Of a stretch of 64,000 nucleotides of DNA, positions 1 through 64,000 are shown in pieces (within the stretch, counting starts at the first letter, position 1; each line of letters begins with the position of its first letter). A program made the translations under genes and the position numbers. The notes below the pieces were generated by a model. The model saw only the letters and a list, made by a program, of their open reading frames with translations. It was not told the origin of the DNA and did no database searches. The DNA is from Patescibacteria group bacterium (GTDB lineage: Bacteria > Patescibacteriota > Minisyncoccia > Phycocordibacterales > Phycocordibacteraceae): positions 4,517-68,516 of the forward strand of contig JAGWWI010000002.1 of assembly GCA_018970465.1 (NCBI GenBank), read 5' to 3'.

Positions 1-1085
1 CCGCGGACCAATAAACGCAAGATCGCCGGCGATTACATTGATAAGCTGCGGTAGCTCGTCAATGCGGGTCTTACGAAGGAAGGCGCCGAGCTTCGTGACA
101 CGATTTGCGGCACGCAGCTTCGGATCGCCGTGGTCATTAATGAGCATCGTCCGCAGTTTGATGAGGTTGAACGTGCGACCATCCTGCCCCACCCGCTCGT
201 TCTTGATAAATGCCGGCCCGCCGGAGAGTCGCAGGAGCACGGCTGCGAGCGCTATGAACGGCGAGGCGATGATGAGGACGATAATGCCGAAGAGAATATC
301 GAAGATGCGTTTAGCGGCGCCGTAGAGCGTGCGATGGCGTCTCGGTAAGCGCTCGAGGAGCCACGCATGATCGATGTGGTCGAGCGGTACGCGATCGAAA
401 ACGTTTTCATAAAATGCCGCGAATTCAAGAAATGCCGTCCCGCCAAGCAGGGCGCCATATAACGCCGGGAGGATCGGGGCGACGGCTGCGTCGCGCGTGT
501 CGATGACGACGGCCGTGACGCCGGCACGGCACGCGCCATTTACAAGGCGTTCGAGTTCCTCTGGACGCTTTCCTGCCGGGTCGATGTGCGCGGTAAATGA
601 GAAAAGGTAGCGGTCGTTGCCGTTTACTTCTTCGAACACTTCGCGTGCGGCTGTTCCGCTTGCGACGAGGAGCGCGCGCGTTTTCGCGCCGGCGCTGCGC
701 TCGCGCTTCGCACGATAGAGACGCCACGCAGAAACCGCGATGACAGAAACGGCAAAGTAAAGGGCGAGAATCGTCTTCGGCGCGATCGAGAGCGGCAGTA
801 CGAAGAACAAGAGGGCCGCAAGGATGACGTTCGCCACCTGTGCGCCGAGGATGCGTTCGCCCATCTCGAGCTTCACGAGCCGCGTCTGTTTCTCGTAGAG
901 CCCCGCGATGTAGAAGACGACGATCGAGAGCAGGAAGACCGGGATGAAGGGGGTGAGGTTCGATTCGAAGTAACTAATCTGCGGGAATCCGAAGTTACGG
1001 ATAGCAAGCGCCACCCAGAGGGATGCGATAAGAATGAGGAAATCGCCTAGTGCGAGAATAGCCGTTTCCCGGCGCGTAAACTCCA
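1..1085 (-). CDS. Polyprenyl-phosphate sugar phosphotransferase (bacterial sugar transferase, WbaP/EpsL-like). 3'-partial: the C-terminus runs off the window start.
   Basis: Continuous minus-strand reading frame from the ATG near 1085 to position 1. N-terminal TM helices are followed by the motif '...SPFIALAAVLLRLSGGPAFIKNERVGQDGRTFNLIKLRTM...RVTKLGAFLRKTRIDELPQLINV...', typical of the sugar-transferase family. Not in the ORF track because it reaches the window edge. Confidence 0.75.
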
Positions 1086-1131
1086 TGTTGGTGCATACTA
1101 TAACGTAAAAAATTGTTGTACAGTTTCCTCT

Positions 1132-2127
1132 ATGAAAGCCTCGCCCCCTAAGAAGGTGCTGTTCGTCATCACGAAATCCATCTGGGGCGGAGCGCAGCGG
1201 TACGTCTACGACCTTGCGACGCACCTCCCGAAAGACCGGTTTACGCCGGTCGTCGCGGCCGGCGGGGACGGTCCCCTCCTCACGAGGCTCCGCGATGCCG
1301 GTATCCGCGTCATTCCGCTCGCGCTCACGCAGCACGCGAACTTCTTCGCGACTCTCTTCACCCTCGCTCCGCTCTTCCGCCTCGTCAGCATCATGCGCGA
1401 AGAGCGACCCGGGGTAGTCCACGTGAACAGTGCGAAGGCGGGCGGACTTGGTGCACTTGCCGCGCGTATCGCCCGTGTGCCAAAGATCGTCTTCACCGTA
1501 CACGGGTGGTCATTCCTTGAAGCACGCAACCCGCTTGTGCGCTCGCTCATTTATTTCTTCTCGTGGCTCACCGCCCTCCTCGCCCACACGGTCATCGTCG
1601 TCTCAGACCACGACCTCCGCATCGCGCGGCGCATGCCCTTTATCGGGTCAAAAACAGTACGGATTTACAACGGCATCGATCTCGACGCGCCGCTTGGCAG
1701 TGGAGAACAGATTCGGCGCGCCTTCCCCGCCGGAGTGCGCATTACCGGAACTGTCGGCGAACTCACTAAGAATAAAAATCACCTGGCGCTCATTGAGGAG
1801 GCGCGAGAGGATCCGGAGATGTTCGTCGCGATCGTCGGCGAAGGTGAGGAACGTTCACGTCTTATCTCGGCGATACGCGCCGCCGGCCTTGAAACGCGCG
1901 TGAAGCTCTTCGGCTTCCTCCCTGCGCGCGAGGTACTGCGGGGCTTTGACGTGTTCGCGCTCCCCTCCCGCAAGGAAGGCCTCCCCTACGTGCTTATCGA
2001 GGCGCGTGCGGCCGGCCTCCCTATTCGCGCCAATCGCGTGGGCGGCGTCGGCGAGGTCCTTGACGCGCCCGACCTGCGCGTCTTCTCTCTTGACCAGATG
2101 GTGCGTGAGACGAGCGAACGGTACTAG
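1132..2127 (+). CDS. Glycosyltransferase, family 4 (GT-B fold)
   Basis: 331-aa ORF. Shows 'KVLFVITKSIWGGAQRYVYDLATHL', '...EGLPYVLIEARAAGLPI...' and an E-x7-E-like C-terminal half, as in GT4 enzymes. Divergent from the upstream sugar transferase. Confidence 0.8.
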   Translation: MKASPPKKVLFVITKSIWGGAQRYVYDLATHLPKDRFTPVVAAGGDGPLLTRLRDAGIRVIPLALTQHANFFATLFTLAPLFRLVSIMREERPGVVHVNSAKAGGLGALAARIARVPKIVFTVHGWSFLEARNPLVRSLIYFFSWLTALLAHTVIVVSDHDLRIARRMPFIGSKTVRIYNGIDLDAPLGSGEQIRRAFPAGVRITGTVGELTKNKNHLALIEEAREDPEMFVAIVGEGEERSRLISAIRAAGLETRVKLFGFLPAREVLRGFDVFALPSRKEGLPYVLIEARAAGLPIRANRVGGVGEVLDAPDLRVFSLDQMVRETSERY

Positions 2128-3261
2128 TCACCCGCCTACGTATTCATTTGCGCTTATATCGCGTGGCGCGGCGCGGCTGTAGCGCGCAAGCGAGGTCACG
2201 ACGCCAAGCGCGGCAAATTCGAGGACGAGGTGCGAGCCGCCTGAACTCATAAATGGTATCGTCGTGCCGGTTACCGGCAGAAGGCCGAGGCTAATGCTCA
2301 TGTGTATCGCAACGTGCGCGGCGAAGAGTATGAGTACGCCGAGCGTGAAAAAGGCGTCGAAATTCGTCGCCGCCGCGCGCGCGATCTGCGCGAGCCGCGC
2401 GAAAAGAAGCGCGTATACAAGAAGGAGGAGCACCACCCCAATGAAGCCCCACTCCTCGGCAAACGCGGCGAAGATGAAGTCGGTCTGGTATTCGGGCAGG
2501 AAGCGGAGCTTTGACTGCGTACCGTAACCGATGCCTTTGCCGAAGAGTTCTCCGGAACCGACAGCGATCTTCGCCTGGTAGGCGTTATACCCCGACCCGT
2601 GAATGTCGCCCGCCGGGTTGACGAACGAAATGATGCGCGCGCGCTGGTAGGGTTGCAGCCCGAAGGACCAGAGCGCCGAAGCAGCGACGAGGCCAATGCA
2701 GCCAAGGATAGCGAGGTGTTTTTTCGAGATGCCGGAGACGAGCATCATGCCGAGCCAGAGGACGCTGAATATGATGGCGTTCCCAAGATCCGGCTCGATG
2801 AGAATGGGCAGGATGAGTGCGAGCGCGTACGCGCCCGAGACGATGATGTGTCGATAATCGCCAATCTCGACGTGCCGGCGCGAAAGATACTTCGCGAGAA
2901 GCGCGATGAGGGAGAACTTCGCGAGATCCGCCGGTTGGAAGGAAACCGGCCCGAGCGAGAACCATGCGCGCGCACCCATCACCGGGTGCGCGATAAGGAG
3001 CAAGAGCGCGAGAAGCGCGAAAGAAATCCCGTAGAGCGCCATGACGACAATCGTTCGACGCATGAGGCGCATATCGAGCGTCGAGAGCACTAGGTAGATG
3101 ATGAGCGAGATGGCGATCCAGAGGAGCTGGCGCGGCGCGAGCGACGCGCCCTGCCCGAACGTACTCATCGTGAGTGTGCCAAGGAGCGCGAGGGCGAGCG
3201 CAGGAAAAAGGAGTGTCCAATCGAAAAAGACGATTCGGCGCGGACGTGGTGGAGAAACCAT
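2128..3261 (-). CDS. SEDS-family cell-wall polymerase (FtsW/RodA)
   Basis: 377 aa and polytopic. Conserved block 'GYNAYQAKIAVGSGELFGKGIGYGTQSKLRFLPEYQTDFIFAAFAEEWGFIG'. Confidence 0.85.
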   Translation of the reverse strand: MVSPPRPRRIVFFDWTLLFPALALALLGTLTMSTFGQGASLAPRQLLWIAISLIIYLVLSTLDMRLMRRTIVVMALYGISFALLALLLLIAHPVMGARAWFSLGPVSFQPADLAKFSLIALLAKYLSRRHVEIGDYRHIIVSGAYALALILPILIEPDLGNAIIFSVLWLGMMLVSGISKKHLAILGCIGLVAASALWSFGLQPYQRARIISFVNPAGDIHGSGYNAYQAKIAVGSGELFGKGIGYGTQSKLRFLPEYQTDFIFAAFAEEWGFIGVVLLLLVYALLFARLAQIARAAATNFDAFFTLGVLILFAAHVAIHMSISLGLLPVTGTTIPFMSSGGSHLVLEFAALGVVTSLARYSRAAPRDISANEYVGG

Positions 3262-3280
3262 ACGGCAGGATCTCCCTTCG

Positions 3281-4054
3281 TTATGGGAGCGGCGGGAGCG
3301 GGATGAGCGGCGTCACCTGCATCGTTGTTGGAACGCCAGAGAAAGCATTATTCCAGGTAAAAATTGCCGTTGCCGTGCCTTGCGGAGGTATGAGCGGAAG
3401 CACGGTCTGTGACGCGGCGATGACGTCGTTATTCGCGTCGCGTACGACTACGATCGCCTGCACGTTCGTAAGCGGCTTGATGTCCCCGTTTGCAAGGACC
3501 GCAGCGATACGGGGCATGTCCGGCGATCCACCCTGCGTCACGCTCGACACGCCCGGTATGACGCGCGTATCTTTCGTCATGGTGAACCACCGCAACGATG
3601 ACGAGTCGATGGTAAGAAACGCCGTCGCTACCGCCTGATTCCCCGACACAACGCCGGGGAGAAAGACTGGCACCGTCGCTCCCGGCGGCAGGTCAAGCGT
3701 ACCGGAGATCTCCTGCAGAGGCGTGTGGTCGGCGCTATAGAGCGCTACGTGGTACGAAACATTCTCCGCCGCAACAGTGATGTTTTTATTCTCGACTGAC
3801 GCGATAATGTCCGTGCGACCCGCGGCGTTGGTAAGCACCTTGGTGAAGAGCACGGTCGGCGCTTGCTCAAGCGCCGTACAGAGGTACGGACACGGCCCGC
3901 CGCAATCGACACCCTCTTCGCCCTGGTTTTGGATACCATCGGTACACGACGGCGCTTTATAAAAAACCGAGGAGAAAATAATCACCAGCGCCACCACGAC
4001 AACTGCGCCAATGATGGAAAGAATGGTGAATCTTCGCCGTGCTGCCCAAGACAT
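3281..4054 (-). CDS. Hypothetical membrane-anchored protein
   Basis: ORF 3281..4126. Its first 24 codons overlap the downstream tRNA. The internal 'MSWAARRRFTILSIIGAVVVVALVIIF' (TM anchor) is the plausible start. Confidence 0.5.
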   Translation of the reverse strand: MSWAARRRFTILSIIGAVVVVALVIIFSSVFYKAPSCTDGIQNQGEEGVDCGGPCPYLCTALEQAPTVLFTKVLTNAAGRTDIIASVENKNITVAAENVSYHVALYSADHTPLQEISGTLDLPPGATVPVFLPGVVSGNQAVATAFLTIDSSSLRWFTMTKDTRVIPGVSSVTQGGSPDMPRIAAVLANGDIKPLTNVQAIVVVRDANNDVIAASQTVLPLIPPQGTATAIFTWNNAFSGVPTTMQVTPLIPLPPLP

Positions 4055-4099
4055 GAAAGTAAGTATAACAAAAAGCCCGCGCGAAGCGCGGGCGAGAAA

Positions 4100-4177
4100 T
4101 GGTCGGGGTGAGTGGATTTGAACCACTGACCCTCTGCCGATGGGACAGATGCTCTACCGGACTGAGCTACACCCACG
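4100..4177 (-). tRNA. tRNA with CAU anticodon (Met or Ile2 type); 3' CCA encoded; acceptor stem irregular
   Basis: Reverse complement: 'cgtgggtg ta gctc agtccggta gagc a tctgt cccatcg gcaga gggtc agtgg ttcaaat ccact caccccg a cca'. D, anticodon and T arms are canonical. The 5' acceptor strand has one extra nucleotide relative to the 3' strand. Confidence 0.6.
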
Positions 4178-4205
4178 ATAAAGAACAAAGAAATTTCAAG
4201 TATTC

Positions 4206-4325
4206 GGTTCTGGCGGCTAGCTACTCTCCCCATCTGTAACGATGAGTACCATCGCCGCTAGGAGGCTTGACTGCCGAGTTCGGAATGAGATCGGGTATGA
4301 CCCTCCCGCCAAACCACCAGAACCG
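4206..4325 (-). rRNA. rrf: 5S rRNA
   Basis: The plus strand reads as the reverse complement of a 5S rRNA. It has complementary helix-I ends (ggttctggcgg ... ccaccagaacc), 'ccgatctcattccgaactcggcagtcaagc' (loop C) and 'gggagagtagctagccgccag'. Confidence 0.85.
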
Positions 4326-4695
4326 AACACTCGAAGTGTCGGCATACGAAACGCATAGGATAAGAATGTGTGAACAAATGATTGTGCTATACAGAGTTCC
4401 GCACGAGAGACTGGACATATTAGTACTCCTCGACTCCGCGCCTTACGGCGCTTCCATCTAGAGCCTATCAACGTGGTCATCTCCCACGAGTCTCATAACG
4501 ATTCCTAATCTTGGAGCACGTTTCCCGCTTATATGCTTTCAGCGGTTATCGCAACCCGACATAGCTACCCAGCGGTGCCCTTGGCAGGACAGCTGGTAGA
4601 CCAGAGGTCAGTTCATCCCGGTCCTCTCGTACTAGGGACGACCCTCCTCAAGAATCAACGCCTGTAGTAGATAGGAGACCAACCTGTCTCACGCA

Positions 4696-5003
4696 TCTAC
4701 GTTTGCTCGCATTACTGCGAGGATCGGACTGTAACACCACCCGATCTGGGTGACCAACATTCAGTCTCTAGAGGCGCCGAGATTTTTACTTCTCCGCTTC
4801 CTTCGGTGTTGCCCTCTCGTACACAACGAGTTCGGGTTCCACCGATATCAGTTGATTTGCTAACGTACGTATTCCTACGTACGACCGCCGTGAGTATGTC
4901 TTCGCACACTGCGTCTCCACGCAGCTAACAATTGCCTCGTGGATTCAGACCGTTCAATCACCGACACTCTGTCAGTTGCTGAACGGTCTGAACCCAGCTC
5001 GCG
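4696..5003 (-). mobile_element. ORF-less intron-like insertion (about 308 nt) in 23S domain V, near E. coli positions ~2593-2596
   Basis: Exon sequence 'gaccaacctgtctcacg' (4679-4695) and 'gtctgaacccagctcgcgtacc' (from about 5004) are contiguous in a normal 23S (GGGUUUAGAACGUCGUGAGACAG). About 308 nt lies between them. The insert ends in G before the 3' exon, as in group I introns. Class not established. Confidence 0.55.
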
Positions 5004-5714
5004 TACCTTTTTAATTGGCGAACAGCCAAACGCTTGGGAGCTTCTCCACCCCCGCGCTAAGGTGAGCCGACATCGAGGTGCCGAACTCCGCCGTCGCTAT
5101 GGACGCTTGGGCGGAACTAGCCTGTTATCCCCAGGGTAACTTTTATCCGTTGAGCTTCCTCCGCGTCTAAGGCGGAAGGTCGGATCACTATGCTCTGCTT
5201 TCGCATCTGCTCGGGATGTCCCCCTTGCAGTTAAGCCAGCTTATGCCATTACACTATCGGCACGGTTTCCATTCGCGCCTAGCTGACCTTAATAGGCTCC
5301 TCCGTTACTTTTTAGGAGGATAGCGCCCCACCAAAACTACCTGCCACGCACGGTCCCGATAGGGTTCCGCCCTACCGGTTAGGCACTGCCGGATGTAAGA
5401 GTGGTATTTCACTGACGAGTCCACGGCACCCAAGAGCGCCGCTTCAACCTCTCCCACCTATGCTACGCATACATCCCGCAGGGCCAATACGAAGCTGTAG
5501 TAAAGCTCCTGGGGTCTTTTCGTCTAACTACAGGTATCCGGCATCTTCACCGGAAGTGCATTTTCACCGAGCGAATCCTCGAGACAGCTGCCCAGTCATT
5601 ACGCCATTCGTGCACGTCGGAATTTACCCGACAAGGAATTGCGCTCAGGTATTCCTCGAACCTGGACCATATCTTCACCGCCGAAACGGGCACGACGTAT
5701 GGCCTCTCATGTGA

Positions 5715-6610
5715 GTCGTGTTTAGGATTAACCGGTACATTGCTATACCGGAAGGTAGCTTCGAATAGCGCAACCTATTTACCGACTATAATGGGTCCCA
5801 ATCCTCCCACGTTCGACTGTCGTCGAGCGTGAGACCTTAGGACGATTCACTTTGTTACTCTGCCGCGAAGCGGCAACTCTCACGATCGCCCGTGAGTTCG
5901 GACTATATCATCTGAGCTCTCGCCCAGTTCAGCGTGTAGTCTCTGAGGATTCCCAACCCCATCGCCAACGATATGCTCGATGGTATATTTGCGCTTCCTG
6001 CCGCGACCTTCGTTCAGAAGTTCGCGAAGTTGCGCTATCTCTTCGAGCCCTTGCCGTGTCAGATGCTTCTTCTGAAACACCTGGTGCGCGATGTCCTTGA
6101 AGAGTTTGAAGTTCTTCTTGGATTTAGCGGACAAGAATCCGAACCGCTCGAAGAACGGAATGATCCGCTCTTCTATGGATCGCGGATTCGCCACGACGTA
6201 GTACCAGACGCCATCGCGTCGCGCTTGCAGTCGACCGCACCCAAGGTGCTGCTTCATAAGCGCGAGCACGGTCTTGTCGCGTTGCGCGACATTGAACGTT
6301 AGTACCGTCTGCCACCCGATCGTATGATCAGGCCGCTGACGGAAGGAAACGTTGAAGCTCCCTTCTCCGTCTACGAATCCTGCGATGTACCACCCTATAT
6401 GGGGCGGTATGTCGTTGATGTTTTTCATGTTGGGTCTTTCCTGCGGATTGTCTGCACTCGCGCATTGTTACAGGGAGTCTTTCATCCCGAGTAGCGCGGA
6501 GTCCTAACCAGAGTTTCCCGCATTTAGCTGAATTTTATAACTACGATCGTCCATAGTTATCGCCGACATTCACCGGGGCATATACAGTCCAGCACATACC
6601 CGAAAGCATG
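5715..6610 (-). mobile_element. Intron (probable group I) in 23S domain IV, near E. coli positions ~1860-1880, carrying a LAGLIDADG ORF
   Basis: Exon matches resume at about 5617-5710 ('...acctggaccatatcttcaccgccgaaacgggcac' = region around E. coli 1880-1905) and at about 6615-6660 ('cttaacctaccggcatcggtcaggcgtcac' = around 1830-1850). About 0.9 kb of non-rRNA sequence lies between. Boundaries are approximate. Confidence 0.65.
5880..6428 (-). CDS. LAGLIDADG homing endonuclease (single-motif, I-CreI-like), intron-encoded
   Basis: 182 aa. 'IGWYIAGFVDGEGSFNVSF' is a LAGLIDADG motif. Same strand as, and inside, the 23S gene. Confidence 0.85.
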   Translation of the reverse strand: MKNINDIPPHIGWYIAGFVDGEGSFNVSFRQRPDHTIGWQTVLTFNVAQRDKTVLALMKQHLGCGRLQARRDGVWYYVVANPRSIEERIIPFFERFGFLSAKSKKNFKLFKDIAHQVFQKKHLTRQGLEEIAQLRELLNEGRGRKRKYTIEHIVGDGVGNPQRLHAELGESSDDIVRTHGRS

Positions 6611-8687
6611 TACCGCCCGTACTTAACCTACCGGCATCGGTCAGGCGTCACCCCCTATACTTCCTCTTACGAGTTCGCAGGGAGCTGTGTTTTTGGTAAA
6701 CAGTTGCCAGGCAATCTTTCGCTGCGGCCCCGCCGCCCTTGCGGGCGAAGGGGCAGGCCTTATCGCGAACTTACGGCCGCTTGTTTGCCGAGTTCCTTGA
6801 GGATCTCTCACTCGTTCGTCTTGGGCTACTCGCCCTGACCACCTGTGTCGGTTTGCGGTACGGTCGTTCGCAAGTTGAATGCTAGGAGGTTTTCTTGGAA
6901 CCGCGCTCGCTGCCCTCTCTCCCCCCGTAGGAGGAAATTGCGTCGCGGCTCGCGCTAGTGCGTGGCGGATTTGCCTACCACGCGCGCTCACCGCGCCGAC
7001 CCAAATCCAATAATGGGCGGCAGCTACAGCAGTCCGTCACTCCTTCGCCTTACGAACGGTCACGGAATATTGACCGTGTGTCCATCGGGTGCGGCTCTCG
7101 CCATCCCCTTAGGCCCGACTAACCCGGAGATGATCACCATAGCTCCGGAAACCTTGGTCTTTCGACGTGCGGGGTTCTCACCCGCATTGTGGTTACTTGT
7201 ACCTGCATTCTCACTTCTGAACGCTCCACCGCGGGTCACCCCTGCGGCTTCATCGCGAACAGAACGCTCTCCTACCGCTTGCCGCGTACACGTACGCGGC
7301 AAACCCGCAGTTTCGGCACGACGCTTAACCCCGATCATCTTCGGCGCACGGACTCTCGACGAGTGAGCTGTTACGCTTTCTTTGAATGGTGGCTGCTTCT
7401 AAGCCAACATCCTCGCTGTCAGTGAATCCGCACTTCCTTGTGATGTACTGAGCGTCGATTTTGGGGCCTTAACTGGCGATCTAGGCTCTTCCCTTCTCGA
7501 TCGATGGAGCTTCGCCCCCACCTTCTAACTGCCGCCCGAGCAGCGGGTATTCGGAGTTTGATAGGGACCACGAGATTTCTCCCTGTTGGCCCCTTCCAGT
7601 GCTCTACCCCCCACTGCGCATATGGCGACGCCAGCCCAAAAGCTGTTTCGGAGAGAACCAGCTATTCCCAGGTTCGATTAGCTTTTCACTCCTTACCACA
7701 AGTCATCCCAACGCGTTGTACGACGAACGGGTTCGGGCCTCCAGCTGCCTTTCGGCAACCTTCACCCTGCTCATGGCAAGCTCACCTGGCTTCGGGTCGT
7801 ATCGACGCCGCAGACGCGCTATTAACGCTCGCTTTCGCTTAGCCTCCGGGGCGTAACCCCTTAGACACGCGACGTAGATACACTCGCAGGCTCATTCTTC
7901 AATAGGCACGCCGTCACCCTCCCTTGCGGGAACGGGCTCCGACCCTTTGTAAGTGCACGGTTTCAGTTCTATTTCACTCCCCTCTCGGGGTGCTTTTCAC
8001 CTTTCCCTCACGGTACTAGTTCGCTATCGGTCATAGAGCGTATGTAGCCTTACCGGTTAGTTCCGGCAGATTCATTCGAGCTATTCATGTCTCGAACTAC
8101 TCAAGAATATGGACAAAAGAGTCGTCAGCATTTCGCCTACGGGGCCATTACCCTCTGGGGCGCTGCTTCCCAGCAGCTTCGGCTATGATGACGATTGGTA
8201 ACTCTTCTCTAGCAAGCTAGACGTCCATACCTTACAACCCCGTCCTCCGAAGAGTACGGTTTGGGCTTCTCCCTTTTCGCTCGCCGCTACTTGGGGAATG
8301 ACGTGGAATGGGTCTCCATACGCACAAGCATGTGCGCACGGAGACACATTCCTATTGTTCTCTTTTCCTCCGGGTACTGAGATGTTTCACTTCCCCGGGT
8401 TCGCTTCTCGTGGACATGACTCCACGGATCTCTACTAGAAGTAGAGGGGTTTCCCCATTCGGACATCTCCGGATCACAGGCTAATAGCCGCCTCCCCGAA
8501 GCTTATCGCAGGCTAATCACGTCCTTCATCGCCGCTCTAGGCCAAGGCATCCACCGTGCACCCTTCATGCTCCCGTACGGAAGCCTGAATACCACAATCG
8601 TTTTTGCACTTTGACCTCCCTCATTTCTGAGGGAATTTCAATTACCTTTCGTATTCGTGTATCAAAGAGCCCGTGCCCTCTAACGAA

Positions 8688-8709
8688 CGAACCGCCCCGA
8701 GGGGCGGTT
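8688..8709 (-). terminator. Rho-independent terminator downstream of paralog A (hairpin gaaccgcccc-gagg-ggcggttc)
   Basis: Perfect 9-bp stem with a GAGG loop, then a T-rich tract on the minus strand. Lies between the 8851..9513 gene and the 23S 5' region. Confidence 0.55.
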
Positions 8710-8850
8710 CGTTCGTCACGAACGCGTGGCCTAGCGGCCTCCCCCCGAAATCAGGTTTTTGGTGTTCGTAGACACGTAGAAGGGAGTGTACAGGAGGGGC
8801 GAAAGCGCGTCAACTAGGACCGTACTCTAGCCTTATCGGAGCCCTGGGGC

Positions 8851-9513
8851 CTATTGGACAACGATGCTTTTGGTAGCGATTACCTGATCTCCGCTCAGCA
8901 CCTTCAATACGTATGTGTTAGGGGAGAAGTAGCGATGGCTCGTAGCAACGTCCCCTTCCGTCATAACGGGAAAGGGATCGCGCGGAGATCTGTCTCCGTA
9001 ATCGACCGAGAGCGTACTGCCGCTGCCTCTGACCTCAAACCAGATGCTCTCACCCACGAGGAGAGGCGAGGATGTTGCGACGTCAATCGACGCTTCCGTG
9101 ATCCCGCCCGAAACCGTAACGGTCGCAGGAGAACCAACACCGATGCTCGGCGGCGGGATACAGTCCCCGTACGCAGGAGCCTGACACTCCCAAGCTTTGG
9201 ACCAGGTCATGCCAGCCTGAAATGTTCCAGAAATGCGATACGTGTGCCGGGCGTGTATAGAACACATGAATAAGAAACAGGTCGAAGACGCGACCGCATC
9301 GATGCTTCCGTCTCCAAAGTACGCTCGGTAGGTCCCGCCACGCGAGGCCAGCGCCAGGGTCGAGAGGCGCACCTCAAGAGGCGCGCTGCCGCGAACGGGC
9401 GTAGCAACATCCATTCGCCCCGTCCGCCACCACATGCCACCTGCGAGCGCAGCGAGCGCGAGAACGACGAGGCCGATCAGGATGAGCGAGGCGAAGCCGC
9501 GAGCAGAGCGCAT
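8851..9513 (-). CDS. Anchored or secreted hypothetical protein, tandem paralog A
   Basis: 220 aa. N-terminus 'MRSARGFASLILIGLVVLALAAL' (basic, then G-F, then about 20 hydrophobic residues). Shares this N-terminus with the next gene. Confidence 0.7.
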   Translation of the reverse strand: MRSARGFASLILIGLVVLALAALAGGMWWRTGRMDVATPVRGSAPLEVRLSTLALASRGGTYRAYFGDGSIDAVASSTCFLFMCSIHARHTYRISGTFQAGMTWSKAWECQAPAYGDCIPPPSIGVGSPATVTVSGGITEASIDVATSSPLLVGESIWFEVRGSGSTLSVDYGDRSPRDPFPVMTEGDVATSHRYFSPNTYVLKVLSGDQVIATKSIVVQ

Positions 9514-9516
9514 GAG

Positions 9517-10668
9517 TTAGTTGGTGAAGCGGAAGGATTGGATGATCGGCTCGAGCTTCGCATTTATATACGCTTGCCCGGCATCTCCGTTAACCGTTGC
9601 GTGCGCGAGTATACCGCTATATTGGAACATGAATATATCGAGCTGATAACAAAGGCCGTTCCGTACCGTCGCGTACGTGCTATTACCGACGTCTCCGTAG
9701 GGAATGCTCGTTTGCGTAAAGGCAATATCATTTATGGTAGTTGCTGCGGTGCCAAGGGTTTTGGTACAGCCGTTCTCTCCCTGCAACTTGTCCAATGGAA
9801 CGACCGATGCAAGCAAATATCCCTCGAGATTATCGGCGCCATCCACGACGTTGAAGTATGCCTCCGGAGGATTCTCGATGGTGGGCACCGAACCATACCC
9901 GGTAGTCTGCGCCGGCACGTCAGACGGATACTGGAGGCTGAACCCGTACTGCGCGTTAGCGTAGGTCTCGAGGCCGCTCACTACTGGACCCGTTCCGGCT
10001 GCCTTGCATGTAGAATCATACGTGCGAGTCGAGCCGTCGACCGAGACGGACAGGTTCGAGGACGACAACTTCGCGGTAGCCGGATCGGCTCCGAGAATGA
10101 CGGAACCGTTGCAATAGACGTTGTGCCTGTCCTTGGCATAAGGCGAGAAGTCGAGGTTCGGATTGAGCTCGACGAAGCTCGCGGCGTCGCCACTGACGAC
10201 AGGCGAAGAATCGACGAACGCGGAGTTTTCGTCCGCACTGAAGGAAAACTTCGTGATCCCGGTATCGTTACGGAAGAAAAGGACGGGCCCTGGTTTGGCG
10301 TACCACAGGAGAGAAAAGGTCGCCGGATCGGCACCCGCTATGACTACGCCGCCTCGATATACGTGACTCTTGTCTTTCCCGAAGCACAGGCCATAGATTG
10401 TGAGGTCTTGAAAGGTCGCCGCATCCGCCCCGGCGACCTTCTGGTATGCGCCGGAGCGGGGTTGAGTATCCATATAAATGGCGTCGCCATTTTTGTAGTA
10501 ACAACCGCTATCGGGCCCTACGCGCGCCGGGTCCACCGCAACGAAAGACCCGGCAGGCTCTCCGTTATTTCTGGCCGCCCGCCATGCCCTGCCCCCTGCG
10601 AATGCAACGACGACTAACACGGCCAGGCCGATCAGGACGAGCGAAGCGAACCCGCGAGCAGAGCGCAT
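9517..10668 (-). CDS. Anchored or secreted hypothetical protein, tandem paralog B
   Basis: 383 aa. N-terminus 'MRSARGFASLVLIGLAVLVVVAF'. C-terminal module '...YANAQYGFSLQYPSD...LEPIIQSFRFTN', shared with paralog C. Confidence 0.75.
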   Translation of the reverse strand: MRSARGFASLVLIGLAVLVVVAFAGGRAWRAARNNGEPAGSFVAVDPARVGPDSGCYYKNGDAIYMDTQPRSGAYQKVAGADAATFQDLTIYGLCFGKDKSHVYRGGVVIAGADPATFSLLWYAKPGPVLFFRNDTGITKFSFSADENSAFVDSSPVVSGDAASFVELNPNLDFSPYAKDRHNVYCNGSVILGADPATAKLSSSNLSVSVDGSTRTYDSTCKAAGTGPVVSGLETYANAQYGFSLQYPSDVPAQTTGYGSVPTIENPPEAYFNVVDGADNLEGYLLASVVPLDKLQGENGCTKTLGTAATTINDIAFTQTSIPYGDVGNSTYATVRNGLCYQLDIFMFQYSGILAHATVNGDAGQAYINAKLEPIIQSFRFTN

Positions 10669-10671
10669 GAG

Positions 10672-11688
10672 TTAGTTGGTGAAGCGGAAGGACTGGGCGA
10701 TCTGGTCAAGCTTGCCGAGAAGTACGGCTTCGGTGGCAGCCGACCAGCGTGGGTCAGTGCAACCACTATTTACGCATGCGCTCGGGAAACTGGTCAGGGC
10801 GATATCGTAACAATATCCGTTATGAACGGTTTTATATTCGCGCATGATGCCCTCCGCACTCACGCCTGCCTCATATCTGCTCTCGTCGAACTTGTTGAAG
10901 GTCATGCCGCCGATAGTCACCTGCGGCGTGCCGACGGGCCCTCCCAGACATTCGCCGGGTCCTGATTCGACCGTAACCGTTAAGTACCCCTCGGTTTGCA
11001 CTTGGTCCGTTCGGAGCTGGACAGAGACTACCGGATCGATGGCGAAAGGTTTGGAGGCGAAGGCCGAGGTGGCGAGCAGCGCGTCGGGTGGATACTCGAA
11101 GCTGAATCCGTACTGCGCGTTGGTATAGGTCTGCGTCTTTGTGGCACCTGCGACCGTGAGCGTTGCGCTCGTCTCTGTGTTATTAGGCCCGAACACATTG
11201 AGCGGATATGAGCCAGGCGGAAGCGTCCTGAAGTACGGACCGTCTACGAAAGAGACGGACCATCGCGCACCAGCCTGCACACTCGTGTCCGCGCTACCCG
11301 CGAGCTCGGTGCCACCTACGCTTTTGATCTGCACGTTGATGTCTCCCGACACCAAGGCCGTCCCGCTTATGGTTGGGTTCCCTGATGCTGACGTAAGCGA
11401 ACTCTGGTCGATAGCCACGCTCGGTCCTGCCGCTGATGATGGCGCCGTAGTCGTCTGATTGTTTGGAGCCGTTGTTGCGGTTGCGTTGGAGGTACTGGTC
11501 GCAACAGCGTCGGTATGGGTTGGCAGAGTAGCTTGTCGGGTGCCGTACCACCCCGCCCCAATCGCGGCGAGCGCGAGAACGACGAGGCCGATCACGATAA
11601 GCGAGGCGAAGCCCTGTGCGGGGATGCGGGACAGGCCGCGAGCGAGGGTATGCATATGCATCGATGATAGCACCCGAGCAAGCTTCAT
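10672..11688 (-). CDS. Anchored or secreted hypothetical protein, tandem paralog C
   Basis: 338 aa. '...IPAQGFASLIVIGLVVLALAAI', a Thr-rich linker 'TSTSNATATTAPNNQTTTAPSS', and C-terminal '...YTNAQYGFSFEYPPD...LDQIAQSFRFTN'. The start may be one of the internal Met residues (MHMHTL...). Confidence 0.7.
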   Translation of the reverse strand: MKLARVLSSMHMHTLARGLSRIPAQGFASLIVIGLVVLALAAIGAGWYGTRQATLPTHTDAVATSTSNATATTAPNNQTTTAPSSAAGPSVAIDQSSLTSASGNPTISGTALVSGDINVQIKSVGGTELAGSADTSVQAGARWSVSFVDGPYFRTLPPGSYPLNVFGPNNTETSATLTVAGATKTQTYTNAQYGFSFEYPPDALLATSAFASKPFAIDPVVSVQLRTDQVQTEGYLTVTVESGPGECLGGPVGTPQVTIGGMTFNKFDESRYEAGVSAEGIMREYKTVHNGYCYDIALTSFPSACVNSGCTDPRWSAATEAVLLGKLDQIAQSFRFTN

Positions 11689-11853
11689 AAGTCCCCTGGT
11701 TTAAGTCCTGTGTGTTTCGCGATCCCCTCCGCTTTCGCGCGAGCTCCCTGCTTCGTCTTGCCGTAAGCAAGTGCTCCGGGCATGCCTGCGACCTCCGCAA
11801 TCCAGAGCCCATCAACCTCGCGGTCGAAAACAACTTCCGCTGCCCGCACAGCC

Positions 11854-12078
11854 TTACGCATTGCTACGCGTGAGAGTGAAGGGGAGGGCTATGGGCTTGC
11901 GCGTATCACGCAGGCGCCGAGAAGCGTTGAGGAGCGTGAAGCCGCGCACGTGCTTAGTTCTTGGCGCGACCCGCAACAGCACGTCATTGCCCGCCTCCAC
12001 GGTTTGATCTGAAGCGCGGGGAGCGCCCTCAGAAAAGTAGAAGACATCTGCTTCTTTATCGTAAAAATAGTTGACCAT
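11854..12078 (-). CDS. DUF2283-like small protein (candidate antitoxin)
   Basis: 'MVNYFYDKEADVFYFSEGAPR...VRGFTLLNASRRL' matches the YDxExDxLYI pattern of DUF2283. ORF track 11854..12168. The start was trimmed to the internal Met to avoid overlap with the upstream gene. Confidence 0.55.
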   Translation of the reverse strand: MVNYFYDKEADVFYFSEGAPRASDQTVEAGNDVLLRVAPRTKHVRGFTLLNASRRLRDTRKPIALPFTLTRSNA

Positions 12079-12091
12079 GTTTGTATCCAGA

Positions 12092-12370
12092 TTAGAGGCT
12101 TTTAGGCTTCTTCGCAACATAGGCAGTGAGGACGAAGGGATTTCGGCCAGTTTTGAGTACAACCGCAAGGTACTTTCTTGAACGCGGGAGCAATCCGTAA
12201 CAGATGACCACTGTCTGATCGCTGACAGACCGGGTAATCACTTCGGGCTCTGCAAGCACGGATGCGAAATGCTTGAGGTATCGACTAACATCCGGATGGA
12301 AGGCCAGGATGTGGGCCTTCCGCTCCTCCGTGAACATGACGGCCCCGAACGGCGAGCTGAACCGTTGCAT
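12092..12370 (-). CDS. DUF4258-like small protein (candidate toxin)
   Basis: 92 aa, immediately upstream of the DUF2283-like gene on the same strand. Family assignment is from pattern memory only ('...YLAVVLKTGRNPFVLTAYVAKKP'). Confidence 0.45.
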   Translation of the reverse strand: MQRFSSPFGAVMFTEERKAHILAFHPDVSRYLKHFASVLAEPEVITRSVSDQTVVICYGLLPRSRKYLAVVLKTGRNPFVLTAYVAKKPKSL

Positions 12371-12438
12371 AATGGTAGTCTATCAAACCGAAAGGCCGGG
12401 TGAACCCGGCCTTTCGCGCGCGAACCGAAGGAGGCGAG

Positions 12439-13131
12439 CTACTCCCCGATATCGCGCTGGAGATGCTCGAGGTAGCGCGCGGCGGCGCCCTGGCCGCCGA
12501 GGCCGAAGGCGAGGCCGACTGCGAGCGCGACCGCGATCACGATACCCGTGAAGAGGGTCTGGATAAGCCCCGGCGCGACCTGGAGCTGGTCGAGGGCAGC
12601 GAGGATCGCGAAGACCCAGATCGCGTAGCGCGCGACCTTGCCGAGGAAGCCCGCGGCGTGGATGCGCGCGGCCTTCGCCGACCCGGCGACGACGCTCTCG
12701 GCCGCCTGCGCGACAACCGCCGCGACGAGGAGGATCAGGACCGCGACGATTACCTGCGGGAGGTACCCGAGGACGACATCGCTCAAGAAGACGTTCACCG
12801 TCTGGAGGTGGAGGAGGTCCAAGGCCGCGACCAAGAAGACGATGATGAAGAACCACTCGACGAGCCGGCCGAGGAAGCGGCCCGAAGAGAGGTTGAAGCC
12901 CGCCCGCGAGACGACGCGGTCGACGCCCGCCTGGCGCAAGGCCTGGTCGACCCGGAGCGAGTTGATCACCTGCTCGACGATCCGGCCGAGGCCGGCGCCG
13001 ATGATCCACCCGACGATGAAGATGATAATCGCTACGATCAGATTGGGGATGAAGGCGACCAGTCCGTAGAAGAGGCTCTGGAAGGACTGGTTCAACACAT
13101 CGGCCCACGTCGTGAACACCATTGATGGCAT
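12439..13131 (-). CDS. Polytopic membrane protein (mechanosensitive channel-like, conserved TM-helix family)
   Basis: 230 aa with several hydrophobic helices. The antisense ORFs 12383..13108 and 12400..13125 are Arg/Glu-rich artefacts. Confidence 0.55.
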   Translation of the reverse strand: MPSMVFTTWADVLNQSFQSLFYGLVAFIPNLIVAIIIFIVGWIIGAGLGRIVEQVINSLRVDQALRQAGVDRVVSRAGFNLSSGRFLGRLVEWFFIIVFLVAALDLLHLQTVNVFLSDVVLGYLPQVIVAVLILLVAAVVAQAAESVVAGSAKAARIHAAGFLGKVARYAIWVFAILAALDQLQVAPGLIQTLFTGIVIAVALAVGLAFGLGGQGAAARYLEHLQRDIGE

Positions 13132-13224
13132 GATCCCGGTAATAATTAGCGGCTAAGACGCTCTAAGAGCGGCTATGCTCCAGTCTAGCAAGCCTCGCCT
13201 CCCCCGCCGGGAGGGCTGTGGATA

Positions 13225-13800
13225 CTAGGGCGTGAGGCCGATCCGGTCTACGAGGAGCCGATGCGGGTAGTCGAACACGTCGCGCAGGAGGCGATCGTAG
13301 ACGCCGAGCCGGTAGCGGAACTCCGGCGTCTCGAATACCGCGTAGCGGATCTCCCGGCCAAGCTCGGCCTCGAGGGTGCGCACCGCCTTCGCGATCGCGC
13401 GCAGGTCGAGGTTGTCGCCCGCGACGAGGAGGTCGACGCGCGTCTCGACCGCGCCCGTGAAGAGCCCCGAGAGCGCGACGACGCGCAAGGTCCCTGCCTT
13501 GCGCAGCGCGGCGAGGATGTACTCGGGCCGGAGGATGGTGGTGTCGCGGATAAACGCCTCGAGCGCGGCGAGGTGCTCGTAGCGCGCGTTCGCCTGGTAC
13601 TTGGCGAGAGCACGGTCACCGCGCTTCGCGACCACGCCCGCCTCGCGCAAGGCGGCGAGCTCGCGCCGGACGACCGTCCCGTCGAGCGAGCTCCGGCGCG
13701 CCGCGTCCGCGAGCGTGAACGAGGTGCCCTGGTTAAAGACGAAGAGCCGCAGGAGCTTCACGCGCGCGAGGGAGCCGAAGAGCCTGCCGAGTCGATCCAT
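13225..13800 (-). CDS. Winged-helix transcriptional regulator
   Basis: 191 aa. N-terminal 'VKLLRLFVFNQGTSFTLADAARRSSLDGTVVRRELAALREAGVVAKRG' resembles an HTH of the ArsR/MarR type. Confidence 0.55.
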   Translation of the reverse strand: MDRLGRLFGSLARVKLLRLFVFNQGTSFTLADAARRSSLDGTVVRRELAALREAGVVAKRGDRALAKYQANARYEHLAALEAFIRDTTILRPEYILAALRKAGTLRVVALSGLFTGAVETRVDLLVAGDNLDLRAIAKAVRTLEAELGREIRYAVFETPEFRYRLGVYDRLLRDVFDYPHRLLVDRIGLTP

Positions 13801-13837
13801 TGTCCCCCGAGTGTACCGGCTCGCAGGGAGGAACGCA

Positions 13838-13867
13838 AAAACCGCCCCTCGGGGCGGTTTTTGCCTG
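13838..13867 (-). terminator. Rho-independent terminator after rplL (aaaaaccgcccc-tcgg-ggcggttttt)
   Basis: Perfect hairpin flanked by A and T runs, directly downstream of the rplL stop. Confidence 0.7.
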
Positions 13868-13881
13868 AGAATTGGTGCCGG

Positions 13882-14364
13882 TTACTTGAGCGTAACCTTC
13901 GCGCCAGCCTCCTCGAGCTTCTTCTTGAGCTCTTCAGCCTCCTCCTTCTTCAAGCCCTGCTTGACCAAGGACGGCGCGCCGTCGACCAAATCCTTCGCCT
14001 CCTTGAGGCCCAGGGCCAAGGCCTCCTTGACCGCCTTGATGACGGCGATCTTGTTCGCGCCCGCGTCCGTGAGCTCCACGTCCGCAGTCGACTTGCCCTC
14101 CTCGACCGGGGCAGCGCCCGCTGCGGGGCCCGCGACCGCGACCGCTGCCGCAGAGACGCCGAACTTCTTCTCCAAGACCTTCACGAGCTCCGAGAGCTCG
14201 AGGACGGTCATGCCCTCGACCTCCGCGACGAGCTTCTTGAACTTCTCGGGCACCTCGGCCGTCTCTTCGGCCTTCGCCTCCGCGACAGGAGCTGCCGCTT
14301 CCGGAGCGGATTCCTCCGCGGCCGGCGTCTCGACGACCTCCGTCTCCTTTACTGCTTCATCCAT
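13882..14364 (-). CDS. rplL: 50S ribosomal protein L7/L12, with an acidic N-terminal extension
   Basis: '[36 protein letters not shown]...[27 protein letters not shown]...KVTLK'. Confidence 0.95.
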
Positions 14365-14382
14365 AATGAGTCTGTAACGCTA

Positions 14383-14877
14383 CTAAGCTTTCTGCTCCCT
14401 GATCTGATCGAGCGCGATCACGAGGCCCTGGATCGGGCTGTTGATCACGTTCACGAACATGCCGCGCAGGACCGGAACGGGCGGGATGGTCGCGACCGCG
14501 ACCGCGCTCCCCTCGTTCTGGAAGGCCCCGTCGAAGATGCCGCCCAAGAGCTTCACAGCGCCTTTGAGCTTCTTGCCGTACTCGTGGAGGAGGCGCGCCG
14601 GAGCCGTCGTGTCCGCGCCGGCCGTCCAGGCGACCGCGACTTCGCCCGGCAATTCCGGGGCGGCACCGCCGTAGTTCTGGCCGGCAAGCGCGCGGCGGAT
14701 CAGGGTCTTCTTCGCGACGTAATAGCGAATCCCCTCGCTCTTCAACTCGCGGCGCATGCTCGAGGCGTCGGCCACGGTGAGCTTGTCGAAGCCGACAAAG
14801 ACCGCCGCAGTCGCCTCCTTGAGCGCCCCTTCGAGCTTGGCGAGGATCTCGCTTTTCTTCTCTTTGCGTATTGCCAT
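14383..14877 (-). CDS. rplJ: 50S ribosomal protein L10
   Basis: 'MAIRKEKKSEILAKLEGALKEATAAVFVGFDKLTVADASSMRRELKSEGIRYYVAKKTL'. Confidence 0.95.
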   Translation of the reverse strand: MAIRKEKKSEILAKLEGALKEATAAVFVGFDKLTVADASSMRRELKSEGIRYYVAKKTLIRRALAGQNYGGAAPELPGEVAVAWTAGADTTAPARLLHEYGKKLKGAVKLLGGIFDGAFQNEGSAVAVATIPPVPVLRGMFVNVINSPIQGLVIALDQIREQKA

Positions 14878-15120
14878 GGTGTGTGTGCGTACGAACGAAA
14901 CGAGGAGCTGTTCGACCTCCCGCCTGGGGCGGAGTGTCTCCCTGCGTAGGGCTTAGTGTTGCCTACGGTCTTCGGTCCGTACGCTCCCCACCCTATCAGG
15001 AGGTGGCGCGGAGCACAAGCAAGGCCGCCGCGACGATCGCGGAGAATCCGGCCGAGAACTTCACGAACTCGACCAAGTACGGCAGAGCCGGTCGCATACC
15101 GCCATCCTAGCATGAACGCG
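14878..15120 (-). promoter_or_regulatory. Long rplJ 5' leader (possible L10 autoregulatory leader)
   Basis: About 240 nt non-coding region between a strong bidirectional hairpin (15121-15148) and the rplJ start. The assignment is by position only. Confidence 0.3.
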
Positions 15121-15148
15121 AAAAGCCACTCCTTGCGGAGTGGCTTTT
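15121..15148. terminator. Bidirectional hairpin terminator (aaaagccactcc-ttgc-ggagtggctttt)
   Basis: Perfect 8-bp stem flanked by A and T runs, just downstream of the 15211..17217 gene. Confidence 0.65.
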
Positions 15149-15210
15149 CGCTTGCTAGGCCGATTCCCTAGCCGGAGCCCTTACTTAGTTTGGGGGCTAG
15201 GTCACTAGGA

Positions 15211-17217
15211 TTAGTGGCCGTGGAGGAAGATGTCGGACGTCTTGAAGGTGTTCAAGTTCGACGTGAAGTACGTCGTGCCCATCGTGTTCGTCGTGCTGTA
15301 GTTGATGCCGACCAACTGGTAGCCGAGCTCAACCGAAGCCGAAGACGACATCTTGTCCGAGGTGCCGACCGAGAGGTTCAGCGTGAAGGTGCGAGACGAG
15401 TTCGCAGCGACGTAGTAGTTCGTACCGTTGTCGTTGCTGTTCGAGCTGCCCGCGGAGACCGACGCCGTAGTGGTCGTCGTCGTCGCCGAGGAAGTCGTCG
15501 TCGTCGCGAACACCACGCCAAGGCTCGTCGCGAAGGCCGTGCCCGAGTTGGTCGTCGTCGTCGCCGTCGCCGTGCCGCCGACCCAGATCGCGGTATCACC
15601 CGCGGTCACGGTGAACGGAAGAGCGAACGTGCCCGTATCCTGGCCGCCCGCGAACGACGCGCTGTTGAGGGTCGCCGTCGGGGTGCCCATCGATACCGAG
15701 AGACCCGAAGCCGTCAGGGTGAGCGTATTGCCCGTCACCGCAGCCGAAGGCGTAACGCTGTTGCCCTGCGCATCCTGGATATCCCAGCCCGCCGTCGTCG
15801 AGGACGCGATAAGCGTCGTGCCGTCAGCATAGGCCGAATCGCCCTTGATATCAGCCGTGATCGTGTACTCGTTCGTCTGGTCCTGCGGGATCGTCTCGTT
15901 CATGTTGCTGAACGTGACGGTGCCGTACTTGCCAGACCCGAGGGTCGCCGACTTGAGGACGGTCGAGCCCTTCATGAGGTACACGGTGTTGACCACGTCG
16001 GAGAGGTTGGTCGCCGAGGTGTTCAAGCTGATCTGGAGGTTCTTGACGGTGATGTCAGAGTTCTTCGCCTTCAAGTTGATGGCGAGGAGCTTGACGCCGG
16101 TCGTCGTCGAGGACGCGACCGCTACCTGGCTCGCGACCGGGTTGTCAGCAGCCGGGGAGGCCGTGAGGGTGCCGGTGTTCGCCGAGGAGACCGTGAAGTT
16201 CTCCGAGTTCAAGGTGCCGTAGGTATCGGAGATACCGTCAGCGCCGACCGCGCGGATCGCGTCCGCGAGGAGCTGCGCCTTCATCGTACCCTCGAAGTTC
16301 GCGCTTCCATCCTGGTTCGCGCCAACCGAAGTGAGTGGCGTGACCTTGATGTAGAGGTTCGCCGTCTGGCCGTTCTTCACGATATCGTTGATACCCGTGA
16401 AGCGGTAGGTCCAGATGTTCGAAGACTCATCGCCCGCGGAGGCAGACATCGAAGCGAGCTTCGTGTTGCCGTCCCAGAGCTCGACGTCGGAGACGTACTG
16501 GTCAAGGTTCGTGCTGCCCGTCGTGACGCCCGAGAGGTCGAACGTCGCGTCAACGCGCTGGAGCTGGACATCGCCGCCCGTCGCGTCGAAGGACGAACCG
16601 ACAACCGCCGTCGCAGAATCACCCGCGTGGAGGTCGCTCGTGACCGAACCCAGGTGGCTCTCGTTGGTCAGGTAGCCAGCGCCCGTGAGCGTCGTCGAGG
16701 TCGAGGAGCCCGTGCCAGTGCCGGTCCCGGTGCCCGTCGAGGACGAGCCGCCGAGGTTCCACGCTGCGCGGGAGATCGAGCCGAAGTAGCCGGCAGCCGG
16801 CGTAACGCCAGCCTTAGCCTGCCACGCCATCACGGCGGTCTTCGTCTGAGCACCGAAGTACCCAGTCGCGCCGGCCGGGATCGAATAACCCGCCGCGATG
16901 AGGGCGTTCTGGAGGCAGGTGACCTGCGCGCCAGAAGAGCCCGTGTGGAGGTCCATCGTGAACGAGCAGGAGCCCGACATCGAGCCGGTGGTGCCGGTCG
17001 AGACCGGCGTGCCGCCCGAGAGCGAGGCCTGGACGTTCGCGATCGTAGTCGCATCAGCGCCGAAGGACTGGAGGAGCGAGACGATCGAGTTGATCTGGCT
17101 CGAGGTCAACGCTGCCGCGTGCGCCATAGGCGCGAGCGAGAGCAAAGACGTCGCCATACCAAGACCCGTCGCCACGGCCGCGACCTTCGCGATCGCTTTC
17201 GTAGTTACATTAGACAT
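15211..17217 (-). CDS. Large secreted surface protein with a peptidoglycan-binding domain (possible S-layer or cell-wall protein)
   Basis: 668 aa. Signal peptide 'MSNVTTKAIAKVAAVATGLGMATSLLSLAPMAHAAAL'. PG_binding_1-like block 'VTCLQNALIAAGYSIPAGATGYFGAQTKTAVMAWQAKAGVTPAAGYFG'. The remainder is Thr/Ser/Gly-rich and contains repeats. The Arg-rich antisense ORF 15190..17226 was rejected. Confidence 0.8.
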   Translation of the reverse strand: MSNVTTKAIAKVAAVATGLGMATSLLSLAPMAHAAALTSSQINSIVSLLQSFGADATTIANVQASLSGGTPVSTGTTGSMSGSCSFTMDLHTGSSGAQVTCLQNALIAAGYSIPAGATGYFGAQTKTAVMAWQAKAGVTPAAGYFGSISRAAWNLGGSSSTGTGTGTGTGSSTSTTLTGAGYLTNESHLGSVTSDLHAGDSATAVVGSSFDATGGDVQLQRVDATFDLSGVTTGSTNLDQYVSDVELWDGNTKLASMSASAGDESSNIWTYRFTGINDIVKNGQTANLYIKVTPLTSVGANQDGSANFEGTMKAQLLADAIRAVGADGISDTYGTLNSENFTVSSANTGTLTASPAADNPVASQVAVASSTTTGVKLLAINLKAKNSDITVKNLQISLNTSATNLSDVVNTVYLMKGSTVLKSATLGSGKYGTVTFSNMNETIPQDQTNEYTITADIKGDSAYADGTTLIASSTTAGWDIQDAQGNSVTPSAAVTGNTLTLTASGLSVSMGTPTATLNSASFAGGQDTGTFALPFTVTAGDTAIWVGGTATATTTTNSGTAFATSLGVVFATTTTSSATTTTTTASVSAGSSNSNDNGTNYYVAANSSRTFTLNLSVGTSDKMSSSASVELGYQLVGINYSTTNTMGTTYFTSNLNTFKTSDIFLHGH

Positions 17218-17497
17218 AGTCTGTAGTTGGTAAGTGCTTTAAGTGCACGTGATTAATGCAAGTGTTGTGAAGCCCGGTTCAATCACACTATCCGAGCCGC
17301 GCGCGGTATCGACCTGCGCGTAGCCCGGTTAGCTGGCTAATTTGAGGCGGCCATTCTAGGCCGCTATTCAGTTATCAAAGTGCCCGCTCCGAAGAGCGTA
17401 AGGCCCAGTATACCCGGGCCCTCCGCCGAGACGGAGCCGTGCGTGTGGATAACCCACGGGGCGCACATTACCAGAGACGGGCGGGACCGTCAAAAGC

Positions 17498-18268
17498 TTA
17501 CCGAGAGAGTTCGTACGTGCTCCAGCGTCGCTCGCCGCGCTTCAGGACCCTCCCCTCCCCTATTAATGTCTGGAGCTCGCGCTGGATGGTCTTCTCCGAT
17601 ACGCCGCGCACGACGAAGGAGAGGTCCCGGATCGAGACAGTGCCTTTGTCCGTTATATAGGACAGGATCGCCTCCTGCCGGGGCGAAGCGTGTCCTTTAT
17701 CGGCGTGGGGCTGCGCGACCTGCGCGCTCCGCGGCGCGGGGCTGCGGGGCGCCGCAGGGCGCGCTGCGCTCGTCGCGGAGAGCTCGCGGGCAAGCGCAGG
17801 CAGGGTCGCCGCCTCGGGGAGCGCGAGCCGCGGCTCTTCGTAGCCGGCCGCTTCTGCAAGAAGGGCGCGCGCTTCGGCAGCAATGAGCTCGGCATTCATG
17901 GGAGAGAGGAGCCCGCCCGCCCGCGCCATCGAGAGCAGGCTCGAGAGCGCAAGCAGTTCGCGCGAGAGCGCCTCGGCAAGCCGGGGGGCGGGCGCCTGCG
18001 CCGCTTCGGTGAGCGCGAGCGCGACCCCTTCGAGCTTCGCCCTCAAGGACAATGCCCCAGCGAACGCGGGGCCGACGAGGTAGAGCGCGCTTGCGAGCCG
18101 CTCAGCCTTCTTATAGATGTATACGCGGCGTATGTCCTTATAGAAAATGTTTGAAAACACTGATTTATCAAAGACTACATCGACCTCCTGACGCGACGAC
18201 TGTCGGGCAACCTGTCCTTTACTTTCACTAGCGTGTCCTAGAGATGCTTCATCGTGACCGATAGCCAT
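17498..18268 (-). CDS. Hypothetical protein with a C-terminal winged-helix (DeoR-like HTH) domain
   Basis: C-terminus 'RQEAILSYITDKGTVSIRDLSFVVRGVSEKTIQRELQTLIGEGRVLKRG'. ORF track start 18394 would overlap ftsK, so an internal Met (MAIGHDEA...) was used. Confidence 0.45.
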   Translation of the reverse strand: MAIGHDEASLGHASESKGQVARQSSRQEVDVVFDKSVFSNIFYKDIRRVYIYKKAERLASALYLVGPAFAGALSLRAKLEGVALALTEAAQAPAPRLAEALSRELLALSSLLSMARAGGLLSPMNAELIAAEARALLAEAAGYEEPRLALPEAATLPALARELSATSAARPAAPRSPAPRSAQVAQPHADKGHASPRQEAILSYITDKGTVSIRDLSFVVRGVSEKTIQRELQTLIGEGRVLKRGERRWSTYELSR

Positions 18269-18338
18269 AACGGACAGTATACGCGGCCGGGGTGGCCGCG
18301 CAATCGCCCAGTCGAATGCCGCAACACGCGATGCTACA

Positions 18339-20582
18339 ATGCATGCGTTATCTATGCCGAGGAAGCCGGAGAAGAACGGTGCCCGCAGCCGCAAGCCGCG
18401 CCAAGCGCGCGACGAGGCGGTGCGCGCCTACGACACCCTGATCCGGGTAGTCGCGGCGATCGCGCTTGTCGCGGCCGGTGTCCTCCTCGCGCTCGCGATC
18501 TTCGGCGGGGCGGGGCCAGCCGGGCGCGCGGCGTTCGCGGCCGCGTACGCCCTCGTCGGGATCGGCGCGTTCACCCTCCCCGTGGCGCTCATTGCGGTCG
18601 GCCTCTACGCGGGATTCGGGCGGCCCGCCCTATCGCCCTTGGCGACCTCGGGCGTCGCGCTTATCCTCGCGGCCGTTCTCGCCTTCGCTGGCCTCTTCCC
18701 GGGCGCGCCGGAGGGCGGGGCGGCGGGGCGCTACGTGGGCGGGATGCTCGATGGCTTCTTCGGCTTCTGGGGCGCCGTCGTGCTCCTCCTCGCCGTGATC
18801 GCGCTTGGCATCGCGATCGCGGGCGACATCGAGGCGATGGCGGTGCTCGTCCTCCAGAGTGCCGAGGCGCTCCGCGAGCGCCGCGCCGGGCGCGCCGATG
18901 AGACCCTCGCCGACGAAGACGACGACATGGGCGCAGAGCCGCCCGAAGAAGATGCGGACGAGGAGTACGAAGAGCCGGAGGATGAGGAGGATGCGTCCGA
19001 GAGCCCCGAGGCCGACCCGACGATCAACGTCTTCGGCACCGAGAAGCCGGGCCGCGCGGGCGCGGGCGGCATCGCGAACTTCGACGCAGCGTACGACCCG
19101 CCCCCCTTGTCGCTCCTCGGCGAAGACCGCGGCAAGCCCGGCACGGGCGACATCAAGGCGAACGCGAACATCATCAAGCGCACGTTCCAGAACTTCGGCA
19201 TCAACGTCGAGATGGATGAGGTGTCGGTGGGCCCCACCGTGACCCGCTATGCGGTGAAGCCCGCGGAAGGGGTGCGGCTCTCGAAGATCGTCTCGCTCGC
19301 CTCGAACCTCGAGCTCGCCCTCGCCGCGCACCCGGTTCGCATCGAGGCGCCGATCCCGGGCAAGTCGCTCGTCGGCATCGAGGTGCCGAACTCGACCAAG
19401 GCGATGGTCGGCCTTGGCGGAGTCCTCGGGAGCGGGGCGTGGCGCGAGAGTACGGCCCCGCTCCTCGCCGCGCTCGGCCGCGACATCACCGGCACGCCCC
19501 ACTATGTGAACGTCGCCAAGATGCCGCACGCCCTCGTCGCCGGCGCGACCGGCTCCGGGAAGTCGGTTGCGATCCACGCCCTCATCACCTCCCTCCTCTA
19601 CCGCAACGGCCCGGACCAGATGCGCTTCATCCTCGTCGACCCGAAGCGCGTCGAGCTCACGTCCTATAATGGTATCCCCCACCTCCTCACCCCGGTCATC
19701 ACGGAGCCGAAGAAGGCGATCCTCGCCTTGCGCTGGGCGGGCAAGGAGATGGAGCGGCGCTACAACGTGCTCGAGGCCGAGCGCGTGCGCGATATCGACT
19801 CCTACCACAAGACCGTCTATGAGCCGGCGAAGAAGCGCGCCCGCGAAGGGGCCGAGCTCCCGGAGGCGATGCCCTATATCGTCGTGGTGATCGACGAGCT
19901 CGCGGATATCATGACGAGCTTCCCGCGCGAACTCGAGGCGGCTATCGTCCGGCTCGCGCAGATGTCGCGCGCGGTCGGCATCCACCTCATCCTCTCGACG
20001 CAGCGCCCGTCGGTGAACGTGATCACCGGCCTCATCAAGGCGAACGTCCCGACCCGGCTCGCCCTCCAGGTCGCCTCGCAGATCGACTCGCGGACGATCC
20101 TCGACGCCTCGGGCGCCGAGACCCTCCTTGGCGCGGGCGACATGCTCTACCTCTCGAGCGACATGAGTAAGCCCGTGCGCCTCCAGACGGCGTTCATCAG
20201 CGAAAACGAGGTCAAGAAGGTCGTACAGCACATCAAGGCCCACAACCCGGGCGACTTGACCGCGATCGAGCTCGGCGGCGGGCCCGTCACGAGCGGCGGG
20301 GGCGAGTCGCTCTCGCTTGGCGGAGGGATGGGCGACGATGAAGAGATCGACGACGACCTCTACGAGGCGGCAAAGGCCGCGGTCGAGGAGGCCGGCCGCG
20401 CCTCGACGAGCTATCTGCAGCGGAAGCTGAAGATCGGCTACTCCCGCGCCGCGCGCCTTATGGACGTCCTCGAGGCCAAAGGCGTCATCGGCCCCGCCGA
20501 CGGTTCGAAGCCCCGCGAGGTCCTCAACCGTGCGGGCGGCGCAGCAGTCGAGGAGGAGGGCGAGACTGACGACGAGCTGTGA
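18339..20582 (+). CDS. ftsK: DNA translocase FtsK/SpoIIIE
   Basis: 747 aa with N-terminal TM helices. Walker A 'VAGATGSGKSVAIHALITSLL', 'ILVDPKRVEL', '...ELADIM...'. C-terminal gamma domain 'YLQRKLKIGYSRAARLMDVLEAKGVIGPADGSKPREVL'. Confidence 0.95.
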   Translation: MHALSMPRKPEKNGARSRKPRQARDEAVRAYDTLIRVVAAIALVAAGVLLALAIFGGAGPAGRAAFAAAYALVGIGAFTLPVALIAVGLYAGFGRPALSPLATSGVALILAAVLAFAGLFPGAPEGGAAGRYVGGMLDGFFGFWGAVVLLLAVIALGIAIAGDIEAMAVLVLQSAEALRERRAGRADETLADEDDDMGAEPPEEDADEEYEEPEDEEDASESPEADPTINVFGTEKPGRAGAGGIANFDAAYDPPPLSLLGEDRGKPGTGDIKANANIIKRTFQNFGINVEMDEVSVGPTVTRYAVKPAEGVRLSKIVSLASNLELALAAHPVRIEAPIPGKSLVGIEVPNSTKAMVGLGGVLGSGAWRESTAPLLAALGRDITGTPHYVNVAKMPHALVAGATGSGKSVAIHALITSLLYRNGPDQMRFILVDPKRVELTSYNGIPHLLTPVITEPKKAILALRWAGKEMERRYNVLEAERVRDIDSYHKTVYEPAKKRAREGAELPEAMPYIVVVIDELADIMTSFPRELEAAIVRLAQMSRAVGIHLILSTQRPSVNVITGLIKANVPTRLALQVASQIDSRTILDASGAETLLGAGDMLYLSSDMSKPVRLQTAFISENEVKKVVQHIKAHNPGDLTAIELGGGPVTSGGGESLSLGGGMGDDEEIDDDLYEAAKAAVEEAGRASTSYLQRKLKIGYSRAARLMDVLEAKGVIGPADGSKPREVLNRAGGAAVEEEGETDDEL

Positions 20583-20902
20583 ATCGCGCCCTGATCGCCG
20601 TCGTCCTCGCGGTCGTCCTCGGCTATGGCCTCTTCGAGGGGTACCCCTTGCTCGCGGGGCCCTCACTCGTGGTCGCCTCGCCCGCCGAGGGCGCGCATGC
20701 GCCGGACGGCGTCGTGACCGTCTCGGGCCGCGCGGCGCGCACGGTGGCGCTCACGCTCGATGGGGCGGCGCTCCTCCCCGATCAGTCTGGGCGCTTCGGG
20801 GCCACCCTCGCCTTCCCGCCCGGGGGGTCTATACTTACCTTCACGGCGACCGACCGCTTCGGCCGGAGAACGACCGTGACCCGCGCCATTTACGTACCCT
20901 AA
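20579..20902 (+). CDS. Small hypothetical membrane-anchored protein, translationally coupled to ftsK
   Basis: The GTG start overlaps the ftsK stop (ctGTGA). N-terminal TM '[15 protein letters not shown]'. Confidence 0.45.
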
Positions 20903-20912
20903 CTTTTGTCTC

Positions 20913-21965
20913 ATGCCCGCATTCAAGAAGAAGGTCCCCAAAGCAGCGAAGGAAGTGGCCGCGGCCGCCGGCGCAGACAAGGACGCCAAGCAGCGCTCGA
21001 TCGAGGCTGCGCTCAAGGAGATCCGCACCAAGTTCGGCGACGAGGCGATCACGACCTATGGCAGCGGCACCCCGCAGAAGATCCCGGCGATCCCGACCGG
21101 CTCGGAGGGGCTCGACGCCGCCCTCGGGATCGGCGGCCTGCCGCGCGGGCGCATCATCGAGATCTTCGGGCCGGAATCTTCGGGCAAGACGACGCTCGCC
21201 CTGCACGTCATCGCGGAGGCGCAGAAGTCGGGCGGCATCGCCGCTTTCGTCGACGCCGAACACGCCCTCGACCCGGAGTATGCGCGGCGCATCGGCGTCA
21301 AGCTCCCCGAGCTCCTCATCAGCCAGCCGGACACGGGCGAGCAGGCCCTCGATATCGTCGAGAGCCTGGTGCGGAGCGGGAACGTGGACGTGATCGTCGT
21401 CGACTCGGTCGCGGCCTTGACCCCGAAGGATGAGATCGAAGGCGAGATGGGCCAGCAGCACGTCGGCAAGCAGGCGCGGCTCATGTCGCAGGCCTTGCGC
21501 AAGCTGACCGCGATCGTCGCGCGCTCGAAGACGATCGTCATATTCATCAACCAGATCCGCATGCAGATCGGCGTCATGTTCGGCAATCCAGAGACGACGC
21601 CGGGCGGCAAAGCGCTCAAGTTCTACACCTCGGTGCGCCTCGACATCCGCCGCATCGCGAGCATCAAGAAGGGCGAGGAGGTCGTGGGTGGTCGCGTCCG
21701 CGTGAAAGTGGTCAAGAACAAGGTCGCCGCGCCCTTCAAGACGACCGAGTTCGACCTCCTCTACAACGAGGGCATCAGCCGCGAGGGCGAATTGATCGCG
21801 CTCGGCGAGAAGTTCGGCCTTCTCACCAAGAGCGGCGCCTCCTACAAGATGGGCGAGGAGAAGCTCGCGACCGGCTACGACGCCACCCGCACCTACCTCC
21901 GCGAGCACAAGGACGTCGCCAAAGAGCTCTTGAAGCAGATCCGGGTGAAGCTTGCGGACGGGTGA
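20913..21965 (+). CDS. recA: Recombinase RecA
   Basis: '[41 protein letters not shown]...[12 protein letters not shown]...[15 protein letters not shown]'. Confidence 0.97.
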
Positions 21966-22001
21966 TAGACTGAAAGTACGTAAACAATAAACAGCTCGCG
22001 T

Positions 22002-22826
22002 ATGTACTGTAGCAACTGCGGAAGAAAAAATGACCCTGACGCGAATTTTTGTGAAAAATGCGGCGCGGCTCTTACCAAGGAATCCGTTCCTGTCCTCCGA
22101 GAGTCTGCTCCGGTTACGAGCACCGCTCCCTCGACTCAATCGGAACCTGTCGCCGCACCTCCGACGGGAAAAGGTGTCATTAAGTGCGGCAATTGCGGGT
22201 ACATCGGCCCAGGCGAACCGGCACGGAGCCTGTGGGCGAAAATTCTTGCGTGGATATGCGTGATCTTTGCTCCGCTCATCACTATCCTCTACTTCGTCGC
22301 GACCCACAAATATCGCTGTCCGAAGTGCCACTCCACGTTTCTAGGAATACGAAACAAGAACGGGGAATTCATCCAAGGCCAGAACGGCGTTAGCAGAGCC
22401 GTTACCATAATCATTCTCGTGTTCGTCGGATTATTTGTTATCGGTGTTCTGGCTGCAGTGGTGCTGGCTTCGCTCAACACAGCCCGTGCGAAAAGCAGGG
22501 ACGCCGCTATCGAATCTCGTCTGGACAGTATCCGTGCGGAAGCGGAAGTGTACTATGGGGGCGCCGGCGATAACAGCTACGGGAACGGGACCGACTCTTG
22601 CGCGGACGGCATGTTTGCCGCCGATGCGACCATCGCAAGCGAGTTGCAAGACATTTCGAGCCTCAATCCAAACGGCGAGATGTCGTGCGCCGTTTCAACC
22701 GACGGGAGCGCCTATGCTCTACAAGCGCAGCTCACCTCTGACTCGGGCACGTATTGGTGTGTCGACTCGGCTGGCCTATCTAAAGAAGAGACTTCTTCGT
22801 TGGGGGCGGGCACACGTTGTCCGTAG
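22002..22826 (+). CDS. Zinc-ribbon, TM, then type IV pilin-like ectodomain protein
   Basis: N-terminal 'MYCSNCGRKNDPDANFCEKCGA' (double Cys pair). A second Cys pair 'KCGNCG...RCPKCHS' flanks a TM helix. Then 'VIGVLAAVVLASLNTARAKSRDAAIESRLDSIRAEAEVYYGG' resembles a mature pilin alpha-helix, and a C-terminal region carries 4 Cys. Region of lower G+C. Confidence 0.65.
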   Translation: MYCSNCGRKNDPDANFCEKCGAALTKESVPVLRESAPVTSTAPSTQSEPVAAPPTGKGVIKCGNCGYIGPGEPARSLWAKILAWICVIFAPLITILYFVATHKYRCPKCHSTFLGIRNKNGEFIQGQNGVSRAVTIIILVFVGLFVIGVLAAVVLASLNTARAKSRDAAIESRLDSIRAEAEVYYGGAGDNSYGNGTDSCADGMFAADATIASELQDISSLNPNGEMSCAVSTDGSAYALQAQLTSDSGTYWCVDSAGLSKEETSSLGAGTRCP

Positions 22827-22843
22827 GCAAACCTCCACCTCGT

Positions 22844-24529
22844 ATGTACTGCAAAATATGCGGACATAGAATTGAGCGGGGTAAAAAGTTTTGTAAAAAT
22901 TGTGGCTCATCAGTCCCGAGCAGCTTTTTCACCGCCCTATTAGGCGCGGTGCCCCTTGGCACCGCGCGTCGCCTGGACATGCGCAACCCTTGGATCTGGC
23001 TCGGGATAGGGGTGGCTACCGCAAGCTTCGGTGCCATACTCCTTGTATGGCCTCTGCATCCGCACGGGAAAAGTCCGACTGTCATCGTTCCCCAGAATCA
23101 ATTGGCTGTGGTCGATATAAACTGCGATACAGGATACGGCGGGTCGGGAACCGTCTTCACGAGTGACGGCACCATATTGACGAACAACCATGTCATTCAG
23201 GGAGCAAAGGAGTGCGAAGTCACCATCCCGGACCCTGCGACGGGACAGATCAGTAAGATTTATAAAGCGGTCCCTAGTATCGTCCCGAAGCTCAGCAAGA
23301 AGTATGATGTTGCGACCTTAAAGATCGATGCCGCATACACCGATAAGAACGGGAAGACGTGGGGGACCTACCCCGCTACGTTTACGGCATTCGTTTCTCC
23401 CAGCACTTGCGATCCCACTCAACCTTCAAAGCTCGGTGACTCTGTTCGCATTTACGGCTATCCCGTCACGAGCGGCGGCTACAATCTGACTGTCACGGAC
23501 GGCCTCTTGAGCAGCTTTTCTGATAATGGATATATCCTAACTTCTGCAAAAGTAGACAGCGGCAATTCCGGAGGTCTGGCTGTCGATCAAGACGGCTGCT
23601 GGCTGGGGATACCCTCGGCAGTTGAAGCGGGGAATTATCAAAATCTAGGAGTGATTATCCCGGGAGAAGTTGTCGCCGCAAACTTCCTGAATGCCGTTGC
23701 CGCCAAGGCAGACCCCGCAGCAATTAAGTCGCCCTTGCGCGCAGCTAACGCTGAATCCGCTGCAACCCCTCAGCTATCTAACGATCAGATATGCCAAAGC
23801 GGCTTTGGCCAAAATAGTGAATGGTCTGGGCAATTGGACAGTAGCGGCAAACCAACCTGCAGATGTAAAGACGGATATTCATGGGATGCAAGCGGTAATG
23901 CGTGCGCGCTTCAATCTGACCTGGAACAGTGGTGCGAAAGTAACTATGGCACTGGTAGTTATTCGTCCCCCCAGAACGGCAAGGCTACTTGTGGCTGTGA
24001 CACAGGGTACACTTGGAACGCGGGCCAGACAGCATGCGTTCCGCAAGAGACGAATGACGAACAGTGCCAGGCCGATTATGGAATCGGGAGCTACTGGACT
24101 GGCACAACTAATGCCCAAGGAGGCCCAACATGTGGCTGCCAATCGGGCTATGTTTGGAACACCGCTCAAACTGAGTGTGTCGCGCAGCCGAGTTGCCCTT
24201 TATACTCAAGTTATGACGCCTCTGCCGGACAATGCGAATGTTGGTCTGGCTATGTAACCACTGCGACGGGTTGCGAATCGGCCTTGACGTACTGCGAAAA
24301 TAAGGAGGGTTTTGGAGCCACTTATGATGCGGCCACGAATTCGTGCGAATGCGAGCCTGGCTATATGTTTGACGGGAGCACGTGCCAGTCAGGATATTCG
24401 TACTGCTCTGCACGATGGGGCGTAGGGGCTGAATATGATTACAATACAAATGGGTGCGCCTGTGGATATGGATACACGGTCAACAGCTCGGGTACCGGGT
24501 GCCAATCCATATACTCAACGTATTACTAA
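22844..24529 (+). CDS. Zinc-ribbon, TM, then trypsin-like serine protease with C-terminal Cys-rich repeats
   Basis: 'MYCKICGHRIERGKKFCKNCG' plus a TM helix. Protease triad context 'TNNHVIQG', 'DVATLKID', 'DSGNSGGLAV'. Six or more repeats of about 21 aa of the type 'PTCxCxxGYxWNxxxxxCVxQ'. ORF track start 22817; the Met at 22844 is preferred. Confidence 0.8.
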   Translation: MYCKICGHRIERGKKFCKNCGSSVPSSFFTALLGAVPLGTARRLDMRNPWIWLGIGVATASFGAILLVWPLHPHGKSPTVIVPQNQLAVVDINCDTGYGGSGTVFTSDGTILTNNHVIQGAKECEVTIPDPATGQISKIYKAVPSIVPKLSKKYDVATLKIDAAYTDKNGKTWGTYPATFTAFVSPSTCDPTQPSKLGDSVRIYGYPVTSGGYNLTVTDGLLSSFSDNGYILTSAKVDSGNSGGLAVDQDGCWLGIPSAVEAGNYQNLGVIIPGEVVAANFLNAVAAKADPAAIKSPLRAANAESAATPQLSNDQICQSGFGQNSEWSGQLDSSGKPTCRCKDGYSWDASGNACALQSDLEQWCESNYGTGSYSSPQNGKATCGCDTGYTWNAGQTACVPQETNDEQCQADYGIGSYWTGTTNAQGGPTCGCQSGYVWNTAQTECVAQPSCPLYSSYDASAGQCECWSGYVTTATGCESALTYCENKEGFGATYDAATNSCECEPGYMFDGSTCQSGYSYCSARWGVGAEYDYNTNGCACGYGYTVNSSGTGCQSIYSTYY

Positions 24530-25185
24530 AATCTGCTGCCGCGCTTGAAGCGCGAAAGTGCGGCGCGTATGATGGGAGCGTGAATGAGGCGATCGCGGAG
24601 GTGGCGGCGGACGAGACCCGGGGTCTCCCGGGTCTCGTCGCGTTCGCTCCTGATGAGCTTGTCGAGTACCTTGGGCTCGTCAACTACGCGACCTCGGAGC
24701 GCGTGCTCAAAGAGATCGAGGATCGACTCCAGGCGAGCCCCGCCGCGCCCATACGCATGGTGGTCACCTCGGCGGGCGGGCCGTCGGGGACGGCGATGGG
24801 CTTCTACGACACCGTCCGCACGATCCTGCGCCCCGCTGCCCTGACGACGATCGGCGCGGGCGATGTCGACTCCTCGGGCATCCTCCTCTTACTCACCGGC
24901 TCGACGCGGCTCGTGACGGCGCACACGACCGGGCTCCTGCACCTCGCGGGGCGCTACTTCGACCCCAACACCCGCTACACCGCCCGCGACCTCCGCACCA
25001 TGGCGGCCGAGGATGAGGCGAAGGACCGGCAGTATGCGGCGATCGTCGCCGCCAATACGAGCGGCCGACTCTCCGCGACCGGCGTGCTCCGGATGATGCG
25101 GCGGGAGACGCTCCTCGCGCCGACAGACTTCGTGCGCTACGGCCTCGCGCACGCGGTCGTCGACGAAGGATCATTCCCGAATTAA
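24454..25185 (+). CDS. ClpP-like (S14/crotonase-fold) serine protease; start uncertain
   Basis: 'PIRMVVTSAGGPSGTAMGFYDTVRTILRPAALTTIGAGDVDSSGILLLLTGSTRLVTAHTTGLLH' parallels the ClpP 'INSPGG...GLAIYDTM...'. The ORF's 5' end overlaps the upstream gene, so a GTG near 24571 is the likely true start. Confidence 0.6.
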   Translation: MRLWIWIHGQQLGYRVPIHILNVLLKSAAALEARKCGAYDGSVNEAIAEVAADETRGLPGLVAFAPDELVEYLGLVNYATSERVLKEIEDRLQASPAAPIRMVVTSAGGPSGTAMGFYDTVRTILRPAALTTIGAGDVDSSGILLLLTGSTRLVTAHTTGLLHLAGRYFDPNTRYTARDLRTMAAEDEAKDRQYAAIVAANTSGRLSATGVLRMMRRETLLAPTDFVRYGLAHAVVDEGSFPN

Positions 25186-25269
25186 CGCGCCGCTCATCCG
25201 CTCTCCGCTATCCTCTCGGCCACGGCCGAAGGTCGAGGCCGGCTTACGAGAGGCGTAACGAGAGCACGT

Positions 25270-25446
25270 ATGGCACGCAACATTGGCGGCCGCGGCTTCG
25301 CGGGCATGCCGGAGGAACGGCAGCGCGAGATCGCATCCGAGGGCGGCAAGGCCGCGCATCGCGCAGGCACCGCCCACGAGTTCGACTCCGAGAGCGCCCG
25401 CGCAGCAGGCAGGAAGGGCGGCCGGGCGCGGCACGCGAATCGCTAA
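25270..25446 (+). CDS. Small KGG-repeat stress-induced protein (YciG-like)
   Basis: 58-aa ORF 'MARNIGGRGFAGMPEERQREIASEGGKAAHRAGTAHEFDSESARAAGRKGGRARHANR'. The GGRGFA...EEQREIASKGGKA pattern matches KGG-motif proteins. Below the ORF-track size cutoff. Confidence 0.5.
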   Translation: MARNIGGRGFAGMPEERQREIASEGGKAAHRAGTAHEFDSESARAAGRKGGRARHANR

Positions 25447-25509
25447 GCCCGCATGGAGACGGCACGGGGCGCCCCGCTCGGGGCGCCCTGTGCGTTTAGG
25501 CACTGCCCC

Positions 25510-25857
25510 CTACGCGAGCGACGGAGCGGGCGCGAACGCGAACGCGATGGGGCGCAGCAGAGCGCGCGTGAGGATGAAGGCGGCGGCGGCGCTCGCAAGC
25601 ACGAGCGCCTGCACGACGAGCCGCGTATGCCGGAAGGCGTAGGCGAGGTAGCGCGCATGCGCGAAGAAGCCGTGCGGCCCGTTCGAGAACACCTTCGCGA
25701 CCCACACTTCCCGCCCGATCCCCCAGAGCGCAAGCGCGAGGACGAGCGCTGCGAGCGCGCCGCCCGAGACGAAGGGCCGGAGGAAGCGGATCGTCTGCAC
25801 GCGCCGCATCACGACGCGCTCGATGTCGGAGACGTCAGTCATGATGCTGCGTATCAT
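25510..25857 (-). CDS. Putative anti-sigma factor (membrane protein downstream of the ECF sigma)
   Basis: 115 aa with two hydrophobic helices. Overlaps the 3' end of the sigma gene by about 23 nt. Assigned by position only. Confidence 0.45.
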   Translation of the reverse strand: MIRSIMTDVSDIERVVMRRVQTIRFLRPFVSGGALAALVLALALWGIGREVWVAKVFSNGPHGFFAHARYLAYAFRHTRLVVQALVLASAAAAFILTRALLRPIAFAFAPAPSLA

Positions 25858-26434
25858 ACACGCTCTTGAATAGCTTCTTCGCGCGGTGCACGCGCGTCTT
25901 CACGGCCGGCACCGAGAGGCGCTCGGACGCCGCGATCTCCTCCTGGCTCTTGCCCTCGATGAATTGGAGCCGGAGGAGCCGGGCGGCAGCCTCCGGGAGC
26001 TTCGCAAGGGCGGCGAGGACCTCGCTCCGGATCGAGAGGTCGTCGAGGAAGCTCGCGGATTCGTCCGCGAGCGACTCGAGGTGCTCCGGCGCGAGCTCGA
26101 GCCGGCTCTCCCACCGGCGCTTCCGGCCCTGGTAGCGGGTGTAGCAGACGCGGTTCAGTATCGTATACGCCCAAGAGGCGAAGGTCGCGCCCTCTTGCGC
26201 CGCATAGCGGTCGACGTAGAGGTACATCTTGGTGAAGGCGTCTTGGACGGCCTCCTTCGCCTCCTCGGCGTCGCCGAGGATCGTCCGGGCCCGGCGCAAG
26301 AAGGCGCTCTCGTAGCGGCGGACCAACAGGGCGAACAGCGCCGGCTCGCGGCGCGAGCGCGCGAGGAGCTCGGCGTCCGCGAGGGCGCCGAGGTCTTCGG
26401 CCGTATTGAGCAAAGCCATGGTCTCTGCTAGCAT
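25835..26434 (-). CDS. ECF-type RNA polymerase sigma-70 factor
   Basis: 'LLVRRYESAFLRRARTILGDAEEAKEAVQDAFTKMY' (region 2) and 'LLRLQFIEGKSQEEIAASERLSVPAVKTRVHRAKKLF' (region 4 HTH). Confidence 0.85.
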   Translation of the reverse strand: MLAETMALLNTAEDLGALADAELLARSRREPALFALLVRRYESAFLRRARTILGDAEEAKEAVQDAFTKMYLYVDRYAAQEGATFASWAYTILNRVCYTRYQGRKRRWESRLELAPEHLESLADESASFLDDLSIRSEVLAALAKLPEAAARLLRLQFIEGKSQEEIAASERLSVPAVKTRVHRAKKLFKSVYDTQHHD

Positions 26435-26495
26435 ACAGGAGTCGCCCGAGAGGGCTACTTTTTATAACGGCCGATACGGCCTTCAGGTTACGGAC

Positions 26496-27071
26496 ATGGC
26501 TACGCTCTCCTATAACGAGATCCTCCCCAAGACGATCATCCTCTACAATAACGAGCCCTACGAGGTGCTCTCCTCGCACATCTTCCGCATGCAGATGCGT
26601 AAGCCGGTCAACCAGACGCGGCTCCGCCACCTCGTCTCGGGGAAGGTCCTCGAGATCTCCTTCCATCAGAACGAGTCGGCCGAGGAGGCCGAGGTCTCCC
26701 GCATGGAGGCGCAGTACCTCTATACGAACCGCGGCGAGAGCTGGTTCGCCGAGGCGGGGAACCCGAAGAATCGCTTCAAGTTCGCCGAGGAGGCTGTCCA
26801 CGACCAGGTGCGGTGGCTCGCGCCGAACGCCGTTGTCGAGGTGGTGACCCACGACGACGAGCCCCTCTCGATCAAGATCCCAGTGAAGGTCGACCTCACG
26901 GTCGTCGAGGCCCCGCCGAACGTGAAGGGTGACACGGCGACCGGCGGCATGAAGCCCGTCAAGCTCGCGACCGGCGCCTCGGTCAATGTCCCGCTCTTCA
27001 TCAACACCGGCGACGTAATCCGCATCAACACCGACACCGGCGACTACACCGAACGCGTCTCGAAGGCGTAA
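26496..27071 (+). CDS. efp: Elongation factor P
   Basis: 'MATLSYNEILPKTIILYNNEPYEVLSSHIFRMQMRKPVNQTRL...KPVKLATGASVNVPLFINTGDVIRINTDTGDYTERV'. ORF track start 26406 overlaps the sigma gene; Met-31 was used. Confidence 0.9.
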   Translation: MATLSYNEILPKTIILYNNEPYEVLSSHIFRMQMRKPVNQTRLRHLVSGKVLEISFHQNESAEEAEVSRMEAQYLYTNRGESWFAEAGNPKNRFKFAEEAVHDQVRWLAPNAVVEVVTHDDEPLSIKIPVKVDLTVVEAPPNVKGDTATGGMKPVKLATGASVNVPLFINTGDVIRINTDTGDYTERVSKA

Positions 27072-27077
27072 CCGCAG

Positions 27078-27115
27078 AAAAGCCCCGCCGCCCTTGCGGG
27101 CGGCGGGGCTTTTCT
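27078..27115. terminator. Bidirectional terminator (aaaagccccgccgccc-ttgc-gggcggcggggctttt)
   Basis: Perfect 12-bp GC stem flanked by A and T runs, between convergent efp and rpsR. Confidence 0.7.
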
Positions 27116-27122
27116 TGTCGCG

Positions 27123-27329
27123 CTACGCCGCGACGTACGGGAGGAGCGCCATGTAGCGCGCGCGCTTGATCGCCTCCGTGATCTCGCGCTGCTTCCCTGC
27201 CGGGACGCCAGTGCGCTTCTTGCCGAGAATCTTCGCGTGCGGATTGGTGAATTGCTTCAGGTACGCGACGTCCTTGTAGTCGACGAACTTCTTGATCTCG
27301 ATCTCTTCCCGCTCGGATTGGTAAGCCAT
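27123..27329 (-). CDS. rpsR: 30S ribosomal protein S18
   Basis: 'FVDYKDVAYLKQFTNPHAKILGKKRTGVPAGKQREITEAIKRARYMALLPY'. Confidence 0.95.
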   Translation of the reverse strand: MAYQSEREEIEIKKFVDYKDVAYLKQFTNPHAKILGKKRTGVPAGKQREITEAIKRARYMALLPYVAA

Positions 27330-27363
27330 ATTTATATTTTTAAATGTATAAATATTTCAATAT
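27330..27363 (-). promoter_or_regulatory. Extremely AT-rich spacer upstream of rpsR containing a sigma70-like TTGAAA / TATAAAT pair
   Basis: Minus strand reads 'ttgaaatatttatacatttaaaaatataaatATG', about 35 nt with almost no G or C in an otherwise high-G+C genome. Confidence 0.35.
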
Positions 27364-27828
27364 TTAAAACGGAATGTCTTCCGGATTGATCTCCTCGTCC
27401 GGATACTGGATCTCGCCCGCGTCCTCCTTGGGCGCGGCGGGAGCGCTCTCGCGCGCCGGCGCCGCCTGGTAGCCGCCACCTTCCCCGCCGCGCCCCTGGC
27501 CGCCGTCGCCGAACTGGAAGTTGTCGACGACGATCTCGGTGCGATAGTTCTTCTTGCCCGTCTCCTTGTCGTCCCACGAGCGCGTCTGGATGCGCCCTTC
27601 GACGAAGAGCGGGCGGCCCTTCTTCATATACTGCGCAATCAATTCCGCCGAGCGGCCGAAGGCGACGCAGTTGTGGAACTCGGTCGCCTCCTGCTTGGCG
27701 CCGTCGCGGTCCTTGTAGACGCGATTCGTCGCGATCGAGAACGAGGCGACCTGGCCGCCCGAGGGCAAGGCGCGCATCTCCGGATCGCGCGTCAGGTTGC
27801 CGTAGAGGAAGGCTTTGTTGAGGTACAT
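27364..27828 (-). CDS. ssb: Single-stranded DNA-binding protein
   Basis: OB-fold N-terminus 'MYLNKAFLYGNLTRDPEMRALPSGGQVASFSIATNRVYKDRDG', a Gly-rich tail and the C-terminal 'EDIPF'. Confidence 0.95.
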   Translation of the reverse strand: MYLNKAFLYGNLTRDPEMRALPSGGQVASFSIATNRVYKDRDGAKQEATEFHNCVAFGRSAELIAQYMKKGRPLFVEGRIQTRSWDDKETGKKNYRTEIVVDNFQFGDGGQGRGGEGGGYQAAPARESAPAAPKEDAGEIQYPDEEINPEDIPF

Positions 27829-27834
27829 GATCGG

Positions 27835-28314
27835 TTAGATCGTCGCGTTCTCGAGCGCAGCGTCAAGCGCAGCGTCGTCGGCAGCCTCGGTCTGGCCCTC
27901 CGGCGCCTCGACCTTCTCCGCGAGCGCGGCGCGCTCGGCTGCTGCCTGCGCGGCGGCCTTCTCGGTCGCGAGGTCGATGAAGCGGATCACGCGCGCGTCG
28001 CCCCGCATCGCGGCGACGATCTCCTCGTGCGCCTCCGCCGAAGCCTCGTATGCGATCCAAGCGAAGTAGGCGGAGTCGAAGTCGCGCCGCCCGGCGGTCT
28101 CCTGCCGCGAGATAGTGTAGGCAAGCGGGATCTTCTGAGGCTCGCCCTCGGCGACCACCTCGCCCTGCTTGGTGACCAGGGCCCGGATCTCGTTATATGC
28201 CTTCTTCGCCTCCTCGACCCCGAGCTCCGGATCGAGGTGGGAGCCGAGCTCGTAGATGCGGGCCTCGCCCGCCTCCGTCTCGAGCCCCTCTTCTATCCCC
28301 TTCTTCTTAGCCAT
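27835..28314 (-). CDS. rpsF: 30S ribosomal protein S6 with an acidic C-terminal tail
   Basis: 'ARIYELGSHLDPELGVEEAKKAYNEIRALVTKQGEVVAEGEPQKIPLAYTI'. rpsF-ssb-rpsR synteny. Confidence 0.9.
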   Translation of the reverse strand: MAKKKGIEEGLETEAGEARIYELGSHLDPELGVEEAKKAYNEIRALVTKQGEVVAEGEPQKIPLAYTISRQETAGRRDFDSAYFAWIAYEASAEAHEEIVAAMRGDARVIRFIDLATEKAAAQAAAERAALAEKVEAPEGQTEAADDAALDAALENATI

Positions 28315-28352
28315 AGTAGCCCTACCCTAGCACTCGAGAGCCCCCCTCGCAA

Positions 28353-29201
28353 CTAGCCGCGCGGCGACGCGGCCAGCCCGAAGAGGCGCGTGGCGTTCGC
28401 GACCGTAGCTTGGCGGACGGTCTCGAGGGGCTCGTTGCGGATCTCGGCGAGCTTCGCGACGACGTCTTCGACGGCCAGAGGGTCGTTGCGCGCCCCGCGT
28501 CCGCGCGAGGTCGGCGGGACATAGGGCGCGTCGGTCTCGGCGAGGAGGGACGCGAGCGGCGCGGCGCCGATGGCGGCGTCGTACTCGCGAGCGAAGGTGA
28601 CGACCGCCGTGTAGGAGACGGTCAAGCCGAGCGCGACCAAGGCGCGCATCTCCTCCTCGCCCCCGACGAAGAAGTGGATATCGCCGCGGAGGTTCGGATA
28701 CTGCTCCTTCTCCTCCGTGAGGATCGCGATGAGGTCGTGATATGCGTCGCGCGTCTTCTTCGACGGCCGCGCGTGGATGATCAAGGCCTTATCGAGCTCG
28801 GCGGCAAGCGCGATCTGGGAGCGCAGTAGGGTTTTCTGCTTCTCCTTCACCTCCTCGTTCACCTCTTCAGGACGAAAATAGTCCAAGCCGCACTCCCCTA
28901 TCGCAACGACCTTTCCGCCGGAGGCGGATCCGCCTCCGGCGGACGCGCTCGCGGCGAGCGCGCGATATGCCGCCGGGTCGAAGGCCTCCTCTGATTCATG
29001 ATTGGGGTGGAGACCGATCGCCGCGTAGAGATGCTCGTGGCGCTCGGCGAGCGCGACCGCCGCCTGCGAGCTCACGTAGTCGCAGCCGACGACCACCCCG
29101 GCGACCCCGCGCTCCTCCATCCGCGCAATCACCTCCTCGCGATCCTCAGCAAAGGCCGGGAACTGCAGGTGGCAGTGCGCGTCGAAATACTTGGTCGTCA
29201 T
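28353..29201 (-). CDS. tatD: TatD-family metal-dependent hydrolase/DNase carrying a GGGSASGG insert
   Basis: 'KYFDAHCHLQF', 'IGLHPNH', 'VVAIGECGLDYF', 'LIIHAR', 'GDIHFFVGG', 'LLAETDAPYVPP'. Confidence 0.85.
   Translation of the reverse strand: MTTKYFDAHCHLQFPAFAEDREEVIARMEERGVAGVVVGCDYVSSQAAVALAERHEHLYAAIGLHPNHESEEAFDPAAYRALAASASAGGGSASGGKVVAIGECGLDYFRPEEVNEEVKEKQKTLLRSQIALAAELDKALIIHARPSKKTRDAYHDLIAILTEEKEQYPNLRGDIHFFVGGEEEMRALVALGLTVSYTAVVTFAREYDAAIGAAPLASLLAETDAPYVPPTSRGRGARNDPLAVEDVVAKLAEIRNEPLETVRQATVANATRLFGLAASPRG
28915..28942. repeat. 28-bp perfect palindrome ccgccggaggcggatccgcctccggcgg (copy 1, inside tatD)
   Basis: Self-complementary and centred on GGATCC. Translated in frame (minus) as GGGSASGG within TatD. 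Confidence 0.9.
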
Positions 29202-29740
29202 ACTGACGCGAGCTGGTCGAAGCGCGCTTTCTTGAAGCGATAGAAACCGATTGTTCTGATCGAGCCGTCGGCGAGCGTAACGAGCATGGTGTCGACGCGA
29301 TCGAACAATACCGGAGGGAAGTCACGATGGTTCTGTGTGGCAAGGAACAGTTCTGCCACGGTTGATGCGGTCCGCGCATATTTGCTCAACTGCGCAGCGA
29401 TCAACGTATCTGCAACGCTTGAACTCTTATTGTCTGCATTCAGATATATGCGGGCGATTGTAAGCGCCCGATCAAAAATGTCCTTATCGGGAGCAAGAAC
29501 GAGATGGTCCGTGCCGCACAATGCCGTGAGGAACTCCTCTGCCGCCCGAAGCTCTTCCGGACCGCGCTTCAGACCACGAAGAAATTCGAGCCGAATGGTA
29601 CTCTCAATAACCGGAACGATTTCGAGCCGCCGTAATTCCGCATAGAGCACACTAAACTCTTCAGGGAACTTGGACGAATCGATGAGAACGTTCGTATCGA
29701 GTAATACAAAGCTATGCTCTGGTATCGACAGGCGCTCCAT
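29198..29740 (-). CDS. PIN-domain ribonuclease (VapC-like toxin)
   Basis: 'MERLSIPEHSFVLLDTNVLIDSS...ADTLIAAQL...LATQNHRDF', with acidic residues at PIN positions. ORF track start 29794 is a non-ATG codon; the ATG at 29740 is preferred. Region of lower G+C. Confidence 0.75.
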   Translation of the reverse strand: MERLSIPEHSFVLLDTNVLIDSSKFPEEFSVLYAELRRLEIVPVIESTIRLEFLRGLKRGPEELRAAEEFLTALCGTDHLVLAPDKDIFDRALTIARIYLNADNKSSSVADTLIAAQLSKYARTASTVAELFLATQNHRDFPPVLFDRVDTMLVTLADGSIRTIGFYRFKKARFDQLASV

Positions 29741-29849
29741 TGACTCTCTCGTCGCGCTCGCGTTCCCGAATGCCTTCGCCAACTCGTTTTGCAAGCGCGA
29801 TTATTCGCTCGTTCCACGAGTAGGTTGATTTGGCTGCGTGAGTGCTCAT
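29712..29849 (-). CDS. Candidate small antitoxin upstream of, and overlapping, the PIN gene
   Basis: 45-aa ORF 'MSTHAAKSTYSWNERIIALAKRVGEGIRERERDERVNGAPVDTRA', below the ORF-track cutoff. A TATACT is about 10 nt upstream. No family recognised. Confidence 0.3.
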   Translation of the reverse strand: MSTHAAKSTYSWNERIIALAKRVGEGIRERERDERVNGAPVDTRA

Positions 29850-29897
29850 CGCCACTAGTATAGCATCCGGGCGCACCTGACTCCTCTCTAGTACTCC

Positions 29898-31340
29898 TTA
29901 GGACAAGCGCGGGAAGAGGTTCTCCGGCTTCTTGTTGTGGCGCACCGCGGCGGCGATCGCGGCGGCGGTGCGGGGCATCGCGGGCGCGAGGTGCGCGGCG
30001 ATTGCGGCGAGCCGGCGCACCAGGCCCTCGATCTCGCCCCGTGCCTCCTCGCGCTCGACCGTATCGCCGCTCTTGATGCCGGCGTACGGCTTCTTGCGCG
30101 TCATGCGCCCGTCGCCCTTCCCGACGAGGTCGAAGACGAAATCGAGCGCCTCGTTGAACCTGAACGCGTCGACGGCCGCAGCGAACTCCGGCGCAATCGC
30201 CGTGTCCTCCTCCGTGAGCTCGACCGGGTGCGCGAGGTGCTCCTCGGCGAGCTTCATCACGCGCGCGACGAGGTTGCCGAGCCCGTTCACGAGGTGCGCG
30301 GTGTAGTACTCGCGGATCGTCTCGTCGGTCAGGTCGCCGTCCTCGGTCGGGCTCACGTGCCGGAGGAGGACGTAGCGCAGAGCGTCGACGCCGTAGCGGC
30401 CGATGACGTCGAACGGGTTGATCACGTTGCCGGTCGACTTGCTCATCTTCTGCCCGCCCGAGGTGATGAAGCCGTGATAGAAGACCTGATCGGTCGTCTT
30501 CACTCCGGCCGACATAAGCATCGCCTGCCACATGAGCGACTGGAAGCGCACCTGATCCTTCCCCGCGACCTGGAGCGTCCGCCCCTCGTCCCAGAATTTC
30601 TTGAAGCGACCCTCTTCGTCGGCGGGCCAGCCCAAGGTCGAGATGTAGTTCGTCAGCGCGTCGAACCACACGTACATCACCTGCGTCTCGTCGTCCGGCA
30701 CCGGGATGCCCCAGGAGAGACGCGCAGCTTCGCGCGAAATGCTGAAGTCTTCGAGGCCCTTCTTCACGAACTTGATCGCCTCTTTGCGGCGCCAGTCGGG
30801 GACGATCGCATCCTTACGCTCGAGGTACGCCAGGAGCTGCGGCTCGTACTTCGAGAAGCGGAAGAAGTAATTCTCTTCAGACACCTCCTTGAGCTCGAGC
30901 GTCGGGTGGAGCTCGCAGCGCCCTTTGACAACCTCCTTGTCCGTCTTGAAGGCCTCGCAGCCGACGCAGTAGAGGCCGGTGTAGCGCTTCTTGTAGATAT
31001 CGCCCGCGGCGGCGCAGCGGCGCCACATCTCCCGCGCAGCTTCGACGTGGCCCGGATTCGTCGTGCGGATGAACGCGTCGTAGGAGAGGTCGAACTCGGC
31101 CTTGAGCTTCTCGAACTCGGCGGCGTAATGGTCGACGTAGTCCTCGACCGGGAGCCCGGCCTTCGCCGCAGCCTCGGCGATCTTCTGCCCGTGCTCGTCG
31201 GTGCCGGTGTTGAAGAAGACCTCCTCCCCCGCTAGGCGCCAGAAGCGCGCGAGGAAGTCCGCCTGCACGAATTCAAGCGCGTGGCCAATGTGGGGATCAG
31301 CGTTTACATACGGGAGAGTCGTTGTTAAATACCTAGCCAT
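29898..31340 (-). CDS. metG: Methionyl-tRNA synthetase
   Basis: 'YLTTTLPYVNADPHIGHALEFVQAD' (HIGH) and 'KMSKSTGNVINP' (KMSKS). The antisense and frame-shifted ORFs 29569..30669 and 29937..31235 were rejected. Confidence 0.95.
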   Translation of the reverse strand: MARYLTTTLPYVNADPHIGHALEFVQADFLARFWRLAGEEVFFNTGTDEHGQKIAEAAAKAGLPVEDYVDHYAAEFEKLKAEFDLSYDAFIRTTNPGHVEAAREMWRRCAAAGDIYKKRYTGLYCVGCEAFKTDKEVVKGRCELHPTLELKEVSEENYFFRFSKYEPQLLAYLERKDAIVPDWRRKEAIKFVKKGLEDFSISREAARLSWGIPVPDDETQVMYVWFDALTNYISTLGWPADEEGRFKKFWDEGRTLQVAGKDQVRFQSLMWQAMLMSAGVKTTDQVFYHGFITSGGQKMSKSTGNVINPFDVIGRYGVDALRYVLLRHVSPTEDGDLTDETIREYYTAHLVNGLGNLVARVMKLAEEHLAHPVELTEEDTAIAPEFAAAVDAFRFNEALDFVFDLVGKGDGRMTRKKPYAGIKSGDTVEREEARGEIEGLVRRLAAIAAHLAPAMPRTAAAIAAAVRHNKKPENLFPRLS

Positions 31341-31405
31341 CCCTTGAATATAAGGCAAAAGCCCGGCGTACGCCACCGGGCTTTAATCTTGTAGCTTATG
31401 AGTCG

Positions 31406-31975
31406 TTATACCTTTTCGAACTGAACGCGTGATGAATTGTACTTGACGACGCTGCCGACACTGAATGCGGCAGCTCGCAACGCAACCTCTTCCGCTAGAG
31501 AAAGATGCTTGGCGGCAGGATCAGAACCGCAGCTGTCGTGCCGATCGCAAAGGTCGGATGTGAAATCCAGGCCTTGCTGAACAGAAAAGTCGGCACTTGA
31601 AAATGGGTCGCTGTTATCGGCTCCGAAGCACATATGTAGCCGAAGGGGCTTCCTGTTATAGGCAATTGGATTGCCATGCGGACAAAGGGCCTCAATTTCC
31701 GTCGAGACCGACTGGCAGAAGGTCCCGCGCTGCATCCCGCCGAACTTTCTCTCGTCCATCTGGATCTCACCCCAGTTGAGGTTGTGCCTGCGCACCACCC
31801 TGCCGAGGAGAGTCCCGCGTAAATGCCTGAGATCCATATGTTCATGAATATGAACACGGCCACAGACATAGCAGTACGCATTTGCATTTTCAAGTCTGCC
31901 GACTTGAAAGTCACAGCAACGGGAAAGAACACGATCTAACATGGGAGGTCTTCCTTTTCTAGTGACGTCCGTCAC
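31406..31975 (-). CDS. Hypothetical protein with HNH-nuclease-like Cys/His spacing
   Basis: 'CYVCGRVHIHEHMDLRH...RRHNLNWGE...EALCPHGN' resembles C-x2-C...H-x-H...N...LC-x-H of HNH folds. G+C is lower than the flanks. Confidence 0.45.
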   Translation of the reverse strand: MTDVTRKGRPPMLDRVLSRCCDFQVGRLENANAYCYVCGRVHIHEHMDLRHLRGTLLGRVVRRHNLNWGEIQMDERKFGGMQRGTFCQSVSTEIEALCPHGNPIAYNRKPLRLHMCFGADNSDPFSSADFSVQQGLDFTSDLCDRHDSCGSDPAAKHLSLAEEVALRAAAFSVGSVVKYNSSRVQFEKV

Positions 31976-32037
31976 TAATATAACACATTCCTTTCACTTT
32001 TCAGCAACGGCCGAAACTCGCTTTCCTGACAGTACGA

Positions 32038-33096
32038 CTACTTATATATATTCTTATGCTCGCGGCGCTTGCGCACGCCGTAGTCGGAGAGGAACTCCAA
32101 GGCCGCCGCAGCGACCGGCACCGAGAGGAGGACGCCGAGGAAGCCGGCCAAGGTCCACCCGGCGATAAGCGCGACGATGACGAGGAGGGGCGGGATGCCA
32201 ACGACCTTCTTCACGATCAGCGGGTAGATGAGGTTCGCTTCGAACTGGTTCACCACCACGTAGAGCCCGGCGACGATGAGGGCGAGCGGGAAGCCGCCCG
32301 CCGTGTAGGCGACCGCGGCCGCCGCCCCGCCCGCCATCAAGGAGCCGAAGATCGGGATGATCTCCGCGAAGGCGGTAAAGACGGCGAGCAAGAGCGCGTA
32401 CGGGATCGAGAGGATCAGGAGCCCGAGGTAGACGAGGACGCCGACGATGACCGAGAGGAGGATCTGCCCCTGCATCCACCTGCCGATCTTCCGCTGCGAG
32501 CGGCGCCAGAGGTCGACGGCGTACTCCTCGTAGGCCGCGGGGATGACGAGCCGAAGGAAGTCATCGACGCCCGTGTCGGAGAGCGCGAAGTAGAAGGAGA
32601 GCACCACGACCAGGATGAGCGAGAAGATGCCGCCGAAGAACGTCGCGACAAGGTCGACGACGCCCGAGCCGTTCGCGGTGAGCGCGCTCTGCAGCACCGC
32701 GAGCGAGGAGAGCAGGCTCTCAGCCTCGTGCGAGCCGCCGAGGAGGTTCGAGGCCTGCGCGAGGCCTGCGGAGGGCACCTGGAGCGTATTGAGATACTGC
32801 GGCACCTCGGAGAGGAAGCCCGCGGCGTCCGCGAGGATGGGCGGGAAGAAGAAGTACACGAGCGCGAAGGCCGACCCGAGCACGATGACGTACATGAGGA
32901 GGGTCGCGAAGAAGCGCGGCAGCCGGTAGCGGACGAAGAACGCAATCCCCGGCTCGATCGCCGAGGAGATCACGATCGCGGTGAGGACGAGGAGCGCGAG
33001 GTCGCGCAGCACCCAGAGGAGGTAGGCACCAAGGAGGATGAGGAGCGTCGTGACGACGCTCCCGGGGCTGATCGCGATCCGGCGCTCCGCGGGCAT
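32038..33096 (-). CDS. AI-2E family (PerM/YhhT, UPF0118) membrane transporter
   Basis: 352 aa, about 8 TM helices. 'LVLTAIVISSAIEPGIAFFVRYRLPR...' and the overall hydropathy pattern of the family. Confidence 0.75.
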   Translation of the reverse strand: MPAERRIAISPGSVVTTLLILLGAYLLWVLRDLALLVLTAIVISSAIEPGIAFFVRYRLPRFFATLLMYVIVLGSAFALVYFFFPPILADAAGFLSEVPQYLNTLQVPSAGLAQASNLLGGSHEAESLLSSLAVLQSALTANGSGVVDLVATFFGGIFSLILVVVLSFYFALSDTGVDDFLRLVIPAAYEEYAVDLWRRSQRKIGRWMQGQILLSVIVGVLVYLGLLILSIPYALLLAVFTAFAEIIPIFGSLMAGGAAAAVAYTAGGFPLALIVAGLYVVVNQFEANLIYPLIVKKVVGIPPLLVIVALIAGWTLAGFLGVLLSVPVAAAALEFLSDYGVRKRREHKNIYK

Positions 33097-33139
33097 GGGC
33101 GCATGCTAGCACGCTCCGCGCGAAGAGCGGAATCGGCCG

Positions 33140-34558
33140 TCAGGCGATCTTCTCCCTGAGGAGCGCGGGCAACTCCGCGAGTGCGACGCGCTCCTGCTCG
33201 CCCGAGTCGCGGTGGCGGAGCGTGACGGTATCAGCCAATTCCGGCTTCTCGCCGAGCGTGTTGAAGTCGATCGTGATGCAATAGGGCGTGCCGATCTCGT
33301 CCTGCCGGCGGTAGCGCTTGCCGATGTTGCCGTTGTCGTCGAAGGCTATGGCCGGGTGCACCTCACGCCGCAGGAGCGCGCGCACCTCCTTCGCCTTCGC
33401 GACTAACTCCGGCTTGTTCTTCAGGAGGGGCGAGACCATCGCCTTGACCGGGGCGAGCTTGGCCGGCAGCCGCAAGACGACGCGCGCCTCGCCCTTGCCC
33501 TGCGTAGCTTCAGCGGAGGAGGGGCCGAGGTCGTCCTCGGCGTAGGCCTTCGCGAGTACCGCAAGGAGGTGGCGCCCGAGGCCGAAGGTCGGCTCGATCG
33601 CGTGCGGCACGAATTTCTCATTCGACTCGGGGTCGAGGTAGCGCAAGTCGGCGCCCGACGCCTCGATGTGATTCTTGAGGTCGAAGTCGGTGCGATACGC
33701 AAGGCCGGCGATCTCGTCGAACTTGTGCGGGTATTTGAAATGGAAGTCGACTGTGCGCTTGGAGTAGTGCGCGCGCTCGCCGTCGGGGATTTCGACCTCG
33801 CGGATATCGCCCTGGTCGAAGCCGAGCGCCGAGAACCACGCGCGCATCTGCCCGACCCAGTACTCGAATTGTTGGCTCCAGGCGCGCTCCGGCACGAAGT
33901 ATTCGAACTCCATGATCTCAAGTTCGCGCACGCGGAAGATGAAGTCGCGCGGCGCAATCTCGTTGCGGAAGCTCCGCCCCACCTGCGCGATGCCGAACGG
34001 GAGCTTCGGGTGGTAGGTGTCGAGAATGTTCTTGAAGTTGACGAACATGCCCTGCGCGGTCTCCGGCCGCAGGTAGACGGTCGTGTCGGAGCCGTCCACC
34101 GAGCCGACGGAGGTCTTGAACATCATATTGAACTGCTGCGGGCTCGTGAGATCGTTCCCTTCCGGGCTCTTGATCCCCTTCTCGAGGATCACCTCGCCCA
34201 TCATCGCGAGCGACATGCCGGTCGGGTCGACCCCGGCGTCTTCGAGCAGATGGTCGGCGCGATAGCGCTTCTTCGTCTTCACGTCCGTGACCAGGGGGTC
34301 GTGGAAGCCGCCGACATGCCCGGACGCCTCCCAGACCTTCGGGTTCATGAGGAGCGCCGTGTCGACGCCGTACATGTCATCGCGCTCGTCGACGAACAGG
34401 CGCCACCAGAGGTTCTCGATATTCTTCTTGAGCGCGAGGCCCAAGGGGCCGTAGTCGTAGGTGCCCGCGAGGCCGCCGTAGATCTCGGAGCCGGGGTAGA
34501 TGAACCCGCGCCGTTTCGCGAGCGAGACGATCTTCTCCATCTGCGAGGCGTCGGCCAT
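33140..34558 (-). CDS. glyQS: Glycyl-tRNA synthetase, alpha2 (class II, eukaryote/archaeal-like) type
   Basis: 'KRRGFIYPGSEIYGGLAGTYDYGPLG', 'FRNEIAPRDFIFRVRELEIMEFEYF', and a C-terminal anticodon-binding domain. Confidence 0.9.
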   Translation of the reverse strand: MADASQMEKIVSLAKRRGFIYPGSEIYGGLAGTYDYGPLGLALKKNIENLWWRLFVDERDDMYGVDTALLMNPKVWEASGHVGGFHDPLVTDVKTKKRYRADHLLEDAGVDPTGMSLAMMGEVILEKGIKSPEGNDLTSPQQFNMMFKTSVGSVDGSDTTVYLRPETAQGMFVNFKNILDTYHPKLPFGIAQVGRSFRNEIAPRDFIFRVRELEIMEFEYFVPERAWSQQFEYWVGQMRAWFSALGFDQGDIREVEIPDGERAHYSKRTVDFHFKYPHKFDEIAGLAYRTDFDLKNHIEASGADLRYLDPESNEKFVPHAIEPTFGLGRHLLAVLAKAYAEDDLGPSSAEATQGKGEARVVLRLPAKLAPVKAMVSPLLKNKPELVAKAKEVRALLRREVHPAIAFDDNGNIGKRYRRQDEIGTPYCITIDFNTLGEKPELADTVTLRHRDSGEQERVALAELPALLREKIA

Positions 34559-34587
34559 GGTGCCTTCAAGCTACACGAGCGCGGCGA

Positions 34588-36477
34588 TTATTGCACTTCG
34601 GCCTTCGCGGGGTTGTAGCCCGGGTCGCCCGGCGTCTCGGTCGTGACCGCGTCGGCCGAGGCGGAGATGTTCACCCCCGCGAAGCGGTCGAACGCCGTGA
34701 AGGACGCGGGCCCCACCAAGGCCGGTGACGCCCCGCGCTGCGAGGTCGAGGGCGTGAAGGAGACCTGGAAGTAGCCCGTCGCGGCGCTCCCGGCGGCGAG
34801 GTCGCCCGCGGTCCAGGTGACGACGCGCGACTGCGGGTCGTAGGAGAAGCTGCCCTGCCCCGAGGTCTTGCCGGTGTAGTCGACATACGCGGGCAGGGTC
34901 GCGGTCACTGCCGCGCCCGCGACCGCACCGCCGCCGTCCGCGGCAGTCCACTGGATGGTGTAGGTGGTCGGCGCGCCGGCTGAGGGCGGGATGGGGCCTG
35001 TGTTCGCGAAGGGCCCGGCGGCGTGCAGGGCCGAGACCGAGAGCTCGACCGCGGTCGCGGCCTTGATCGTATCGGTCTTCGACGCGGCGACGCTCACGGC
35101 CGCGTTGTTGTCGCCCGGGACGCTGCCTGCGACCGAGGTCGTGAAGGTGACAGAGGGCGCGCGGCCGAAGGAGGAAGCTGGTACCGTCGAGAAGACGAAG
35201 GAGCCGACGCCCGAGGCGCCGGGCGCCAAGGTCGCGAGCGCCACGTCCTGATCCTTGCTGAAGGTGATCGTGTGGGTCGAGGAGTCGTAGAAGCCATTCG
35301 TCGCCCGGATCGAGGAGTAGTCGACTGCGCCGCCCGAGACCTCGACCGAGATGGTCGCGTCGTTCACCTGCGTCGAAAGCGTGTTGGTATACGAGACGGT
35401 GACGTTCTCGGTCGAGGCGGGCGCGAGGGTTGCCGAGGAGACGGGCGCGCCATTCAGAGCGAGATCCGTCTCGAGGAAGGGCGCGGTGATCGCGACCGTC
35501 GCGTCCTGCGTCATGTAGGAGACGCCGAGGCCGCCGCCCTGGCTCGCCGTCCCGATCGAGAAGTGGAACGCCTCGCTCTGCCCGTTCTGCCCGTCGAGGG
35601 TGCCCGTGAGGGTAACCGTTTTCGCGTCCCCCGGCGCCAAGGTCCCGAGCGGGATGTCGGTGCCCTGCGCGGGGAGCGAGGAGGAGGTCAGCTTGAAGCC
35701 GAAGGGGAACGCTCCCTCGACGACGACGTTATCGAGCGGCACCGTCGCGTTCGAGCGCGCCTCGAGCGTAATCGTGAACGGCTTGCCCGCAGTCGTTTGC
35801 GCGATCGTATCGACCGAGATCGAGAGCGGCGTCGAGGAGACCTTGAGCGGATATGAATATTTCTTGACGAAGGTCGAGTTCGAGCCCTTCGTGCCGTAGG
35901 AGAGCGCGATGGGGATCGCGAGCGTGTCGCCCGCGGAGCCGAAGACGACCGCCTTCACCGCGCTCGTCACCGTCTCGCCGCTCTTGATCGTGCCGAGCGC
36001 GTCATTATAGGCGACGAACGGGCTCGAGACGTCCGTCGCCGAACGGGTGCCGGGCGGGAAGTCCGCTTCGAGCGTGGCGTTCTCGAGGTCGACCGGGTTG
36101 CGGTTCGTGACCGCGATCGTCAAGGGGACGGTGTCCCCCGCCGCGATCGTCGTCGGGCCCTCGACCTGGATCGTGATGTTGTCGACCGAGACGCTGTCCC
36201 CGCCGAAGTAGATAAGGTACGCGGCAAGCACGAGCGCGAGGCCGAAGAAGGTAATCGCGCCGATGAAGAAGTAGGTTGCGAGCTTCACGTGGCGCTCGGT
36301 GACCGTTGGCGGCGCGACCGACGCGAGCGGCTTCGCCACCCCGGCCCACGCGTGCGGGAGGCGGCGCACGGCGGCTGCGAAGCGCGACGGCTTCGCGGCT
36401 GCGGGCGGCGCGGCCGCGTAGAGGCGCTCGCGCTCCTCTTCGAGCGCGCTCTTCTCTCCGTCGCTTGTGGGCGGCAT
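34588..36477 (-). CDS. Large membrane-anchored surface protein with repeated beta-sandwich (CARDB/DUF11-like) modules
   Basis: 629 aa. TM anchor 'YFFIGAITFFGLALVLAAYLIYF', then repeats such as 'ITIQVEGPTTIAAGDTVPLTIAVTNRNPVDLENATL'. Confidence 0.7.
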   Translation of the reverse strand: MPPTSDGEKSALEEERERLYAAAPPAAAKPSRFAAAVRRLPHAWAGVAKPLASVAPPTVTERHVKLATYFFIGAITFFGLALVLAAYLIYFGGDSVSVDNITIQVEGPTTIAAGDTVPLTIAVTNRNPVDLENATLEADFPPGTRSATDVSSPFVAYNDALGTIKSGETVTSAVKAVVFGSAGDTLAIPIALSYGTKGSNSTFVKKYSYPLKVSSTPLSISVDTIAQTTAGKPFTITLEARSNATVPLDNVVVEGAFPFGFKLTSSSLPAQGTDIPLGTLAPGDAKTVTLTGTLDGQNGQSEAFHFSIGTASQGGGLGVSYMTQDATVAITAPFLETDLALNGAPVSSATLAPASTENVTVSYTNTLSTQVNDATISVEVSGGAVDYSSIRATNGFYDSSTHTITFSKDQDVALATLAPGASGVGSFVFSTVPASSFGRAPSVTFTTSVAGSVPGDNNAAVSVAASKTDTIKAATAVELSVSALHAAGPFANTGPIPPSAGAPTTYTIQWTAADGGGAVAGAAVTATLPAYVDYTGKTSGQGSFSYDPQSRVVTWTAGDLAAGSAATGYFQVSFTPSTSQRGASPALVGPASFTAFDRFAGVNISASADAVTTETPGDPGYNPAKAEVQ

Positions 36478-36495
36478 GTCCGTAGTATACCGCCC

Positions 36496-37065
36496 CTAGA
36501 GGCCCGAGGCTGCGATCCCGCGATTGATGCGCGCGATCGCCTCAAGGCGCTCCGCGCGCGTGCGCGCGAGCGCTGCGGGGCTGAAGTCCGGCTCGGCCGC
36601 CTCCGCCGCGCTCTCGCCGACGCCGAACGCGGCGAGGAGGCCCTCCGCGGCGGCGAGCTCGGCGGCCTCGGCGAGCACCGGGTCGCCCTCGACCAAGGCC
36701 GCGAGGTACCGCGCGAAGAGCGCGTACGCGGCGCGCTCCGGGTGCTCGCCGGGCGAGAGCCGCAGCAGGAGCGCCCCGACCCGGCCCGCGCGCTCGCGCG
36801 CCTCGCTCGAAGCGAGGCGCGCGAACCAGTTCTCGGCGAGGACCGCCCCCGCGAGGCGCCAGCCCTCCGCTCCTGCGACCAGGACCACATCGCTCTCGCA
36901 GAAGGTCGCGAGAGCGTGCGCGAGCTTCGACTCTTGGCGCCGGAGGCCCGCAGCGTATGCGTGGACGACCCCGAGGTCGTCGGTCACGATCGAGAGGCGC
37001 GCGTGCGCCTCGCCGAACGGCGCCCGGCCGAGAACGATCCCGCGCGTCGAATACTTATGCCGCAT
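36496..37065 (-). CDS. recO: DNA repair protein RecO
   Basis: N-terminal OB-fold 'TRGIVLGRAPFGEAHARLSIVTDDLGVVHAYAAGLRR'. Lies immediately downstream of ileS. Confidence 0.65.
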   Translation of the reverse strand: MRHKYSTRGIVLGRAPFGEAHARLSIVTDDLGVVHAYAAGLRRQESKLAHALATFCESDVVLVAGAEGWRLAGAVLAENWFARLASSEARERAGRVGALLLRLSPGEHPERAAYALFARYLAALVEGDPVLAEAAELAAAEGLLAAFGVGESAAEAAEPDFSPAALARTRAERLEAIARINRGIAASGL

Positions 37066-37077
37066 CCTTCGAGTCCC

Positions 37078-40000
37078 TCAAGACGCGTCGCGGACGAGGT
37101 CGAAGCGCGCCTGGCCGGTCGAGAGCTCGACGGCGTACTTCCCCTCCGGCGCCATCTGCGCATGCGCCTTGTCGGCGGGCGCGAGGCCTTCGCTCTTCCG
37201 CGCCTCCGCGACCGCACGCGCGAGTTCGCGCTCGTCGCCCTCTTTGATGAGCTCGGGAGTAAGCGCGGTGTCGAGCGCGAGCGCTTCGCCCTCCACGACC
37301 TCTTTCACATTCACCTCCTCGGCGAGCACCGCTGCGAGCTCCGCAGACAACACCTCAGGAATCGTGAGCTTCGCGAGCGGCTGACGCACTTTCATCCCCG
37401 CTTTTTGACGGAGCATGAGGGCCTCCGAGGCGAGCGAGCGCACCTGCGCCATCTGCTCGACCAGCGCGTCGTCTACCCCCTGCGCAGTCGGCCACGCAGC
37501 GAGGTGCACGCTCACGGGATCATTCTCGCCACGCACGCGGCGATACACATCCTCGGCGAGAAACGGCGCCAAGGGCGCGAAGAGGCGCGCAGAAACGTTG
37601 AGCGTCTCGCGCAAGGTCTCGAGCGCGGCGGCGTCGCCGCCGCGTGCCCGCTCGCGAACGCGCCGCACATACCACTGCGAGAGATCTTCGAAGAGCGCGT
37701 CGACGGTGCGCGAGGCGGTGAAGAGATCGTAGGCGTCGAACGCGGCCGTTGCCTCGCGCACGGCAGCGGCCGTGCGCGCCGCCATCCAGCGGTCGATGAC
37801 CTGCTTCTCGTCCGCGTTCTCTGCCGCATCCTGTCCGCCGGAGGCGGATCCGCCTCCGGTGGAGAAGAGTTCATAGAATTTCGCGCTGTTGTCGAGCCAG
37901 TTGAGGGCCTTCGCCGCTTCGCGGACGGTGCGCTCGTCGTAATTCTTGGAGTCGCCCGCGCCCGTGACGCTGTACATCCAGAGCCGCAAGGCGTCGACGC
38001 CCCACTTCTCGATCTCGACCCACGGGTCGACGACGTTGCCCTTCGACTTGCTCATCTTCGCCCCCTCCGCATCGAGGAGGTGGCCGAGCGAGATCACGTT
38101 CTCGTAGGAGCGGCCGCGGCCCATCAGGACGCCGACGGCAAGCAGCGTGTAGAACCACCCGCGCGTCTGGTCGATCGCCTCGCTGATATAGTCGGCCGGG
38201 TACGCGACGCGCGCGAGAAACGCGTCGAGCGATTCGCCTCCGGCGCGCTCCTTCGCGCTCTGCGCGAACGGCATCGCGCCCGAGTCGAACCACACGTCCA
38301 TCACCTCCGGCACCCGCCGGAGCTCCGTGCCGTTATCCGAAAGGAGCACCACGTCGTCGACATACGGCCGGTGCAGGTCGAGCTCGAAATCGGCGTTATG
38401 CGGCAAGGAGACGAACGGGAGCTCGCGCGGCACACCGTGCGGCACCACGCCCACAGTCGCGTCGACGATCTTCGCAGAAGCGGCGGCATCTGCGCCCTCG
38501 ACGACCGGGAGCAGGGATTCGAACGCGACGCCGTGCGTCACGATGAGGACGCCCTCGCCTGCGCGCGCCTGCTCGACTTCGTAGAGGAACGCGCCGAATC
38601 GCCGCTTCGCATCGAGGTAGCTCTCGCCGCCCGGGAAGGGCGCGTCATACGCGAGCGTCTTGCGGAACGCGAGGAACTCGTCGTACGCCTCCCGCCCGCC
38701 GAAGGAGCCGAAGTTGAGCTCCCGCAGCCGCTCGTCGTAGCGGATCGCTGCCGGGTCGAGCCCGAGCTTCTCGGCGACAAGCTCCGCAGTCTCGCGGGTG
38801 CGCAGCAGAGGCGAAGCGTATATCGCCGTGATCCCCTTGCCAGCGAGCGCCTCCGCGCCCGCCGCGACCTGCCCGCGCCCCTTCTCGGTGAGCCGGTTCG
38901 TCGTGTCGCCGTCGCTGTCGAGGAGGCCGCGCACATTCCCCTCCGACTCGCCGTGGCGCATCACGAAGTAGCGGTTGCCGCTCTTCTTGGTGCGCTTCTT
39001 CAACTCGTCGATCGAGCCCACGACGATGCGCTCGCTGCCGTCCGTGCTCTGCCACACCGGCAACGGCGTGCCCCAGTAGCGCTCGCGCGAGATCGCCCAA
39101 TCCTTCACCCCCGAGAGCCACTCACCCATCCGCCCGTCGCGGATGTACGCCGGTTCCCAGTGGATCTGCTTGTTCTCGCCGACGAGCGTGTCGCGCACAT
39201 CCTGCATGCGGATGTACCAGCTGTCGCGCGCGTAGTAGATGAGCCGCGTCTTGCAGCGCCAGCAGAAGGGGTAGGTGTGCGTGTACGTCTGCTTCGAAAA
39301 TACGCGCTCGCGGCTCTGGAGGTCTTTGAGAATCTCCACCGCCGTCTCCTCGTTGACGACGGACTTGCCCTCGAGGAATCCCGTGCCGGGGATGAACACG
39401 CCCTCCGGATTGACGAGATGCACCTTCGGGAGCCCGACCTTGGTGCCGAGGTCGAAGTCCTCCTGGCCGTACATGACCGCTGTGTGGACAACGCCAGTGC
39501 CCTCCTCGGTCGTGACGAAGTCTGCGGCGTACACCTTGAACGCGTTGGCGAACTTCGCCTTCTCGCTCTCGGGCGCGAGCGCTTTGGCGTACGGATACAG
39601 CGGTTCGTATTCGAGACCGACTAGATCAGAGGCCCCGCAGATATGAGTAATTTCTGAATCTTCCTTTCCGAGCCCTTTGAAAAACGCAGCAGATGCGATG
39701 AGGGAACTATCTCCATCCGCCCACGCAACGTATCTCTCAGTCTCTTTCAAAGGATTGTTCGCGTCGAGAACCGCGAGCGCCACGTTCCCCGGCAGAGTCC
39801 ACGGCGTCGTCGTCCACGCAAGGAGGTACACGTCGCCATCGAGACCTAGTTTCTCTTTTGCGTTGGTGACCTTGAACTTCGCCGTCACCGTAAGGTCCTT
39901 CACGTCCGCGTATCCTTGCGCGAGCTCGTGCGACGAGAGCGCGGTGCCGTCGTGCGGGCACCAGGGCACGACGCGGTAATCCTTATAGAGCCGGCCGTCG

Positions 40001-40551
40001 TCTGCCACATGCTTCACGATGTGCCAGAGCACCTCCATGTAGGGCACGTCGAACGTGAAGTACGCCTTCGACGCGTCCACCCAGTAGCCGATGCGCTTGG
40101 TGAAGCGCGCCCAGAGGTCGATATAGGTGAGCACGCTCTCCCGGCACTTCTGGTTGAACGCGGCGATGCCGTACGCCTCGATATCTTTCTTACTCGAGAA
40201 GCCGAGCTGCTTCTCGACCTCGATCTCGACGGGGAGCCCGTGCGTGTCCCAGCCGGCGCGGCGCGCGACGCGGTAGCCGCGCATCGTCTTATAGCGCGGG
40301 ATCGCGTCCTTGAAGGCCCTCGACTCGAGGTGGTGGATGCCCGGCTTCCCGTTCGCGGTCGGCGGCCCTTCGTAGAAGGTGAACTCGCCGAGCGGCGCGT
40401 CTTTGTCCAAAGACTGCTCGAAGACGCGCTCGCGCTCCCAAAACGCGAGTATCTCCTCCTCCTTGGCCGCCGTAGCGGATTTCTCCGTGGTGACGGCGCG
40501 CTTCGCAGCATCCGACTTCTCCCCTTCTGACATGACAAAAATATAGGCCAT
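37078..40551 (-). CDS. ileS: Isoleucyl-tRNA synthetase with an inserted histidine-phosphatase (PGAM-like) domain and a GGGSASGG insert
   Basis: '[13 protein letters not shown]', '[29 protein letters not shown]', '[14 protein letters not shown]', '[12 protein letters not shown]'. Inserted block '[13 protein letters not shown]...[17 protein letters not shown]...VLIVTHGV' (RHG / TH motifs). ORF track 37078..41019 includes about 155 codons of Arg/Ser-rich read-through upstream of the plausible starts [12 protein letters not shown]. Confidence 0.9.
37835..37862. repeat. 28-bp palindrome copy 2 (ccgccggaggcggatccgcctccggtgg), inside ileS
   Basis: 27 of 28 positions identical to the tatD copy. Encodes [10 protein letters not shown] in frame within IleRS. 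Confidence 0.9.
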
Positions 40552-40729
40552 TACGCGATAAAAAGCTAAAAGCCGCGCTATGGCGGCTCCAGCCCGAAGA
40601 ACGGCGAGGGTGGTATCGCGCTTTTGAAAAATGAAAAACGCGAGCCCGACGCGTCTTCTAAGGAACAGGTCAGGTCGTATCTTATAGCACCCTCTCCGTG
40701 CGTTCAATGTGGATAAGCGCTCTCTGTCC

Positions 40730-42403
40730 TCACATCCGCTCCGGCGCGGGGATGCCGAGGAGGGCGAGGCCGTTCGCCATCGTGTTGGCGAAGGCGCGTG
40801 CGACGCGCATCTTATACTCCTCCTCCGGCGAGCCGAGGACCTGCTCGCTCGCGTAGAAGCTATTCCACGCGCCCGCGAGCTCGGTGAGGTAGCTCGTGAG
40901 GATATTCGGCACGAGAAGCTTCGCCGCGCGCGCAGCGACCTCCGGGTAGTGGAGGATGAGCCGCTCGATCGCGTAGGGCTCTTGCGGCTCTTCTTTGCCG
41001 CCCGCCTCTTCCGATTCATACGACAGGATTTTCACCGCGCGCACGAGCGCGTACTGGAGGTACGGCCCCGAGTCGCCCTCCAAGGAGAGCGACTTCTCTG
41101 GTTCGAAGACGATGTCCGCCCCCGGCGCCTGCCGCAGGATCATGTACTTGATCGCGCCTACCGCGACCTGCTCGGCGATGAGCGGATCGGCGTTCTTCTC
41201 GCTCGCCCTTTTGACCACGTCCTCGATGAGGCTTGCGGCGGTGATTACATTCCCCTCTCGCGAGCTCATCTTGCCGGTCGTCAATTTCATAAATCCGTAC
41301 GGCACGTGCTGCGTCTTACCGCCCAGGAGCGGCGCGAGCTCCTTCAACGCTTCGAGAATCACTGCGAAATAACTCGCCTGCTCCTGCGCGGTAGTGACCA
41401 CGGACTTATCCGAAGGCCAGCGCTCCTCCTTCAGGAACGCGAGGCCCATATCCTTCGCTTCGTACGTGGGAGTACCTTGCGATGTAATAAAGACGCGCGT
41501 ATGCAGACCCCGCTTCTCGCCTTTGTAGACGACTGCGCCTTCGCTCTCCTCGAACACGCCTCTCGCCAAGCCGTCGCGCACGACCTTAAGGCCGATCGGC
41601 GCGGTCTCGCTCTCGAAGAAGTAGTAATCGAACTTGGTGCCGAGGACTTTGTAGACCTCTTCGAAAGCCGCGAGCGAGACGTCGCGCCCCTTGCGCCAGA
41701 GCTCCATAAGCGCGCCGCCCTCAGTAAGCGTTAGGGGATCCCCCAGAGCTTGGTAAACCGCGCGGTTGATCGCGTCAATCTCCCCCTTCGCCTCGGGGTC
41801 GTCTTCATATGCGCGATTGCCGGCCACGTACGCCTCGCTGATTTCTGTCGCCGTCGTCGGTTCCGTAATGCCAGCCTTCTGCAAACCCCAGAGCGCTTTA
41901 GCGACGTGCGGGCCAACGTCGCCTTGATAATTGGCGCGCACGATCGTTGCCCCTTCGTTCTGGGTCAGTCTGGCGACCGATTCGCCAATCGTGTTGCCCA
42001 TCACATGCCCGATGTGCATTTCTTTAAAAGGATTCGGCTGCGTGTACTCGATCATCACGCGCTTTCCCGCCTCCGCCTTGCCCTTCCCCCAATCCTCACC
42101 CTTGGCTGCCGCCTCGGCGGTCGAGGCGACCACCTCGCCCGCGGCAAGCGTGATGTTGATGAAGCCGGGGCCGGCGACCTCGACCTTCTCGACCGCGTCG
42201 CCAAGCAGTTCTTTCATCTTCGTGGCAAGCTCCTCCGCCAACTCTCGCGGATTCTTCCCCAGTGCCTTCGCCGCGACCATCGCCGCGTTCGTCGCGTAGT
42301 CGCCATGCGCGGCCTCGGTCGGCCGCTCGAGCGTGAAGGCGGCGCCCGCCGCGCCCGCCGCCGCGAGCGCCTCCCCTACCGCGTCCCGTATCCGCTCCTC
42401 CAT
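40730..42403 (-). CDS. argS: Arginyl-tRNA synthetase
   Basis: '[25 protein letters not shown]' (HIGH-like) and '[11 protein letters not shown]'. Has the N-terminal additional domain and a C-terminal DALR-like region. Confidence 0.9.
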
Positions 42404-42448
42404 TGCCGCGAGTGTAGCAAAAATCCCCGTACTTCGCAGGGATTTTTG

Positions 42449-43639
42449 CTATCGGGCTCGCGCCTTTTTCATCGTATGCCTGAAGCTCTCATCGAAGAGC
42501 TTGTAATAATCCGCGTAGACATACTTCTGGCCGTAATCGGCCTTACCGAGCGGCTCTAGGATCCGCAACTCTTCGAGACGGTCGATGACCTTATAGGCAC
42601 CAGGCGCGGAGAATCTCGTCCACTCACGTATCTCCGCGACGCCTATGATCGGCTGGCCGAATAGTCGATGCACGACATTCAGCGTGGACTCTGCCGATTT
42701 CTTGCCGAGCTTCTGCACCTTTGCGGTATCGCGCTCTCGCAGGGCGGTGATCGCGGCACATGTCTCGATAGCGGATTCGGCGACCTCCGCAACACCCTCG
42801 AGGAAGAACCCGAGCCAGCCTTCGATGTCCCCGTCTTCGTCGTGGTACTCGTTCAGTTTCTGATAGTAGAGCTTCTGGTGCTGCTTGAAGTAACTCGCGA
42901 GATAGAGCACTGGATGTTCAAGCAGGCCCGCATGATGGATATAGAGGGATACGAGCATACGGCCGGTACGGCCATTCCCGTCCGTGAACGGATGGATGGT
43001 CTCGAATTGCGCATGAATGAATCCTGCCTTGATGAGCGAGGGGTAGTCATCTTTCGCATGAATGAACCTCTCAAGATCGCTAAGCGCCGCACGCATGTCC
43101 GATGGGGCCGGCGGGACGAAGAACGCGTCATGCGGCGTCTTTCCTCCGATCCAGTTCTGCGAACGGCGGAACTCGCCCGGATACGCGTGCTGCGTAGCGC
43201 GAGCGCCCGCCATGAGCTTCTCGTGTATCTCGCGAATGAGTCGGAGCGAAATGGGGAGTGTCTTCGAACGCGCGAGGCCGTAGTTCGCCGCGTGGACGTA
43301 GTGAAGAATATCGTCGACATCCGGCGGGAGCTGAGATTTCTCTTCAGTAACGGGCGCCGCAATCACGTCTTGAAGCGTCGCTTGCGTGCCCTCGATCTGA
43401 CTAGAGAACACTGCGTCCTTGTTGACGAACATCTGCAAGAAATAATCCTTGTCCGGCAAGAGGCGCATGGTGCCATCGAGCTTCCCCACGAGCCGTATCG
43501 CCTCCTCATGCTTCTTGTAGAGCTTAGGCGTAATGGCGAAGCCGCCCGGCGGAGGGAATGGGTAAGGTGTGAAGCTCCGCCAGCCTTCCGGCTGTTTGAC
43601 GAGGCGTCCTATATTCGGCCGTTGGTTGCTCGGGTTCAT
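42449..43639 (-). CDS. Fic/Doc-family protein (AMPylator-type) with a C-terminal wHTH
   Basis: Fic motif 'HPFTDGNGRTGRML'. 396 aa. Region of lower G+C. Antisense ORF 42668..43942 rejected. Confidence 0.85.
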   Translation of the reverse strand: MNPSNQRPNIGRLVKQPEGWRSFTPYPFPPPGGFAITPKLYKKHEEAIRLVGKLDGTMRLLPDKDYFLQMFVNKDAVFSSQIEGTQATLQDVIAAPVTEEKSQLPPDVDDILHYVHAANYGLARSKTLPISLRLIREIHEKLMAGARATQHAYPGEFRRSQNWIGGKTPHDAFFVPPAPSDMRAALSDLERFIHAKDDYPSLIKAGFIHAQFETIHPFTDGNGRTGRMLVSLYIHHAGLLEHPVLYLASYFKQHQKLYYQKLNEYHDEDGDIEGWLGFFLEGVAEVAESAIETCAAITALRERDTAKVQKLGKKSAESTLNVVHRLFGQPIIGVAEIREWTRFSAPGAYKVIDRLEELRILEPLGKADYGQKYVYADYYKLFDESFRHTMKKARAR

Positions 43640-43702
43640 ACCAATATAAACAATATATGTGCTGTAGTTTACATAGTCAAGCTGGATATAAACTACGGGT
43701 GC

Positions 43703-44131
43703 TTAGCGCCCCGTCGTGCCGAAGGCGCCGCGATCGGGGGCGCCCAAGGTGTCGACCTCCTGCCAGGTCACACGGTCGTAGGGGAGGACGATGATCTGCA
43801 CGACGCGCTCGCCGCGCACGACGGTGACCGGCTCCTTGGTGAAGTTGTAGAGGGCTGCGTGATATTCGTCGCCGTCGCCGCAGTAGTCCTCGTCGAGGAT
43901 GCCGATGCCGTTCGCGAGCATCAAGCCGCGCTTCCGCAATGAGCTCCGCGCGGCCATGAGCACGAAGTGCCCGGGCGGGGGCTTCATCGCCACGTTCAGA
44001 TCGAGCACCTCGATCGTCCCCGGCTGGATCACCACGTCCGAGCGCGAGGCAAGGTCCATCGCTGCCGCCCCGGCCGTCTTATATTCCGGCAGCGGCATGT
44101 CCTTCTCTACTCTCCGAATCGGTACCTCCAT
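43703..44131 (-). CDS. dut: dUTP diphosphatase
   Basis: 'KTAGAAAMDL', 'ARSSLRKRGLMLANGIGILDEDYCGD', 'GAFGTTG'. Confidence 0.9.
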   Translation of the reverse strand: MEVPIRRVEKDMPLPEYKTAGAAAMDLASRSDVVIQPGTIEVLDLNVAMKPPPGHFVLMAARSSLRKRGLMLANGIGILDEDYCGDGDEYHAALYNFTKEPVTVVRGERVVQIIVLPYDRVTWQEVDTLGAPDRGAFGTTGR

Positions 44132-44242
44132 GCGAGCGAGTATAACAACTGCCCGTTGTATAGGGCCTTCCTGATGCAGTTCACTTGCTTTTTACGACAA
44201 GGATGGTACGGTTATTGCGGGTAACCAACAAGGAGCAGTCCT

Positions 44243-44650
44243 ATGCCTAAGGTCCTAGTGGGGATGAAGCCCCCAATGTGGCTCTACCGGGACGGGCACA
44301 AGAATGACCTTCCGGACGACGTACTGATTGACTGCGCGTGGGAGCGGCCCGTCGGGCAGGCAATCCCGCGGATGGCCTTCTTCGCGAAAATCGGCGAGAT
44401 GGAGGGTCTCCTCCGCGCGCTCGGTGAGACGGTGGTGACGGCTGACATCCGCATTCACGTCCAGCACGGTGCTGGAGACGTGAGCGGCGAAATCAACGCT
44501 TGGGATCCCGTCTCGAAAGTTGACGCGGAGACAATCCTCGACCGTCTGAACGATCTGATTGCCGCCCTGGCTCGGCACGAAGGAGGGCGGGTGACCTTCA
44601 CCTGCCAAATCATCCGGGCCTACGTTCCCGAAAACGCGCCAGCTCCCTAG
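44243..44650 (+). CDS. Hypothetical protein
   Basis: 135 aa with protein-like composition. The overlapping minus ORF 44255..44794 is Arg/Ser/Pro-rich junk. Confidence 0.45.
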   Translation: MPKVLVGMKPPMWLYRDGHKNDLPDDVLIDCAWERPVGQAIPRMAFFAKIGEMEGLLRALGETVVTADIRIHVQHGAGDVSGEINAWDPVSKVDAETILDRLNDLIAALARHEGGRVTFTCQIIRAYVPENAPAP

Positions 44651-44714
44651 CCGGGAGCACGCGAGAAGAGGCCGCCGCGCAGCGATGCGCGGCGGTTCTG
44701 CGTTTGTCTCTCCG

Positions 44715-46016
44715 CTAGCTGAACGAGTCGGGGATGGGGTGCGCCAGCGCGAGGACCTTGATGGCTTCACGCGCAGCGGGGACATGCGACGCATCGCGGA
44801 GGACGCGGATCATGAGTTCGGCCACCTGACGGCAGTCGTCGGCCGAGAAGCCGCGGGTAGTCATCGCGGGCGTGCCGAAGCGGATGCCGGAGGGGTCAAA
44901 CGGCTTCCTGCTGTCGCCCGCGATCGAGTTCTTGTTGAGCGTGACGCCGACCGCGTCGAGGCGCTCCTCGGCCTCCTTGCCGCCGAGGCCGAAGGAGGAG
45001 AAGACGTCCGCGAGGAGGAGGTGGTTGTCGGTGCCGCCCGTTATGAGGCGCGCGCCCTCGCGGTTGAAGACCTCTGCCATCGCCTGCGCGTTCTCCACTA
45101 CCCGCTTCGCATACTCCTTGAACGACGGCGCGGCCGCCTCGTGGAGCGCGACGGCCTTCGCCGCGATCTGGTGCATGTGCGGCCCGCCCTGGAGGCCGGG
45201 GAAGACCGCGCGGTCGATAAGGGTCGGCAGGTTCTCGATCGTCTTCTCCGGTGCCTTCAGCGGGGAGGAGACGACACCCTTCGAGAGGATCATCCCGCCG
45301 CGGGGGCCGCGCAAGGTCTTGTGCGTCGTCGTCGTCATGAGGTGGAAGCCTTCGTCAAGCGGATTCTTCGCGACGCCGCCCGCGATGAGCCCCGCGATAT
45401 GCGCGACGTCCGCCATCGCGACCGCGCCGACGCCCCGCGCGATCTCCGCGATCCGCCGCCAGTCGAGCTCGCGGGGGTATGCGGAGAAGCCGGCGAGGAC
45501 GATCTTCGGCTTCACCTCCTTCGCGAGCTGCTCGAGCGCGTCGTAGTCGATCTCGCCCGTGTCCGCGTCCTTCATCCCGTAGCGGACGAAGGTGAAGAGC
45601 CGCGCCATGTAGGTCACCGGCGCGCCGTGCGTGAGGTGCCCGCCGTGCGCGAGGTCCATCCCGAGGACGGTGTCGCCCGGCTCGAGCCAGGCGAAGTACG
45701 CAGCGATGTTCGCCGCAGCACCCCCGAGTGGCTGCACGTTCGCGTGGTCGGCGTTGAAGAGCCGCTTCGCGCGCTCGATCGCGAGCTCTTCGAGTGGGTC
45801 GGTGAAGTCCTGCCCGCCGTAGTAGCGCTTGCCGGGGTAGCCCTCGGAATATTTATTGGTGAGCGAGGAGGCCATCGCCTCCTTCACCGCGCGGCTGACG
45901 TAGTTCTCTGAGGGAATGAGCTCGAGGCCCTCGGCCTGCCGCCGGTCTTCGCCCTCGATGAGCCGGGCGACCTCCGGATCCTCGCGTTCGATGAATGGAT
46001 ACCTCGCATCTTCCAT
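44715..46016 (-). CDS. glyA: Serine hydroxymethyltransferase
   Basis: 'LELIPSENYVSRAV', 'GYPGKRYYGGQ', 'VQPLGGAAANIAAYFAWLEPGDTVLGMDLAHGGHLTHG', 'TTTHKTLRGPRGG'. True start at 'MEDARYPFIE', about 46016 (±1-2 nt). The ORF-track N-terminal extension was rejected. Confidence 0.9.
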   Translation of the reverse strand: MEDARYPFIEREDPEVARLIEGEDRRQAEGLELIPSENYVSRAVKEAMASSLTNKYSEGYPGKRYYGGQDFTDPLEELAIERAKRLFNADHANVQPLGGAAANIAAYFAWLEPGDTVLGMDLAHGGHLTHGAPVTYMARLFTFVRYGMKDADTGEIDYDALEQLAKEVKPKIVLAGFSAYPRELDWRRIAEIARGVGAVAMADVAHIAGLIAGGVAKNPLDEGFHLMTTTTHKTLRGPRGGMILSKGVVSSPLKAPEKTIENLPTLIDRAVFPGLQGGPHMHQIAAKAVALHEAAAPSFKEYAKRVVENAQAMAEVFNREGARLITGGTDNHLLLADVFSSFGLGGKEAEERLDAVGVTLNKNSIAGDSRKPFDPSGIRFGTPAMTTRGFSADDCRQVAELMIRVLRDASHVPAAREAIKVLALAHPIPDSFS

Positions 46017-46091
46017 AATGCCGCCAGCATAGCGCAAATCGGCCTCAGACTGTAGGATGCGGCCGGGTTCTAGTTCCAACGGAGACGAGAA

Positions 46092-47018
46092 ATGTCTGGT
46101 GACGCTACACATGCCCGTGCACCCGGCCCACGTTACAAGACTTGGGGGCAACGGAAGCCCGATCGCCAATACCGCGATCGGCTTAGACACATCCTCGACC
46201 ACGGCGTTCTCGCCAAAACCACCCCCCAGGGGGTCGGCGCTCTGACCTGCTTCGGCACCTTGCCGAGCATGGTCTTCCCCATCGAGAACGGTGTGCCGCT
46301 GATCACCGAGCGTCGCCTCCCGTCATGGCGGCAGGCGATTGCTGAGATCATCGCATTCATCAACGGCGCAAGGACGCTCGACGACCTCGAACGTTACGGC
46401 TGCCGTCTATGGAACGGATACCGCACATGGACGGAATGGCAATATGGCCTACCGTTCGGCGACCTCGGCCCCGGCTCCTACGGCGCGGTCTTTCACGACT
46501 ACCCGACAACGGGAGGCGAGAGGTTGAATCAACTTGCAAATGTTGTCGAGCAGATTCAGCAACATCCGCATCTGCGGACTCACCGGGTCACGAACTGGCG
46601 ACCGGACATGACCGCCGAGGGGGCACATCGCAAGGTCCTCATCGCGCCGTGTCACGGCGAGATGCACTTCCGGGTCTTGAATGGGCAGCTCAACCTGATC
46701 ATGAATCAGCGTTCGGGCGACATGCCGCTTGGCGTACCGCACAACATGATCCAGTACGCCGCTCTGCTGCTCATGGTCGCGCAAGTTACAGGGTACGCGC
46801 CAGGGACCTATGTGCACGGCCTCCTGGGCGACATACACGTCTACGAGGATCAAGTGCCTCTCATGCACGAGCTCCTCCAGAGACCCACGGGACGATTCCC
46901 GATCTTACGGCTCGACCCGTCGGTGACCGACCTCTTCGACTTCCGCGCCAAGCACTTCACGCTTGAGGAATACGACGAGGCAGGCCCCACACTCCCCGGC
47001 ATACCATTCAGCCTCTGA
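46092..47018 (+). CDS. thyA: Thymidylate synthase (ThyA type)
   Basis: 'VLIAPCHGEMHFRVLNGQLNLIMNQRSGDMPLGVPHNMIQYAALLLMVAQVTG', catalytic Cys context. Confidence 0.9.
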   Translation: MSGDATHARAPGPRYKTWGQRKPDRQYRDRLRHILDHGVLAKTTPQGVGALTCFGTLPSMVFPIENGVPLITERRLPSWRQAIAEIIAFINGARTLDDLERYGCRLWNGYRTWTEWQYGLPFGDLGPGSYGAVFHDYPTTGGERLNQLANVVEQIQQHPHLRTHRVTNWRPDMTAEGAHRKVLIAPCHGEMHFRVLNGQLNLIMNQRSGDMPLGVPHNMIQYAALLLMVAQVTGYAPGTYVHGLLGDIHVYEDQVPLMHELLQRPTGRFPILRLDPSVTDLFDFRAKHFTLEEYDEAGPTLPGIPFSL

Positions 47019-47082
47019 GCTGCATGGGTGCGTAGCCGCTCCCTACCTGGGGAGCGGCTTTCGCTTTGTCCGCACATGGCGT

Positions 47083-47553
47083 ATGTTCGATAGCATGGCT
47101 CGAAGCAAGCCGCGCGTAGTCGACGTGACGAACGCACTTTCGCGTGACGACTACAAAGAAACTTTGACCAAAATCGCTCAGGCTGGTCTCTGTCCCTTTT
47201 GCGAACAAAACCTCGCAAAACATCACCCAAAGCCTATCGTCGCCAAGAACGCGAGCTGGCTCGCGACCCCGAGCAACTGGCCATACAGAGGGGCGAAGCG
47301 TCACTTCCTTCTCATCGCGCGGCCGCATCTGGAACGTGCCGACAAACTCACGCGCGAGCAGTGGATAGATCTGCACAAACTGCTAATCAAGCTCGTGCGT
47401 TCGTATAAGCTGCGCGGCACTTCGCTTGTAATGCGTTCGGGCGACACTGCATACACGGGCGCCTCGGTGAGCCACCTACACGCACACCTAATAACGGGCC
47501 GGAGGCGTCGGAACCCGAAGGACGAGATAGTCGCGCCCATTGGGTATTTTTGA
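47083..47553 (+). CDS. HIT-family (histidine triad) nucleotide hydrolase/transferase
   Basis: 'CPFCEQN' zinc-like motif and the histidine triad 'SHLHAHLI'. ORF track start 46963 overlaps thyA, so an internal Met was used. Confidence 0.7.
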   Translation: MFDSMARSKPRVVDVTNALSRDDYKETLTKIAQAGLCPFCEQNLAKHHPKPIVAKNASWLATPSNWPYRGAKRHFLLIARPHLERADKLTREQWIDLHKLLIKLVRSYKLRGTSLVMRSGDTAYTGASVSHLHAHLITGRRRRNPKDEIVAPIGYF

Positions 47554-47568
47554 CAAACAGAAGCTCCC

Positions 47569-48432
47569 TCACCCAGAGGGCGAGGGAGCGTCGAGGAGTA
47601 CTCTGATGATCTGAACGCCGTTCGCTTGGAACGCCGGTGCGCCATCGACTAGTGAATACCCCTCTGAGTAGAAGAGGTGCTTGATGCCCGTCTCTGCCCA
47701 TTCATAGGCGCACGGTGGACACGGGAAGGTCTGTACATATAGATCACAACCCTCAGTACAGATGCCAGCCCTCAACGCGGCAGCTGCCACCGACCGTTCA
47801 GCATGAGCAGAGGCGGAGAGTTCTATCTGCTCTCCCGGCCCGAACTGGCTGCGAGGATCGCCGTATACGTAGCAGCTTTGTTCGGCCGGGACGTGGCGGT
47901 TGTATGCCCGGACCAAGACAGTGCCGTCGCGCACGAGAAGCGCGCCGATCTGCCGCCACCAGTCGGGACTCCGACCGCCCTCGTAGATAGCTGCCCGCAT
48001 GAGCCGACGATCAAGCTCGTCGGCAGATACGACCTCTTCCCCATCCGGACGGCGCCCGACGGCCACGCTGTCCTTATACCAGCGCAGACGCCAACGCCCG
48101 TCGAAGACAACCGGAACGTCGGCGAGATACATCTCCGCAACCGTGCGAGACACATCCTCATCCGGCATGACGATACGGTACGCTCGGGCGACTTCCCACA
48201 GTTCGCCGCGCGATACCACCCTCACCGTACGGAAGATTGCGAGAGCGGCGATCATCCGCACCGCATCCGCCGGACGATTGCCAGGCAGATGCTTCGTGAG
48301 CGACGAGAACTCGGCGATCAGCTCGTCGTCGAATACGTAGAGGCATGCGCCTTCGTACTGACGAAAGAACTGCAGATACCCTTCGTGCGGTGAAGCGACA
48401 TAGGCGACGACAGCGGTATCAGGCGAGTTCAC
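47569..48432 (-). CDS. dCMP/cytidine-deaminase-fold protein with an unrecognised N-terminal domain of about 150 aa
   Basis: C-terminal 'SASAHAERSVAAAALRAGI...YVQTFPCPPCAYEWAETGIKHLFY' (H-A-E...P-C-x-x-C zinc site). The N-terminal half has no recognisable motif. Confidence 0.7.
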   Translation of the reverse strand: MNSPDTAVVAYVASPHEGYLQFFRQYEGACLYVFDDELIAEFSSLTKHLPGNRPADAVRMIAALAIFRTVRVVSRGELWEVARAYRIVMPDEDVSRTVAEMYLADVPVVFDGRWRLRWYKDSVAVGRRPDGEEVVSADELDRRLMRAAIYEGGRSPDWWRQIGALLVRDGTVLVRAYNRHVPAEQSCYVYGDPRSQFGPGEQIELSASAHAERSVAAAALRAGICTEGCDLYVQTFPCPPCAYEWAETGIKHLFYSEGYSLVDGAPAFQANGVQIIRVLLDAPSPSG

Positions 48433-49102
48433 GTACTGCCTCCTCGAGCGCGACGCTCAGTTTCTTGCGGACATTATCGATTACTTGGAGACCCCCTTCT
48501 TGGGCCAACTTGCGCAGCCGCGCTGTTGTCCCGGTCGGGGACTGCGGCGGGAGCCTGATCAGATGCCCACAGTGTTGTCGCATCTCCTCAAGGTCGGGAT
48601 TATCGCCCGTCGATTCAGAAATGATGCGCACATCGGGGCGAAGCTTGCGGTTGAAGACCTCCGACTCGTTCAGCACAGTGATGAGGTCGACCGCACGGTG
48701 ATAGCTGATGACCTGACAGCGCTCCTCTTCAGGGACAACGGGCCTGTTCAGGTCATCTTCTTTCCTCTTACGGGTGAGCGCATCGGAGTCGACGCCCACA
48801 ACCATGACCACTTGGTCGGCGCGTTCCGGACCAACGCAGTGCTCGATAGCGTCGAGCTTGCCTCTGGCAAGGTAGGCACCGTGGCCACGATGATAGAGAT
48901 CCCACACTCCCTCTGTGTACGCGATAGCGCATCCCATCGAGCGGAGAATGCGGGCCATCTCTAGTAATTCGTCATGGTCGAGGACGACCTGCTCTGGGTA
49001 TACCGCAGAGCCTTTCAAGATGCGCTGGATGCGGCGCATAGTGTCAGCAGGCAACTGCCCAGTGAGCTGGGCTGGGAGAACGTCATTCATAGTGCACCTC
49101 AA
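48419..49102 (-). CDS. Cytidylyltransferase-like (HxGH nucleotidyltransferase superfamily) protein
   Basis: 'AYTEGVWDLYHRGHGAYL...VVMVVGVDSDALTRKRKEDDLNRPVVPEEERCQVISYHRAVDLITVL' parallels TagD/RfaE-II-type cytidylyltransferases. Confidence 0.55.
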   Translation of the reverse strand: MRCTMNDVLPAQLTGQLPADTMRRIQRILKGSAVYPEQVVLDHDELLEMARILRSMGCAIAYTEGVWDLYHRGHGAYLARGKLDAIEHCVGPERADQVVMVVGVDSDALTRKRKEDDLNRPVVPEEERCQVISYHRAVDLITVLNESEVFNRKLRPDVRIISESTGDNPDLEEMRQHCGHLIRLPPQSPTGTTARLRKLAQEGGLQVIDNVRKKLSVALEEAVRELA

Positions 49103-49199
49103 GGTTCAATTGGACTCCCGCCAGCCTAGCACGGCCCTGCAAGGTTTGACTTTTGCGATCAGACGATACAGAATCCGCTCGGATTTCGGAGGACACGCG

Positions 49200-49739
49200 A
49201 TGACTGAATATGCGGATGACGACCTTGAGTTCTCGATCGTGGTCGCTGCGACCGAAGGGGGCGTAATCGGCAACCATGGTCGAATGCCCTGGCGTATCCC
49301 GAGCGACCTCAGGCGCTTCCGGGACATCACGACCGAGATCGGCGTGGTCGTCATGGGCCGGAAGACGTACGCAACTATCTTGCAGACGCTGGGGCATCCA
49401 CTTCAAGATCGGAAGAGCATCGTGCTCTCGCGAAAAGCGACTGGACGGACCGAAACTCTCGCGTTCGTCTCGGACTTCAAGGGAGCTTGCCAGGAGGCGC
49501 GTCGGCTCGGCGGCCGCGCTGCGATCATCGGAGGTGGAGAAATTTATCGACTCTTCCTTCCGCATGCGCTGCGCGTCCATATGACGACCGTATATATGGA
49601 CGTGTCCGGAGACACCACCTTCCCGACCCTAACCGGCCAGTGGCGGTGCGCCGAATGGGAAAGCGCGGCAAGACGGGACGTGCGGGATGAATTCCTTTCG
49701 TCCTATCAGGTCTATGAGCGCGTCAGCGTTCAACACTAA
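49200..49739 (+). CDS. folA: Dihydrofolate reductase
   Basis: 'EFSIVVAATEGGVIGNHGRMPWRIPSDLRRFRDITTEIGVVVMGRKTYATI...IGGGEIYRLFLP'. ORF track start 48915; Met-96 was used. Confidence 0.85.
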   Translation: MTEYADDDLEFSIVVAATEGGVIGNHGRMPWRIPSDLRRFRDITTEIGVVVMGRKTYATILQTLGHPLQDRKSIVLSRKATGRTETLAFVSDFKGACQEARRLGGRAAIIGGGEIYRLFLPHALRVHMTTVYMDVSGDTTFPTLTGQWRCAEWESAARRDVRDEFLSSYQVYERVSVQH

Positions 49740-49744
49740 CGCAA

Positions 49745-49775
49745 AGCGGCGCCCTCCGGGCGCCGCTTCTCGCAT
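49745..49775. terminator. Bidirectional terminator (aaagcggcgccc-tccg-ggcgccgcttctc)
   Basis: 9-bp GC stem between convergent folA and rplK. Confidence 0.6.
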
Positions 49776-49786
49776 TTGAATCTCTC

Positions 49787-50203
49787 TTACTTCACCTCCA
49801 CCCCCATCGACCGGGCCGTGCCGGCGATGATGCGCTCGGCGGCTTCGAGAGAGCCGGCATTGAGGTCGGGCATCTTCTCTTCAGCGATCTTCTTGGCCTG
49901 CGAGCGCGTCAGGCTGCCCACCTTCTTGGGCGCCTTCTCCGAGCCCTTCTCGAGCCCGGCTTCGCGGAGGATGAGGCGAGAGGCCGGCGAGACCTTCACC
50001 ACGAAGGAGAAGCTGCGGTCGTCGTAGACCGAGAGCTCGACGGGCAGGATGGTGCCCATCTTGTCCTTGGTCGCATCATTAAACTGCGTGACGAACTGGC
50101 CGATATTGACGCCCGCGGGGCCGAGCGCGGTGCCGACCGGCGGCGCGGGCGTCGCCTTCCCTCCCGGGATCTGGAGCTTGATCTTCTTTACGACGGTAGC
50201 CAT
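49787..50203 (-). CDS. rplK: 50S ribosomal protein L11
   Basis: '[65 protein letters not shown]'. Confidence 0.95.
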
Positions 50204-50221
50204 ATGTGTGGGGACTGTAGC

Positions 50222-50860
50222 TTAGAGCTTGCGAACCTGCAAGAAATCGAGCTCGACCGGCGTCTCGCGGCCGAACATGCTGACCATGACCTTCACCTTG
50301 CCGCGCTCCTCGTCGATATCGCCCACTTTGCCCTCGAGATCCTTGAAGGGGCCGTCGGCGATGACGACCGGATCGTCCTTGACGAGGTCGATGCGGTGCT
50401 TCGGAGCTTCCGCCGACATGCGCTTCATCAGGGTGTCGACCTCCGTCTGCTCCATCGGTACAGGCGTATTGCCGGAGCCCACGAAGCCGGTCACGCGCGG
50501 CGTGTTACGCACCACGAACCACGAATCGTCGTCGACGATCATCCGGACGAGGATGTAGCCCGGGTAGATCTTCTCCTCCTCGACGACGCGCTTACCGCCT
50601 TTGACGCGGATCTTCTTCTCGGTCGGGACGACGACCTCGAAGATCTTGTTCTCCATGCCGAGAGACTCGATGCGCTGCTTCAGGTTGCGCTCCACGGCGT
50701 TCTCGTACCCCGCGTAAGTGTGGATGGTGTACCAGCGCGCGTCCGCCGGGTCGGGCTTCGTCTCGTCGCGGATCTCCTTAGGCACCCCGGGCGCGATGTC
50801 GGCCATGCCGATCTCCGCGAACGCCTCCTCTCCTGCCTGATTGTTCTCGTGTTCGTCCAT
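50222..50860 (-). CDS. nusG: Transcription termination/antitermination factor NusG
   Basis: NGN domain 'WYTIHTYAGYENAVERNLKQRIE'. KOW 'GPFKDLEGKVGDIDEERGKVKVMVSMFGRETPVELDFLQV'. Confidence 0.95.
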   Translation of the reverse strand: MDEHENNQAGEEAFAEIGMADIAPGVPKEIRDETKPDPADARWYTIHTYAGYENAVERNLKQRIESLGMENKIFEVVVPTEKKIRVKGGKRVVEEEKIYPGYILVRMIVDDDSWFVVRNTPRVTGFVGSGNTPVPMEQTEVDTLMKRMSAEAPKHRIDLVKDDPVVIADGPFKDLEGKVGDIDEERGKVKVMVSMFGRETPVELDFLQVRKL

Positions 50861-50871
50861 GATGAGAAAGA

Positions 50872-51093
50872 TTAGCCGCCGACAATGCCGCTCACGATCG
50901 CGCCGAGGCCGTAGTCGAGAGCGCCCACCCAGGCCGCGATCACGAGCGCGATCAGGATGACCACGAGCGTGTGCGCGAGCGCGGTCTCGCGCGAGGGCCA
51001 GACGATATGCGCGAACTCTTCGCGCACGTGCTTGAAGTAGGTGGTGATCGCGGTCATAAGCCTGTCGTTACCGAATAAAAACGCTCCAAACAA
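50872..51093 (-). CDS. secE: Preprotein translocase subunit SecE
   Basis: 73 aa. 'FKHVREEFAHIVWPSRETALAHTLVVILIALVIAAWVGALDYGL', upstream of nusG. Confidence 0.8.
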   Translation of the reverse strand: MFGAFLFGNDRLMTAITTYFKHVREEFAHIVWPSRETALAHTLVVILIALVIAAWVGALDYGLGAIVSGIVGG

Positions 51094-51155
51094 AAAACCC
51101 CGCGGGGGGCAGTAACGCCATTATACCGCAAGGGTTTTTTACGTCAAACCAGGGG
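51094..51155 (-). promoter_or_regulatory. Terminator hairpin plus candidate secE promoter (TATAAT)
   Basis: Minus strand reads 'aaaaaacccttgcggTATAATggcgttactgccccccgcggggttttttg'. A short GC hairpin plus T-run follows the upstream gene, and a -10-like hexamer lies about 40 nt before secE. Confidence 0.35.
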
Positions 51156-51950
51156 CTATCGGATCTCGTAGGTGATCGAGACGGAAGCGTTGTAGGTGTT
51201 CTCGCCCGCCGGCACGTTCGGGGTCTCTGCCTTCGCTGCCGGGGCGCCCGCGGCCATGCTGTAGACGGGCATGGGGCTCGTATTGGCCGCCTCAGAGAAG
51301 TTCACGATCTTGCCGAGCCGGACGCCGAGCTCAGCAGCAAGCGACGCGGCCTGCGCCTTGGCCTTCGCGATCGCATCGGAACGCGCCGCGTCGTAGCCCG
51401 CAGCGGGGTTGTCGAGGGCGAAGTCCGGACCCGAGACGTTCTGCACGCCGTGGCCCCCGAGGCCGCCGACGAGCGCGCCCACGTTCGCAAGGTCGCGCAC
51501 CGTCACCTGCACGGTCTCGGCGACCTGGTAGCCGGTCACGGTGGGCGTGCCGATCGGGCAGAGCGCGCCCGCCGGGCAATTCCGATAGGAGTACTGCGGC
51601 GTGATGGCGTAGGAGAGCGTCGTGATGTCCTTGTCCGCGATCCCCTGCCCCTTCACCCAGTCGATGACGGCATTCGCTTGCTTGGTGGTCGCGGCCTGCG
51701 CGTCCGCGACCTGCGGCGCAGTGTTCTGCACTGTGAAGGAGACGTGCGCGACATCCGGCGCGACGGTCGCCTGGCCGTCGCCCGTGACAGTGATCACGTC
51801 AGTCGCGGGGTTCCCCGGCCGGCCGAAGTCTTGCGCGACGGCGACCGTCTCCGCCACCAAGAAGAGCGCGAGGATCGCGAGGACGCCGATGACGGCGACG
51901 CGCAGGCCCGCGTTATAGAAGAGATCGTGCACGAGGTTCTTGTCGTCCAT
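51156..51950 (-). CDS. SIMPL-domain (DUF541, YggE-like) secreted protein
   Basis: N-terminal TM/signal, then 'TVTGDGQATVAPDVAHVSFTVQNTAPQVADAQAATTKQANAVIDWVKGQGIADKDITT...VSITYEI' as in 26-kDa periplasmic SIMPL proteins. Confidence 0.75.
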   Translation of the reverse strand: MDDKNLVHDLFYNAGLRVAVIGVLAILALFLVAETVAVAQDFGRPGNPATDVITVTGDGQATVAPDVAHVSFTVQNTAPQVADAQAATTKQANAVIDWVKGQGIADKDITTLSYAITPQYSYRNCPAGALCPIGTPTVTGYQVAETVQVTVRDLANVGALVGGLGGHGVQNVSGPDFALDNPAAGYDAARSDAIAKAKAQAASLAAELGVRLGKIVNFSEAANTSPMPVYSMAAGAPAAKAETPNVPAGENTYNASVSITYEIR

Positions 51951-51985
51951 AGGGTGAAAAGATTAGGCCTCTATGATACCACCCG

Positions 51986-52696
51986 CTACGCCCCCTCGAG
52001 CGTCGCAAGGAGCCCGCGAAGCGCGGCCTCGGCCGGGAGCGCAGAGGTGTCGAGGCTCGGGTTCGTCCAGTCCGCGCCGCGGTCGATCGCGTCGAAGCGG
52101 ATCACGTCCGCGCCGTGCGCGAGGTAGAAGGCGGTGTCGACGACGCCCTCGAAGCGCTCGATGGTGACGATCGTGAAGCGCTGCCCGCCGATATTCTCGG
52201 AGGTGTAGCCGGTCGCGGGGACCGGAGCGCCGGAGGTCGCGGAGATCGCCGTCGCCTCGATCGTCGCCAAGGGCGTCGAGGAGGCTGCGATCGGATAGCT
52301 CCGGACGACGATCAGGGCCGACCCGACTCCCTGCGGCGTGGTAGAGGCGTCCGCGCTCGTCGAAGAGGCGCTCGGGAGTGCGGCATACGCCGCAAGGACG
52401 GCCCCCTTGCCCCCGGTGCCGTCGTCGGGCACCGACGCGGGCGCGGCGGGCGCGAAGCCCGGCGGGACGGCGTAGGCGAGGTTGACCGCGTCGAGCGCGA
52501 CGTTCGGCGGCGGGCACGCCGGGAAGAGGCACGCGAGCCCCTGACGCGCGACCGCAGTGCCGTCGGGGCAGACCTTCGCGTCGACCGGGCAAGCGATCTG
52601 CCGATTGGCCTGCTCGACCGCGTTCCGGTACACGAGGCCGCCCACCCCGAGGACGATGATGAGCACGATGCCCGCCGCAAGTGTCTTCCAGTCCAT
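51986..52696 (-). CDS. Hypothetical membrane-anchored protein
   Basis: 'MDWKTLAAGIVLIIVLGVGGLVY' anchor, a Cys-pair region 'ACPVDAKVCPDG...ACLFPAC', then an Ala/Ser/Thr-rich segment. Confidence 0.45.
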   Translation of the reverse strand: MDWKTLAAGIVLIIVLGVGGLVYRNAVEQANRQIACPVDAKVCPDGTAVARQGLACLFPACPPPNVALDAVNLAYAVPPGFAPAAPASVPDDGTGGKGAVLAAYAALPSASSTSADASTTPQGVGSALIVVRSYPIAASSTPLATIEATAISATSGAPVPATGYTSENIGGQRFTIVTIERFEGVVDTAFYLAHGADVIRFDAIDRGADWTNPSLDTSALPAEAALRGLLATLEGA

Positions 52697-52699
52697 GGC

Positions 52700-53098
52700 C
52701 TAAGGGCGCTTGGCGCGCAGCTCGTCGCGGATCTCCATGAGGACCTTCAGCTCCGGATTCTCCGAGGGCTTCTTCTCGTCGCTCTTCTTCTTGGCGGCGA
52801 GCATCCCGAGCGCGCGGACGAAGAGGAAGAGCACGAGCGCGATCAGGATGAAATTAACCACCGCCTGGATCAGGACGCCGTAGCCGATCGAGGCGCCGTT
52901 CGGCAGCCGCACGGCGAGCTTCGCGAAGTCGACGCCGCCCGTATAGACGCCGATCGCGGGCGTGATGACGTTGTTCGCGAGCGCGGTCGTGATCGCCGTG
53001 AACGCGCTGCCGACCACGACGCCGACCGCGAGGTCGACCGCATTGCCCTTCACCGCGAACGCCTCAAAATCTTTGAGAAACTGCTTCATGCCGACCAT
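52700..53098 (-). CDS. mscL: Large-conductance mechanosensitive channel MscL
   Basis: 'MKQFLKDFEAFAVKGNAVDLAVGVVVGSAFTAITTALANNVITP'. The ORF-track N-terminus reads through tRNA-His and was trimmed. Confidence 0.85.
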   Translation of the reverse strand: MVGMKQFLKDFEAFAVKGNAVDLAVGVVVGSAFTAITTALANNVITPAIGVYTGGVDFAKLAVRLPNGASIGYGVLIQAVVNFILIALVLFLFVRALGMLAAKKKSDEKKPSENPELKVLMEIRDELRAKRP

Positions 53099-53115
53099 GA
53101 TACCAAACCGCCACG

Positions 53116-53189
53116 GGGGCGACGTGTGGGACTTGAACCCACGACCGCCTGGACCACAACCAGGAGCTCTACCAACTGAGCTAACGCCG
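53116..53189 (-). tRNA. tRNA-His (GUG) with encoded G-1
   Basis: Reverse complement 'g gcggcgt ta gctc agttggta gagc t cctgg ttGTGgt ccagg cggtc gtggg ttcaagt cccac acgtcgc c'. Canonical arms, G-1 opposite C73, one G-U in the acceptor stem. Confidence 0.85.
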
Positions 53190-53259
53190 CCATGCATCTC
53201 GCACAGCGAGGTTATAACACATTATCTTACTCATTGCTTGCGGCGTCAGCGCGCGTGAG

Positions 53260-53802
53260 TCAGTAGCGCGGATGCTCCTCGGCGACGCCCGCGAGGTGAT
53301 TCGCGAGCCGCGCATACGCGAAGAGGAGCGAGGAGAGGCGGTTCAGGTACGCCTTCGCGCCGGGCGAGACGCTCCGGCCGGCGAGCGTCGCGGCCGTGAC
53401 GCGCCGCTCGGCACGGCGCGCGACGGTGCGCGCGACGTCGAGCTTCGCCGAGAGCTCGGTCCCGCCCGCGACCGAGAAGCTCGTCACGGGCGGGATCTCG
53501 CCTTCGATCGCGTTCACGACAGCCGCGAGCTCCTCGGCGGCGGCCTCCGGCACGCGCTTGTCGGCGCCCGCGACCTCGGCCTGGACGATGAAGAGCGTCT
53601 CCTGCGCGGCGCGGAGCCCCGCGCAGACGCGCTCGGGCGCGCCAGGGTGCATCTTCACGAAGCCGAGGAACGCATTCAGCTCGTCGAGGGCGCCCAAGGC
53701 CTCCGGCACCTCGGACGATTTGGCGATGCGGCCCCCCTCGCCCGCGGCCGAGTCGAAGAGCTTGGTCGTCCCGCCGTCCCCTTTGCCGGTGAAGAGCGCC
53801 AT
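53260..53802 (-). CDS. PduO-type ATP:cob(I)alamin adenosyltransferase (MMAB family)
   Basis: 'MALFTGKGDGGTTKLFD...' (IYTRTGDKGTT-like N-terminus) and helical-bundle sequence. ORF track start 53832; Met-11 was used. Confidence 0.75.
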   Translation of the reverse strand: MALFTGKGDGGTTKLFDSAAGEGGRIAKSSEVPEALGALDELNAFLGFVKMHPGAPERVCAGLRAAQETLFIVQAEVAGADKRVPEAAAEELAAVVNAIEGEIPPVTSFSVAGGTELSAKLDVARTVARRAERRVTAATLAGRSVSPGAKAYLNRLSSLLFAYARLANHLAGVAEEHPRY

Positions 53803-53840
53803 GGTTGTCGAGAGCGTAGCATACGCTATCATGAGGCTCT

Positions 53841-54503
53841 ATGACTGATCGAAATAAGGTCTTCTTCATCGCCGGGATCGTGGTCGTCTCGCTCGCGATC
53901 GTGATCGGCGCGGCCGTCTTGCTCGCGAATCGGAGCGCCGCGCCTGGCTTCACCGCGACGACCGTCTCGGCCGTCACCGCGAGCGACCACGCGCGCGGCG
54001 ACGCCTCCTCGACCGTCTCCGTGATCGAGTACGGCGACTACGAGTGCCCGGCCTGCGGCGCCTACGAGCCCCTCGTCGAACAGCTCGCCAAGGAGTACGG
54101 CGATCGCGTCAACTTCGTCTTCCGCAACTTCCCGCTCGCGGAGATCCACCAGAACGCGATGGCGGGCGCCGAGGCGGCGGAGGCCGCCGCGCGCGCGGGC
54201 AAGTTCTGGGAGATGCACGACCTCCTCTACGCCAAGCAAAACGAATGGAGCGTCGCCTCGGGCGCCGCGGTCATGCAAGACCTCAACGGCTACGCGAAGT
54301 CGCTCGGCCTCGACGTCGCGCAGTTCGACGCGGACATGCAGTCGCCGGCCGTCGCCGCGAAGATCCAGGCCGATATCGCCTCGGGGAATGCTGCCGAGGT
54401 GAACCATACGCCCACCTTCTTTATCAATCTGAAGCAGATCCCGAATCCGAATAGCTATGCCGCCTTCAAATCCGCTATCGACAGCGCCCTTGCCGGGCAC
54501 TAA
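53841..54503 (+). CDS. DsbA-family thiol:disulfide oxidoreductase (membrane-anchored)
   Basis: TM anchor, 'VSVIEYGDYECPACGAYEP' with the CPAC active site, and 'HTPTFFING'. Confidence 0.85.
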   Translation: MTDRNKVFFIAGIVVVSLAIVIGAAVLLANRSAAPGFTATTVSAVTASDHARGDASSTVSVIEYGDYECPACGAYEPLVEQLAKEYGDRVNFVFRNFPLAEIHQNAMAGAEAAEAAARAGKFWEMHDLLYAKQNEWSVASGAAVMQDLNGYAKSLGLDVAQFDADMQSPAVAAKIQADIASGNAAEVNHTPTFFINLKQIPNPNSYAAFKSAIDSALAGH

Positions 54504-54945
54504 GCCGGCACACAGAGCGCCCTTGTGGTGGGCCGCGGCGATCGCGCTCGCAGGCTTCGCCGACGCCGCGTACCTCACGGTCGACCATTACATCACGCTC
54601 CCCCTGCCCTGCACGATCCTCCACGGCTGCGAGAAGGTCCTCACGAGCCCCTGGTCTATGGTGGGCCCGATCCCGCTCGCGGCCTTCGGCGTCGCCTTCT
54701 ACCTCTTCGCGCTCTTCGCGGCGCTCTACCTCGCGACCGCGCCCGCGCTCTCGCGCCTCTTGGCGCGTGCCTTCTTCGGCCTCACCTTGATCGGCCTCCT
54801 CTTCTCGGTCGCCTTCGAGTCGATCCAGGCCTTCATCATCCGCGCGCTCTGCATGTACTGCGCCGGCTCCGCCCTCGCCACCCTGCTCCTGTTTATCTGC
54901 GGAATGTTCGTACTAAGGCGTAGCGGCCACGAATTCGCAGCCTAG
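54457..54945 (+). CDS. Vitamin K epoxide reductase (VKOR) family protein, DsbB-like partner of DsbA; start uncertain
   Basis: 'YITLPLPCTILHGCEKVLTSPWS' and 'ALCMYCAGSA' (the two VKOR Cys pairs), about 4 TM helices. The 5' end overlaps dsbA in another frame, so the start is probably internal or non-ATG. Confidence 0.7.
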   Translation: MPPSNPLSTAPLPGTKPAHRAPLWWAAAIALAGFADAAYLTVDHYITLPLPCTILHGCEKVLTSPWSMVGPIPLAAFGVAFYLFALFAALYLATAPALSRLLARAFFGLTLIGLLFSVAFESIQAFIIRALCMYCAGSALATLLLFICGMFVLRRSGHEFAA

Positions 54946-54948
54946 CCC

Positions 54949-55299
54949 TTATCTGATGGGCGTGCCTTGGTGGAAATACATCTGCCATCCTCCATTCGTT
55001 CTTTTCCAAATCGAACTCCGCAAAGAATTCACGACGTCCGTATCATTGATCGTCCGCTTCGTTTTGAATGTGGTGAGCACGCAATCATCTGAAAGCTCTC
55101 GCGCTTCAAAGTCACTTATCTCATACACGACCTTATCGGTAGTGGTGGTGAGACTCTCGAGCGTATCGAGCTTGCGATAGACGGAATCGGAGCTGCCGAA
55201 TTCCATAAAGTCATCCGCTAGCGGTAAACGAGAAGAGCGCACTTCCGGTTGAAGAAGCATGGTCTCGAGCTCATAGAATTGTCGCCCCAACTCGTTCAT
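54949..55299 (-). CDS. SnoaL/NTF2-like (DUF4440-like) small protein
   Basis: '...LRSSIWKRTNGGWQMYFHQGTPI'. The ORF-track N-terminus reads through tRNA-Leu, so it was trimmed to 'MNELGRQF'. Low G+C. Confidence 0.5.
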   Translation of the reverse strand: MNELGRQFYELETMLLQPEVRSSRLPLADDFMEFGSSDSVYRKLDTLESLTTTTDKVVYEISDFEARELSDDCVLTTFKTKRTINDTDVVNSLRSSIWKRTNGGWQMYFHQGTPIR

Positions 55300-55307
55300 A
55301 TCTTCAG

Positions 55308-55391
55308 TGCCCAGGAGAGGACTCGAACCTCCAATCCCTTGCGGGAACCACCACCTCAAGGTGGCGCGTCTGCCAATTTCGCCACCTGGGC
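55308..55391 (-). tRNA. tRNA-Leu (GAG), class II with long variable arm
   Basis: Reverse complement 'gcccagg t ggcg aaattggcag acgc g ccacc ttGAGgt ggtgg ttcccgcaagggatt ggagg ttcgagt cctct cctgggc a'. CCA not encoded. Confidence 0.8.
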
Positions 55392-55611
55392 ATCACTTCG
55401 TCAACTGCGTCGGGCTGGGGCCGGCCAACGACTCGCCCACTATACGCAAAGCGCGCACTATTTTCAATCTTTTGCGGGCAAGCGCGGGAGCTCGAGGGAG
55501 CCCGTACATTTTCTTTAAGACAACCAGCGCTTCCTTCTTGGCATATTTAAGCTGCACGACGCAACTGTTTGGTACTTATCCCCTCACACCAAAAAACTCT
55601 AAAAAGAGGGT

Positions 55612-56193
55612 ATGCTGCAAAATATCCATATGGGGACTTTTGCCAGCACGACGGCCGGATGGCTTTCGGAGCCCATCCATTGGGCATGGTTGGCGATGGG
55701 GATTTTCGCAACGGCGGTTATTGGAGCCTGGGGTGCTCGCGCTGACAATATGATATTTGGAGCCGCCGAGCCAAAGAAAAAGGTGAGAGTCCAACGAACA
55801 TTTACGGAACCCAGTGCCATTTTTGAAGTGGTAAATGAGAACAAAACCATAGATATAGAAATCGTTGGACACGGGGTTGTCTACTATGATAACGATGACA
55901 ATACAGATTCGTTGTCTTTCACGGCTAGGATAAAACCGGGAGCGTCTGTACCTCTAAATATTGGTGATATTACTTTGCTACTTTTCCACAAGCTCAAACA
56001 TAATTACGGAGCAGTGTATTACATATGGGCGAAAGATAGGACAAACGAATATAAACACTACCCAGATGGATGGTTGTTGGGGCATATTAAAAGACTTCGA
56101 TACAGATGGACGAAGAAAAAAGTACCGTTGCCCGAAGGGGGAATCGAAACAGTTATAGGGGTCGATAATCCCGTAAAAGACAGGTACCGCTAA
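55612..56193 (+). CDS. Hypothetical protein (low-G+C island)
   Basis: 193 aa. N-terminal hydrophobic segment 'WAWLAMGIFATAVIGAWGA'. No recognisable motif. Confidence 0.4.
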   Translation: MLQNIHMGTFASTTAGWLSEPIHWAWLAMGIFATAVIGAWGARADNMIFGAAEPKKKVRVQRTFTEPSAIFEVVNENKTIDIEIVGHGVVYYDNDDNTDSLSFTARIKPGASVPLNIGDITLLLFHKLKHNYGAVYYIWAKDRTNEYKHYPDGWLLGHIKRLRYRWTKKKVPLPEGGIETVIGVDNPVKDRYR

Positions 56194-56244
56194 TGTTACA
56201 CTTAGCGAATGTCTGACCGCGACCGCTTCCACAAGCTCCTCGGC

Positions 56245-57112
56245 GCTGCTATTGGGCCGCCTTCAACGCCAAAAGCTGAAAAAGCGGCACGGAAGAAGTC
56301 CGCTCGTTATACCGCCAAGCGAACTCGTTCAGGTAAGCCTGGAGGTGCTGGGGCGAAACAAAAGCGTAAGTCCCCCTGACGGACTTCTTAAACTGGCCCC
56401 AGAAGCCCTCAATGGTGTTCGTGTGCTCGCCCTTCCACAGCATGTGGTGTTTGCCGTGCTTCACATTCCTGTGCGTGTAGCCGTATGCGGAGTATGAGAG
56501 CTTGTCGTATCCCCTGTATTCGTCGGTGACGACCTTTGAACCCCTGACGACATTCTCCTTGATGAAGGGGAGGACGATAGCCGCTTGTCTGTTAGGGACA
56601 GCCTTCACCTTGATCCGACCCTTTCTCTCAACGGCCCCGAGGACAGCCTGCTTATTCTTGAACTTGGTCGCGTGAGTGCCGCCCTTGCCGTAGAACGTCT
56701 CGTCGGCCTCCACTTCACCCGTAAGTGGGTTCTTGTCTTGCTCCATGAGCTTCCTGATCTGGTGGCCCATCCTCCACGCGGTCTTATAGGTCACGCCAGT
56801 CTGCCTCTGTATTTCCATAGCCGACACCCCGTTCTTAGAGGTGGCAAAGAGGAAGATCACATGGAACCAAATCGTGAGGGAGGTGGAGGACTTCTCAAAT
56901 ATAGTCCCAGCGAGAGGGTGGATATGGTGGCCTTTATTGTTGGCATACGCCTTTCGCCCAGCAATCTTGTGGTATCCCGAGGCAGTCGGGTACTTAGTCT
57001 TGAAGATATGGTCTAGGCAGTGAATGTCAGTCGGGAACTCCGCCTTTAGAGACTTAATCGTGTACTTCATATACTCCTAGTCTATACTAGGGGCTACTTG
57101 GCGTCAAGGGAT
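56245..57112 (-). mobile_element. IS1595-family insertion sequence (ISXO2-like), about 0.87 kb
   Basis: The transposase ORF fills the element. Imperfect terminal inverted repeats 'ccttcaacgccaa' (about 56262-56274) and 'ttggcgtcaagg' (about 57098-57109). AT-rich relative to the genome. Confidence 0.7.
56249..57070 (-). CDS. IS1595-family transposase (ISXO2-like DDE)
   Basis: 273 aa. N-terminal zinc-ribbon 'CLDHI...', then '...ISAMEIQRQTGVTYKTAWRMGHQIR...EVEADETFYGKGG...KVVTDEYRGYDKL...HRNVKHGKHHMLWKGEHTNTIEGFWGQFK'. Confidence 0.9.
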   Translation of the reverse strand: MKYTIKSLKAEFPTDIHCLDHIFKTKYPTASGYHKIAGRKAYANNKGHHIHPLAGTIFEKSSTSLTIWFHVIFLFATSKNGVSAMEIQRQTGVTYKTAWRMGHQIRKLMEQDKNPLTGEVEADETFYGKGGTHATKFKNKQAVLGAVERKGRIKVKAVPNRQAAIVLPFIKENVVRGSKVVTDEYRGYDKLSYSAYGYTHRNVKHGKHHMLWKGEHTNTIEGFWGQFKKSVRGTYAFVSPQHLQAYLNEFAWRYNERTSSVPLFQLLALKAAQ

Positions 57113-57645
57113 AGGTACCAACTGTTTTTCTGCGTCGTTACATGCCCGCGCACTCCAAGAAGCCGCTCGAGGTTCTCGCGTATCCAGGCTATGTGCGTCG
57201 GGCTTGCTGAAATAAAAGCCAGGTAGTACATGAAGCTCGATGGCCAGCGCGGATCGAAGTAGCTGTAGAATGACCCGTCCCCATCGTGATGGCCGCGCAA
57301 GAAATCAAAGAAATACGTATCGGGTATCCGGAGCGCCCCGAGGCGCTTTGTCTTGTTGGGCATCAGACCGATCGAAATAAGAAATTGGTACATGACCACA
57401 TCACCGATCTGGACGTGGCTTATCGTTTGGCGAAATGTTCCTCTCTTTTCGGCAATACGAATATCCGGCCGGCCAATGCACTTGAGAAATGTCTTGAGTT
57501 GGGGAATATCCTTTGACGTGAGGCTGAACACGCGGCCCTGGCCCGAAAGATTTCCGTCCGTCGCGATGAGTCCCACGGCGTAAGCAAGCTCAGGTGACCA
57601 TACGATCTCTCCCCTCCTCTTCGGCTTCGGTCCCCGCAACCCCAT
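57094..57645 (-). CDS. Free-standing double-motif LAGLIDADG homing endonuclease
   Basis: 'LAYAVGLIATDGNLS' and 'FLRGHHDGDGSF', two LAGLIDADG motifs about 95 aa apart. 183 aa. Its stop abuts the IS1595 terminal repeat. Confidence 0.75.
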   Translation of the reverse strand: MGLRGPKPKRRGEIVWSPELAYAVGLIATDGNLSGQGRVFSLTSKDIPQLKTFLKCIGRPDIRIAEKRGTFRQTISHVQIGDVVMYQFLISIGLMPNKTKRLGALRIPDTYFFDFLRGHHDGDGSFYSYFDPRWPSSFMYYLAFISASPTHIAWIRENLERLLGVRGHVTTQKNSWYLSLDAK

Positions 57646-57691
57646 GCCTCAAGTATATAGCGTCTACCATGTTGGTATGACTTATCCGCAA

Positions 57692-57722
57692 TACAAAACG
57701 CCCGCTGAACTCCGGCGGGCGT
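57692..57722. terminator. Bidirectional terminator (aaaacgcccgc-tgaactccg-gcgggcgttt)
   Basis: 7-bp GC stem with A and T flanks, downstream of rplS. Confidence 0.6.
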
Positions 57723-57740
57723 TTGCAGCCCCTTATTGAA

Positions 57741-58232
57741 TTAGGCCGCGGCCTCGACCGCCTCAGCGGCCGGCGCCTCCGCGCTCTCGACCGGGGCCTC
57801 GGCCGCCTCCGGCTCGGGCAGGGATTCGTCGCTCTTGACGTGCATCATGCGCGCACCGCGGAGCTGCCGGCGCGCCTCCTTGGCGGCCTTCTCGCGGATG
57901 AAGCCGAGCTTAGCGCGGCGGACCTTCGAGCGCTTGACGATCTCGATCGAGTCGATCGCGGGGGAGTAGAGCGGGAACGCCTTCTCGACCCCGACGCCGG
58001 AGAGGGTCGCGCGGACCGTGAAGGACGCGCCCGCCTCGGTGCCGTGCCTGACCGCGAGGACGAGGCCCTCGAAGGCCTGCTTGCGCACGTTCTTGGTCGT
58101 CTTCTCCTTCTTGTCGGCGCCGCGGCCCTTCTTGAGCTCGACGATGTTCTGGATGACGCGGACGGTGTCGCCCGGGCGAACCCCGAGCTTGGCGCGCCCC
58201 TCCGCATTGACCGGCGTGATGACCCGATTCAT
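57741..58232 (-). CDS. rplS: 50S ribosomal protein L19 with an Ala/Glu-rich C-terminal extension
   Basis: 'MNRVITPVNAEGRAKLGVRPGDTVRVIQNIVE...FTVRATLSGVGVEKAFPLYSPAIDSIEIVKRSKVRRAKL', then a tail of about 55 aa '...PEPEAAEAPVESAEAPAAEAVEAAA'. The ORF-track N-terminus (57741..58889) is read-through. Confidence 0.9.
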   Translation of the reverse strand: MNRVITPVNAEGRAKLGVRPGDTVRVIQNIVELKKGRGADKKEKTTKNVRKQAFEGLVLAVRHGTEAGASFTVRATLSGVGVEKAFPLYSPAIDSIEIVKRSKVRRAKLGFIREKAAKEARRQLRGARMMHVKSDESLPEPEAAEAPVESAEAPAAEAVEAAA

Positions 58233-58255
58233 GACCCGCGCACTGTACCAATTCT

Positions 58256-58996
58256 CTAGGAGAAACGCAAACGAGCCTCCGCCACTACGAAATCCCCCGG
58301 CACGGGCGCCGTGACTGTCTGGCGCCCGCCCGACGGGAGCGTGAGCGTGAGCGAGAGCGCGTGCAAGGCGAGGCGCGAGAAGCCGAGGATAGCCGGGCGG
58401 CCCTTGGCGTAGAGCGGGTCGCAGACGACCGGGTGATTGATCGACTTCAGGTGGACGCGGATCTGGTGCGTGCGGCCGGTCTTGGGGCGGAGTTCGAGCG
58501 ACGCGGCCTTCTCCCCGCGCTCCTCGTCTGCGCCGCGCGCGAGCACTCGCCAGTCGGTGACGGCGGCGCGCTGCTTCTTGCTCTCCCCCGCCCGCGCGAC
58601 GCCCCAGCGCGGCGGGACAGCACGGATACGGACGATCTCCGCCTCGATCGTGCCCGCATCGTCCTTCGGGTGGCCGTAGACATAGGCGCGGTACACCTTC
58701 TCGATCTCGCGATCTTGGAACTGCTGCTTGAGCAGCGCGTACGCTTCGTTCGTCTTCGCGATGGCAAGCACGCCCGAGGTATCCCGGTCGAGGCGATGCA
58801 CGATGCCCGGGCGCGCGACGATCGCCCCTTGCGGCGAAGTCCATGGCTCGCCGACCTCGGCGAGCGCCGGATAGCGCGCGAGCACCCACTCGGCGACCGA
58901 GGGCTCCTCGGTGCGCCCGTCGCTGTGCACGATCAAGCCCGCCGGCTTGTCGATCGCGACCACGTCGGCGTCTTCGTAGAGGATCGGTACTTCCAT
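58256..58996 (-). CDS. RluA-family 23S rRNA pseudouridine synthase
   Basis: 'VVAIDKPAGLIVHSD', 'GIVHRLDRDTSGVLAIAKT', 'KVYRAYVYG', 'GRTHQIRVHL'. Confidence 0.85.
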   Translation of the reverse strand: MEVPILYEDADVVAIDKPAGLIVHSDGRTEEPSVAEWVLARYPALAEVGEPWTSPQGAIVARPGIVHRLDRDTSGVLAIAKTNEAYALLKQQFQDREIEKVYRAYVYGHPKDDAGTIEAEIVRIRAVPPRWGVARAGESKKQRAAVTDWRVLARGADEERGEKAASLELRPKTGRTHQIRVHLKSINHPVVCDPLYAKGRPAILGFSRLALHALSLTLTLPSGGRQTVTAPVPGDFVVAEARLRFS

Positions 58997-59012
58997 TGCT
59001 CTACGCTACCAC

Positions 59013-59708
59013 CTATTTCCCCCGGCGGCGTTCGCGGGAGGCGTAGTCGGCGAGGATCCGGTCGAACTCGGCCTCGGTGAGCGCGGGCCAGTAGGTGTCG
59101 ACGAAGCAGAGCTCGCTGTAGACGCCCTGCCAGGGGAGGAAGCCGGAGAGCCGCTTCTCGCCCGAGGTGCGGATGATGAGGTCGGGGTCGGGCATGCCGG
59201 CCGTCCAGAGGTGCTTCGCGAAGTTCTCCTCCGTCGCCTCCGCGCCGCTCGCCGCGAGCTCGCGCGCGGCGTGGAGAATCTCGGCGCGGCCGCCGTAGGA
59301 GAGGCAGGCCCAGAGGCGCCACGTACCCGCCGCAGTCGCCCGCTCCGCCTCAGCGAGCGTCTCTTGCATCGCCGGGTCGAAGCGCGAGCGGTCGCCGACG
59401 AAGCGGAGCGCGATGCCGCGCTCGACAAGCTCCCGCATATCCTTCGAGCCGGCCGCGAACGCCTCGCCGAGGAGGCGCAGGAGATACGCGACCTCCTCGG
59501 GCGGGCGGCCCCAGTTCTCGGTCGAGAAGGCGTAGACCACGAGGTCACGGATGCCGCGCGCCTTCACCCATTCGAGCACCTCCTTAAGCTTATCGTACCC
59601 GTGCTCGTGCCCGCGGACCGCCGCGAGCCCGCGCTCTTTGGCGAAGCGGCGGTTGCCGTCCATGATGATGCCGACGCAGGCGGGCACCGCCTCGGGAGAG
59701 GGTTGCAT
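59013..59708 (-). CDS. uppS: Undecaprenyl pyrophosphate synthase
   Basis: 'VGIIMDGNRRFAKERGLAAVRGHEHG', 'YAFSTENWGRPPEEV', 'FLPWQGVYSELCFVDTYWP'. ORF-track N-terminus reads through tRNA-Val; Met-34 was used. Confidence 0.9.
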   Translation of the reverse strand: MQPSPEAVPACVGIIMDGNRRFAKERGLAAVRGHEHGYDKLKEVLEWVKARGIRDLVVYAFSTENWGRPPEEVAYLLRLLGEAFAAGSKDMRELVERGIALRFVGDRSRFDPAMQETLAEAERATAAGTWRLWACLSYGGRAEILHAARELAASGAEATEENFAKHLWTAGMPDPDLIIRTSGEKRLSGFLPWQGVYSELCFVDTYWPALTEAEFDRILADYASRERRRGK

Positions 59709-59749
59709 ATCGAGAATAACGCAGACTGTAGCACGAGAGTTTCTCCTGG

Positions 59750-59822
59750 TGCGCCCTGAGGGACTCGAACCCCCGACCTTCCCGGTGTAAACGGGTTGCT
59801 CTACCAACTGAGCTAAGGGCGC
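59750..59822 (-). tRNA. tRNA-Val (UAC)
   Basis: Reverse complement 'gcgccct ta gctc agttggta gagc a acccg ttTACac cggga aggtc ggggg ttcgagt ccctc agggcgc a'. Confidence 0.8.
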
Positions 59823-59823
59823 C

Positions 59824-59908
59824 TGGTGCCGTGGGAGGGACTCGAACCCTCAACCGGTGAAGGATACGATTCTGAGTCGTACGCGTATACCAATTCCGCC
59901 ACCACGGC
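59824..59908 (-). tRNA. tRNA-Leu (CAG), class II, CCA encoded
   Basis: Reverse complement 'gccgtgg tg gcgg aattggtat acgc g tacga ctCAGaa tcgta tccttcaccggtt gaggg ttcgagt ccctc ccacggc a cca'. Only 1 nt separates it from tRNA-Val. Confidence 0.8.
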
Positions 59909-59965
59909 CTGTCGCGAGTCTAGCAGCTCGGTGGATACAAAGGAATCGCCTGCTACAATCGGCGC

Positions 59966-60586
59966 ATGCTGCGATTCGCCGACCGGCGGTTCATCCATTC
60001 CTTCCTCGCGGGCGCGGCCTACCTCGCGATCGCGCTCGTGATCCAATCCTATGCGGTCGCCTTCGCAACCGGCTCCGCAAGCAACTCCGTGACGGATATC
60101 GTCTTGAGCAATACGCCGACCTTGCCGGTCGACGGCTATTTCATCTACGGTACCGTCCTCGCGGCGGCCTGCGCGCTCGTCGCGAGCCTCGTCTACCTGC
60201 GGCGGGCGCCGTTTGTCCTCAAAAGCGGCGCGCTCTTCTTCTTCATCCGCTCATTTTTCGTCTCGCTCACGCATATAAACACCTTCCCGACGCAGGTGGC
60301 GATCACGCCGAACGCCATCACGCGCCTCTTCCCGTTCGTCTTCACCGGCAAGGACCTCTTCTTCTCGGGCCACGCGGGCGCGCCTTTCCTTATGGCGCTC
60401 ATCTTCTGGGACAAGCCGGCGCTCCGTTACCTCTTCCTCGGCTTCTCGATCGCCTTCGCGTTCGTCGTCCTCTTCGGCCACCTCCACTACTCGATCGACG
60501 TCGCGGCCGCTTACTTCATCACCTACTCCATCTTCGCCCTCGCGAAATACCTCTTCGCGAGCGACTTCGCCCGCGCGCACTCCTGA
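59966..60586 (+). CDS. PAP2-superfamily-like integral membrane protein
   Basis: 206 aa, about 6 TM helices. 'FFSGHAG' and 'GHLHYSIDV' resemble the PSGH / SRx5Hx3D phosphatase motifs of PAP2 / sphingomyelin-synthase-like proteins. Confidence 0.55.
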   Translation: MLRFADRRFIHSFLAGAAYLAIALVIQSYAVAFATGSASNSVTDIVLSNTPTLPVDGYFIYGTVLAAACALVASLVYLRRAPFVLKSGALFFFIRSFFVSLTHINTFPTQVAITPNAITRLFPFVFTGKDLFFSGHAGAPFLMALIFWDKPALRYLFLGFSIAFAFVVLFGHLHYSIDVAAAYFITYSIFALAKYLFASDFARAHS

Positions 60587-60592
60587 CTTGTG

Positions 60593-60664
60593 TGCCTCCG
60601 GTAGGAATCGAACCCACATCAACGCCTTAGAAGAGCGCGGCTCTATCCATTGAGCTACGGAGGC
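60593..60664 (-). tRNA. tRNA-Arg (UCU)
   Basis: Reverse complement 'gcctccg ta gctc aatggata gagc c gcgct ctTCTaa ggcgt tgat gtggg ttcgatt cctac cggaggc a'. Two G-U pairs in the anticodon stem. Confidence 0.7.
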
Positions 60665-60689
60665 CCTCTCACCCTACCCCGCCTACGCC

Positions 60690-60995
60690 CTATTGCGAAG
60701 GGTCGGCGAACTGGTACGAGCCCGTGACGTACTTCTCCTCCTCCGCGGTACGCGCCGCGAGGAAGGCCGGCAGCGTCTCGAGCGCGGAGGGCGTCGCGAC
60801 GGGCGCCACCTCGCCCGCGCTACTCGCGCGGTCGCTCCCGAGGGTCGCCGTGAAGAGGTAGAGGTGCCAAGCGAGAATGGCCGCGAAAAGGAGCGCCCCG
60901 AGAGAGAGAATGACGCGCCAGTCGCGCTCGGGTCGGGGCGTGAAGCCGCTCACGCGGCGCGCGACGGCGGAGAATTGCGTGCGGAGGTCGTTCAT
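60690..60995 (-). CDS. Small membrane protein, last gene of the pilM/N/O operon (PilP-position)
   Basis: 101 aa 'MNDLRTQF...RDWRVILSLGALLFAAILAWHLYLF...'. Its ATG overlaps the PilO-like stop (ATGA). ORF track 60690..61565 includes Arg-rich upstream read-through. Confidence 0.5.
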   Translation of the reverse strand: MNDLRTQFSAVARRVSGFTPRPERDWRVILSLGALLFAAILAWHLYLFTATLGSDRASSAGEVAPVATPSALETLPAFLAARTAEEEKYVTGSYQFADPSQ

Positions 60996-61600
60996 AGCGG
61001 GTGGGGGGCGGTTGTCGTTGCAGCGCGCGGGGCGCTGGCAGCTGCGGCGGGCGCTCCGGCTGCAGGCGCGAGCCGCGCCGCGCCGCCCGGCGTCGCGCCG
61101 ACGAGGAGATTCGCCGAGGCGGTCCAGCTCTTGCCGTCCGGCGCCGCGGCGACCGCGGCGCTCGTGACGGAGAGCGCGTGCGGAGAATATTCGATCGAGC
61201 CGAGGGCGCGCAGCACGGCGTCGAAGGAGCCCCGGATCGTCACCGCGATCGAGAGCGCCGGGTGCGCCGCACCCGTCGCCGGGACGGCCGCGACGGAGGC
61301 GATCGAGATCGCGGCGCCCGCCTCCTTGCCGCGGGTCTCGAGCTCGTTGATGAAGTCGGCTACGTCCGCCTCGGGGACGAAGTAGTTGTCGATAGTGCCG
61401 GCCTCCGTGCCAAGCGACGCGAGGCGCCCGTCGATCGAAGCGAGGCGCACCGACTCGGCGCTCGCCGCCTCGACCTTCCGCGCGAGGTCGGCGACGGCCG
61501 CCTTCGCAGCCCCCACCGAGGACCAGCTCGAGGCATACACGGCGAGCGCCGCGACGAGCGCGCACGTGGCGAGGATGGGCGCGACGACGGAGGTCTTCAT
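60992..61600 (-). CDS. PilO-like type IV pilus assembly protein
   Basis: 202 aa. N-terminal anchor 'VVAPILATCALVAALAVYA', then a coiled region '...AVADLARKVEAASAESVRLASIDGRLASL'. ATGA overlap with pilN. Assignment is by operon position and architecture. Confidence 0.5.
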   Translation of the reverse strand: MKTSVVAPILATCALVAALAVYASSWSSVGAAKAAVADLARKVEAASAESVRLASIDGRLASLGTEAGTIDNYFVPEADVADFINELETRGKEAGAAISIASVAAVPATGAAHPALSIAVTIRGSFDAVLRALGSIEYSPHALSVTSAAVAAAPDGKSWTASANLLVGATPGGAARLAPAAGAPAAAASAPRAATTTAPHPL

Positions 61601-62178
61601 GGCGCCGTGGGCGAACTGGTCGCGAGCGTCACCGTGATCGTGAAGGGGATGTTCGCGTCCTTCGCGAAGCTTGAGACGGGCAGGTCGGCGGAGGCGAACC
61701 CAGGCGCGCCGCCGAGCGCGAGCTCGTAGGCGCGCAGGTCGTCCCGGCTCGCGGCGACTCCGCCCACCGTGAGGACGCCGGGGCGCTTCCCTCCGCCCCG
61801 GTCATAGGCAAGGCTCGTGAGCGCGACGCCCGCGCGCGGGACCGCGAGCGCGTCGCGGAGCACCGCGCTCGCGGAGGCGGTAGCGCCGAGCGCCTCGATC
61901 GCGGCAGCGTCCGCCTCGAGCCCGTCGTAGCGCTTCGCGAGCGCGCTCCCCTCGGCGGTCGAGACGGCCTTGGTGAGGCCCGCGAGCCGGGCCGTCTCGC
62001 GCTCGCGCGCGCCCGCGAGGTAGCGGTAGGTCGGCGCGAGGAGCACGCAGGCGGCGACCGCTTCGAACGCGAGCGCGAGCGCCGCGACGACGAAGAGCCG
62101 GCGCACGTAGCTCCGGCGGAGCGCACGCTCCCGCTCGGGCGGCAAGAGGTCGAAGCGCGGCGTGCTAGCGGGGAGCAT
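61597..62178 (-). CDS. PilN-like type IV pilus assembly protein
   Basis: 'FDLLPPERERALRRSYVRRLFVVAALALAFEAVAA', the typical PilN N-terminus (LLPxRxxxRRR plus TM). ORF track 61597..62502 includes about 108 codons of Arg/Ser-rich read-through. Confidence 0.55.
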   Translation of the reverse strand: MLPASTPRFDLLPPERERALRRSYVRRLFVVAALALAFEAVAACVLLAPTYRYLAGARERETARLAGLTKAVSTAEGSALAKRYDGLEADAAAIEALGATASASAVLRDALAVPRAGVALTSLAYDRGGGKRPGVLTVGGVAASRDDLRAYELALGGAPGFASADLPVSSFAKDANIPFTITVTLATSSPTAP

Positions 62179-63238
62179 AGTCGTGCAGCGCGAGCCCGAT
62201 CGCGGTCGCGTAGGCCAAAGACTCGGCGTAGTCGAGCTCGGGGATCCAGTGGTCGCGCGAGGCGAAGTTGGTGAACACGTCGCCGAGGGCGACCGGGATG
62301 CGGAGCGCCGCCTCGAGATACTCCGGCAAGCCGCGCACCGAGGCGTTCCCGCCCGCGATGACCGCGCGGGCAACCGGGCCGTGGCCCGCGAGCTTCGCTT
62401 CGCGCTCCTGCCAGTATTCGAGGCGCCGCGCGACCTCGTCCTTGATCGCCGCCACCGTCGAGAGCATCGCGGCGAGGTAGTCCTCGTTGCCGGGCGCCGC
62501 AACGATCCCGTGCTCGATCTTGACGCGGCGCGCCTCGACCTCGGTCACGCCGAAGTGCTTCTGCACGGCGAGGGTGAAGGCGTGCCCGCCAATCCCGATG
62601 GTCGTCGTGAAGCGCGGGATGCGCGCTTCGACGATCGCGAGCTTGGTGGTCGTCTTCCCCAGGTCGATGACGAGGATGGCCGCGTCGTCGCCCGGCGCGA
62701 GCAGCGCGCGCGCCATCGCGGAGGTCTCGCCCTCGAGCGAGCGGACGCCGACGCGCGCGAGGTCGTAGGTCGCGAGCTCGCGGTCGGCGATCCGCTTCGC
62801 GAAGCCCGTCCCTGCGACGCGTATCCCCTGCTCGGACGCGCCGGTCGCGACGATATCGAAGAGCGTCTCCTCGGGCGGCAGGGGGACGAGCTCGGTGAGG
62901 CGCTCACCTACAGCGGTGCGGAGCTCGTCGCTCGTCTCGCCCGCAACGACCGCCTCGAAGAGATACGACTTCGCCTCCGGCAAGGCGGCCGAGACGCTCG
63001 AGACGCCGAGCGTGCCCGCGACCTTGGCGATCGCGGAGGCGATCGTCTCCGCCTCGGCGAAGTCTCCGCCCGCAAAGGCGCCCGGCGAGAGATATTCGGC
63101 CGCCCAGCTGTCGAGCACGAGCCCGCGCGCGGTGTCCCGGAGCCGCACGCCCTTCACGCCGCTCGCGGAGATGTCGATGCCAGCGAGCGGCGGCGCGAGA
63201 TAGCGCGGCGGCGGCAACGCGTGCACGAAGCGCGACAT
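62165..63238 (-). CDS. pilM: Type IV pilus assembly ATPase-fold protein PilM
   Basis: 'LAGIDISASGVKGVRL', '...AAILVIDLGKTTTKLAIV...GGHAFT...' actin-like fold. About 355 aa. Confidence 0.8.
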   Translation of the reverse strand: MSRFVHALPPPRYLAPPLAGIDISASGVKGVRLRDTARGLVLDSWAAEYLSPGAFAGGDFAEAETIASAIAKVAGTLGVSSVSAALPEAKSYLFEAVVAGETSDELRTAVGERLTELVPLPPEETLFDIVATGASEQGIRVAGTGFAKRIADRELATYDLARVGVRSLEGETSAMARALLAPGDDAAILVIDLGKTTTKLAIVEARIPRFTTTIGIGGHAFTLAVQKHFGVTEVEARRVKIEHGIVAAPGNEDYLAAMLSTVAAIKDEVARRLEYWQEREAKLAGHGPVARAVIAGGNASVRGLPEYLEAALRIPVALGDVFTNFASRDHWIPELDYAESLAYATAIGLALHDYAPR

Positions 63239-63287
63239 GAGCGCGGACATGCGCTCATGATACCGCACGCGCTTCGCGCGAACGCGC

Positions 63288-63632
63288 TTAGTGCGCAGCC
63301 GTGCCGGGCGGCACGGCGCGGTCGGGCGTGAGGAACGCGAAGGTATCGCCCTCGCCTACCGCGAAGAGCATCCCGTTCGACTCGATGCCCTTGATGACGC
63401 GCGGCGCGAGGTTCGTGACGTAGCAGAGCTCGCGGCCGACGAGCGCCGCGGGCTCCGGCACATACGCCGCGACGCCCGAGACGATCGTGCGCGGGCCGCC
63501 TTCTTCGCCGAAGTCGACCGAGCACTTGAGGAGCTTGTCCGTCTCTGGCACGCGCTCGGCGGCGAACACGCGGCCCACCCGGACCTCGATCTTCGCGAAC
63601 TCGTCTATCGTGATCTGCGGCTTAGATTCCAT
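63288..63632 (-). CDS. tRNA-binding protein (CsaA/Myf domain; EMAP-II-like)
   Basis: 'FAKIEVRVGRVFAAERVPETDKLLKCSVDFGEEGGPRTIVSGVAAYVPEPAALVGRELCYVTNLAPR'. Confidence 0.8.
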   Translation of the reverse strand: MESKPQITIDEFAKIEVRVGRVFAAERVPETDKLLKCSVDFGEEGGPRTIVSGVAAYVPEPAALVGRELCYVTNLAPRVIKGIESNGMLFAVGEGDTFAFLTPDRAVPPGTAAH

Positions 63633-64000
63633 GCTGCTTCTCGAGATAGCTGGTAAGGATGAGCGCGGCGGCGGCGGCGTCGACTGGCTCGCGCGCGGCC
63701 TCCCGCCGCGTCTTCTGCTCTTTTTCCGGCGCGCGGCGCGCCTGCTGCGAGGTGTAGAACTCGGGCTCGTAGTAGACGGGCACGTCGGCCTTGAGCGCGA
63801 TCGCGGCGCCGAGGGCCCGCGCCGCAGGCGCGATCGCGTTATCGCCCCCCGCGAGGTCGCGTGACTCGCCGACGACGACCGCCCCGACGCCCGCGCGCTC
63901 GATCAGAGCCACGAGCTCATCGGCCAAACGTGGCCCCGTCGCGACGATCGCATGCGGGAAGCCCATCCTCCCGCCCTCGTCCGAGAGTGCGAGGCCGGTC
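63622..64000 (-). CDS. ruvX: Putative Holliday-junction resolvase-like nuclease YqgF/RuvX. 5'-partial: the N-terminus lies beyond the window end.
   Basis: '...TGLALSDEGGRMGFPHAIV...VVVGESRDLAGG...YTSQQARR...DAAAAALILTSYLE'. The reading frame is still open at position 64000. Confidence 0.7.
   Translation of the reverse strand, partial: TGLALSDEGGRMGFPHAIVATGPRLADELVALIERAGVGAVVVGESRDLAGGDNAIAPAARALGAAIALKADVPVYYEPEFYTSQQARRAPEKEQKTRREAAREPVDAAAAALILTSYLEKQHGI

Follow-up and report, generated by a model that had tools for sequence, protein, structure and literature searches.

The 23S rRNA gene in a 64,000-nt stretch of a Patescibacteria group bacterium contig (the whole of which we call the window) raises the question of how many elements interrupt it, what they are, and whether each could still be removed from the transcript. 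The answer that we favour, with a probability of about 0.8, is that the single 23S gene of this candidate phyla radiation (CPR; Parcubacteria/Kaiserbacteria-like) bacterium carries three introns of the group I type, two of them complete (I1 and I3) and the third (I2) a compact derivative; the anatomy, homologies and covariation behind this reading are observed directly.

Three insertions in one 23S rRNA gene

The gene, placed at 4398-8580 in the preliminary description, matches the Rfam model LSU_rRNA_bacteria (RF02541; 2248 bits, model positions 1-2925), and is organized as follows:

4400..8577, minus strand: 23S rRNA gene, 4178 nt including three introns
6553..8577, minus strand: exon 1 (E. 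coli 1-1917), 3' end ...GGCGAUAACUAU
5848..6552, minus strand: intron I1 at L1917, 705 nt, complete group I intron with an ORF inside the P6 loop
5834..5847, minus strand: 14-nt micro-exon AAUCGUCCUAAGGU (E. coli 1918-1931), helix 69 3' strand and linker
5646..5833, minus strand: intron I2 at L1931, 188 nt, ORF-less, compact, group I-derived, without P4-P6
4983..5645, minus strand: exon 3 (E. coli 1932-2593)
4694..4982, minus strand: intron I3 at L2593, 289 nt, ORF-less, complete group I intron
4400..4693, minus strand: exon 4 (E. coli 2594 to the 3' end)
4208..4321, minus strand: 5S rRNA, directly downstream of the 23S gene (Rfam RF00001, 75.5 bits)

When the three introns are spliced out in silico, the remaining 2996 nt align collinearly with E. 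coli rrlH. The inserts follow E. coli positions 1917, 1931 and 2593; each is preceded by U and terminated by G (3/3), and, once they are removed, the junctions map to U1917, U1931 and U2593 with gap-free conserved blocks on either side. Exons 3 and 4 were delimited by this spliced alignment and exon 1 by pairwise alignment, in which its last base is U1917 and its end, GGCGAUAACUAU, comprises the 5' strand and loop of helix 69. The same boundary is found in relatives L002, L003 and L005-L014; in L004, for which BLAST gave an offset of 2 nt, it was placed by eye. The micro-exon, treated as an exon between inserts in the Infernal alignment, has its sequence joined directly to the flanking exons in relatives, the nearest of which are Kaiserbacteria and Taylorbacteria MAGs. 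The exon is continuous across the intron-less 1931/1932 junction in L002, L003 and L005-L014, and across the 2593/2594 junction in L024. Since a Logan contig from an independent assembly (L026) matches the window at 100% identity over I1, the micro-exon and I2, this layout is not an assembly artefact. A very short exon between two group I introns reportedly occurs also in Coxiella burnetii, where 34 bp separate Cbu.L1917 from Cbu.L1951, as compared with 14 nt and a second intron at L1931 in the window; the Coxiella L1917 intron is said to lack the canonical terminal G, whereas I1 has it.

The preliminary description had counted two insertions, one of 0.9 kb (5715-6610) carrying an ORF at a supposedly non-classic domain IV site near E. 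coli ~1860-1880 and one of 308 nt (4696-5003) at ~2593. Such a picture would be easy to obtain, as a simple global alignment in which gap extension is cheap spreads the ORF region across E. coli 1856-1921, and the eye probably does the same. Against it, the exon runs on to GAUAACUAU (E. coli 1917), the micro-exon sits within the supposed single insert, the removal of three segments leaves the conserved blocks without gaps, and some relatives carry the first intron but not the second and others the reverse. The larger box in fact merges I1, the 14-nt exon and most of I2, and takes in about 58 nt of true exon at its 5' end (6553-6610); the smaller insert is I3, 289 nt at 4982..4694. Rejected by the gap-free three-insert splicing and by the relatives carrying one of the first two introns and lacking the other, the two-insertion version retains essentially no credibility. 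What survives is the general idea that a CPR 23S gene contains introns of the self-splicing type, including one with a LAGLIDADG gene; their number, boundaries and site had to be revised. The sites U1917, U1931 and U2593 form a published trio, found within one gene in Synechococcus sp. C9 (Haugen et al. 2007; PMC1995217), which shares the 14-nt exon because its L1917 and L1931 sites are the same as those of the window.

According to the survey of Tsurumaki et al. (2024; PMC11270868), insertions occur in 82% of CPR 23S genes, and the catalogue, of the kind to which the preliminary description had pointed for comparison, lists 1917, 1931 and 2593 as frequent sites. The encoded proteins described there are mostly single-domain LAGLIDADG_1, with homodimeric endonuclease activity shown for one of them, I-ShaI, the CPR enzyme for which cleavage of the intron-less site is documented (PMC11270868). 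Three introns at L1917, L1931 and L2593 are ordinary for CPR, the sites and single-domain endonucleases having already been catalogued.

The complete introns at L1917 and L2593

The P, Q, R and S elements of I1 are canonical and legible directly in the sequence, from which the structural assignments below were made:

6544..6537, minus strand: P1 strand GUAGUUAU, pairing with exon AUAACUAU, U·G at the cleavage site
P10, minus strand: ACGAU pairing with 3' exon AUCGU
6532..6527 / 5933..5928, minus strand: P3
6522..6517 / 6447..6442, minus strand: P4
6434..6429 / 5957..5952, minus strand: P6
5880..6428, minus strand: 182-aa single-motif LAGLIDADG homing endonuclease ORF, ATG directly after the P6 5' strand
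5945..5935, minus strand: R element (P7 5' strand)
5927..5912, minus strand: P8
5909..5900, minus strand: S element (P7 3' strand)
5896..5879, minus strand: P9
5876..5860, minus strand: P9.1
5848, minus strand: terminal G

I1 thus has a group I core consisting of P3-P9 with the P3/P7 pseudoknot, the bulged A of P7 and the terminal G. In a full-length alignment of six sequences, 96.3% of 409 cells are paired over 69 pairs and compensatory changes affect 27 pairs, a level that 0/500 shuffles reach; the splice-site U·G is invariant (6/6 homologs). Relatives of I1 in L002, L003, L005 and L011 terminate in A, whereas the window's I1 ends in the canonical G. The Rfam scan by which the preliminary description proposed to settle intron class and boundaries followed the 23S gene end to end with the LSU model; the group I model (Intron_gpI, RF00028) scored I1 at 22.4 bits (E 0.013), below its gathering score of 50 bits and mislocated at 5879..6613, and gave no match to I2 or I3. 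Because the same model gives 77.6 bits to another intron in L002, we regard the weak I1 score as a limitation of RF00028.

The 182-aa ORF with GFVDGEGSF, correctly recognized beforehand as lying in the rRNA orientation, belongs to Pfam LAGLIDADG_1 (PF00961; 62.2 bits against a cutoff of 23.1, residues 15-113) and contains one LAGLIDADG motif with its acidic residue, IAGFVDGEG. Among PDB relatives, the protein can be aligned with either half of I-SmaMI/I-OnuI and with the homodimeric rRNA-intron endonuclease 3e54, and its family is very large (3148 metagenome proteins at E<=1e-10). The final ~35 codons overlap P6'-P7-P3'-P8-P7'-P9 of the intron. The layout, with an ORF that begins in P6, continues across P7, P3 and P8 and ends within P9, is shared with the L1917 intron of Synechococcus C9, which is 743 nt long with a 181-aa single-motif LAGLIDADG protein, as compared with 705 nt and 182 aa in I1 (PMC1995217). 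I1 is a putative mobile element: its endonuclease, presumably a homodimer when active, would cut L1917 alleles that lack the intron, the presumed target being the inverted-repeat DNA of helix 69, and such cleavage would drive I1 homing.

The ORF-less, G-terminated insert at E. coli 2593 is present, as the preliminary description had it:

4982..4954, minus strand: I3 5' hairpin
4953..4941, minus strand: 13-nt complement of exon positions -13..-1
4894..4883, minus strand: guide CUCACG-GCGGUC (P10 and P1 parts, G·U)
4882..4865, minus strand: P2 (GGAA loop)
4856..4706, minus strand: core P3-P9
4694, minus strand: terminal G

The two adjacent parts of the guide pair with CGUGAG and GACCGU, respectively, and are followed by a full P2-P9 core and the terminal G. 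Homologs at the same site occur in L002, L003, L004, L005, L012, L015, L018 and L027; 8/9 homologs carry the guide UCACGGCGG with at most one mismatch, the six that were aligned all share its core CACGGCGG, and UCACG-GCGG is invariant in the I3 alignment. The I3 core is 90.7% paired with 25 compensatory pairs (0/500 shuffles as high), and helices P3, P4, P7 and P8 pair fully (100%), many of the changes in them being compensatory. Catalytic activities, like mobility, we infer from these features: I1 and I3 would excise themselves from the pre-rRNA via two guanosine-dependent transesterifications, rejoining helix 69/70 and the peptidyl-transferase helix 93. The L2593 element, singled out earlier as worth recording, is ORF-less as stated but otherwise a conventional complete intron, and the odd one is the L1931 intron that had gone unnoticed. 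In Synechococcus C9, all three introns carry endonuclease genes and measure 666-748 nt, whereas I2 (188 nt) and I3 (289 nt) are ORF-less; furthermore, the C9 L2593 intron has P7.1/P7.2 where I3 has 3 nt between P7 and P3', and the C9 L1931 intron has a complex P5 region, whereas I2 is devoid of any P4-P6 (PMC1995217).

A compact intron family at L1931

The elements of I2 are arranged as follows:

5833..5806, minus strand: 5' hairpin
5805..5795, minus strand: AGGAUUGGGAC
5759..5752, minus strand: guide GCU-A-CCUU
5751..5732, minus strand: P2 (GCAA loop)
5729..5725, minus strand: AAUCC
5720..5715 / 5696..5691, minus strand: P3
5714..5707, minus strand: linker UCACAUGA
5706..5699, minus strand: P7 5' strand
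5690..5678, minus strand: P8
5677..5671, minus strand: J8/7, UGAAGAU
5670..5664, minus strand: P7 3' strand
5663..5647, minus strand: P9
5646, minus strand: terminal G

I2 retains the P3/P7 pseudoknot, P8 (weak, 2-4 bp), P9, J8/7, the G-binding pair with the bulged A, and the terminal G. The P4-P5-P6 domain, called universally conserved in group I introns (PMC6257700), is absent: only the 8 nt of UCACAUGA separate the 5' strand of P3 from P7. Also absent is the U·G wobble at the 5' splice site, where the guide GCU-A-CCU sets A opposite U-1, as it does in all 9 compact L1931 members. The lack of these two hallmarks of active group I introns is a point against the explanation that we consider best, as are the weak P8 and the subthreshold or absent RF00028 matches; non-wobble pairs at the cleavage site are said to make poor substrates. 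The Taylorbacteria genome L004 has the same micro-exon followed by a homologous 581-nt L1931 intron with P/Q elements, full P4-P6 with a long P6, and the splice-site G·U. Judged by its sequence, I2 is a derivative of an L1931 group I intron in which the whole P4-P5-P6 was lost and the splice-site U pairs with A.

This short layout is not confined to the window. Ten metagenome loci, representing 8 distinct sequences of 178-214 nt, carry it exactly at L1931, with 5-7 nt from the P3 5' strand to the AGAGRCC R element and 5-8 nt to the first P7 pair. Nine diverged compact sequences share the layout of I2 at 40-75% pairwise identity, which implies that the family is old. Compensatory pairs were found in the 5' hairpin (6/6), P2 (8/8), P3 (3/6, with 100% pairing) and P9 (4/5), a level reached by 0/500 shuffles, and the core of P7 shows either no change or G·U pairs. 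All these sequences were found with a pattern fixing AGGAUUGGGAC and GAAGAUA, so that the conservation of these two segments is not independent evidence; UACCU, invariant, and the terminal G, retained in all members, were not imposed by the pattern. AGAGRCC, required by the regular expression that parsed the metagenome loci, is invariant in the family alignment, where it was unconstrained. A covariance model trained on the eight remaining members, without the window, recovers I2 over its full length with exact ends (model 1-184, 5646..5833; 78.2 bits, E 1.7e-16). In a near-identical strain, P8 and P9 differ from those of I2 and still form hairpins. The unexpected element of this gene is I2, one of a conserved group of compact introns without a domain thought to be universal in group I ribozymes. 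The CPR survey classified introns by Rfam only, labelled ORF-less inserts without an Rfam match, mostly <200 bp, as 'uncharacterized', a class to which I2 would belong, and, in the text consulted, describes no P4-P6-less architecture (PMC11270868).

Fate of I2 in the transcript

The explanation that we prefer is that I2 would still be removed from the rRNA through its retained catalytic domain, probably aided by the large 5' domain and the extra exon-binding segments and possibly assisted by a host factor. In its strongest form, in which the compact family (I2 and at least eight relatives) would represent natural minimal group I ribozymes that splice without P4-P6 and G·U via a bipartite exon clamp, consisting of the proximal complement beside the 5' hairpin and the short guide, this is a tentative proposal that we consider less likely than not. 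If true, compact L1931 introns would parallel in nature the engineered 'minimal catalytic domain', in which the P3-P7 helices were kept and P4-P6 removed, topologically the same deletion as in I2; the T4 td ribozyme so treated is ~1000-fold slower than the wild type (Ikawa, Shiraishi & Inoue 2000; PMC2879505). Those ribozymes are laboratory constructs (PMC2879505), whereas the I2 family is natural and conserved, and has, in addition, the 5' domain and exon complements that might compensate.

The family could, alternatively, no longer act as a ribozyme and be kept between helices 69 and 70 as an expansion segment, or be a decaying relic. The missing P4-P6 and G·U pair, the impairment of the engineered ribozymes and the weak P8 of the window's I2 all fit this possibility. 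Retention also has a precedent, since the L1931 intron of Simkania negevensis, at the same bacterial 23S site, was reportedly unspliced, which raises the possibility of an L1931 insert staying in the rRNA; that intron is 654 nt long with a 143-aa endonuclease ORF, as opposed to the compact, ORF-less I2. Nevertheless, features that only splicing needs, namely, the terminal G, a guide of 7 nt that matches the joined exons by complementarity, J8/7, the G-C pair and bulged A of P7, and P3, are invariant or covarying among compact sequences with no more than 40-75% identity, and nothing would oblige an expansion segment to preserve them. The L1931 site is at the subunit interface, flanked by helices 69 and 70, and an insert of 190 nt there would be expected to do harm. 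We consider both fates improbable.

Somewhat unlikely, too, is non-autonomous splicing, with I2 depending on a host or intron-encoded protein or borrowing P4-P6 from another group I intron of the pre-rRNA. P4-P6 can reportedly be supplied in trans in experiments, and wherever a carrier of a compact L1931 intron could be evaluated, the same gene contains one or more complete group I introns elsewhere, at L1917, L1951 or L2593. However, the partner differs from carrier to carrier, no candidate helper protein was identified, and the co-occurrence is uninformative because 82% of CPR 23S genes carry insertions (PMC11270868). A parallel in favour of such dependence comes from degenerate group I introns of lichen-fungal rDNA, which have lost sequences required for catalysis and are inactive in vitro but are still precisely removed in vivo by host machinery; these are eukaryotic nuclear introns of ~233 nt on average whose lost elements are unspecified in the source, whereas I2 is bacterial and has lost one whole domain (PMC8527467).

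There is only a very slight chance that the inserts are intervening sequences (IVSs) cut out by RNase III without ligation, leaving a fragmented 23S rRNA. Long duplexes extend across the 5' junctions of both I2 and I3, and IVSs are known from bacterial 23S genes and have been suspected in CPR as well, but the known IVS sites summarized in the survey are variable regions (23IS2 and 23IS4 in CPR), apart from the more 3'-ward group I sites 23IS6-14 (PMC11270868). The inserts of the window interrupt universally conserved sequence after E. coli 1917, 1931 and 2593, at positions that the survey lists among the sites of CPR group I introns (23IS6-8 and 12-14; PMC11270868), and all three have a group I core, a guide and a terminal G.

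The 23S rRNA gene and its three inserts

The Rfam bacterial LSU model covers 4400..8577, and because this gene is 4178 nt long, compared with ~2900 nt in a normal 23S gene, the expansion noted in the preliminary description is real. The LAGLIDADG reading frame that it placed in one insert is also recovered by Pfam, as LAGLIDADG_1. The count of two insertions had to be revised to three on the basis of strand reading, global alignment and in-silico splicing: within the span of the supposed single 0.9-kb insert lies AAUCGUCCUAAGGU, an exon corresponding to E. coli 1918-1931.

Features of the 23S region (window positions)
4400..8577, minus strand: 23S rRNA gene (Rfam bacterial LSU model, model positions 1 to 2925, 2248 bits)
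6552..5848, minus strand: I1, 705-nt intron at E. coli site L1917, with a complete set of group I elements
5880..6428, minus strand: endonuclease ORF, 182 aa, LAGLIDADG_1 (Pfam 62.2 bits, cutoff 23.1)
5847..5834, minus strand: 14-nt micro-exon
5833..5646, minus strand: I2, 188-nt intron at L1931
4982..4694, minus strand: I3, 289-nt ORF-less intron at L2593
4208..4321: 5S rRNA gene, after the 23S gene
4100..4176: tRNA-Met gene, after the 5S gene

Read on the RNA strand, the 5' exon continues to ...GGCGAUAACUAU, reaching E. coli U1917 in helix 69, and the micro-exon carries a compensating change that preserves the helix 69 stem (GGCGA/UCGUC). A global alignment with the E. coli gene independently placed the 188-nt insert past position 1931 and the 289-nt insert past position 2593. 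Across the ORF region, a global alignment with cheap gap extension produced many false small gaps and was superseded by in-silico splicing and re-alignment. Removal of the three introns leaves a 2996-nt RNA with junctions at U1917, U1931 and U2593, flanked on either side by conserved blocks that align gap-free to E. coli. Infernal, run on a sub-window, likewise aligned 14 nt as exon, followed by an insert of ~186 nt. Every 5' exon ends in U and every insert in G (3/3).

The same boundaries recur in related organisms. The endonuclease search led to relatives among candidate-phyla-radiation (CPR) bacteria, namely, a Kaiserbacteria, a Taylorbacteria and an unclassified MAG, and further contigs were collected by identical-protein look-ups. 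At loci L002, L003 and L005-L014, the L1917 intron has identical boundaries, and the exon then runs continuously from 1918 past 1931/1932. The Taylorbacteria locus L004 matches at the L1917 boundary (placed by eye) and contains an L1931 intron too. Ten metagenome contigs carry an L1931 insert without an upstream L1917 intron, and one of these (L024) is unbroken at 2593/2594. The arrangement of I1, micro-exon and I2 is not an assembly artefact, because window positions 5625..6593 recur with 100% identity in a Logan contig (L026). Two samples, SRR32006849 and SRR32006850, also contain DNA that is nearly identical. The corrected boundaries should be useful when CPR 23S sequences are extracted for phylogeny or ribosome modelling.

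The CPR catalogue reports insertions in 82% of 23S genes, LAGLIDADG_1 genes concentrated at positions 1917, 1931, 1952, 2593, 2604 and 2657, and single-domain LAGLIDADG_1 proteins (PMC11270868). Thus, the 23S introns as first noticed are of an already known kind, with their coordinates corrected. Relatives harbor more 23S introns, at E. coli positions ~1951/1953, 2263, 2449, 2477, 2534 and 2657 (L002 4941..7892, L003 5141..7013, L004 3049..4638, L011 5644..7689), reaching five or more per gene, in combinations that vary between close relatives.

Compared with E. coli, domain I is expanded at two places, by ~50 nt at positions 227-233 (8300..8354) and by ~64 nt at positions 270-278 (8191..8261), lengths too short for introns. 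The rRNA genes seem to be unlinked, since no 16S gene was found in the entire 64-kb window and protein-coding ORFs lie immediately upstream of the 23S 5' end, leaving 23S-5S-tRNA-Met on their own. Three of the upstream ORFs, in tandem on the minus strand (8851..9513, 9517..10668 and 10672..11688), have in common an N-terminal hydrophobic segment of the MRSARGFASL(I/V)LIGL type, and two end in QSFRFTN; the resemblance suggests a small family of paralogs, secreted or anchored in the membrane.

Group I introns at L1917 and L2593

The Rfam group I model gave a weak, mislocated match to I1 and no match to I2 or I3, even in a permissive 1.2-kb scan. It was dropped as a classifier in favor of hand-derived structures tested by covariation.

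Structural elements of I1 and I3
I1 P1: exon AUAACUAU / GUAGUUAU, with U·G
I1 P10: ACGAU / AUCGU
I1 P3: UUCAGC / GCUGAA
I1 P and Q elements: AAAUGCGGGAAA and AAUCCGCAGG
I1 P5: extended
I1 P6: CCCAAC / GUUGGG, enclosing the ORF
I1 R and S elements: CAGAGACUACA and GAUAUAGUCC
I1 3' part: P8, P9, P9.1, terminal G
I3: P2 with GGAA loop, P3, P4 (UCGGUG/CACCGA), P5, P6, P7, P8, P9 with GUAA loop, terminal G

For I1, a full-length alignment was adopted, as fixed-length ORF-less concatenates failed to align, the P5 extensions differing in length. Across six homologs, 96.3% of the cells are paired, with compensatory changes in 27 of 69 pairs, and none of 500 shuffles matched the observed pairing. P10 also compensates an exon variant (AAUCGU/ACGAU versus AAUUGU/ACAAU in L004). 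I1 would be expected to self-splice by the standard group I mechanism and to home via its own endonuclease. The latter, a member of a very large family (3148 proteins at E<=1e-10), aligns with either half of I-SmaMI and of I-OnuI, both two-domain enzymes, and with the homodimeric rRNA-intron endonuclease 3e54. Its presumed target, the intron-less L1917 sequence GGCGATAACTATAATCGTCC, is the helix 69 hairpin, an inverted repeat in DNA, which would suit a homodimeric enzyme.

The ORF is interwoven with the ribozyme: its ATG directly follows the P6 strand, its final ~35 codons extend over P6'-P7-P3'-P8-P7', and it ends with a stop codon in P9. The L1917 intron of Synechococcus sp. C9 (743 nt, 181 aa) has the same ORF layout, and the 23S gene of that strain likewise has introns at L1917, L1931 and L2593 (PMC1995217). 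The L1917 introns of the closest relatives (L002 4596, L003 4608, L005 1475, L011 5607) end in A (...UUGACA|AAUCG) rather than in G, which is kept in I1 and in the L004 intron. This terminal A recalls the Coxiella L1917 intron, reportedly devoid of the canonical terminal G.

The guide of I3, CUCACG|GCGGUC, pairs through its first half with the 3' exon CGUGAG (P10) and through its adjacent second half with the 5' exon GACCGU (P1), with G facing U-1. Homologs occupy the same site at eight other loci, and 90.7% of the core is paired, with 25 compensatory pairs and complete pairing (100%) in each of P3, P4, P7 and P8. Judged from its sequence, I3 is an ORF-less intron with a complete group I structure, although it escapes detection by Rfam, and would likewise self-splice by the standard group I mechanism. 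It differs from cyanobacterial L2593 introns in lacking their P7.1/P7.2 extension (PMC1995217).

A compact intron family at L1931

The 3' half of I2 is group I-like, with an R-like element (UGAGAGGCCAUAC), P3' (GUCGUG), a short P8, J8/7 with the S element (GAAGAUAUGGUCC), P9 and a terminal G. The P3 partner, CACGAC, lies just 8 nt upstream of P7, and the place of P4-P5-P6 is empty. The comparison with L004 is instructive: behind the same micro-exon, this locus has a 581-nt L1931 intron homologous to I2 at both ends, which between P3 (UAUGAC/GUCAUA, two compensatory changes apart from that of I2) and P7 holds J3/4, a P element (AUAUGCUGGGAAG), P5, a Q element (AUCAGCAGG) and a long P6. Several hundred nucleotides are inserted in P6 of this long form (2139..2719), with no ORF of at least 80 aa; the insert may be what remains of an endonuclease gene.

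A metagenome scan, with a pattern satisfiable by short forms only and with AGGAUUGGGAC and GAAGAUA fixed, returned ten contigs with eight distinct short L1931 sequences (inserts of 178-214 nt), all located between ...GUCCUAAGGU and AGCGNAAUUCC. No further members surfaced in a scan of viral contigs. The short forms all follow one plan.

Common plan and covariation of the compact family
5' part: perfect hairpin from intron nt 1; AGGAUUGGGAC; A-rich segment; guide (G/U)(C/U)U-A-CCU
Middle: P2 hairpin with GNRA loop; AAUCC; P3; 5-7-nt linker; AGAGRCC
3' part: P3', P8, GAAGAUA, P7 3' strand, P9 with AAGGAA-type loop, terminal G
5' hairpin: compensatory changes in 6/6 pairs, 98% of cells paired
P2: 8/8, 90%
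P3: 3/6, 100%
P9: 4/5, 100%

These values were equaled by none of 500 shuffles, in a family with pairwise identities of only 40-75%. A covariance model trained on the eight members from outside the window recovered I2 end to end, at exactly 5646..5833 (78.2 bits, E 1.7e-16), and matched L004 only as two separate halves. The compact guide pairs with 7 nt of the ligated junction (AGGU|AGC), and the splice-site U faces A in each of the nine short forms, versus G in L004; thus, loss of P4-P6 accompanies loss of the G·U wobble pair, a pair that J4/5, part of the P4-P6 domain, recognizes in canonical group I introns.

Helix X of I2 (GGAUU / AAUCC) is consistent through G·U changes only, with one strand fixed by the search pattern and the columns partly misaligned. 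An RNAalifold structure joining the 5' domain with J8/7 and the P7 3' strand (GGAC×GUCC and UUAU×AUAG) was rejected as the main fold: it fails in one member (L016), and coordinated R and S changes in the I2/L016 lineage extend P7 instead. Inspection by eye of the P3-P7 linker against the A-rich segment yielded no consistent pairing that could substitute for P4.

The conserved AAGGAA-type motif in L9 of I2 (5647..5663) and its homologs is complementary to 3' exon positions +8..+13 (UUCCUU); that this loop is not GNRA would fit the lack of a P5 to dock into. A Logan contig from a near-identical strain (L025) matches the window perfectly across I1 and the first two-thirds of I2, and then (961..1050 versus window 5716..5646) has a different and longer P8 and a different P9, with the hairpins, the L9 AAGGAA motif and the terminal G kept. 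It looks like a structure-preserving mosaic, which suggests recombination between compact-intron variants.

Small size alone is unremarkable, because L028 has a complete ~216-nt group I intron with P4 at L1951. Judged from sequence analysis, what stands out here is the compact L1931 architecture, in which the P3-P9 catalytic domain lacks P4-P6 and A-U replaces G·U at the splice site; the rest is mostly routine. A literature search for natural group I introns lacking P4-P6 gave only engineered constructs and degenerate introns of lichens, and an earlier description is possible. In the CPR catalogue, those ORF-less inserts that were not identified as introns, mostly <200 bp, are termed 'uncharacterized' (PMC11270868). 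I2 indicates that such short rRNA inserts of Rfam-based surveys can be group I derivatives.

Proposed splicing of I2 and exon recognition

The Simkania L1931 intron is reportedly unspliced, and I2 could similarly be retained in the rRNA. We favor its excision, which would use the retained catalytic domain, since the elements that serve splicing only (terminal G, guide, J8/7 and the P7 G-C pair with its bulged A) are invariant in a family whose helices otherwise drift freely. Anatomy and conservation are directly visible in the alignments; the splicing chemistry of I1, I2 and I3 is what we infer. Autonomous splicing of I2 is, by analogy, plausible but not assured, because an engineered T4 td ribozyme without P4-P6 is reported to keep ~0.1% of its activity (PMC2879505). 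Alternatively, I2 could be spliced with assistance, for which there is a precedent in the degenerate group I introns of lichens, described as removed in vivo though inactive in vitro (PMC8527467). Compact introns able to splice autonomously would allow the dispensable parts of the group I fold to be tested in a natural setting and would provide a self-splicing scaffold of very small size. A need for assistance would instead imply cooperation between introns, or a splicing factor as yet unknown, in organisms with tiny genomes.

Both ORF-less introns, I2 and I3, begin with a hairpin at intron nt 1, directly followed by a second complement of the 5' exon (hairpin plus complement at 5795..5833 and 4941..4982, respectively), on top of the canonical guide farther downstream. 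At L2593, a 13-nt segment pairs with exon positions -13..-1 at 11-13 of 13 positions in nine homologs (I3 and those of L002, L003, L004, L005, L012, L015, L018 and L027), with A facing U-1 in 8/9, and an A/G polymorphism at exon position -6 is answered by U/C in the intron in 9/9. The distal 9 bp are perfect, and the three positions closest to the splice site are often mismatched. Within the L1931 family, UUGGGAC is complementary to exon positions -10..-4. These complementarities suggest that a bipartite exon clamp or a timing switch may be at work: bound first by the proximal complement, the exon would then move to the catalytic guide.

The guides of I1 and I2 together claim nearly the whole micro-exon: P10 of I1 covers nt 2-6, and in I2, UUGGGAC covers nt 5-11 and ACCU(U) nt 10-14. 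For this reason, splicing of the two introns may be coupled, with their reactions competing or ordered.

Follow-up and report, generated by a model that had tools for sequence, protein, structure and literature searches.

Three adjacent genes in the 64,000-nucleotide stretch of DNA analyzed here (the window), from an uncultured, Paceibacteria-like member of the Patescibacteria, are best explained, at a probability of roughly 60%, as encoding Sec-exported, signal-anchored modular surface proteins that derive from old paralogues and domain fusion and whose ends were later homogenized by gene conversion. Each product would be exported via Sec, with an N-terminal signal-anchor that escapes cleavage retaining it in the cytoplasmic membrane; this anchor is built from a short basic leader, Gly-Phe, and ~21 uncharged residues ending in GG and an aromatic residue. 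The predicted ectodomains outside the cell would consist of two PKD-like segments for gene 1, a DKNYY region and a PsbP/Mog1-fold domain for gene 2, and a Ser/Thr-rich stalk, an uncharacterized middle, and a PsbP/Mog1-fold domain for gene 3, and they are likely to act at the cell surface in adhesion or in binding ligands. The genes would have been assembled from old paralogues by domain fusion rather than as recent whole-gene duplicates, with later short-tract conversion of the 3' ends encoding QSFRFTN and the 5' ends encoding the anchors giving rise to a 41-nt repeat and a mosaic gene 1. Patescibacteria live attached to other microbes, and their surface proteins are therefore likely points of host contact. 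As a locus, the array is an ordinary case of modular surface proteins that domain fusion and gene conversion have reshaped; of more use, as a by-product of the analysis, is a recurrent Gly-Phe anchor motif in a PsbP-fold family of ~1300 clusters, for which no describing paper was found in the literature searched.

Organization of the array

The ORF coordinates bear out the layout proposed in an earlier, sequence-only reading of this DNA, that of three minus-strand genes with a stop-to-start distance of 3 nt (Table 1). A Shine-Dalgarno-like run, AGGGGA, lies 4 nt upstream of the gene 3 ATG, and none was found 5' of genes 2 and 1. The array is best read as an accessory three-gene operon in which translation of successive genes is probably coupled, and its composition is atypical, with a GC3 of 0.66-0.67 compared with 0.85-0.93 in core genes. 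The products had been described as three paralogues, and this holds for the N-terminal ~35 residues, which are 60-66% identical, but beyond them gene 1 has no similarity to genes 2 and 3.

Table 1. Features of the array and its downstream boundary (window positions)
Feature	Position	Strand	Remarks
Gene 1, 220 aa	8851..9513	-	MRSAR leader, anchor, two PKD-like beta-sandwich segments
Gene 2, 383 aa	9517..10668	-	MRSAR leader, anchor, DKNYY repeats, PsbP/Mog1-fold domain
Gene 3, 338 aa	10672..11688	-	NCBI call: 327 aa from Met12
Gene 2 DKNYY region, residues 57-214	10027..10500	-	Pfam PF13644, 60.2 bits vs cutoff 25
Gene 2 C-terminal PsbP-like domain, residues 231-383	9520..9978	-	Closest relative P0020, 40%
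Gene 3 C-terminal PsbP/Mog1-fold domain, residues 183-338	10675..11142	-	FPSACVNSGC-loop subtype
Junction repeat copy A, 41 nt exact	9497..9537	-	Gene 2 end to gene 1 start
Junction repeat copy B, 41 nt exact	10652..10692	-	Gene 3 end, stop, spacer, gene 2 start
Gene 1 anchor coding segment	9448..9498	-	Gene 3-like (94%); 28-nt exact block 9452-9479
Gene 3 anchor coding segment GFASLIVIGLVVLALAAIGAG	11551..11613	-	11563-11613 94% identical to gene 1 9448-9498
Promoter-like site TTGACG-17-TACACT	8785..8813	-	For downstream 23S-5S-tRNA-Met unit

Domain composition of the three proteins

Gene 2 is a domain fusion: its closest relative, P0154, which is 57% identical over the DKNYY region, consists of an anchor and DKNYY without the PsbP-like C-terminal module. 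The NCBI name for P0008 is DKNYY domain-containing protein. The full-length model of gene 2 predicts a helix at residues 5-34 followed by coil and the DKNYY beta structure; its overall pLDDT is only 68, the C-terminal half is of low confidence, and a PDB fold search with it was uninformative, with no pilin among the matches.

In gene 3, the leader and GFASL... anchor are followed by a Ser/Thr/Ala/Asn-rich stalk, the uncharacterized middle (residues ~89-180), and the C-terminal domain. As the sequence-only reading had observed, genes 2 and 3 share NAQYGFS(L/F)(Q/E)YP...QSFRFTN, although their C-terminal modules are only 33% identical overall and represent different subtypes of the fold. AlphaFold2 modeled the gene 3 domain with a pLDDT of 90.2, and on the basis of this model, the C-terminal module has an alpha-beta-alpha sandwich fold like that of PsbP, CyanoP, and Mog1. 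Foldseek matches in the PDB comprised CyanoP, PsbP, BT_1490, Tsi3, LpqN, Mtc28, and Mog1, with E values from 1e-4 to 1e-2 and TM scores of 0.5-0.6; the CyanoP match was to 2lnj (E 9.5e-5, TM 0.57) and the PsbP match to 1v2b. The modeled fold is like that of CyanoP/PsbP, BT_1490, Tsi3, the mycobacterial LpqN/Mtc28, and DcrB. In sequence, the modules scored below the Pfam PsbP_2 cutoff (PF18933; 17.7 and 13.2 bits against 27), matching over ~30 residues at the N-terminal YxNxxYGFSxxYP strands, and they belong to a separate family of 1308 representative clusters with near-invariant Cys residues and a QSFRFT C-terminus. Judging by the few named contigs, this family is seemingly found mainly in Paceibacteria. 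Some homologues with the same domain carry cleavable Sec signals (LLASPLLVSAQT; P0003, P0010, P0037, P0041, P0044, P0051, and P0064), and others have plain transmembrane anchors. These signals and anchors, together with the near-invariant Cys residues and a DsbA-like/VKOR pair encoded at 53841-54945, argue that the domain is extracytoplasmic. By sequence identity, the C-terminal domains of genes 2 and 3 are old paralogues, because that of gene 3 is closer to the domains of other organisms (48%) than to that of gene 2.

For gene 1, a database search returned only gene 1 itself, and no sequence relatives of genes 1 and 3 were found in the PDB. Residues 44-103, beginning 17 residues past the anchor, match Pfam PKD (PF00801) at 22.7 bits, just below the cutoff of 23.5, and a second PKD-like motif, GD...HxY...Y.L.V, can be recognized by eye at residues 168-210. 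A link to the Pam pilus was considered through PamR (NCBIfam NF058578) and was rejected, as 43 residues in an Ig-like segment matched at 19.3 bits where the cutoff is 300, and Pam proteins carry Sec signals and occur in other CPR classes, Saccharimonadia and Microgenomatia (10.64898/2026.03.03.709456).

Recombination history of the array

One copy of an exact 41-nt direct repeat lies at each gene junction, within a 139-nt repeat of 81% identity; 0 such matches would be expected by chance. The sequence-only reading had recognized a repeated junction, and the 39-mer that it quoted does occur exactly twice (at 9499 and 10654), but it placed the repeat a few bases off, and the true repeat is slightly longer. 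Copy A runs from the final 6 codons of gene 2 (SFRFTN) through TAA and the CTC spacer into gene 1, covering its first 5.7 codons from the ATG. A 28-mer that the sequence-only reading had described as common to genes 1 and 3 is likewise exact, at 9452 and 11567, and lies within a 51-nt stretch of 94% identity. No further copies of the repeats are present in the window. A structured RNA at the junction was rejected, with z-scores of -1.3 and +1.6, an unpaired core, and no Rfam match there.

The codon table shows gene 1 to have a mosaic 5' end, in which a gene 2-like patch gives way to a gene 3-like one and then to another that is gene 2-like. Identical residues in the C-terminal domains of genes 2 and 3 use the same codon in 20 of 45 cases, where 18 would be expected by chance, whereas at the junction, they do so in 10 of 10 (P ~2e-5), and the stop codon and spacer are identical as well; synonymous sites are saturated everywhere in the shared regions except the junction. 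The mosaic and this contrast in synonymous identity point to recent short-tract gene conversion as what homogenized the ends of the array. Recent conversion is not distinguishable here from nucleotide-level selection on the junction, such as selection for re-initiation. Recent tandem duplication of whole genes was rejected, given the old paralogy of the C-terminal domains and the lack of similarity in gene 1 past the anchor. Cassette shuffling or tandem duplication had been proposed for this array, and of that proposal, past recombination among the three genes is supported by the mosaic, the junction identity, and the domain fusion in gene 2, while ongoing cassette shuffling is not supported.

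Nothing observed at the array points to an active switching system. It is very improbable that the 41-nt repeats form a working variation system, in which RecA-mediated exchange would delete or amplify the 1155-bp gene 2 cassette and so vary the surface repertoire. The geometry would suit such a system, in that the exact direct repeats bracket precisely one gene and its spacer, recombination between them would keep genes 3 and 1 intact and in frame, a recA-like gene is present at 20913-21965, and the mosaic pattern attests to past exchange. However, no recombinant arrangement of the kind that the sequence-only reading had proposed looking for was seen: two further MAG contigs (L017 and L018) and two read-derived Logan unitigs (L001 and L019) match the array colinearly at 100% identity, with 0 differences among the three MAG assemblies. 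The unitig ends coincide exactly with the break expected of a k=31 graph at the 41-nt repeat, so that their breaks are fully explained by repeat collapse, and an assembly artifact was rejected because the three assemblies agree and these ends mark the k=31 break at a real repeat. Neither donor or silent cassettes nor a recombinase or reverse transcriptase was found near the array in the window, there was no heterogeneity between assemblies or unitigs, and the exact 41-mer was absent from JGI metagenome contigs. At the relatives' loci, where most contigs are short, no similar 3-nt-spaced arrays were seen. The array resembles known cases of gene conversion among tandem surface-protein paralogues in its patchy identity, which includes synonymous sites, and in the incongruent similarity along the gene, but it differs from such conversion systems in having no donor pseudogene cassettes, dedicated recombinase, or observed population variation.

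The N-terminal anchor and the pilin question

A recurrent anchor motif, [KR]-G-F followed by ~25 uncharged residues and GG..Y, is found throughout the C-terminal domain family in Paceibacteria. Gly follows the basic residue in 37 of the 80 anchors with a preceding K/R, against a Gly composition of 11%, the leader is 4-7 aa long in 30 of the 37 KGF-type relatives, and the uncharged stretch spans 18-28 residues (median 25). The length of this stretch and the predicted helix of gene 2 favor an anchor over a cleaved signal, and the N-termini are most likely ordinary signal-anchors that remain uncleaved. Some features run against a plain signal-anchor, as the Gly enrichment and the tight leader are not generic to Sec signals and match a prepilin-peptidase site.

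It is possible, if unlikely, that the N-termini are class III signals without Glu at +5, cut after the Gly by a prepilin peptidase, with the proteins then either anchored in the membrane by the hydrophobic helix or serving as Glu5-less tip or minor subunits of type IV pili that bear adhesin modules. The translations confirm that genes 1 and 2 share the start MRSARGFASL and so have the short basic leader (5 aa, Arg at -2), Gly at -1, and hydrophobic Phe at +1 of a class III signal; a [KR]G[F/I/V/L/S] start with a short leader recurs in the 37 family members, which come from many Paceibacteria, and the genome has PilM/PilN-like genes. A basic residue had been reported before GFASL in all three proteins, which is true of genes 1 and 2, but in gene 3 the sequence is RIPAQ-G-F: Gln occupies -2, and the leader has at least 14 aa (25 aa when counted from the first ATG). 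At +5, the residues are Ile, Val, and Ile, not Leu or Ile as previously stated, and Glu is absent from this position in genes 1-3 and in all 37 KGF-type relatives. The N_methyl (PF07963) and TIGR02532 profiles gave no match to the three proteins at E<=1, and the predicted helix is only ~30 residues long before coil and DKNYY. Gly is missing at the site in 64 of 106 anchored family members, some of which carry classical Sec signals. A six-frame regex scan of the window and Pfam scans of 20 selected ORFs turned up no PilD, PilB, or PilC and no canonical pilin, and 331 kb of fetched relatives' loci likewise contained no canonical pilin. The pilin-like character claimed for these N-termini extends to Gly at -1 and Phe at +1 after a short basic leader, and the lack of Glu at +5, of profile matches, and of pilus genes nearby weighs against it; it is only a resemblance and gives no good ground for calling the proteins pilins. 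Literature searches gave nothing specific on a pilin-like signal without Glu5 in Patescibacteria.

An extended version of this idea, which we regard as unlikely, is that the [KR]-G-F anchor is a prepilin-peptidase-dependent display signal for hundreds of unrelated ectodomain proteins, which would be tethered to the membrane once the leader is removed or carried at the tip of type IV pili as interchangeable modules, with the 41-nt repeats allowing precise RecA-dependent gain or loss of the gene 2 module. If true, this would provide, in Paceibacteria, a bacterial counterpart of the archaeal PibD substrates.

It is quite unlikely that the N-termini are instead cleavable Sec signal peptides, cut by signal peptidase I after ALA, AFA, or IGA to free soluble secreted proteins. 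In all three proteins, small residues do occupy -3 and -1 where the hydrophobic stretch ends (ALA-GG, AFA-GG, and IGA-GW), and homologues with clear signal peptidase I signals exist; however, the hydrophobic stretch of ~21-26 residues has the length of a transmembrane anchor, compared with 7-15 for the h-region of a cleaved signal, and most KGF-type relatives end in GGG-x-YY with no AxA motif. The AxA-like motifs of the first two kinds could themselves allow cleavage, a further feature that runs against a plain signal-anchor.

Comparison with known systems

Minor (pseudo)pilins without Glu5 include those of the GspK, PilX/PilK, and ComGG types. The array proteins differ from minor pilins in having no N_methyl match and no apparent pilin globular domain, in a predicted helix of ~30 rather than ~50 residues, and in being encoded outside any pil locus, and any processing of them would be hypothetical. 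In Sulfolobus, sugar-binding proteins that are non-pilin surface proteins carry class III signals processed by PibD. The array proteins are like these archaeal substrates in their [KR]-G-hydrophobic N-terminus without Glu5, the Ser/Thr-rich stalk (in gene 3), the ectodomain, and predicted surface display on a single-membrane cell, but the organism is a bacterium, the ectodomains are unrelated, and any peptidase link would be hypothetical.

PilX1 and PilX2 of Saccharibacteria are likewise large modular minor pilins without a predicted PilD signal (PMC11623550), a point in favor of class III processing here. With these and the other Glu5-less minor (pseudo)pilins, the array proteins have in common a short leader of basic character, Gly followed by Phe, an N-terminal hydrophobic helix, the absence of Glu at +5, and large non-pilin C-terminal modules, although the module is beta-propeller-like in PilX2 and DKNYY here. 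Arrays of proteins with signal peptides or pilin signals have been reported in Patescibacteria, including Paceibacteria gene clusters that encode several proteins with predicted pilin signal peptides, which also speak for the class III reading, and a role in host contact is proposed for such arrays (Kuroda et al. 2022, PMC9763046, also citing McLean et al. 2020). The array resembles these in its tandem genes, small exported proteins, similar N-termini, and reduced episymbiont genome, but the reported arrays adjoin pilBCDMT, and SignalP classified them as pilin-type.

Genomic neighborhood

The array lies between a DUF2283/92-aa toxin-antitoxin-like pair and the 23S rRNA gene, with an MscS-like channel gene also among its neighbors and no pil genes beside it. 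A pilM/N/O operon had been placed at 60.7-63.3 kb; PilM is well supported (62165-63268, 88 bits), and PilN is borderline (21.5 against 22.8 bits). The distance from the array to pilM is 50 kb, which also weighs against the class III reading. A phage origin was rejected, with no meaningful PHROG match. The promoter-like site of the rRNA unit (Table 1) marks the 3' boundary of the array.

Architecture and predicted location of the array proteins

The three minus-strand genes at 8851-11688 form an ordinary accessory operon that domain fusion and gene conversion have shaped; its products are modular proteins, predicted to be anchored in the membrane and displayed at the surface. The open reading frames with their 3-nt spacers, the MRSARGFASL start common to genes 1 and 2, and the NAQYGFS...QSFRFTN features common to genes 2 and 3 are present as the sequence-only reading described them. 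The exact repeat that it reported across the gene junctions (gene end, stop, spacer, and start of the next gene) is real, although placed a few bases off: it is 41 nt long (9497-9537 and 10652-10692) and is embedded in a 139-nt repeat of 81% identity. A block claimed to be common to genes 1 and 3 was likewise recovered, as 28 nt exact at 9452 and 11567 within 51 nt at 94% identity, and for both the 41-nt repeat and the 28-nt block the number of matches expected from shuffles was 0. Calling the products three paralogous proteins was an overstatement, as BLASTP found no more than ~35 N-terminal residues common to all three (60-66% identity), with a C-terminal domain of ~155 residues shared besides by genes 2 and 3 (33% identity).

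Genes 2 and 3 share a C-terminal module that matched PsbP_2 weakly, and a profile of this module retrieved 1308 representative clusters at E<=1e-3 among 1.84 billion proteins. An AlphaFold2 model built from an alignment of 45 of these clusters was confident (pLDDT 90), and its best PDB matches (CyanoP/PsbP, BT_1490, Tsi3, LpqN, Mtc28, and Mog1) point to a PsbP/Mog1 fold, which is common among extracytoplasmic proteins. Several observations would place the module outside the cell: classical Sec signal peptides, plain transmembrane anchors, and the [KR]-G-F (KGF-type) N-terminal anchor occur interchangeably among its homologues, its cysteines are near-invariant, and a DsbA-like/VKOR pair is encoded within the window. 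Elsewhere in the proteins, a DKNYY region is clear in gene 2 (60 bits), and gene 1 has a PKD match near threshold and a second PKD-like motif.

Origin of the genes and their repeats

The C-terminal domain of gene 3 is 48% identical to domains from other organisms vs 33% to that of gene 2, whose own closest relative is the database protein P0020 (40%); the two modules are therefore old paralogues. The nearest relatives of the shared domain are in MAGs of Candidatus Paceibacterota and Nomurabacteria. P0154, a farmland metagenome protein with 57% identity to the anchor and DKNYY part of gene 2, stops right after DKNYY, so that gene 2 is a domain fusion.

Synonymous sites were used to tell old from recent identity. 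Within the C-terminal domain, identical residues use the same codon in 20 of 45 cases (18 expected), which is not above chance, and at the junction all 10 of 10 degenerate codons agree, along with the stop and spacer (P~2e-5). By codon comparison with genes 2 and 3, the 5' end of gene 1 is a mosaic: the junction is the same as in gene 2, and so are codons -5 to -1; codons 0-16 are gene 3-like with few differences (+4, +6, +15), and wherever gene 1 departs from gene 2 there, it is identical to gene 3 down to the synonymous sites; and codons 18-24 are again gene 2-like. Together, the mosaic and the codon agreement at the junction bear the mark of gene conversion in short tracts between the conserved ends of the genes. 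No RNA structure signal was found at the junction. Translational coupling is likely for genes 2 and 1, which have no Shine-Dalgarno sequence and start 3 nt past the stop of the gene before; such coupling could constrain the sequence of the junction to some degree.

The sequence-only reading also took the repeats as a hallmark of cassette shuffling or of variation driven by tandem duplication; ongoing shuffling is not borne out by the assemblies and contigs. Two other MAG contigs, L017 (15.2 kb) and L018 (8.6 kb), show colinearity with the window and 0 differences inside the array, JGI metagenome contigs do not contain the 41-mer, and there is no recombinase or silent cassette near the array; ongoing shuffling therefore appears unsupported. 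Two Logan unitigs (L001 and L019) are identical to the window and end at the exact break points that a k=31 de Bruijn graph needs at the 41-nt repeat, which confirms that the repeat is real in the reads and is uninformative on variants. In the public annotation of L017 and L018 (GCA_028866105.1 and GCA_028864825.1), gene 2 starts 65 codons late (318 aa, anchor lost), gene 1 has no protein record, and gene 3 begins at Met12, so that a reader of the deposited records would not see the shared anchors.

The N-terminal Gly-Phe anchor

The widespread and uncharacterised Gly-Phe anchor motif is the main residual interest of the locus. An N-terminal uncharged stretch is present in 106 of the best 150 family members; it opens with [KR]-G in 37, followed by Phe in 25 of the 37. 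The stretch in these [KR]-G members is 18-28 residues long (median 25), preceded by a leader of 4-7 residues in 30/37 and closed by GG..[YWF] in 29/37, and none of the 37 has Glu at +5. Gly comes first in 37 of 80 K/R-preceded stretches vs a Gly composition of 11% (nominal binomial p = 5e-15, shared ancestry ignored), and MKNxQKGF-type starts recur across metagenome loci. The motif is therefore real and lineage-wide rather than peculiar to the array. A basic residue does not precede Gly in all three proteins as had been claimed: gene 3 has Gln there, and its leader is at least 14 aa long.

Class III signals follow a -1 Gly/+1 Phe rule, and the likeness to a pilin N-terminus holds to that extent, but other pilin criteria fail. 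None of the three array proteins matches N_methyl or TIGR02532 at E<=1, and neither PilD nor a canonical pilin was found in the window, where PilM lies 50 kb from the array; 331 kb of relatives' loci contain no canonical pilin gene. The predicted helix of gene 2 spans residues 5-34 and gives way to coil and then the DKNYY region, and the PDB matches of the gene 2 model include no pilin fold. An uncleaved signal-anchor is thus the most likely reading of the N-termini, with cleavage by a prepilin peptidase a live minority hypothesis. In Patescibacteria, published work describes modular minor pilins in which no PilD signal is predicted (PMC11623550), and clusters beside pil genes whose members have predicted pilin signal peptides (PMC9763046). 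A link to the Pam pilus system was considered; that system is unrelated to the array.

Locus setting and other features

Window GC is 63%. Array genes have a GC3 of 0.66-0.67 vs 0.85-0.93 in neighbouring core genes, and local GC at the array is 0.56-0.60 vs 0.64-0.73, giving 8851-12370 the look of accessory DNA. The array is preceded by a small toxin-antitoxin-like pair (DUF2283/92-aa) whose GC3 is as low as that of the array, which suggests a single accessory segment spanning both; the 23S-5S-tRNA-Met unit downstream has a promoter-like site of its own.

Features of the window outside the array
Feature	Position	Strand	Remark
23S rRNA gene	4400-8577	-	4178 nt vs 2925-nt model; implies ~1.2 kb of insertion
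LAGLIDADG-type homing endonuclease ORF, 182 aa (YIAGFVDGEGSF)	5880-6428	-	Inside 23S insertion
DUF2283-like ORF (20 bits) overlapping 92-aa ORF	11854-12370	-	Directly upstream of array
Fic/DOC family protein	42449-43639	-	Low-GC3 patch
DsbA-like thioredoxin (100 bits) and VKOR homologue (83 bits), side by side	53841-54945	+	Extracytoplasmic disulfide-forming pair; relevant to Cys-containing ectodomains
Run of low-GC3 ORFs adjoining tRNA-Leu (55307-55391)	54949-57645	-	May be a mobile island
Second LAGLIDADG-like ORF (LAYAVGLIATDGNL)	57094-57645	-	Within the low-GC3 run

The window has no 16S gene in the 55 kb that lie upstream of the 23S rRNA gene; intron-bearing, unlinked rRNA genes are typical of CPR bacteria. 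The accessory content of the genome is patchy, with other low-GC3 patches at 22002-22826, 29198-29794, 31406-31975, and 47569-49580 and several patch ORFs at a GC3 of 0.56-0.72 vs 0.85-0.93 in core genes. The closest relative of the DKNYY part of gene 2, at 387-1154 of an ENA farmland contig (L043), has an RGF-type anchor like that of gene 2 (MDKFRGFISLSLVV...GGGWWY). Its gene is not in an array and has an ABC-2 permease-like ORF on one side; the ORF on the other side was judged by eye to have peptidoglycan-binding-like repeats in tandem and a C-terminal part that resembles a glycosyl hydrolase.

Follow-up and report, generated by a model that had tools for sequence, protein, structure and literature searches.

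A foreign-looking stretch of 2.6 kb adjoins recA in the window (the whole 64,000-nucleotide stretch of DNA analyzed here), which comes from an ultrasmall Patescibacteria bacterium. It carries two genes, g1 and g2, and is followed by a ClpP-like gene and a KGG-repeat gene. The features, with the evidence for each, are as follows.

21966..24545, no strand: low-G+C compositional island, corresponding exactly to g1, g2 and short spacers
22002..22826, + strand: g1, 274-aa membrane protein with a zinc ribbon, a LITAF-like ribbon, a TM/pilin alpha-1 helix and a pilin-type head (ORF)
22002..22076, + strand: g1 N-terminal zinc ribbon, residues 1-25 (C3, C6, C17, C20), predicted cytoplasmic (Pfam)
22173..22355, + strand: g1 LITAF-like zinc ribbon, residues 58-118 (Cys conservation, model, hhalign)
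22386..22556, + strand: g1 57-residue helix, residues 129-185 (model helix, hydropathy, profile homology)
22557..22823, + strand: g1 pilin-type head, residues 186-274 (model, Foldseek, conserved Cys)
22844..24529, + strand: g2, 561-aa predicted membrane-tethered serine protease with a C-terminal Cys-repeat rod (ORF, ATG at 22844)
22844..22915, + strand: g2 N-terminal zinc ribbon, residues 1-24 (C3, C6, C17, C20) (PF13240, Cys conservation)
22988..23056, + strand: g2 single transmembrane helix, residues 49-71, N-terminus predicted inside (model, hydropathy)
23096..23698, + strand: g2 DegS/HtrA-type (S1C-like) protease domain, residues 85-285 (Trypsin_2, Foldseek)
23774..24508, + strand: six tandem four-Cys EGF-like modules, g2 residues 311-555 (signature, model, profile)
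24580..25185, + strand: divergent ClpP-fold peptidase, 201 aa, outside the cassette (PF00574, E=1.9e-12)
25270..25446, + strand: KGG-repeat stress-protein gene, a host gene outside the cassette (PF10685, E=1.4e-11)

The original prediction had placed both reading frames, 22002-22826 and 22844-24529, correctly, and the abrupt AT-richer start that it described after recA is real: in 150-nt windows, GC falls from 0.59-0.65 to 0.47-0.61 at ~21950 and is at least 0.65 again from ~24550. It had, however, drawn a low-G+C block of three genes. This holds for g1 and g2, whose GC3 values of 0.615 and 0.555 lie ~30 points under the 0.83-0.92 of 12 flanking genes, but not for the ClpP-like gene (GC3 0.876). 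The GC3 of the two genes equals that of the genome of the closest g2 homologue (~57% identity over the full length; genome 52% GC, GC3 0.569). We consider 21966-24545 to be probably a two-gene, single transcription unit. Three further assemblies have the genes in the order recA-g1-g2-ClpP-KGG; each is 100% identical to the window and therefore represents the same population. An empty site was not seen, all other copies at the site being likewise 100% identical. No att-like direct repeats, tRNA or integrase flank the cassette in this window. The other low-GC3 patches of the window correspond to a transposase and a PIN-domain gene.

The g1 protein, for which the NCBI annotation says no more than 'zinc ribbon domain-containing protein', has 187 homologues and yielded an AlphaFold2 model with a mean pLDDT of 81. 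Its N-terminus matches PF13240 (E=2.5e-8) and PF12773 (DZR; E=6e-9) with nearly invariant Cys residues (alignment A1), bearing out the zinc ribbon that had been read there. A second Cys pair had been proposed to surround a transmembrane helix; the Cys pair and a hydrophobic segment are indeed present, in the order KCGNC, 40 residues and CPKC, but the intervening stretch is predicted to form a helix-break-helix hairpin that does not span the membrane. Cys 62, 65, 106 and 109 (C62, C65, C106, C109) are invariant, 110 of 111 relatives keep precisely 40 residues between the two CxxC pairs, and the model places strands at 59-70, helices at 77-89 and 91-100, and a further strand at 114-117. By hhalign, this module scores 98.8% against a family of small free-standing proteins (61-99 aa); PF10601 is listed for 9 of 10 of these and exceeds its cut-off in two. 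For g1 itself there is no direct Pfam match to PF10601, and the hhalign probability against human LITAF is 1%, so that the second ribbon is best described as LITAF-like, linked to PF10601 only through the intermediate small proteins.

The LITAF/CDIP1 domain (PF10601, zf-LITAF-like) is a zinc-stabilized monotopic membrane anchor (PMC5095921, PMC5142333). The g1 module resembles it in its CxxC, hydrophobic stretch and CPxC, in the beta strands beside a hydrophobic segment predicted to double back into a hairpin, and in its homology to small stand-alone proteins at or near the PF10601 threshold. Unlike LITAF, it is prokaryotic and leads on to a genuine transmembrane helix and then an ectodomain. 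The LITAF-like family is tiny, with 124 clusters among 1.84 billion representatives.

The segment that had been likened to the N-terminal helix of a mature type IV pilin reflects true homology. Searched against PDB sequences, the family profile (A4) matches geopilin (2.7e-8), PilA (PDB 6xxd; 1.2e-7) and GspG (2.3e-3), and the g1 helix corresponds to pilin alpha-1, starting at residue 3 of the mature pilin. Residues 129-185 comprise a predicted transmembrane segment (~133-158; hydropathy maximum 136-154) and its continuation outside. The model of the head shows a sheet of four strands (227-231, 238-243, 251-255 and 260-263; pLDDT 83-96) along with two short helices, and the expected four-Cys C-terminal region is present (Cys 200, 229, 253 and 273, three of them invariant in A4). 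Its best Foldseek matches in the PDB are pilins (PilX, PilV, Shewanella, Thermus), with E values of at least 0.19, which is weak structural support for the head. The g1 protein shares with type IV pilins and pseudopilins (PilA, PilE, GspG, minor pilin PilX) a hydrophobic and amphipathic alpha-1 helix and, in the model, a long helix packed against four strands and a head that contains Cys pairs.

The original prediction of a pilin-like fold thus stands as regards a pilin-type domain but does not extend to a functional pilin, since the prepilin-peptidase site G-[FM]-T-L-x-E is absent from g1 and found in 0 of 120 relatives. All of these proteins lack the class III signal peptide with Gly-1, Phe/Met+1 and Glu+5 that pilins carry, and the g1 helix is preceded by ~125 predicted cytoplasmic residues with two zinc ribbons; canonical processing and polymerization are therefore not expected. 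No Pfam match was found to N_methyl or T2SSG, and GspG in NCBIfam reached only E=0.16. With no cleavage site and so many residues on the cytoplasmic side, g1 is expected to stay in the membrane as a tethered pilin-derived protein that should not polymerize. About a third of the g1 relatives (~160 aa) consist of the anchor and alpha-1 helix only, with no head, and 8 of 120 carry EGF-like modules at their C-termini. Further g1-anchor relatives have, on the outer side of the membrane, a prolyl isomerase of the FKBP type (P0184, E=6e-24), a foldase that fits housekeeping folding and quality control as well as an interaction role.

The g2 protein has 185 homologues, whose starts read M-[FY]-C, and an AlphaFold2 model with a mean pLDDT of 80; the NCBI gene call is 473 aa long and omits the zinc ribbon and transmembrane helix. 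The N-terminal match to PF13240/DZR (E=2.6e-4/1.4e-4) falls under the gathering score. Nevertheless, C3, C6, C17 and C20 do not vary among 41 homologues, which supports the zinc ribbon anticipated in this protein as well. The following helix (49-68 in the model, 49-71 by hydropathy) has 3 K+R in the 15 preceding residues and 1 after it. A trypsin-fold protease had been recognized here, and the Trypsin_2 match (E=6.5e-16) and an invariant triad of H116 (23189-23191), D155 (23306-23308) and S242 (23567-23569) confirm it, together with invariant TNNH and GNSGG motifs and four conserved Cys within the domain. More specifically, the fold is DegS/HtrA-like: Foldseek returns DegS, DegP and HtrA at E ~1e-13, with a target-normalized TM-score up to 0.77. 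The protease looks active and would presumably be catalytically competent. For both proteins, the arrangement originally proposed, a cytoplasmic zinc ribbon followed by a membrane helix and an extracytoplasmic domain, is thus supported, with an outside part that is rich in Cys and presumably disulfide-bonded.

Like DegS/HtrA (S1C) proteases, g2 combines an N-terminal membrane anchor with a chymotrypsin-fold domain predicted to lie outside the cytoplasm. It departs from them in placing a predicted cytoplasmic zinc ribbon ahead of the anchor and in scoring 53.6 bits against the NCBIfam Do-family cut-off of 416. Furthermore, no PDZ domain was found by Pfam search; its place is taken by a disordered linker and, beyond it, the six EGF-like four-Cys modules. 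Unlike those proteases, g2 also appears to be accessory and laterally transferred, set among clusters of zinc-ribbon genes.

At least six tandem Cys repeats of ~21 aa had been described in g2. Six motifs are present, but the unit in fact contains four Cys, measures 27-38 residues and recurs every 33-47 residues, the first Cys falling at 317, 364, 408, 451, 484 and 521. Nor is the array as unusual as had been thought. The EGF signature C-x-C-x2-[GP]-[FYW]-x4-8-C occurs in 6 of 6 repeats, compared with 0.027 expected when the region is shuffled, and a repeat profile searched against PDB sequences matches EGF domains only (E 0.017-1.5). Among 60 repeats, 21-37 show weak matches to cEGF, FXa_inhibition or ADGRF3_N, and no EGF family reaches its Pfam gathering score. 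Each module is modeled as a helix plus four strands (pLDDT 81-93), module 4 without the helix. The repeats therefore resemble EGF domains (cEGF, factor Xa EGF2, fibrillin cbEGF) in this signature and in two predicted beta-hairpins per unit, and differ in having four rather than six Cys, an N-terminal helix in place of the first EGF loop, and a bacterial (Patescibacteria) setting. No tandem repeat was found at the DNA level under these modules.

The relatives are Patescibacteria, those that are named being Paceibacterota. In 18 of 21 family loci, a zinc-ribbon gene distinct from the protease gene is found no more than 3 kb from it, versus 0 of 68 control loci around more distant HtrA-like proteases, and the neighbors in family loci are zinc-ribbon membrane-protein genes. 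The pairing of the two zinc-ribbon genes had been singled out for a search in other genomes, and a g1-type gene followed by a g2-type gene on the same strand recurs in L001, L012, L013 and L014. Integrases, serine recombinases, Prim-Pol, ParB or transposases occur within 10 kb in L001, L003, L009, L011, L014, L026 and L028, a recombinase comparison that is biased in that seed sequences were drawn from family loci. Repeat number and partner genes differ between family loci. On the basis of these sequence comparisons, the cassette is part of a variable cluster of zinc-ribbon-anchored membrane proteins on Patescibacteria integrative islands. Horizontal acquisition, as originally suggested, is supported for g1 and g2 by their foreign GC3 and by the location of their relatives inside integrase/recombinase islands.

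Taken together, we favor, at somewhat better than even likelihood, a laterally acquired two-gene cassette of tethered surface proteins with a putative role in surface proteolysis or adhesion. Both products would be N-in/C-out proteins held in the membrane and displayed at the surface. Inside the cell, g1 would carry its zinc ribbon and LITAF-like ribbon, with the hairpin of the latter dipping into the inner leaflet; it would cross the membrane once through the helix inherited from a type IV pilin and present a probably disulfide-bonded pilin-type head outside. In g2, a zinc ribbon and one transmembrane helix would hold a DegS/HtrA-type protease outside, where a flexible linker and the six-module EGF-like rod replace PDZ and may reach or bind substrates. 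Such proteins could act in cell-surface proteolysis or adhesion, for example by remodeling the cell's own or host-cell surface proteins at the episymbiont interface, and this surface trait would be exchangeable between lineages.

An unlikely but credible alternative is housekeeping extracytoplasmic quality control, modeled on the HtrA/PrsA pair of Gram-positive bacteria. Here g2 would be simply the HtrA of this lineage, which breaks down misfolded secreted proteins at the membrane, and g1-type proteins would be general tethers for secretion-associated factors. The kinship of the g2 protease domain with DegS/DegP/HtrA, its DegS-like N-terminal anchor and the prolyl isomerase on g1-anchor relatives are all consistent with such a role, whereas the missing PDZ domain, the low Do-family score, the foreign codon usage, the occurrence of relatives in islands with integrases or recombinases and not in conserved core settings, and the locus-dependent repeat number and partner genes argue against it.

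Less probable still is that the cassette is mobile-element cargo directed against type IV pili, for instance in superinfection or DNA-uptake exclusion. An uncleavable g1 might dock on or poison the assembly platform while tethered g2 trims pili or receptors, as could be expected of an alpha-1 homologue locked to a cytoplasmic domain with no processing site, of the headless relatives and of clusters residing in integrative islands. However, PADLOC returned no defence-system match beyond generic protease-domain similarity, in IMG/VR the only relative was a distant one of the protease, with none of g1, there was no significant BFVD match, and no pilus or mobile-element genes adjoin the cassette in the window.

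Returning to the cassette of surface proteins, we regard a decaying, non-functional insert of foreign DNA as very improbable: its atypical, unameliorated composition and a site that retains no mobile-element machinery might suggest one, but both ORFs are intact, the triad, 8 of 8 g1 zinc-ribbon Cys and 24 of 24 g2 repeat Cys are present, the structure models of both proteins are confident, and the cassette is fixed in the sampled population. An equally remote prospect is the inclusion of the ClpP-like protease as a third working partner of g1 and g2, because adjacency on one strand and the shared order in three assemblies from one population are set against host-typical GC3, a ClpP neighbor in 0 of 20 other family loci, and a predicted outside location of the g2 protease domain, ClpP-fold proteases being cytoplasmic. 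Three other genomes (L005-L007; labeled Adlerbacteria, Parcubacteria and Saccharibacteria) likewise have the ClpP-like gene beside a KGG gene, with no cassette and no recA in the vicinity. Given its codon usage and this pairing in cassette-free relatives, the ClpP-like gene lies outside the module in which it had originally been counted and, as judged from sequence, is unrelated to the cassette.

The ClpP fold assigned to this neighbor is correct (CLP_protease in Pfam, 47.9 versus a threshold of 20.2 bits), but its start is not at 24454 as had been supposed; it is the GTG at 24580 after GGGAG, the same as in the NCBI annotation (201 aa) and in homologues. The protein resembles ClpP at two triad positions, where its Ser and His align, and differs in falling far under every ClpP equivalog cut-off, in carrying Glu at the Asp position and in its partnership with a KGG stress-protein gene.

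Within this high-G+C (about 65%) Patescibacteria contig, G+C content falls at about position 21950 and recovers at about 24550 (150-nt windows). Both open reading frames predicted for this block are present; we call them g1 and g2 and the pair the cassette. The features concerned are as follows.

21966-24545, low-G+C block holding the cassette
22002-22826 (+), g1, 274-aa membrane protein with zinc ribbons and a pilin-type part
22844-24529 (+), g2, 561-aa protease with an N-terminal anchor and Cys repeats
24580-25185 (+), ClpP-like gene
25270-25446 (+), KGG gene

The cassette is flanked on one side by ftsK and recA and on the other by successive core genes: the ClpP-like gene, the KGG gene, and genes for a sigma factor, efp, S18, ssb, S6, tatD, and metG. 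GC3 is 0.615 in g1 and 0.555 in g2 compared with 0.83–0.92 in 12 neighbour genes, about 0.3 below the flanks and with sharp edges. The original prediction of an abruptly AT-richer block after recA is thus borne out, codon usage in g1 and g2 is not host-typical, and the two-gene block has the atypical composition by which genomic islands are recognized. Relatives of the two genes elsewhere (hereafter the family) have moderate or low G+C, like their own genomes (35–52%), and the closest g2 homologue has a GC3 of 0.569 versus 0.555 in the window; together these values are consistent with a donor genome near 50% G+C and little amelioration since import. An IS1595-type transposase and a PIN-domain gene occupy other low-GC3 patches of the window, which supports taking low GC3 as an indicator of accessory DNA. 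The cassette borders (21.5–25.6 kb in the window) lack an integrase, att repeats, and a tRNA; candidate flanking att repeats were short, imperfect two-copy matches that we attribute to chance. Border features of these kinds do occur around the corresponding clusters of other genomes. A scan for promoters and terminators gave counts no higher than in shuffled sequences. Every other assembly with the cassette junction is 100% identical to the window and none lacks the cassette, so there is no empty site to examine. The first eight nucleotides of g1 (22002-22009) and g2 (22844-22851) are identical, ATGTACTG, and encode Met-Tyr-Cys; the protein start M-[FY]-C is kept across both families.

A ClpP-fold protease had been counted as the third gene of the block. 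Such a gene does follow g2 (CLP_protease, PF00574, 1.9e-12, above cut-off), but its GC3 of 0.876 is host-typical, and it does not begin at 24454: a GTG at 24580 behind GGGAG gives a 201-aa protein, and the upstream part of the 243-aa reading frame overlaps g2. The short form is supported by homologues and by the NCBI call. Genes 50–57% identical to it stand beside the same KGG gene in three genomes labelled Adlerbacteria, Parcubacteria, and Saccharibacteria, with neither the cassette nor recA nearby. Composition, start codon, and synteny therefore rule out a three-gene block and leave a low-G+C block of two genes, 21966-24545. In the ClpP-like protein, the Ser and His of the catalytic triad align with ClpP and the Asp position is Glu; it missed all NCBIfam ClpP cut-offs. 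The pair at 24580-25446, a 201-aa ClpP-fold protein and a KGG-repeat stress protein, is conserved across several Patescibacteria genomes (loci L005-L007).

The zinc ribbon predicted at the g1 N-terminus was found with Pfam (PF13240, 2.5e-8; DZR, 6e-9). An alignment of 46 relatives places the greatest conservation not in this first ribbon or at the C-terminus but at residues ∼58–118, where 17 positions, C62, C65, C106, and C109 among them, are invariant. This second ribbon reads KCGNC, 40 residues, CPKC; the spacing between its CxxC knuckles is exactly 40 residues in 110 of 111 relatives, and the hydrophobic stretch at 75–103 has Pro91 at a helix break. The AlphaFold2 model of g1 (mean pLDDT 81) has beta strands at 59–70 and 114–117 with a helix-break-helix at 77–100 between them. 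A second Cys pair around a transmembrane helix had been proposed; the Cys pairs do bracket the hydrophobic stretch, but the spanning helix is replaced in the model by the broken one. Because all four invariant Cys have to come together on the same side of the membrane to form one ribbon, the stretch probably folds back rather than spanning it.

The g1 module fits a LITAF-like pattern of CxxC, a hydrophobic segment of at least ∼22 residues, and (H)xCxxC. The LITAF domain is a zinc-stabilised monotopic anchor (PMC5095921, PMC5142333), with metal analysis and topology reporters having been used for its zinc and its monotopic topology (PMC5095921), and as modelled the g1 module would share its architecture of CxxC knuckles around a folded-back hydrophobic stretch. 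Direct comparison did not establish homology: Pfam gave no PF10601 match in g1 even at E≤1, and an hhalign comparison of the module with the LITAF domain of the human protein gave a probability of 1%, the human sequence itself matching PF10601 at E=5e-25. Among 1.84 billion representatives, the module profile matched only 124 clusters, which include a tail of stand-alone 61–99-aa proteins (E 1e-6 to 1e-3). In hhalign, this small family matches the g1 module at 98.8% (E=1e-16) and human LITAF at only 16%; PF10601 is listed for 9 of 10 of its proteins, two above the cut-off (25.6 and 25.5 versus 23.8 bits). Since the small homologues carry these PF10601 matches, the g1 module is, on sequence grounds, a probable divergent prokaryotic branch of LITAF-like ribbons. 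The small proteins (P0314-P0337, alignment A6) come from metagenomes, show the pattern MxIKCPNCxYEG, hydrophobic stretch, CPKC, and are borderline for zf-LITAF-like. If confirmed, the link would supply bacterial relatives for a membrane anchor otherwise studied in eukaryotes.

Beyond this module, the AlphaFold2 model and sequence of g1 show a single 57-residue helix (129–185) and then a four-stranded head containing four Cys. The suspected resemblance to the N-terminal helix of a mature type IV pilin proved to be homology to pilin alpha-1: a profile of the pilin-derived part (A4) matched PDB sequences of geopilin (2.7e-8), PilA (6xxd; 1.2e-7), GspG (2.3e-3), and PilE (0.03), with the alignment reaching the amphipathic half of alpha-1, and it also matched a true N_methyl pilin at locus L010, a site of family relatives. 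Foldseek ranked pilins first for g1 (PilX, PilV, and others), but with E of at least 0.19. The class III signal peptide of pilins (short leader, Gly-1, Phe/Met+1, Glu+5) is missing from g1, for which Pfam gave no N_methyl (PF07963) match. About 125 residues precede the helix, the alignment to pilins sets in at mature residue 3 and has a hydrophobic residue in place of Glu5, and the prepilin-peptidase motif G[FMILV][TS][LI][ILV]E occurs in 0 of 120 relatives. The late start of the alignment, the hydrophobic residue at Glu5, and the missing motif indicate that the pilin-derived g1 would not be canonically processed or extracted into a filament. The 64-kb window contains no other pilin-HMM match. 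Among relatives of g1 the anchor is constant and the outside part varies: about a third are ∼160 aa and consist of the anchor and alpha-1 helix only, while others bear pilin-type heads, an FKBP prolyl isomerase, or Cys repeats as in g2.

The second protein, g2, also begins with the predicted zinc ribbon (PF13240, 2.6e-4, under the gathering score), whose four Cys are invariant in 41 homologues. Homologues begin M-[FY]-C and conserve the ribbon Cys, so the long, 561-aa form is the correct one. The NCBI call starts 88 codons downstream (473 aa), leaving a 282-bp gap and omitting ribbon and anchor (22844-23107; L015-L017). The AlphaFold2 model of g2 (pLDDT 80) has one transmembrane helix at 49–68, where hydropathy gives a segment at 49–71 with a positive-inside charge bias. 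The trypsin-fold protease expected next was confirmed by Pfam (Trypsin_2, 6.5e-16), and its fold is close to those of DegS, DegP, and HtrA (Foldseek E ∼1e-13; target-normalised TM-score up to 0.77). H116, D155, S242, and four further Cys are invariant in 41 sequences. Like HtrA/DegS proteases (S1C), g2 thus has the chymotrypsin fold with a His-Asp-Ser triad; unlike them, with their one or two C-terminal PDZ domains, it has no Pfam PDZ match, and EGF-like repeats occupy its C-terminal 250 residues instead. It also falls short of the NCBIfam cut-offs for TIGR02037 (Do-family; 53.6 versus 416 bits) and DegS (29.2 versus 423).

A disordered linker (291–309) leads to six modules modelled with pLDDT 81–93, each a helix and four strands except module 4, which lacks the helix. 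The repeats had been proposed as an unusual Cys array, to be set aside if they matched a common domain such as EGF, and this held in part. The signature C-x-C-x2-[GP]-[FYW]-x4-8-C, which we take to be the PROSITE EGF_2 pattern, occurs in 6 of 6 repeats against 0.027 expected in shuffles, and a 60-repeat profile matched, among PDB sequences, only EGF domains (fibrillin, factors X and IX, thrombomodulin, LDL receptor; E 0.017–1.5). The unit has four Cys, both in g2 and in 227 homologue repeats, whereas EGF-like domains have six Cys and three disulfides. Single repeats gave sub-threshold matches to cEGF (best 6.3e-6), FXa_inhibition (best 3.7e-5), ADGRF3_N, and EGF_CA, with all listed bit scores below the Pfam EGF-clan gathering scores. 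The signature and the EGF-only profile matches identify a divergent four-Cys EGF-like module and not a new motif. Homologues with repeats carry 1–7 of them, and the Cys-repeat region of g2 has no DNA-level tandem repeats. The repeat region alone retrieved a single match in a homologue search limited by its word index, and the Foldseek list for whole g2 was filled by proteases.

Searches at E≤0.001 retrieved 185 relatives of g2 and 187 of g1; the few with an organism name are Patescibacteria or Paceibacterota. At each of nine independent loci, the window among them, the protease gene is part of a run of 2–6 zinc-ribbon genes that share its strand. The pairing of the two zinc-ribbon genes is seen in 5 of these 9 (window, L001, L012, L013, L014), where a g1-type gene bearing a LITAF-like module is upstream of the protease, and L013 repeats the immediate g1-g2 order. 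A metagenome scan added 12 family loci, 9 with a zinc-ribbon neighbour within 3 kb; overall, 18 of 21 family loci have such a neighbour, as against 0 of 68 loci around HtrA-like proteases that are more distantly related. Close to the clusters in L001, L003, L009, L011, and L014 are genes for integrases, serine recombinases, Prim-Pol, ParB, Bro-N, transposases, or Fic. Among family loci 10 kb or longer, 7 of 10 have a recombinase-type gene versus 1 of 27 controls, a comparison that is only indicative because seeds from those five loci favour the family. IMG/VR viral contigs include one distant relative of the protease and none of g1, leaving a prophage-cargo origin unsupported, and nothing significant came from BFVD viral structures (E≥0.017); this makes the carriers look more like integrative islands than like recognised phages. 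PHROGs returned nothing past generic zinc-ribbon and protease similarity.

Several neighbours of the clusters deserve mention. The cluster islands of L003 (16031-19366) and L011 (9012-13581), from two different genomes, both end in a tyrosine integrase, with the same gene run, rpiB/rpe/transketolase, downstream of it. The integrase directly abuts this run in L003 and is separated from it by two genes and ∼1.4 kb in L011, which suggests a shared integration site. L009 has a gene for bAvd, an accessory protein of diversity-generating retroelements (7903-8253), and L010 an AcrVA2-like gene (12287-13453) and the true N_methyl pilin, fused to Laminin_G_3 (8310-9554).

Both proteins would insert N-in/C-out, with cytoplasmic zinc ribbons and, on the outside, disulfide-bonded domains rich in Cys. 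The g1 hairpin would sit in the inner leaflet and g1 would remain tethered; g2 may be active as a surface protease that reaches or binds its targets through the EGF-like rod. On balance we lean toward the cassette being a laterally exchanged module for cell-surface proteolysis or adhesion. Plain HtrA-type quality control, which the FKBP-bearing relatives of the g1 anchor would suit, seems unlikely to us given the missing PDZ domain, the foreign codon usage, and the island context. We are more doubtful still that the cassette is mobile-element cargo for pilus interference or exclusion: a pilin helix that cannot be cleaved and 160-aa relatives of g1 that lack a head speak for such a role, but no known defence system was matched, the sole PADLOC match being the similarity of the g2 protease domain to RT-Protease_XI (E=1.2e-9), with none for g1. 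A three-gene module including ClpP and a decaying insert are both highly improbable.

For Patescibacteria, which live attached to other cells, the surface and pilus proteins are the aspect of this lifestyle that is least understood. All folds in g1 and g2 are already known; the combinations appear undescribed. One joins a pilin head to a zinc-ribbon/LITAF-like anchor, the other gives an HtrA-type protease a set of EGF-like modules where PDZ domains would be, and neither architecture turned up in literature searches. Public annotation misses both, g1 being just a 'zinc ribbon domain-containing protein' and the g2 call cutting off the membrane anchor. Integrative islands carry the genes from one lineage to another, which makes these genes candidates for host-interaction or exclusion traits that can be transferred. 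A broader, speculative reading would make g1-type proteins an unrecognised class of anchored pilin, in which alpha-1 and head, joined to a LITAF-like prokaryotic anchor that is monotopic and stabilised by zinc, could engage the machinery of type IV pili, or contacts that depend on pili, without polymerising. With the EGF-stalk protease they might then form an exchangeable kit that reprograms how Patescibacteria episymbionts attach to host cells or how their pili function, or that excludes competing mobile DNA, with bacterial relatives of the eukaryotic LITAF anchor as a corollary. Interest would increase if the anchored pilin acts on type IV pili or if LITAF homology is confirmed.

About one quarter of the window has an atypical composition. 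A PIN-domain gene at 29198-29794 (-), with GC3 0.60 between tatD and metG (∼0.87–0.89), is a second small foreign-looking insertion and possibly a toxin gene. A low-G+C patch at 54949-57645 (45–55% G+C) holds an IS1595/ISXO2-type transposase at 56249-57070 (-) (E=1e-35), beside tRNA-Leu at 55307-55391, and unannotated reading frames such as 55612-56193 (GC3 0.47). Genes of intermediate GC3 (0.62–0.68) lie at 8851-12168 (-) and 47569-48432 (-), among them those for:

a PKD-like protein
9517-10668, DKNYY-family protein
47569-48432, cytidine/MafB19-like deaminase-domain protein

The 23S rRNA gene at 4400-8577 (-) is 4178 nt long against a model of 2925 positions and contains a LAGLIDADG endonuclease reading frame at 5880-6428 (-) (E=1e-16), presumably an intron-encoded homing endonuclease. 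The window has no 16S rRNA gene; the 23S rRNA gene is followed by:

4208-4321, 5S rRNA
4100-4176, tRNA-Met
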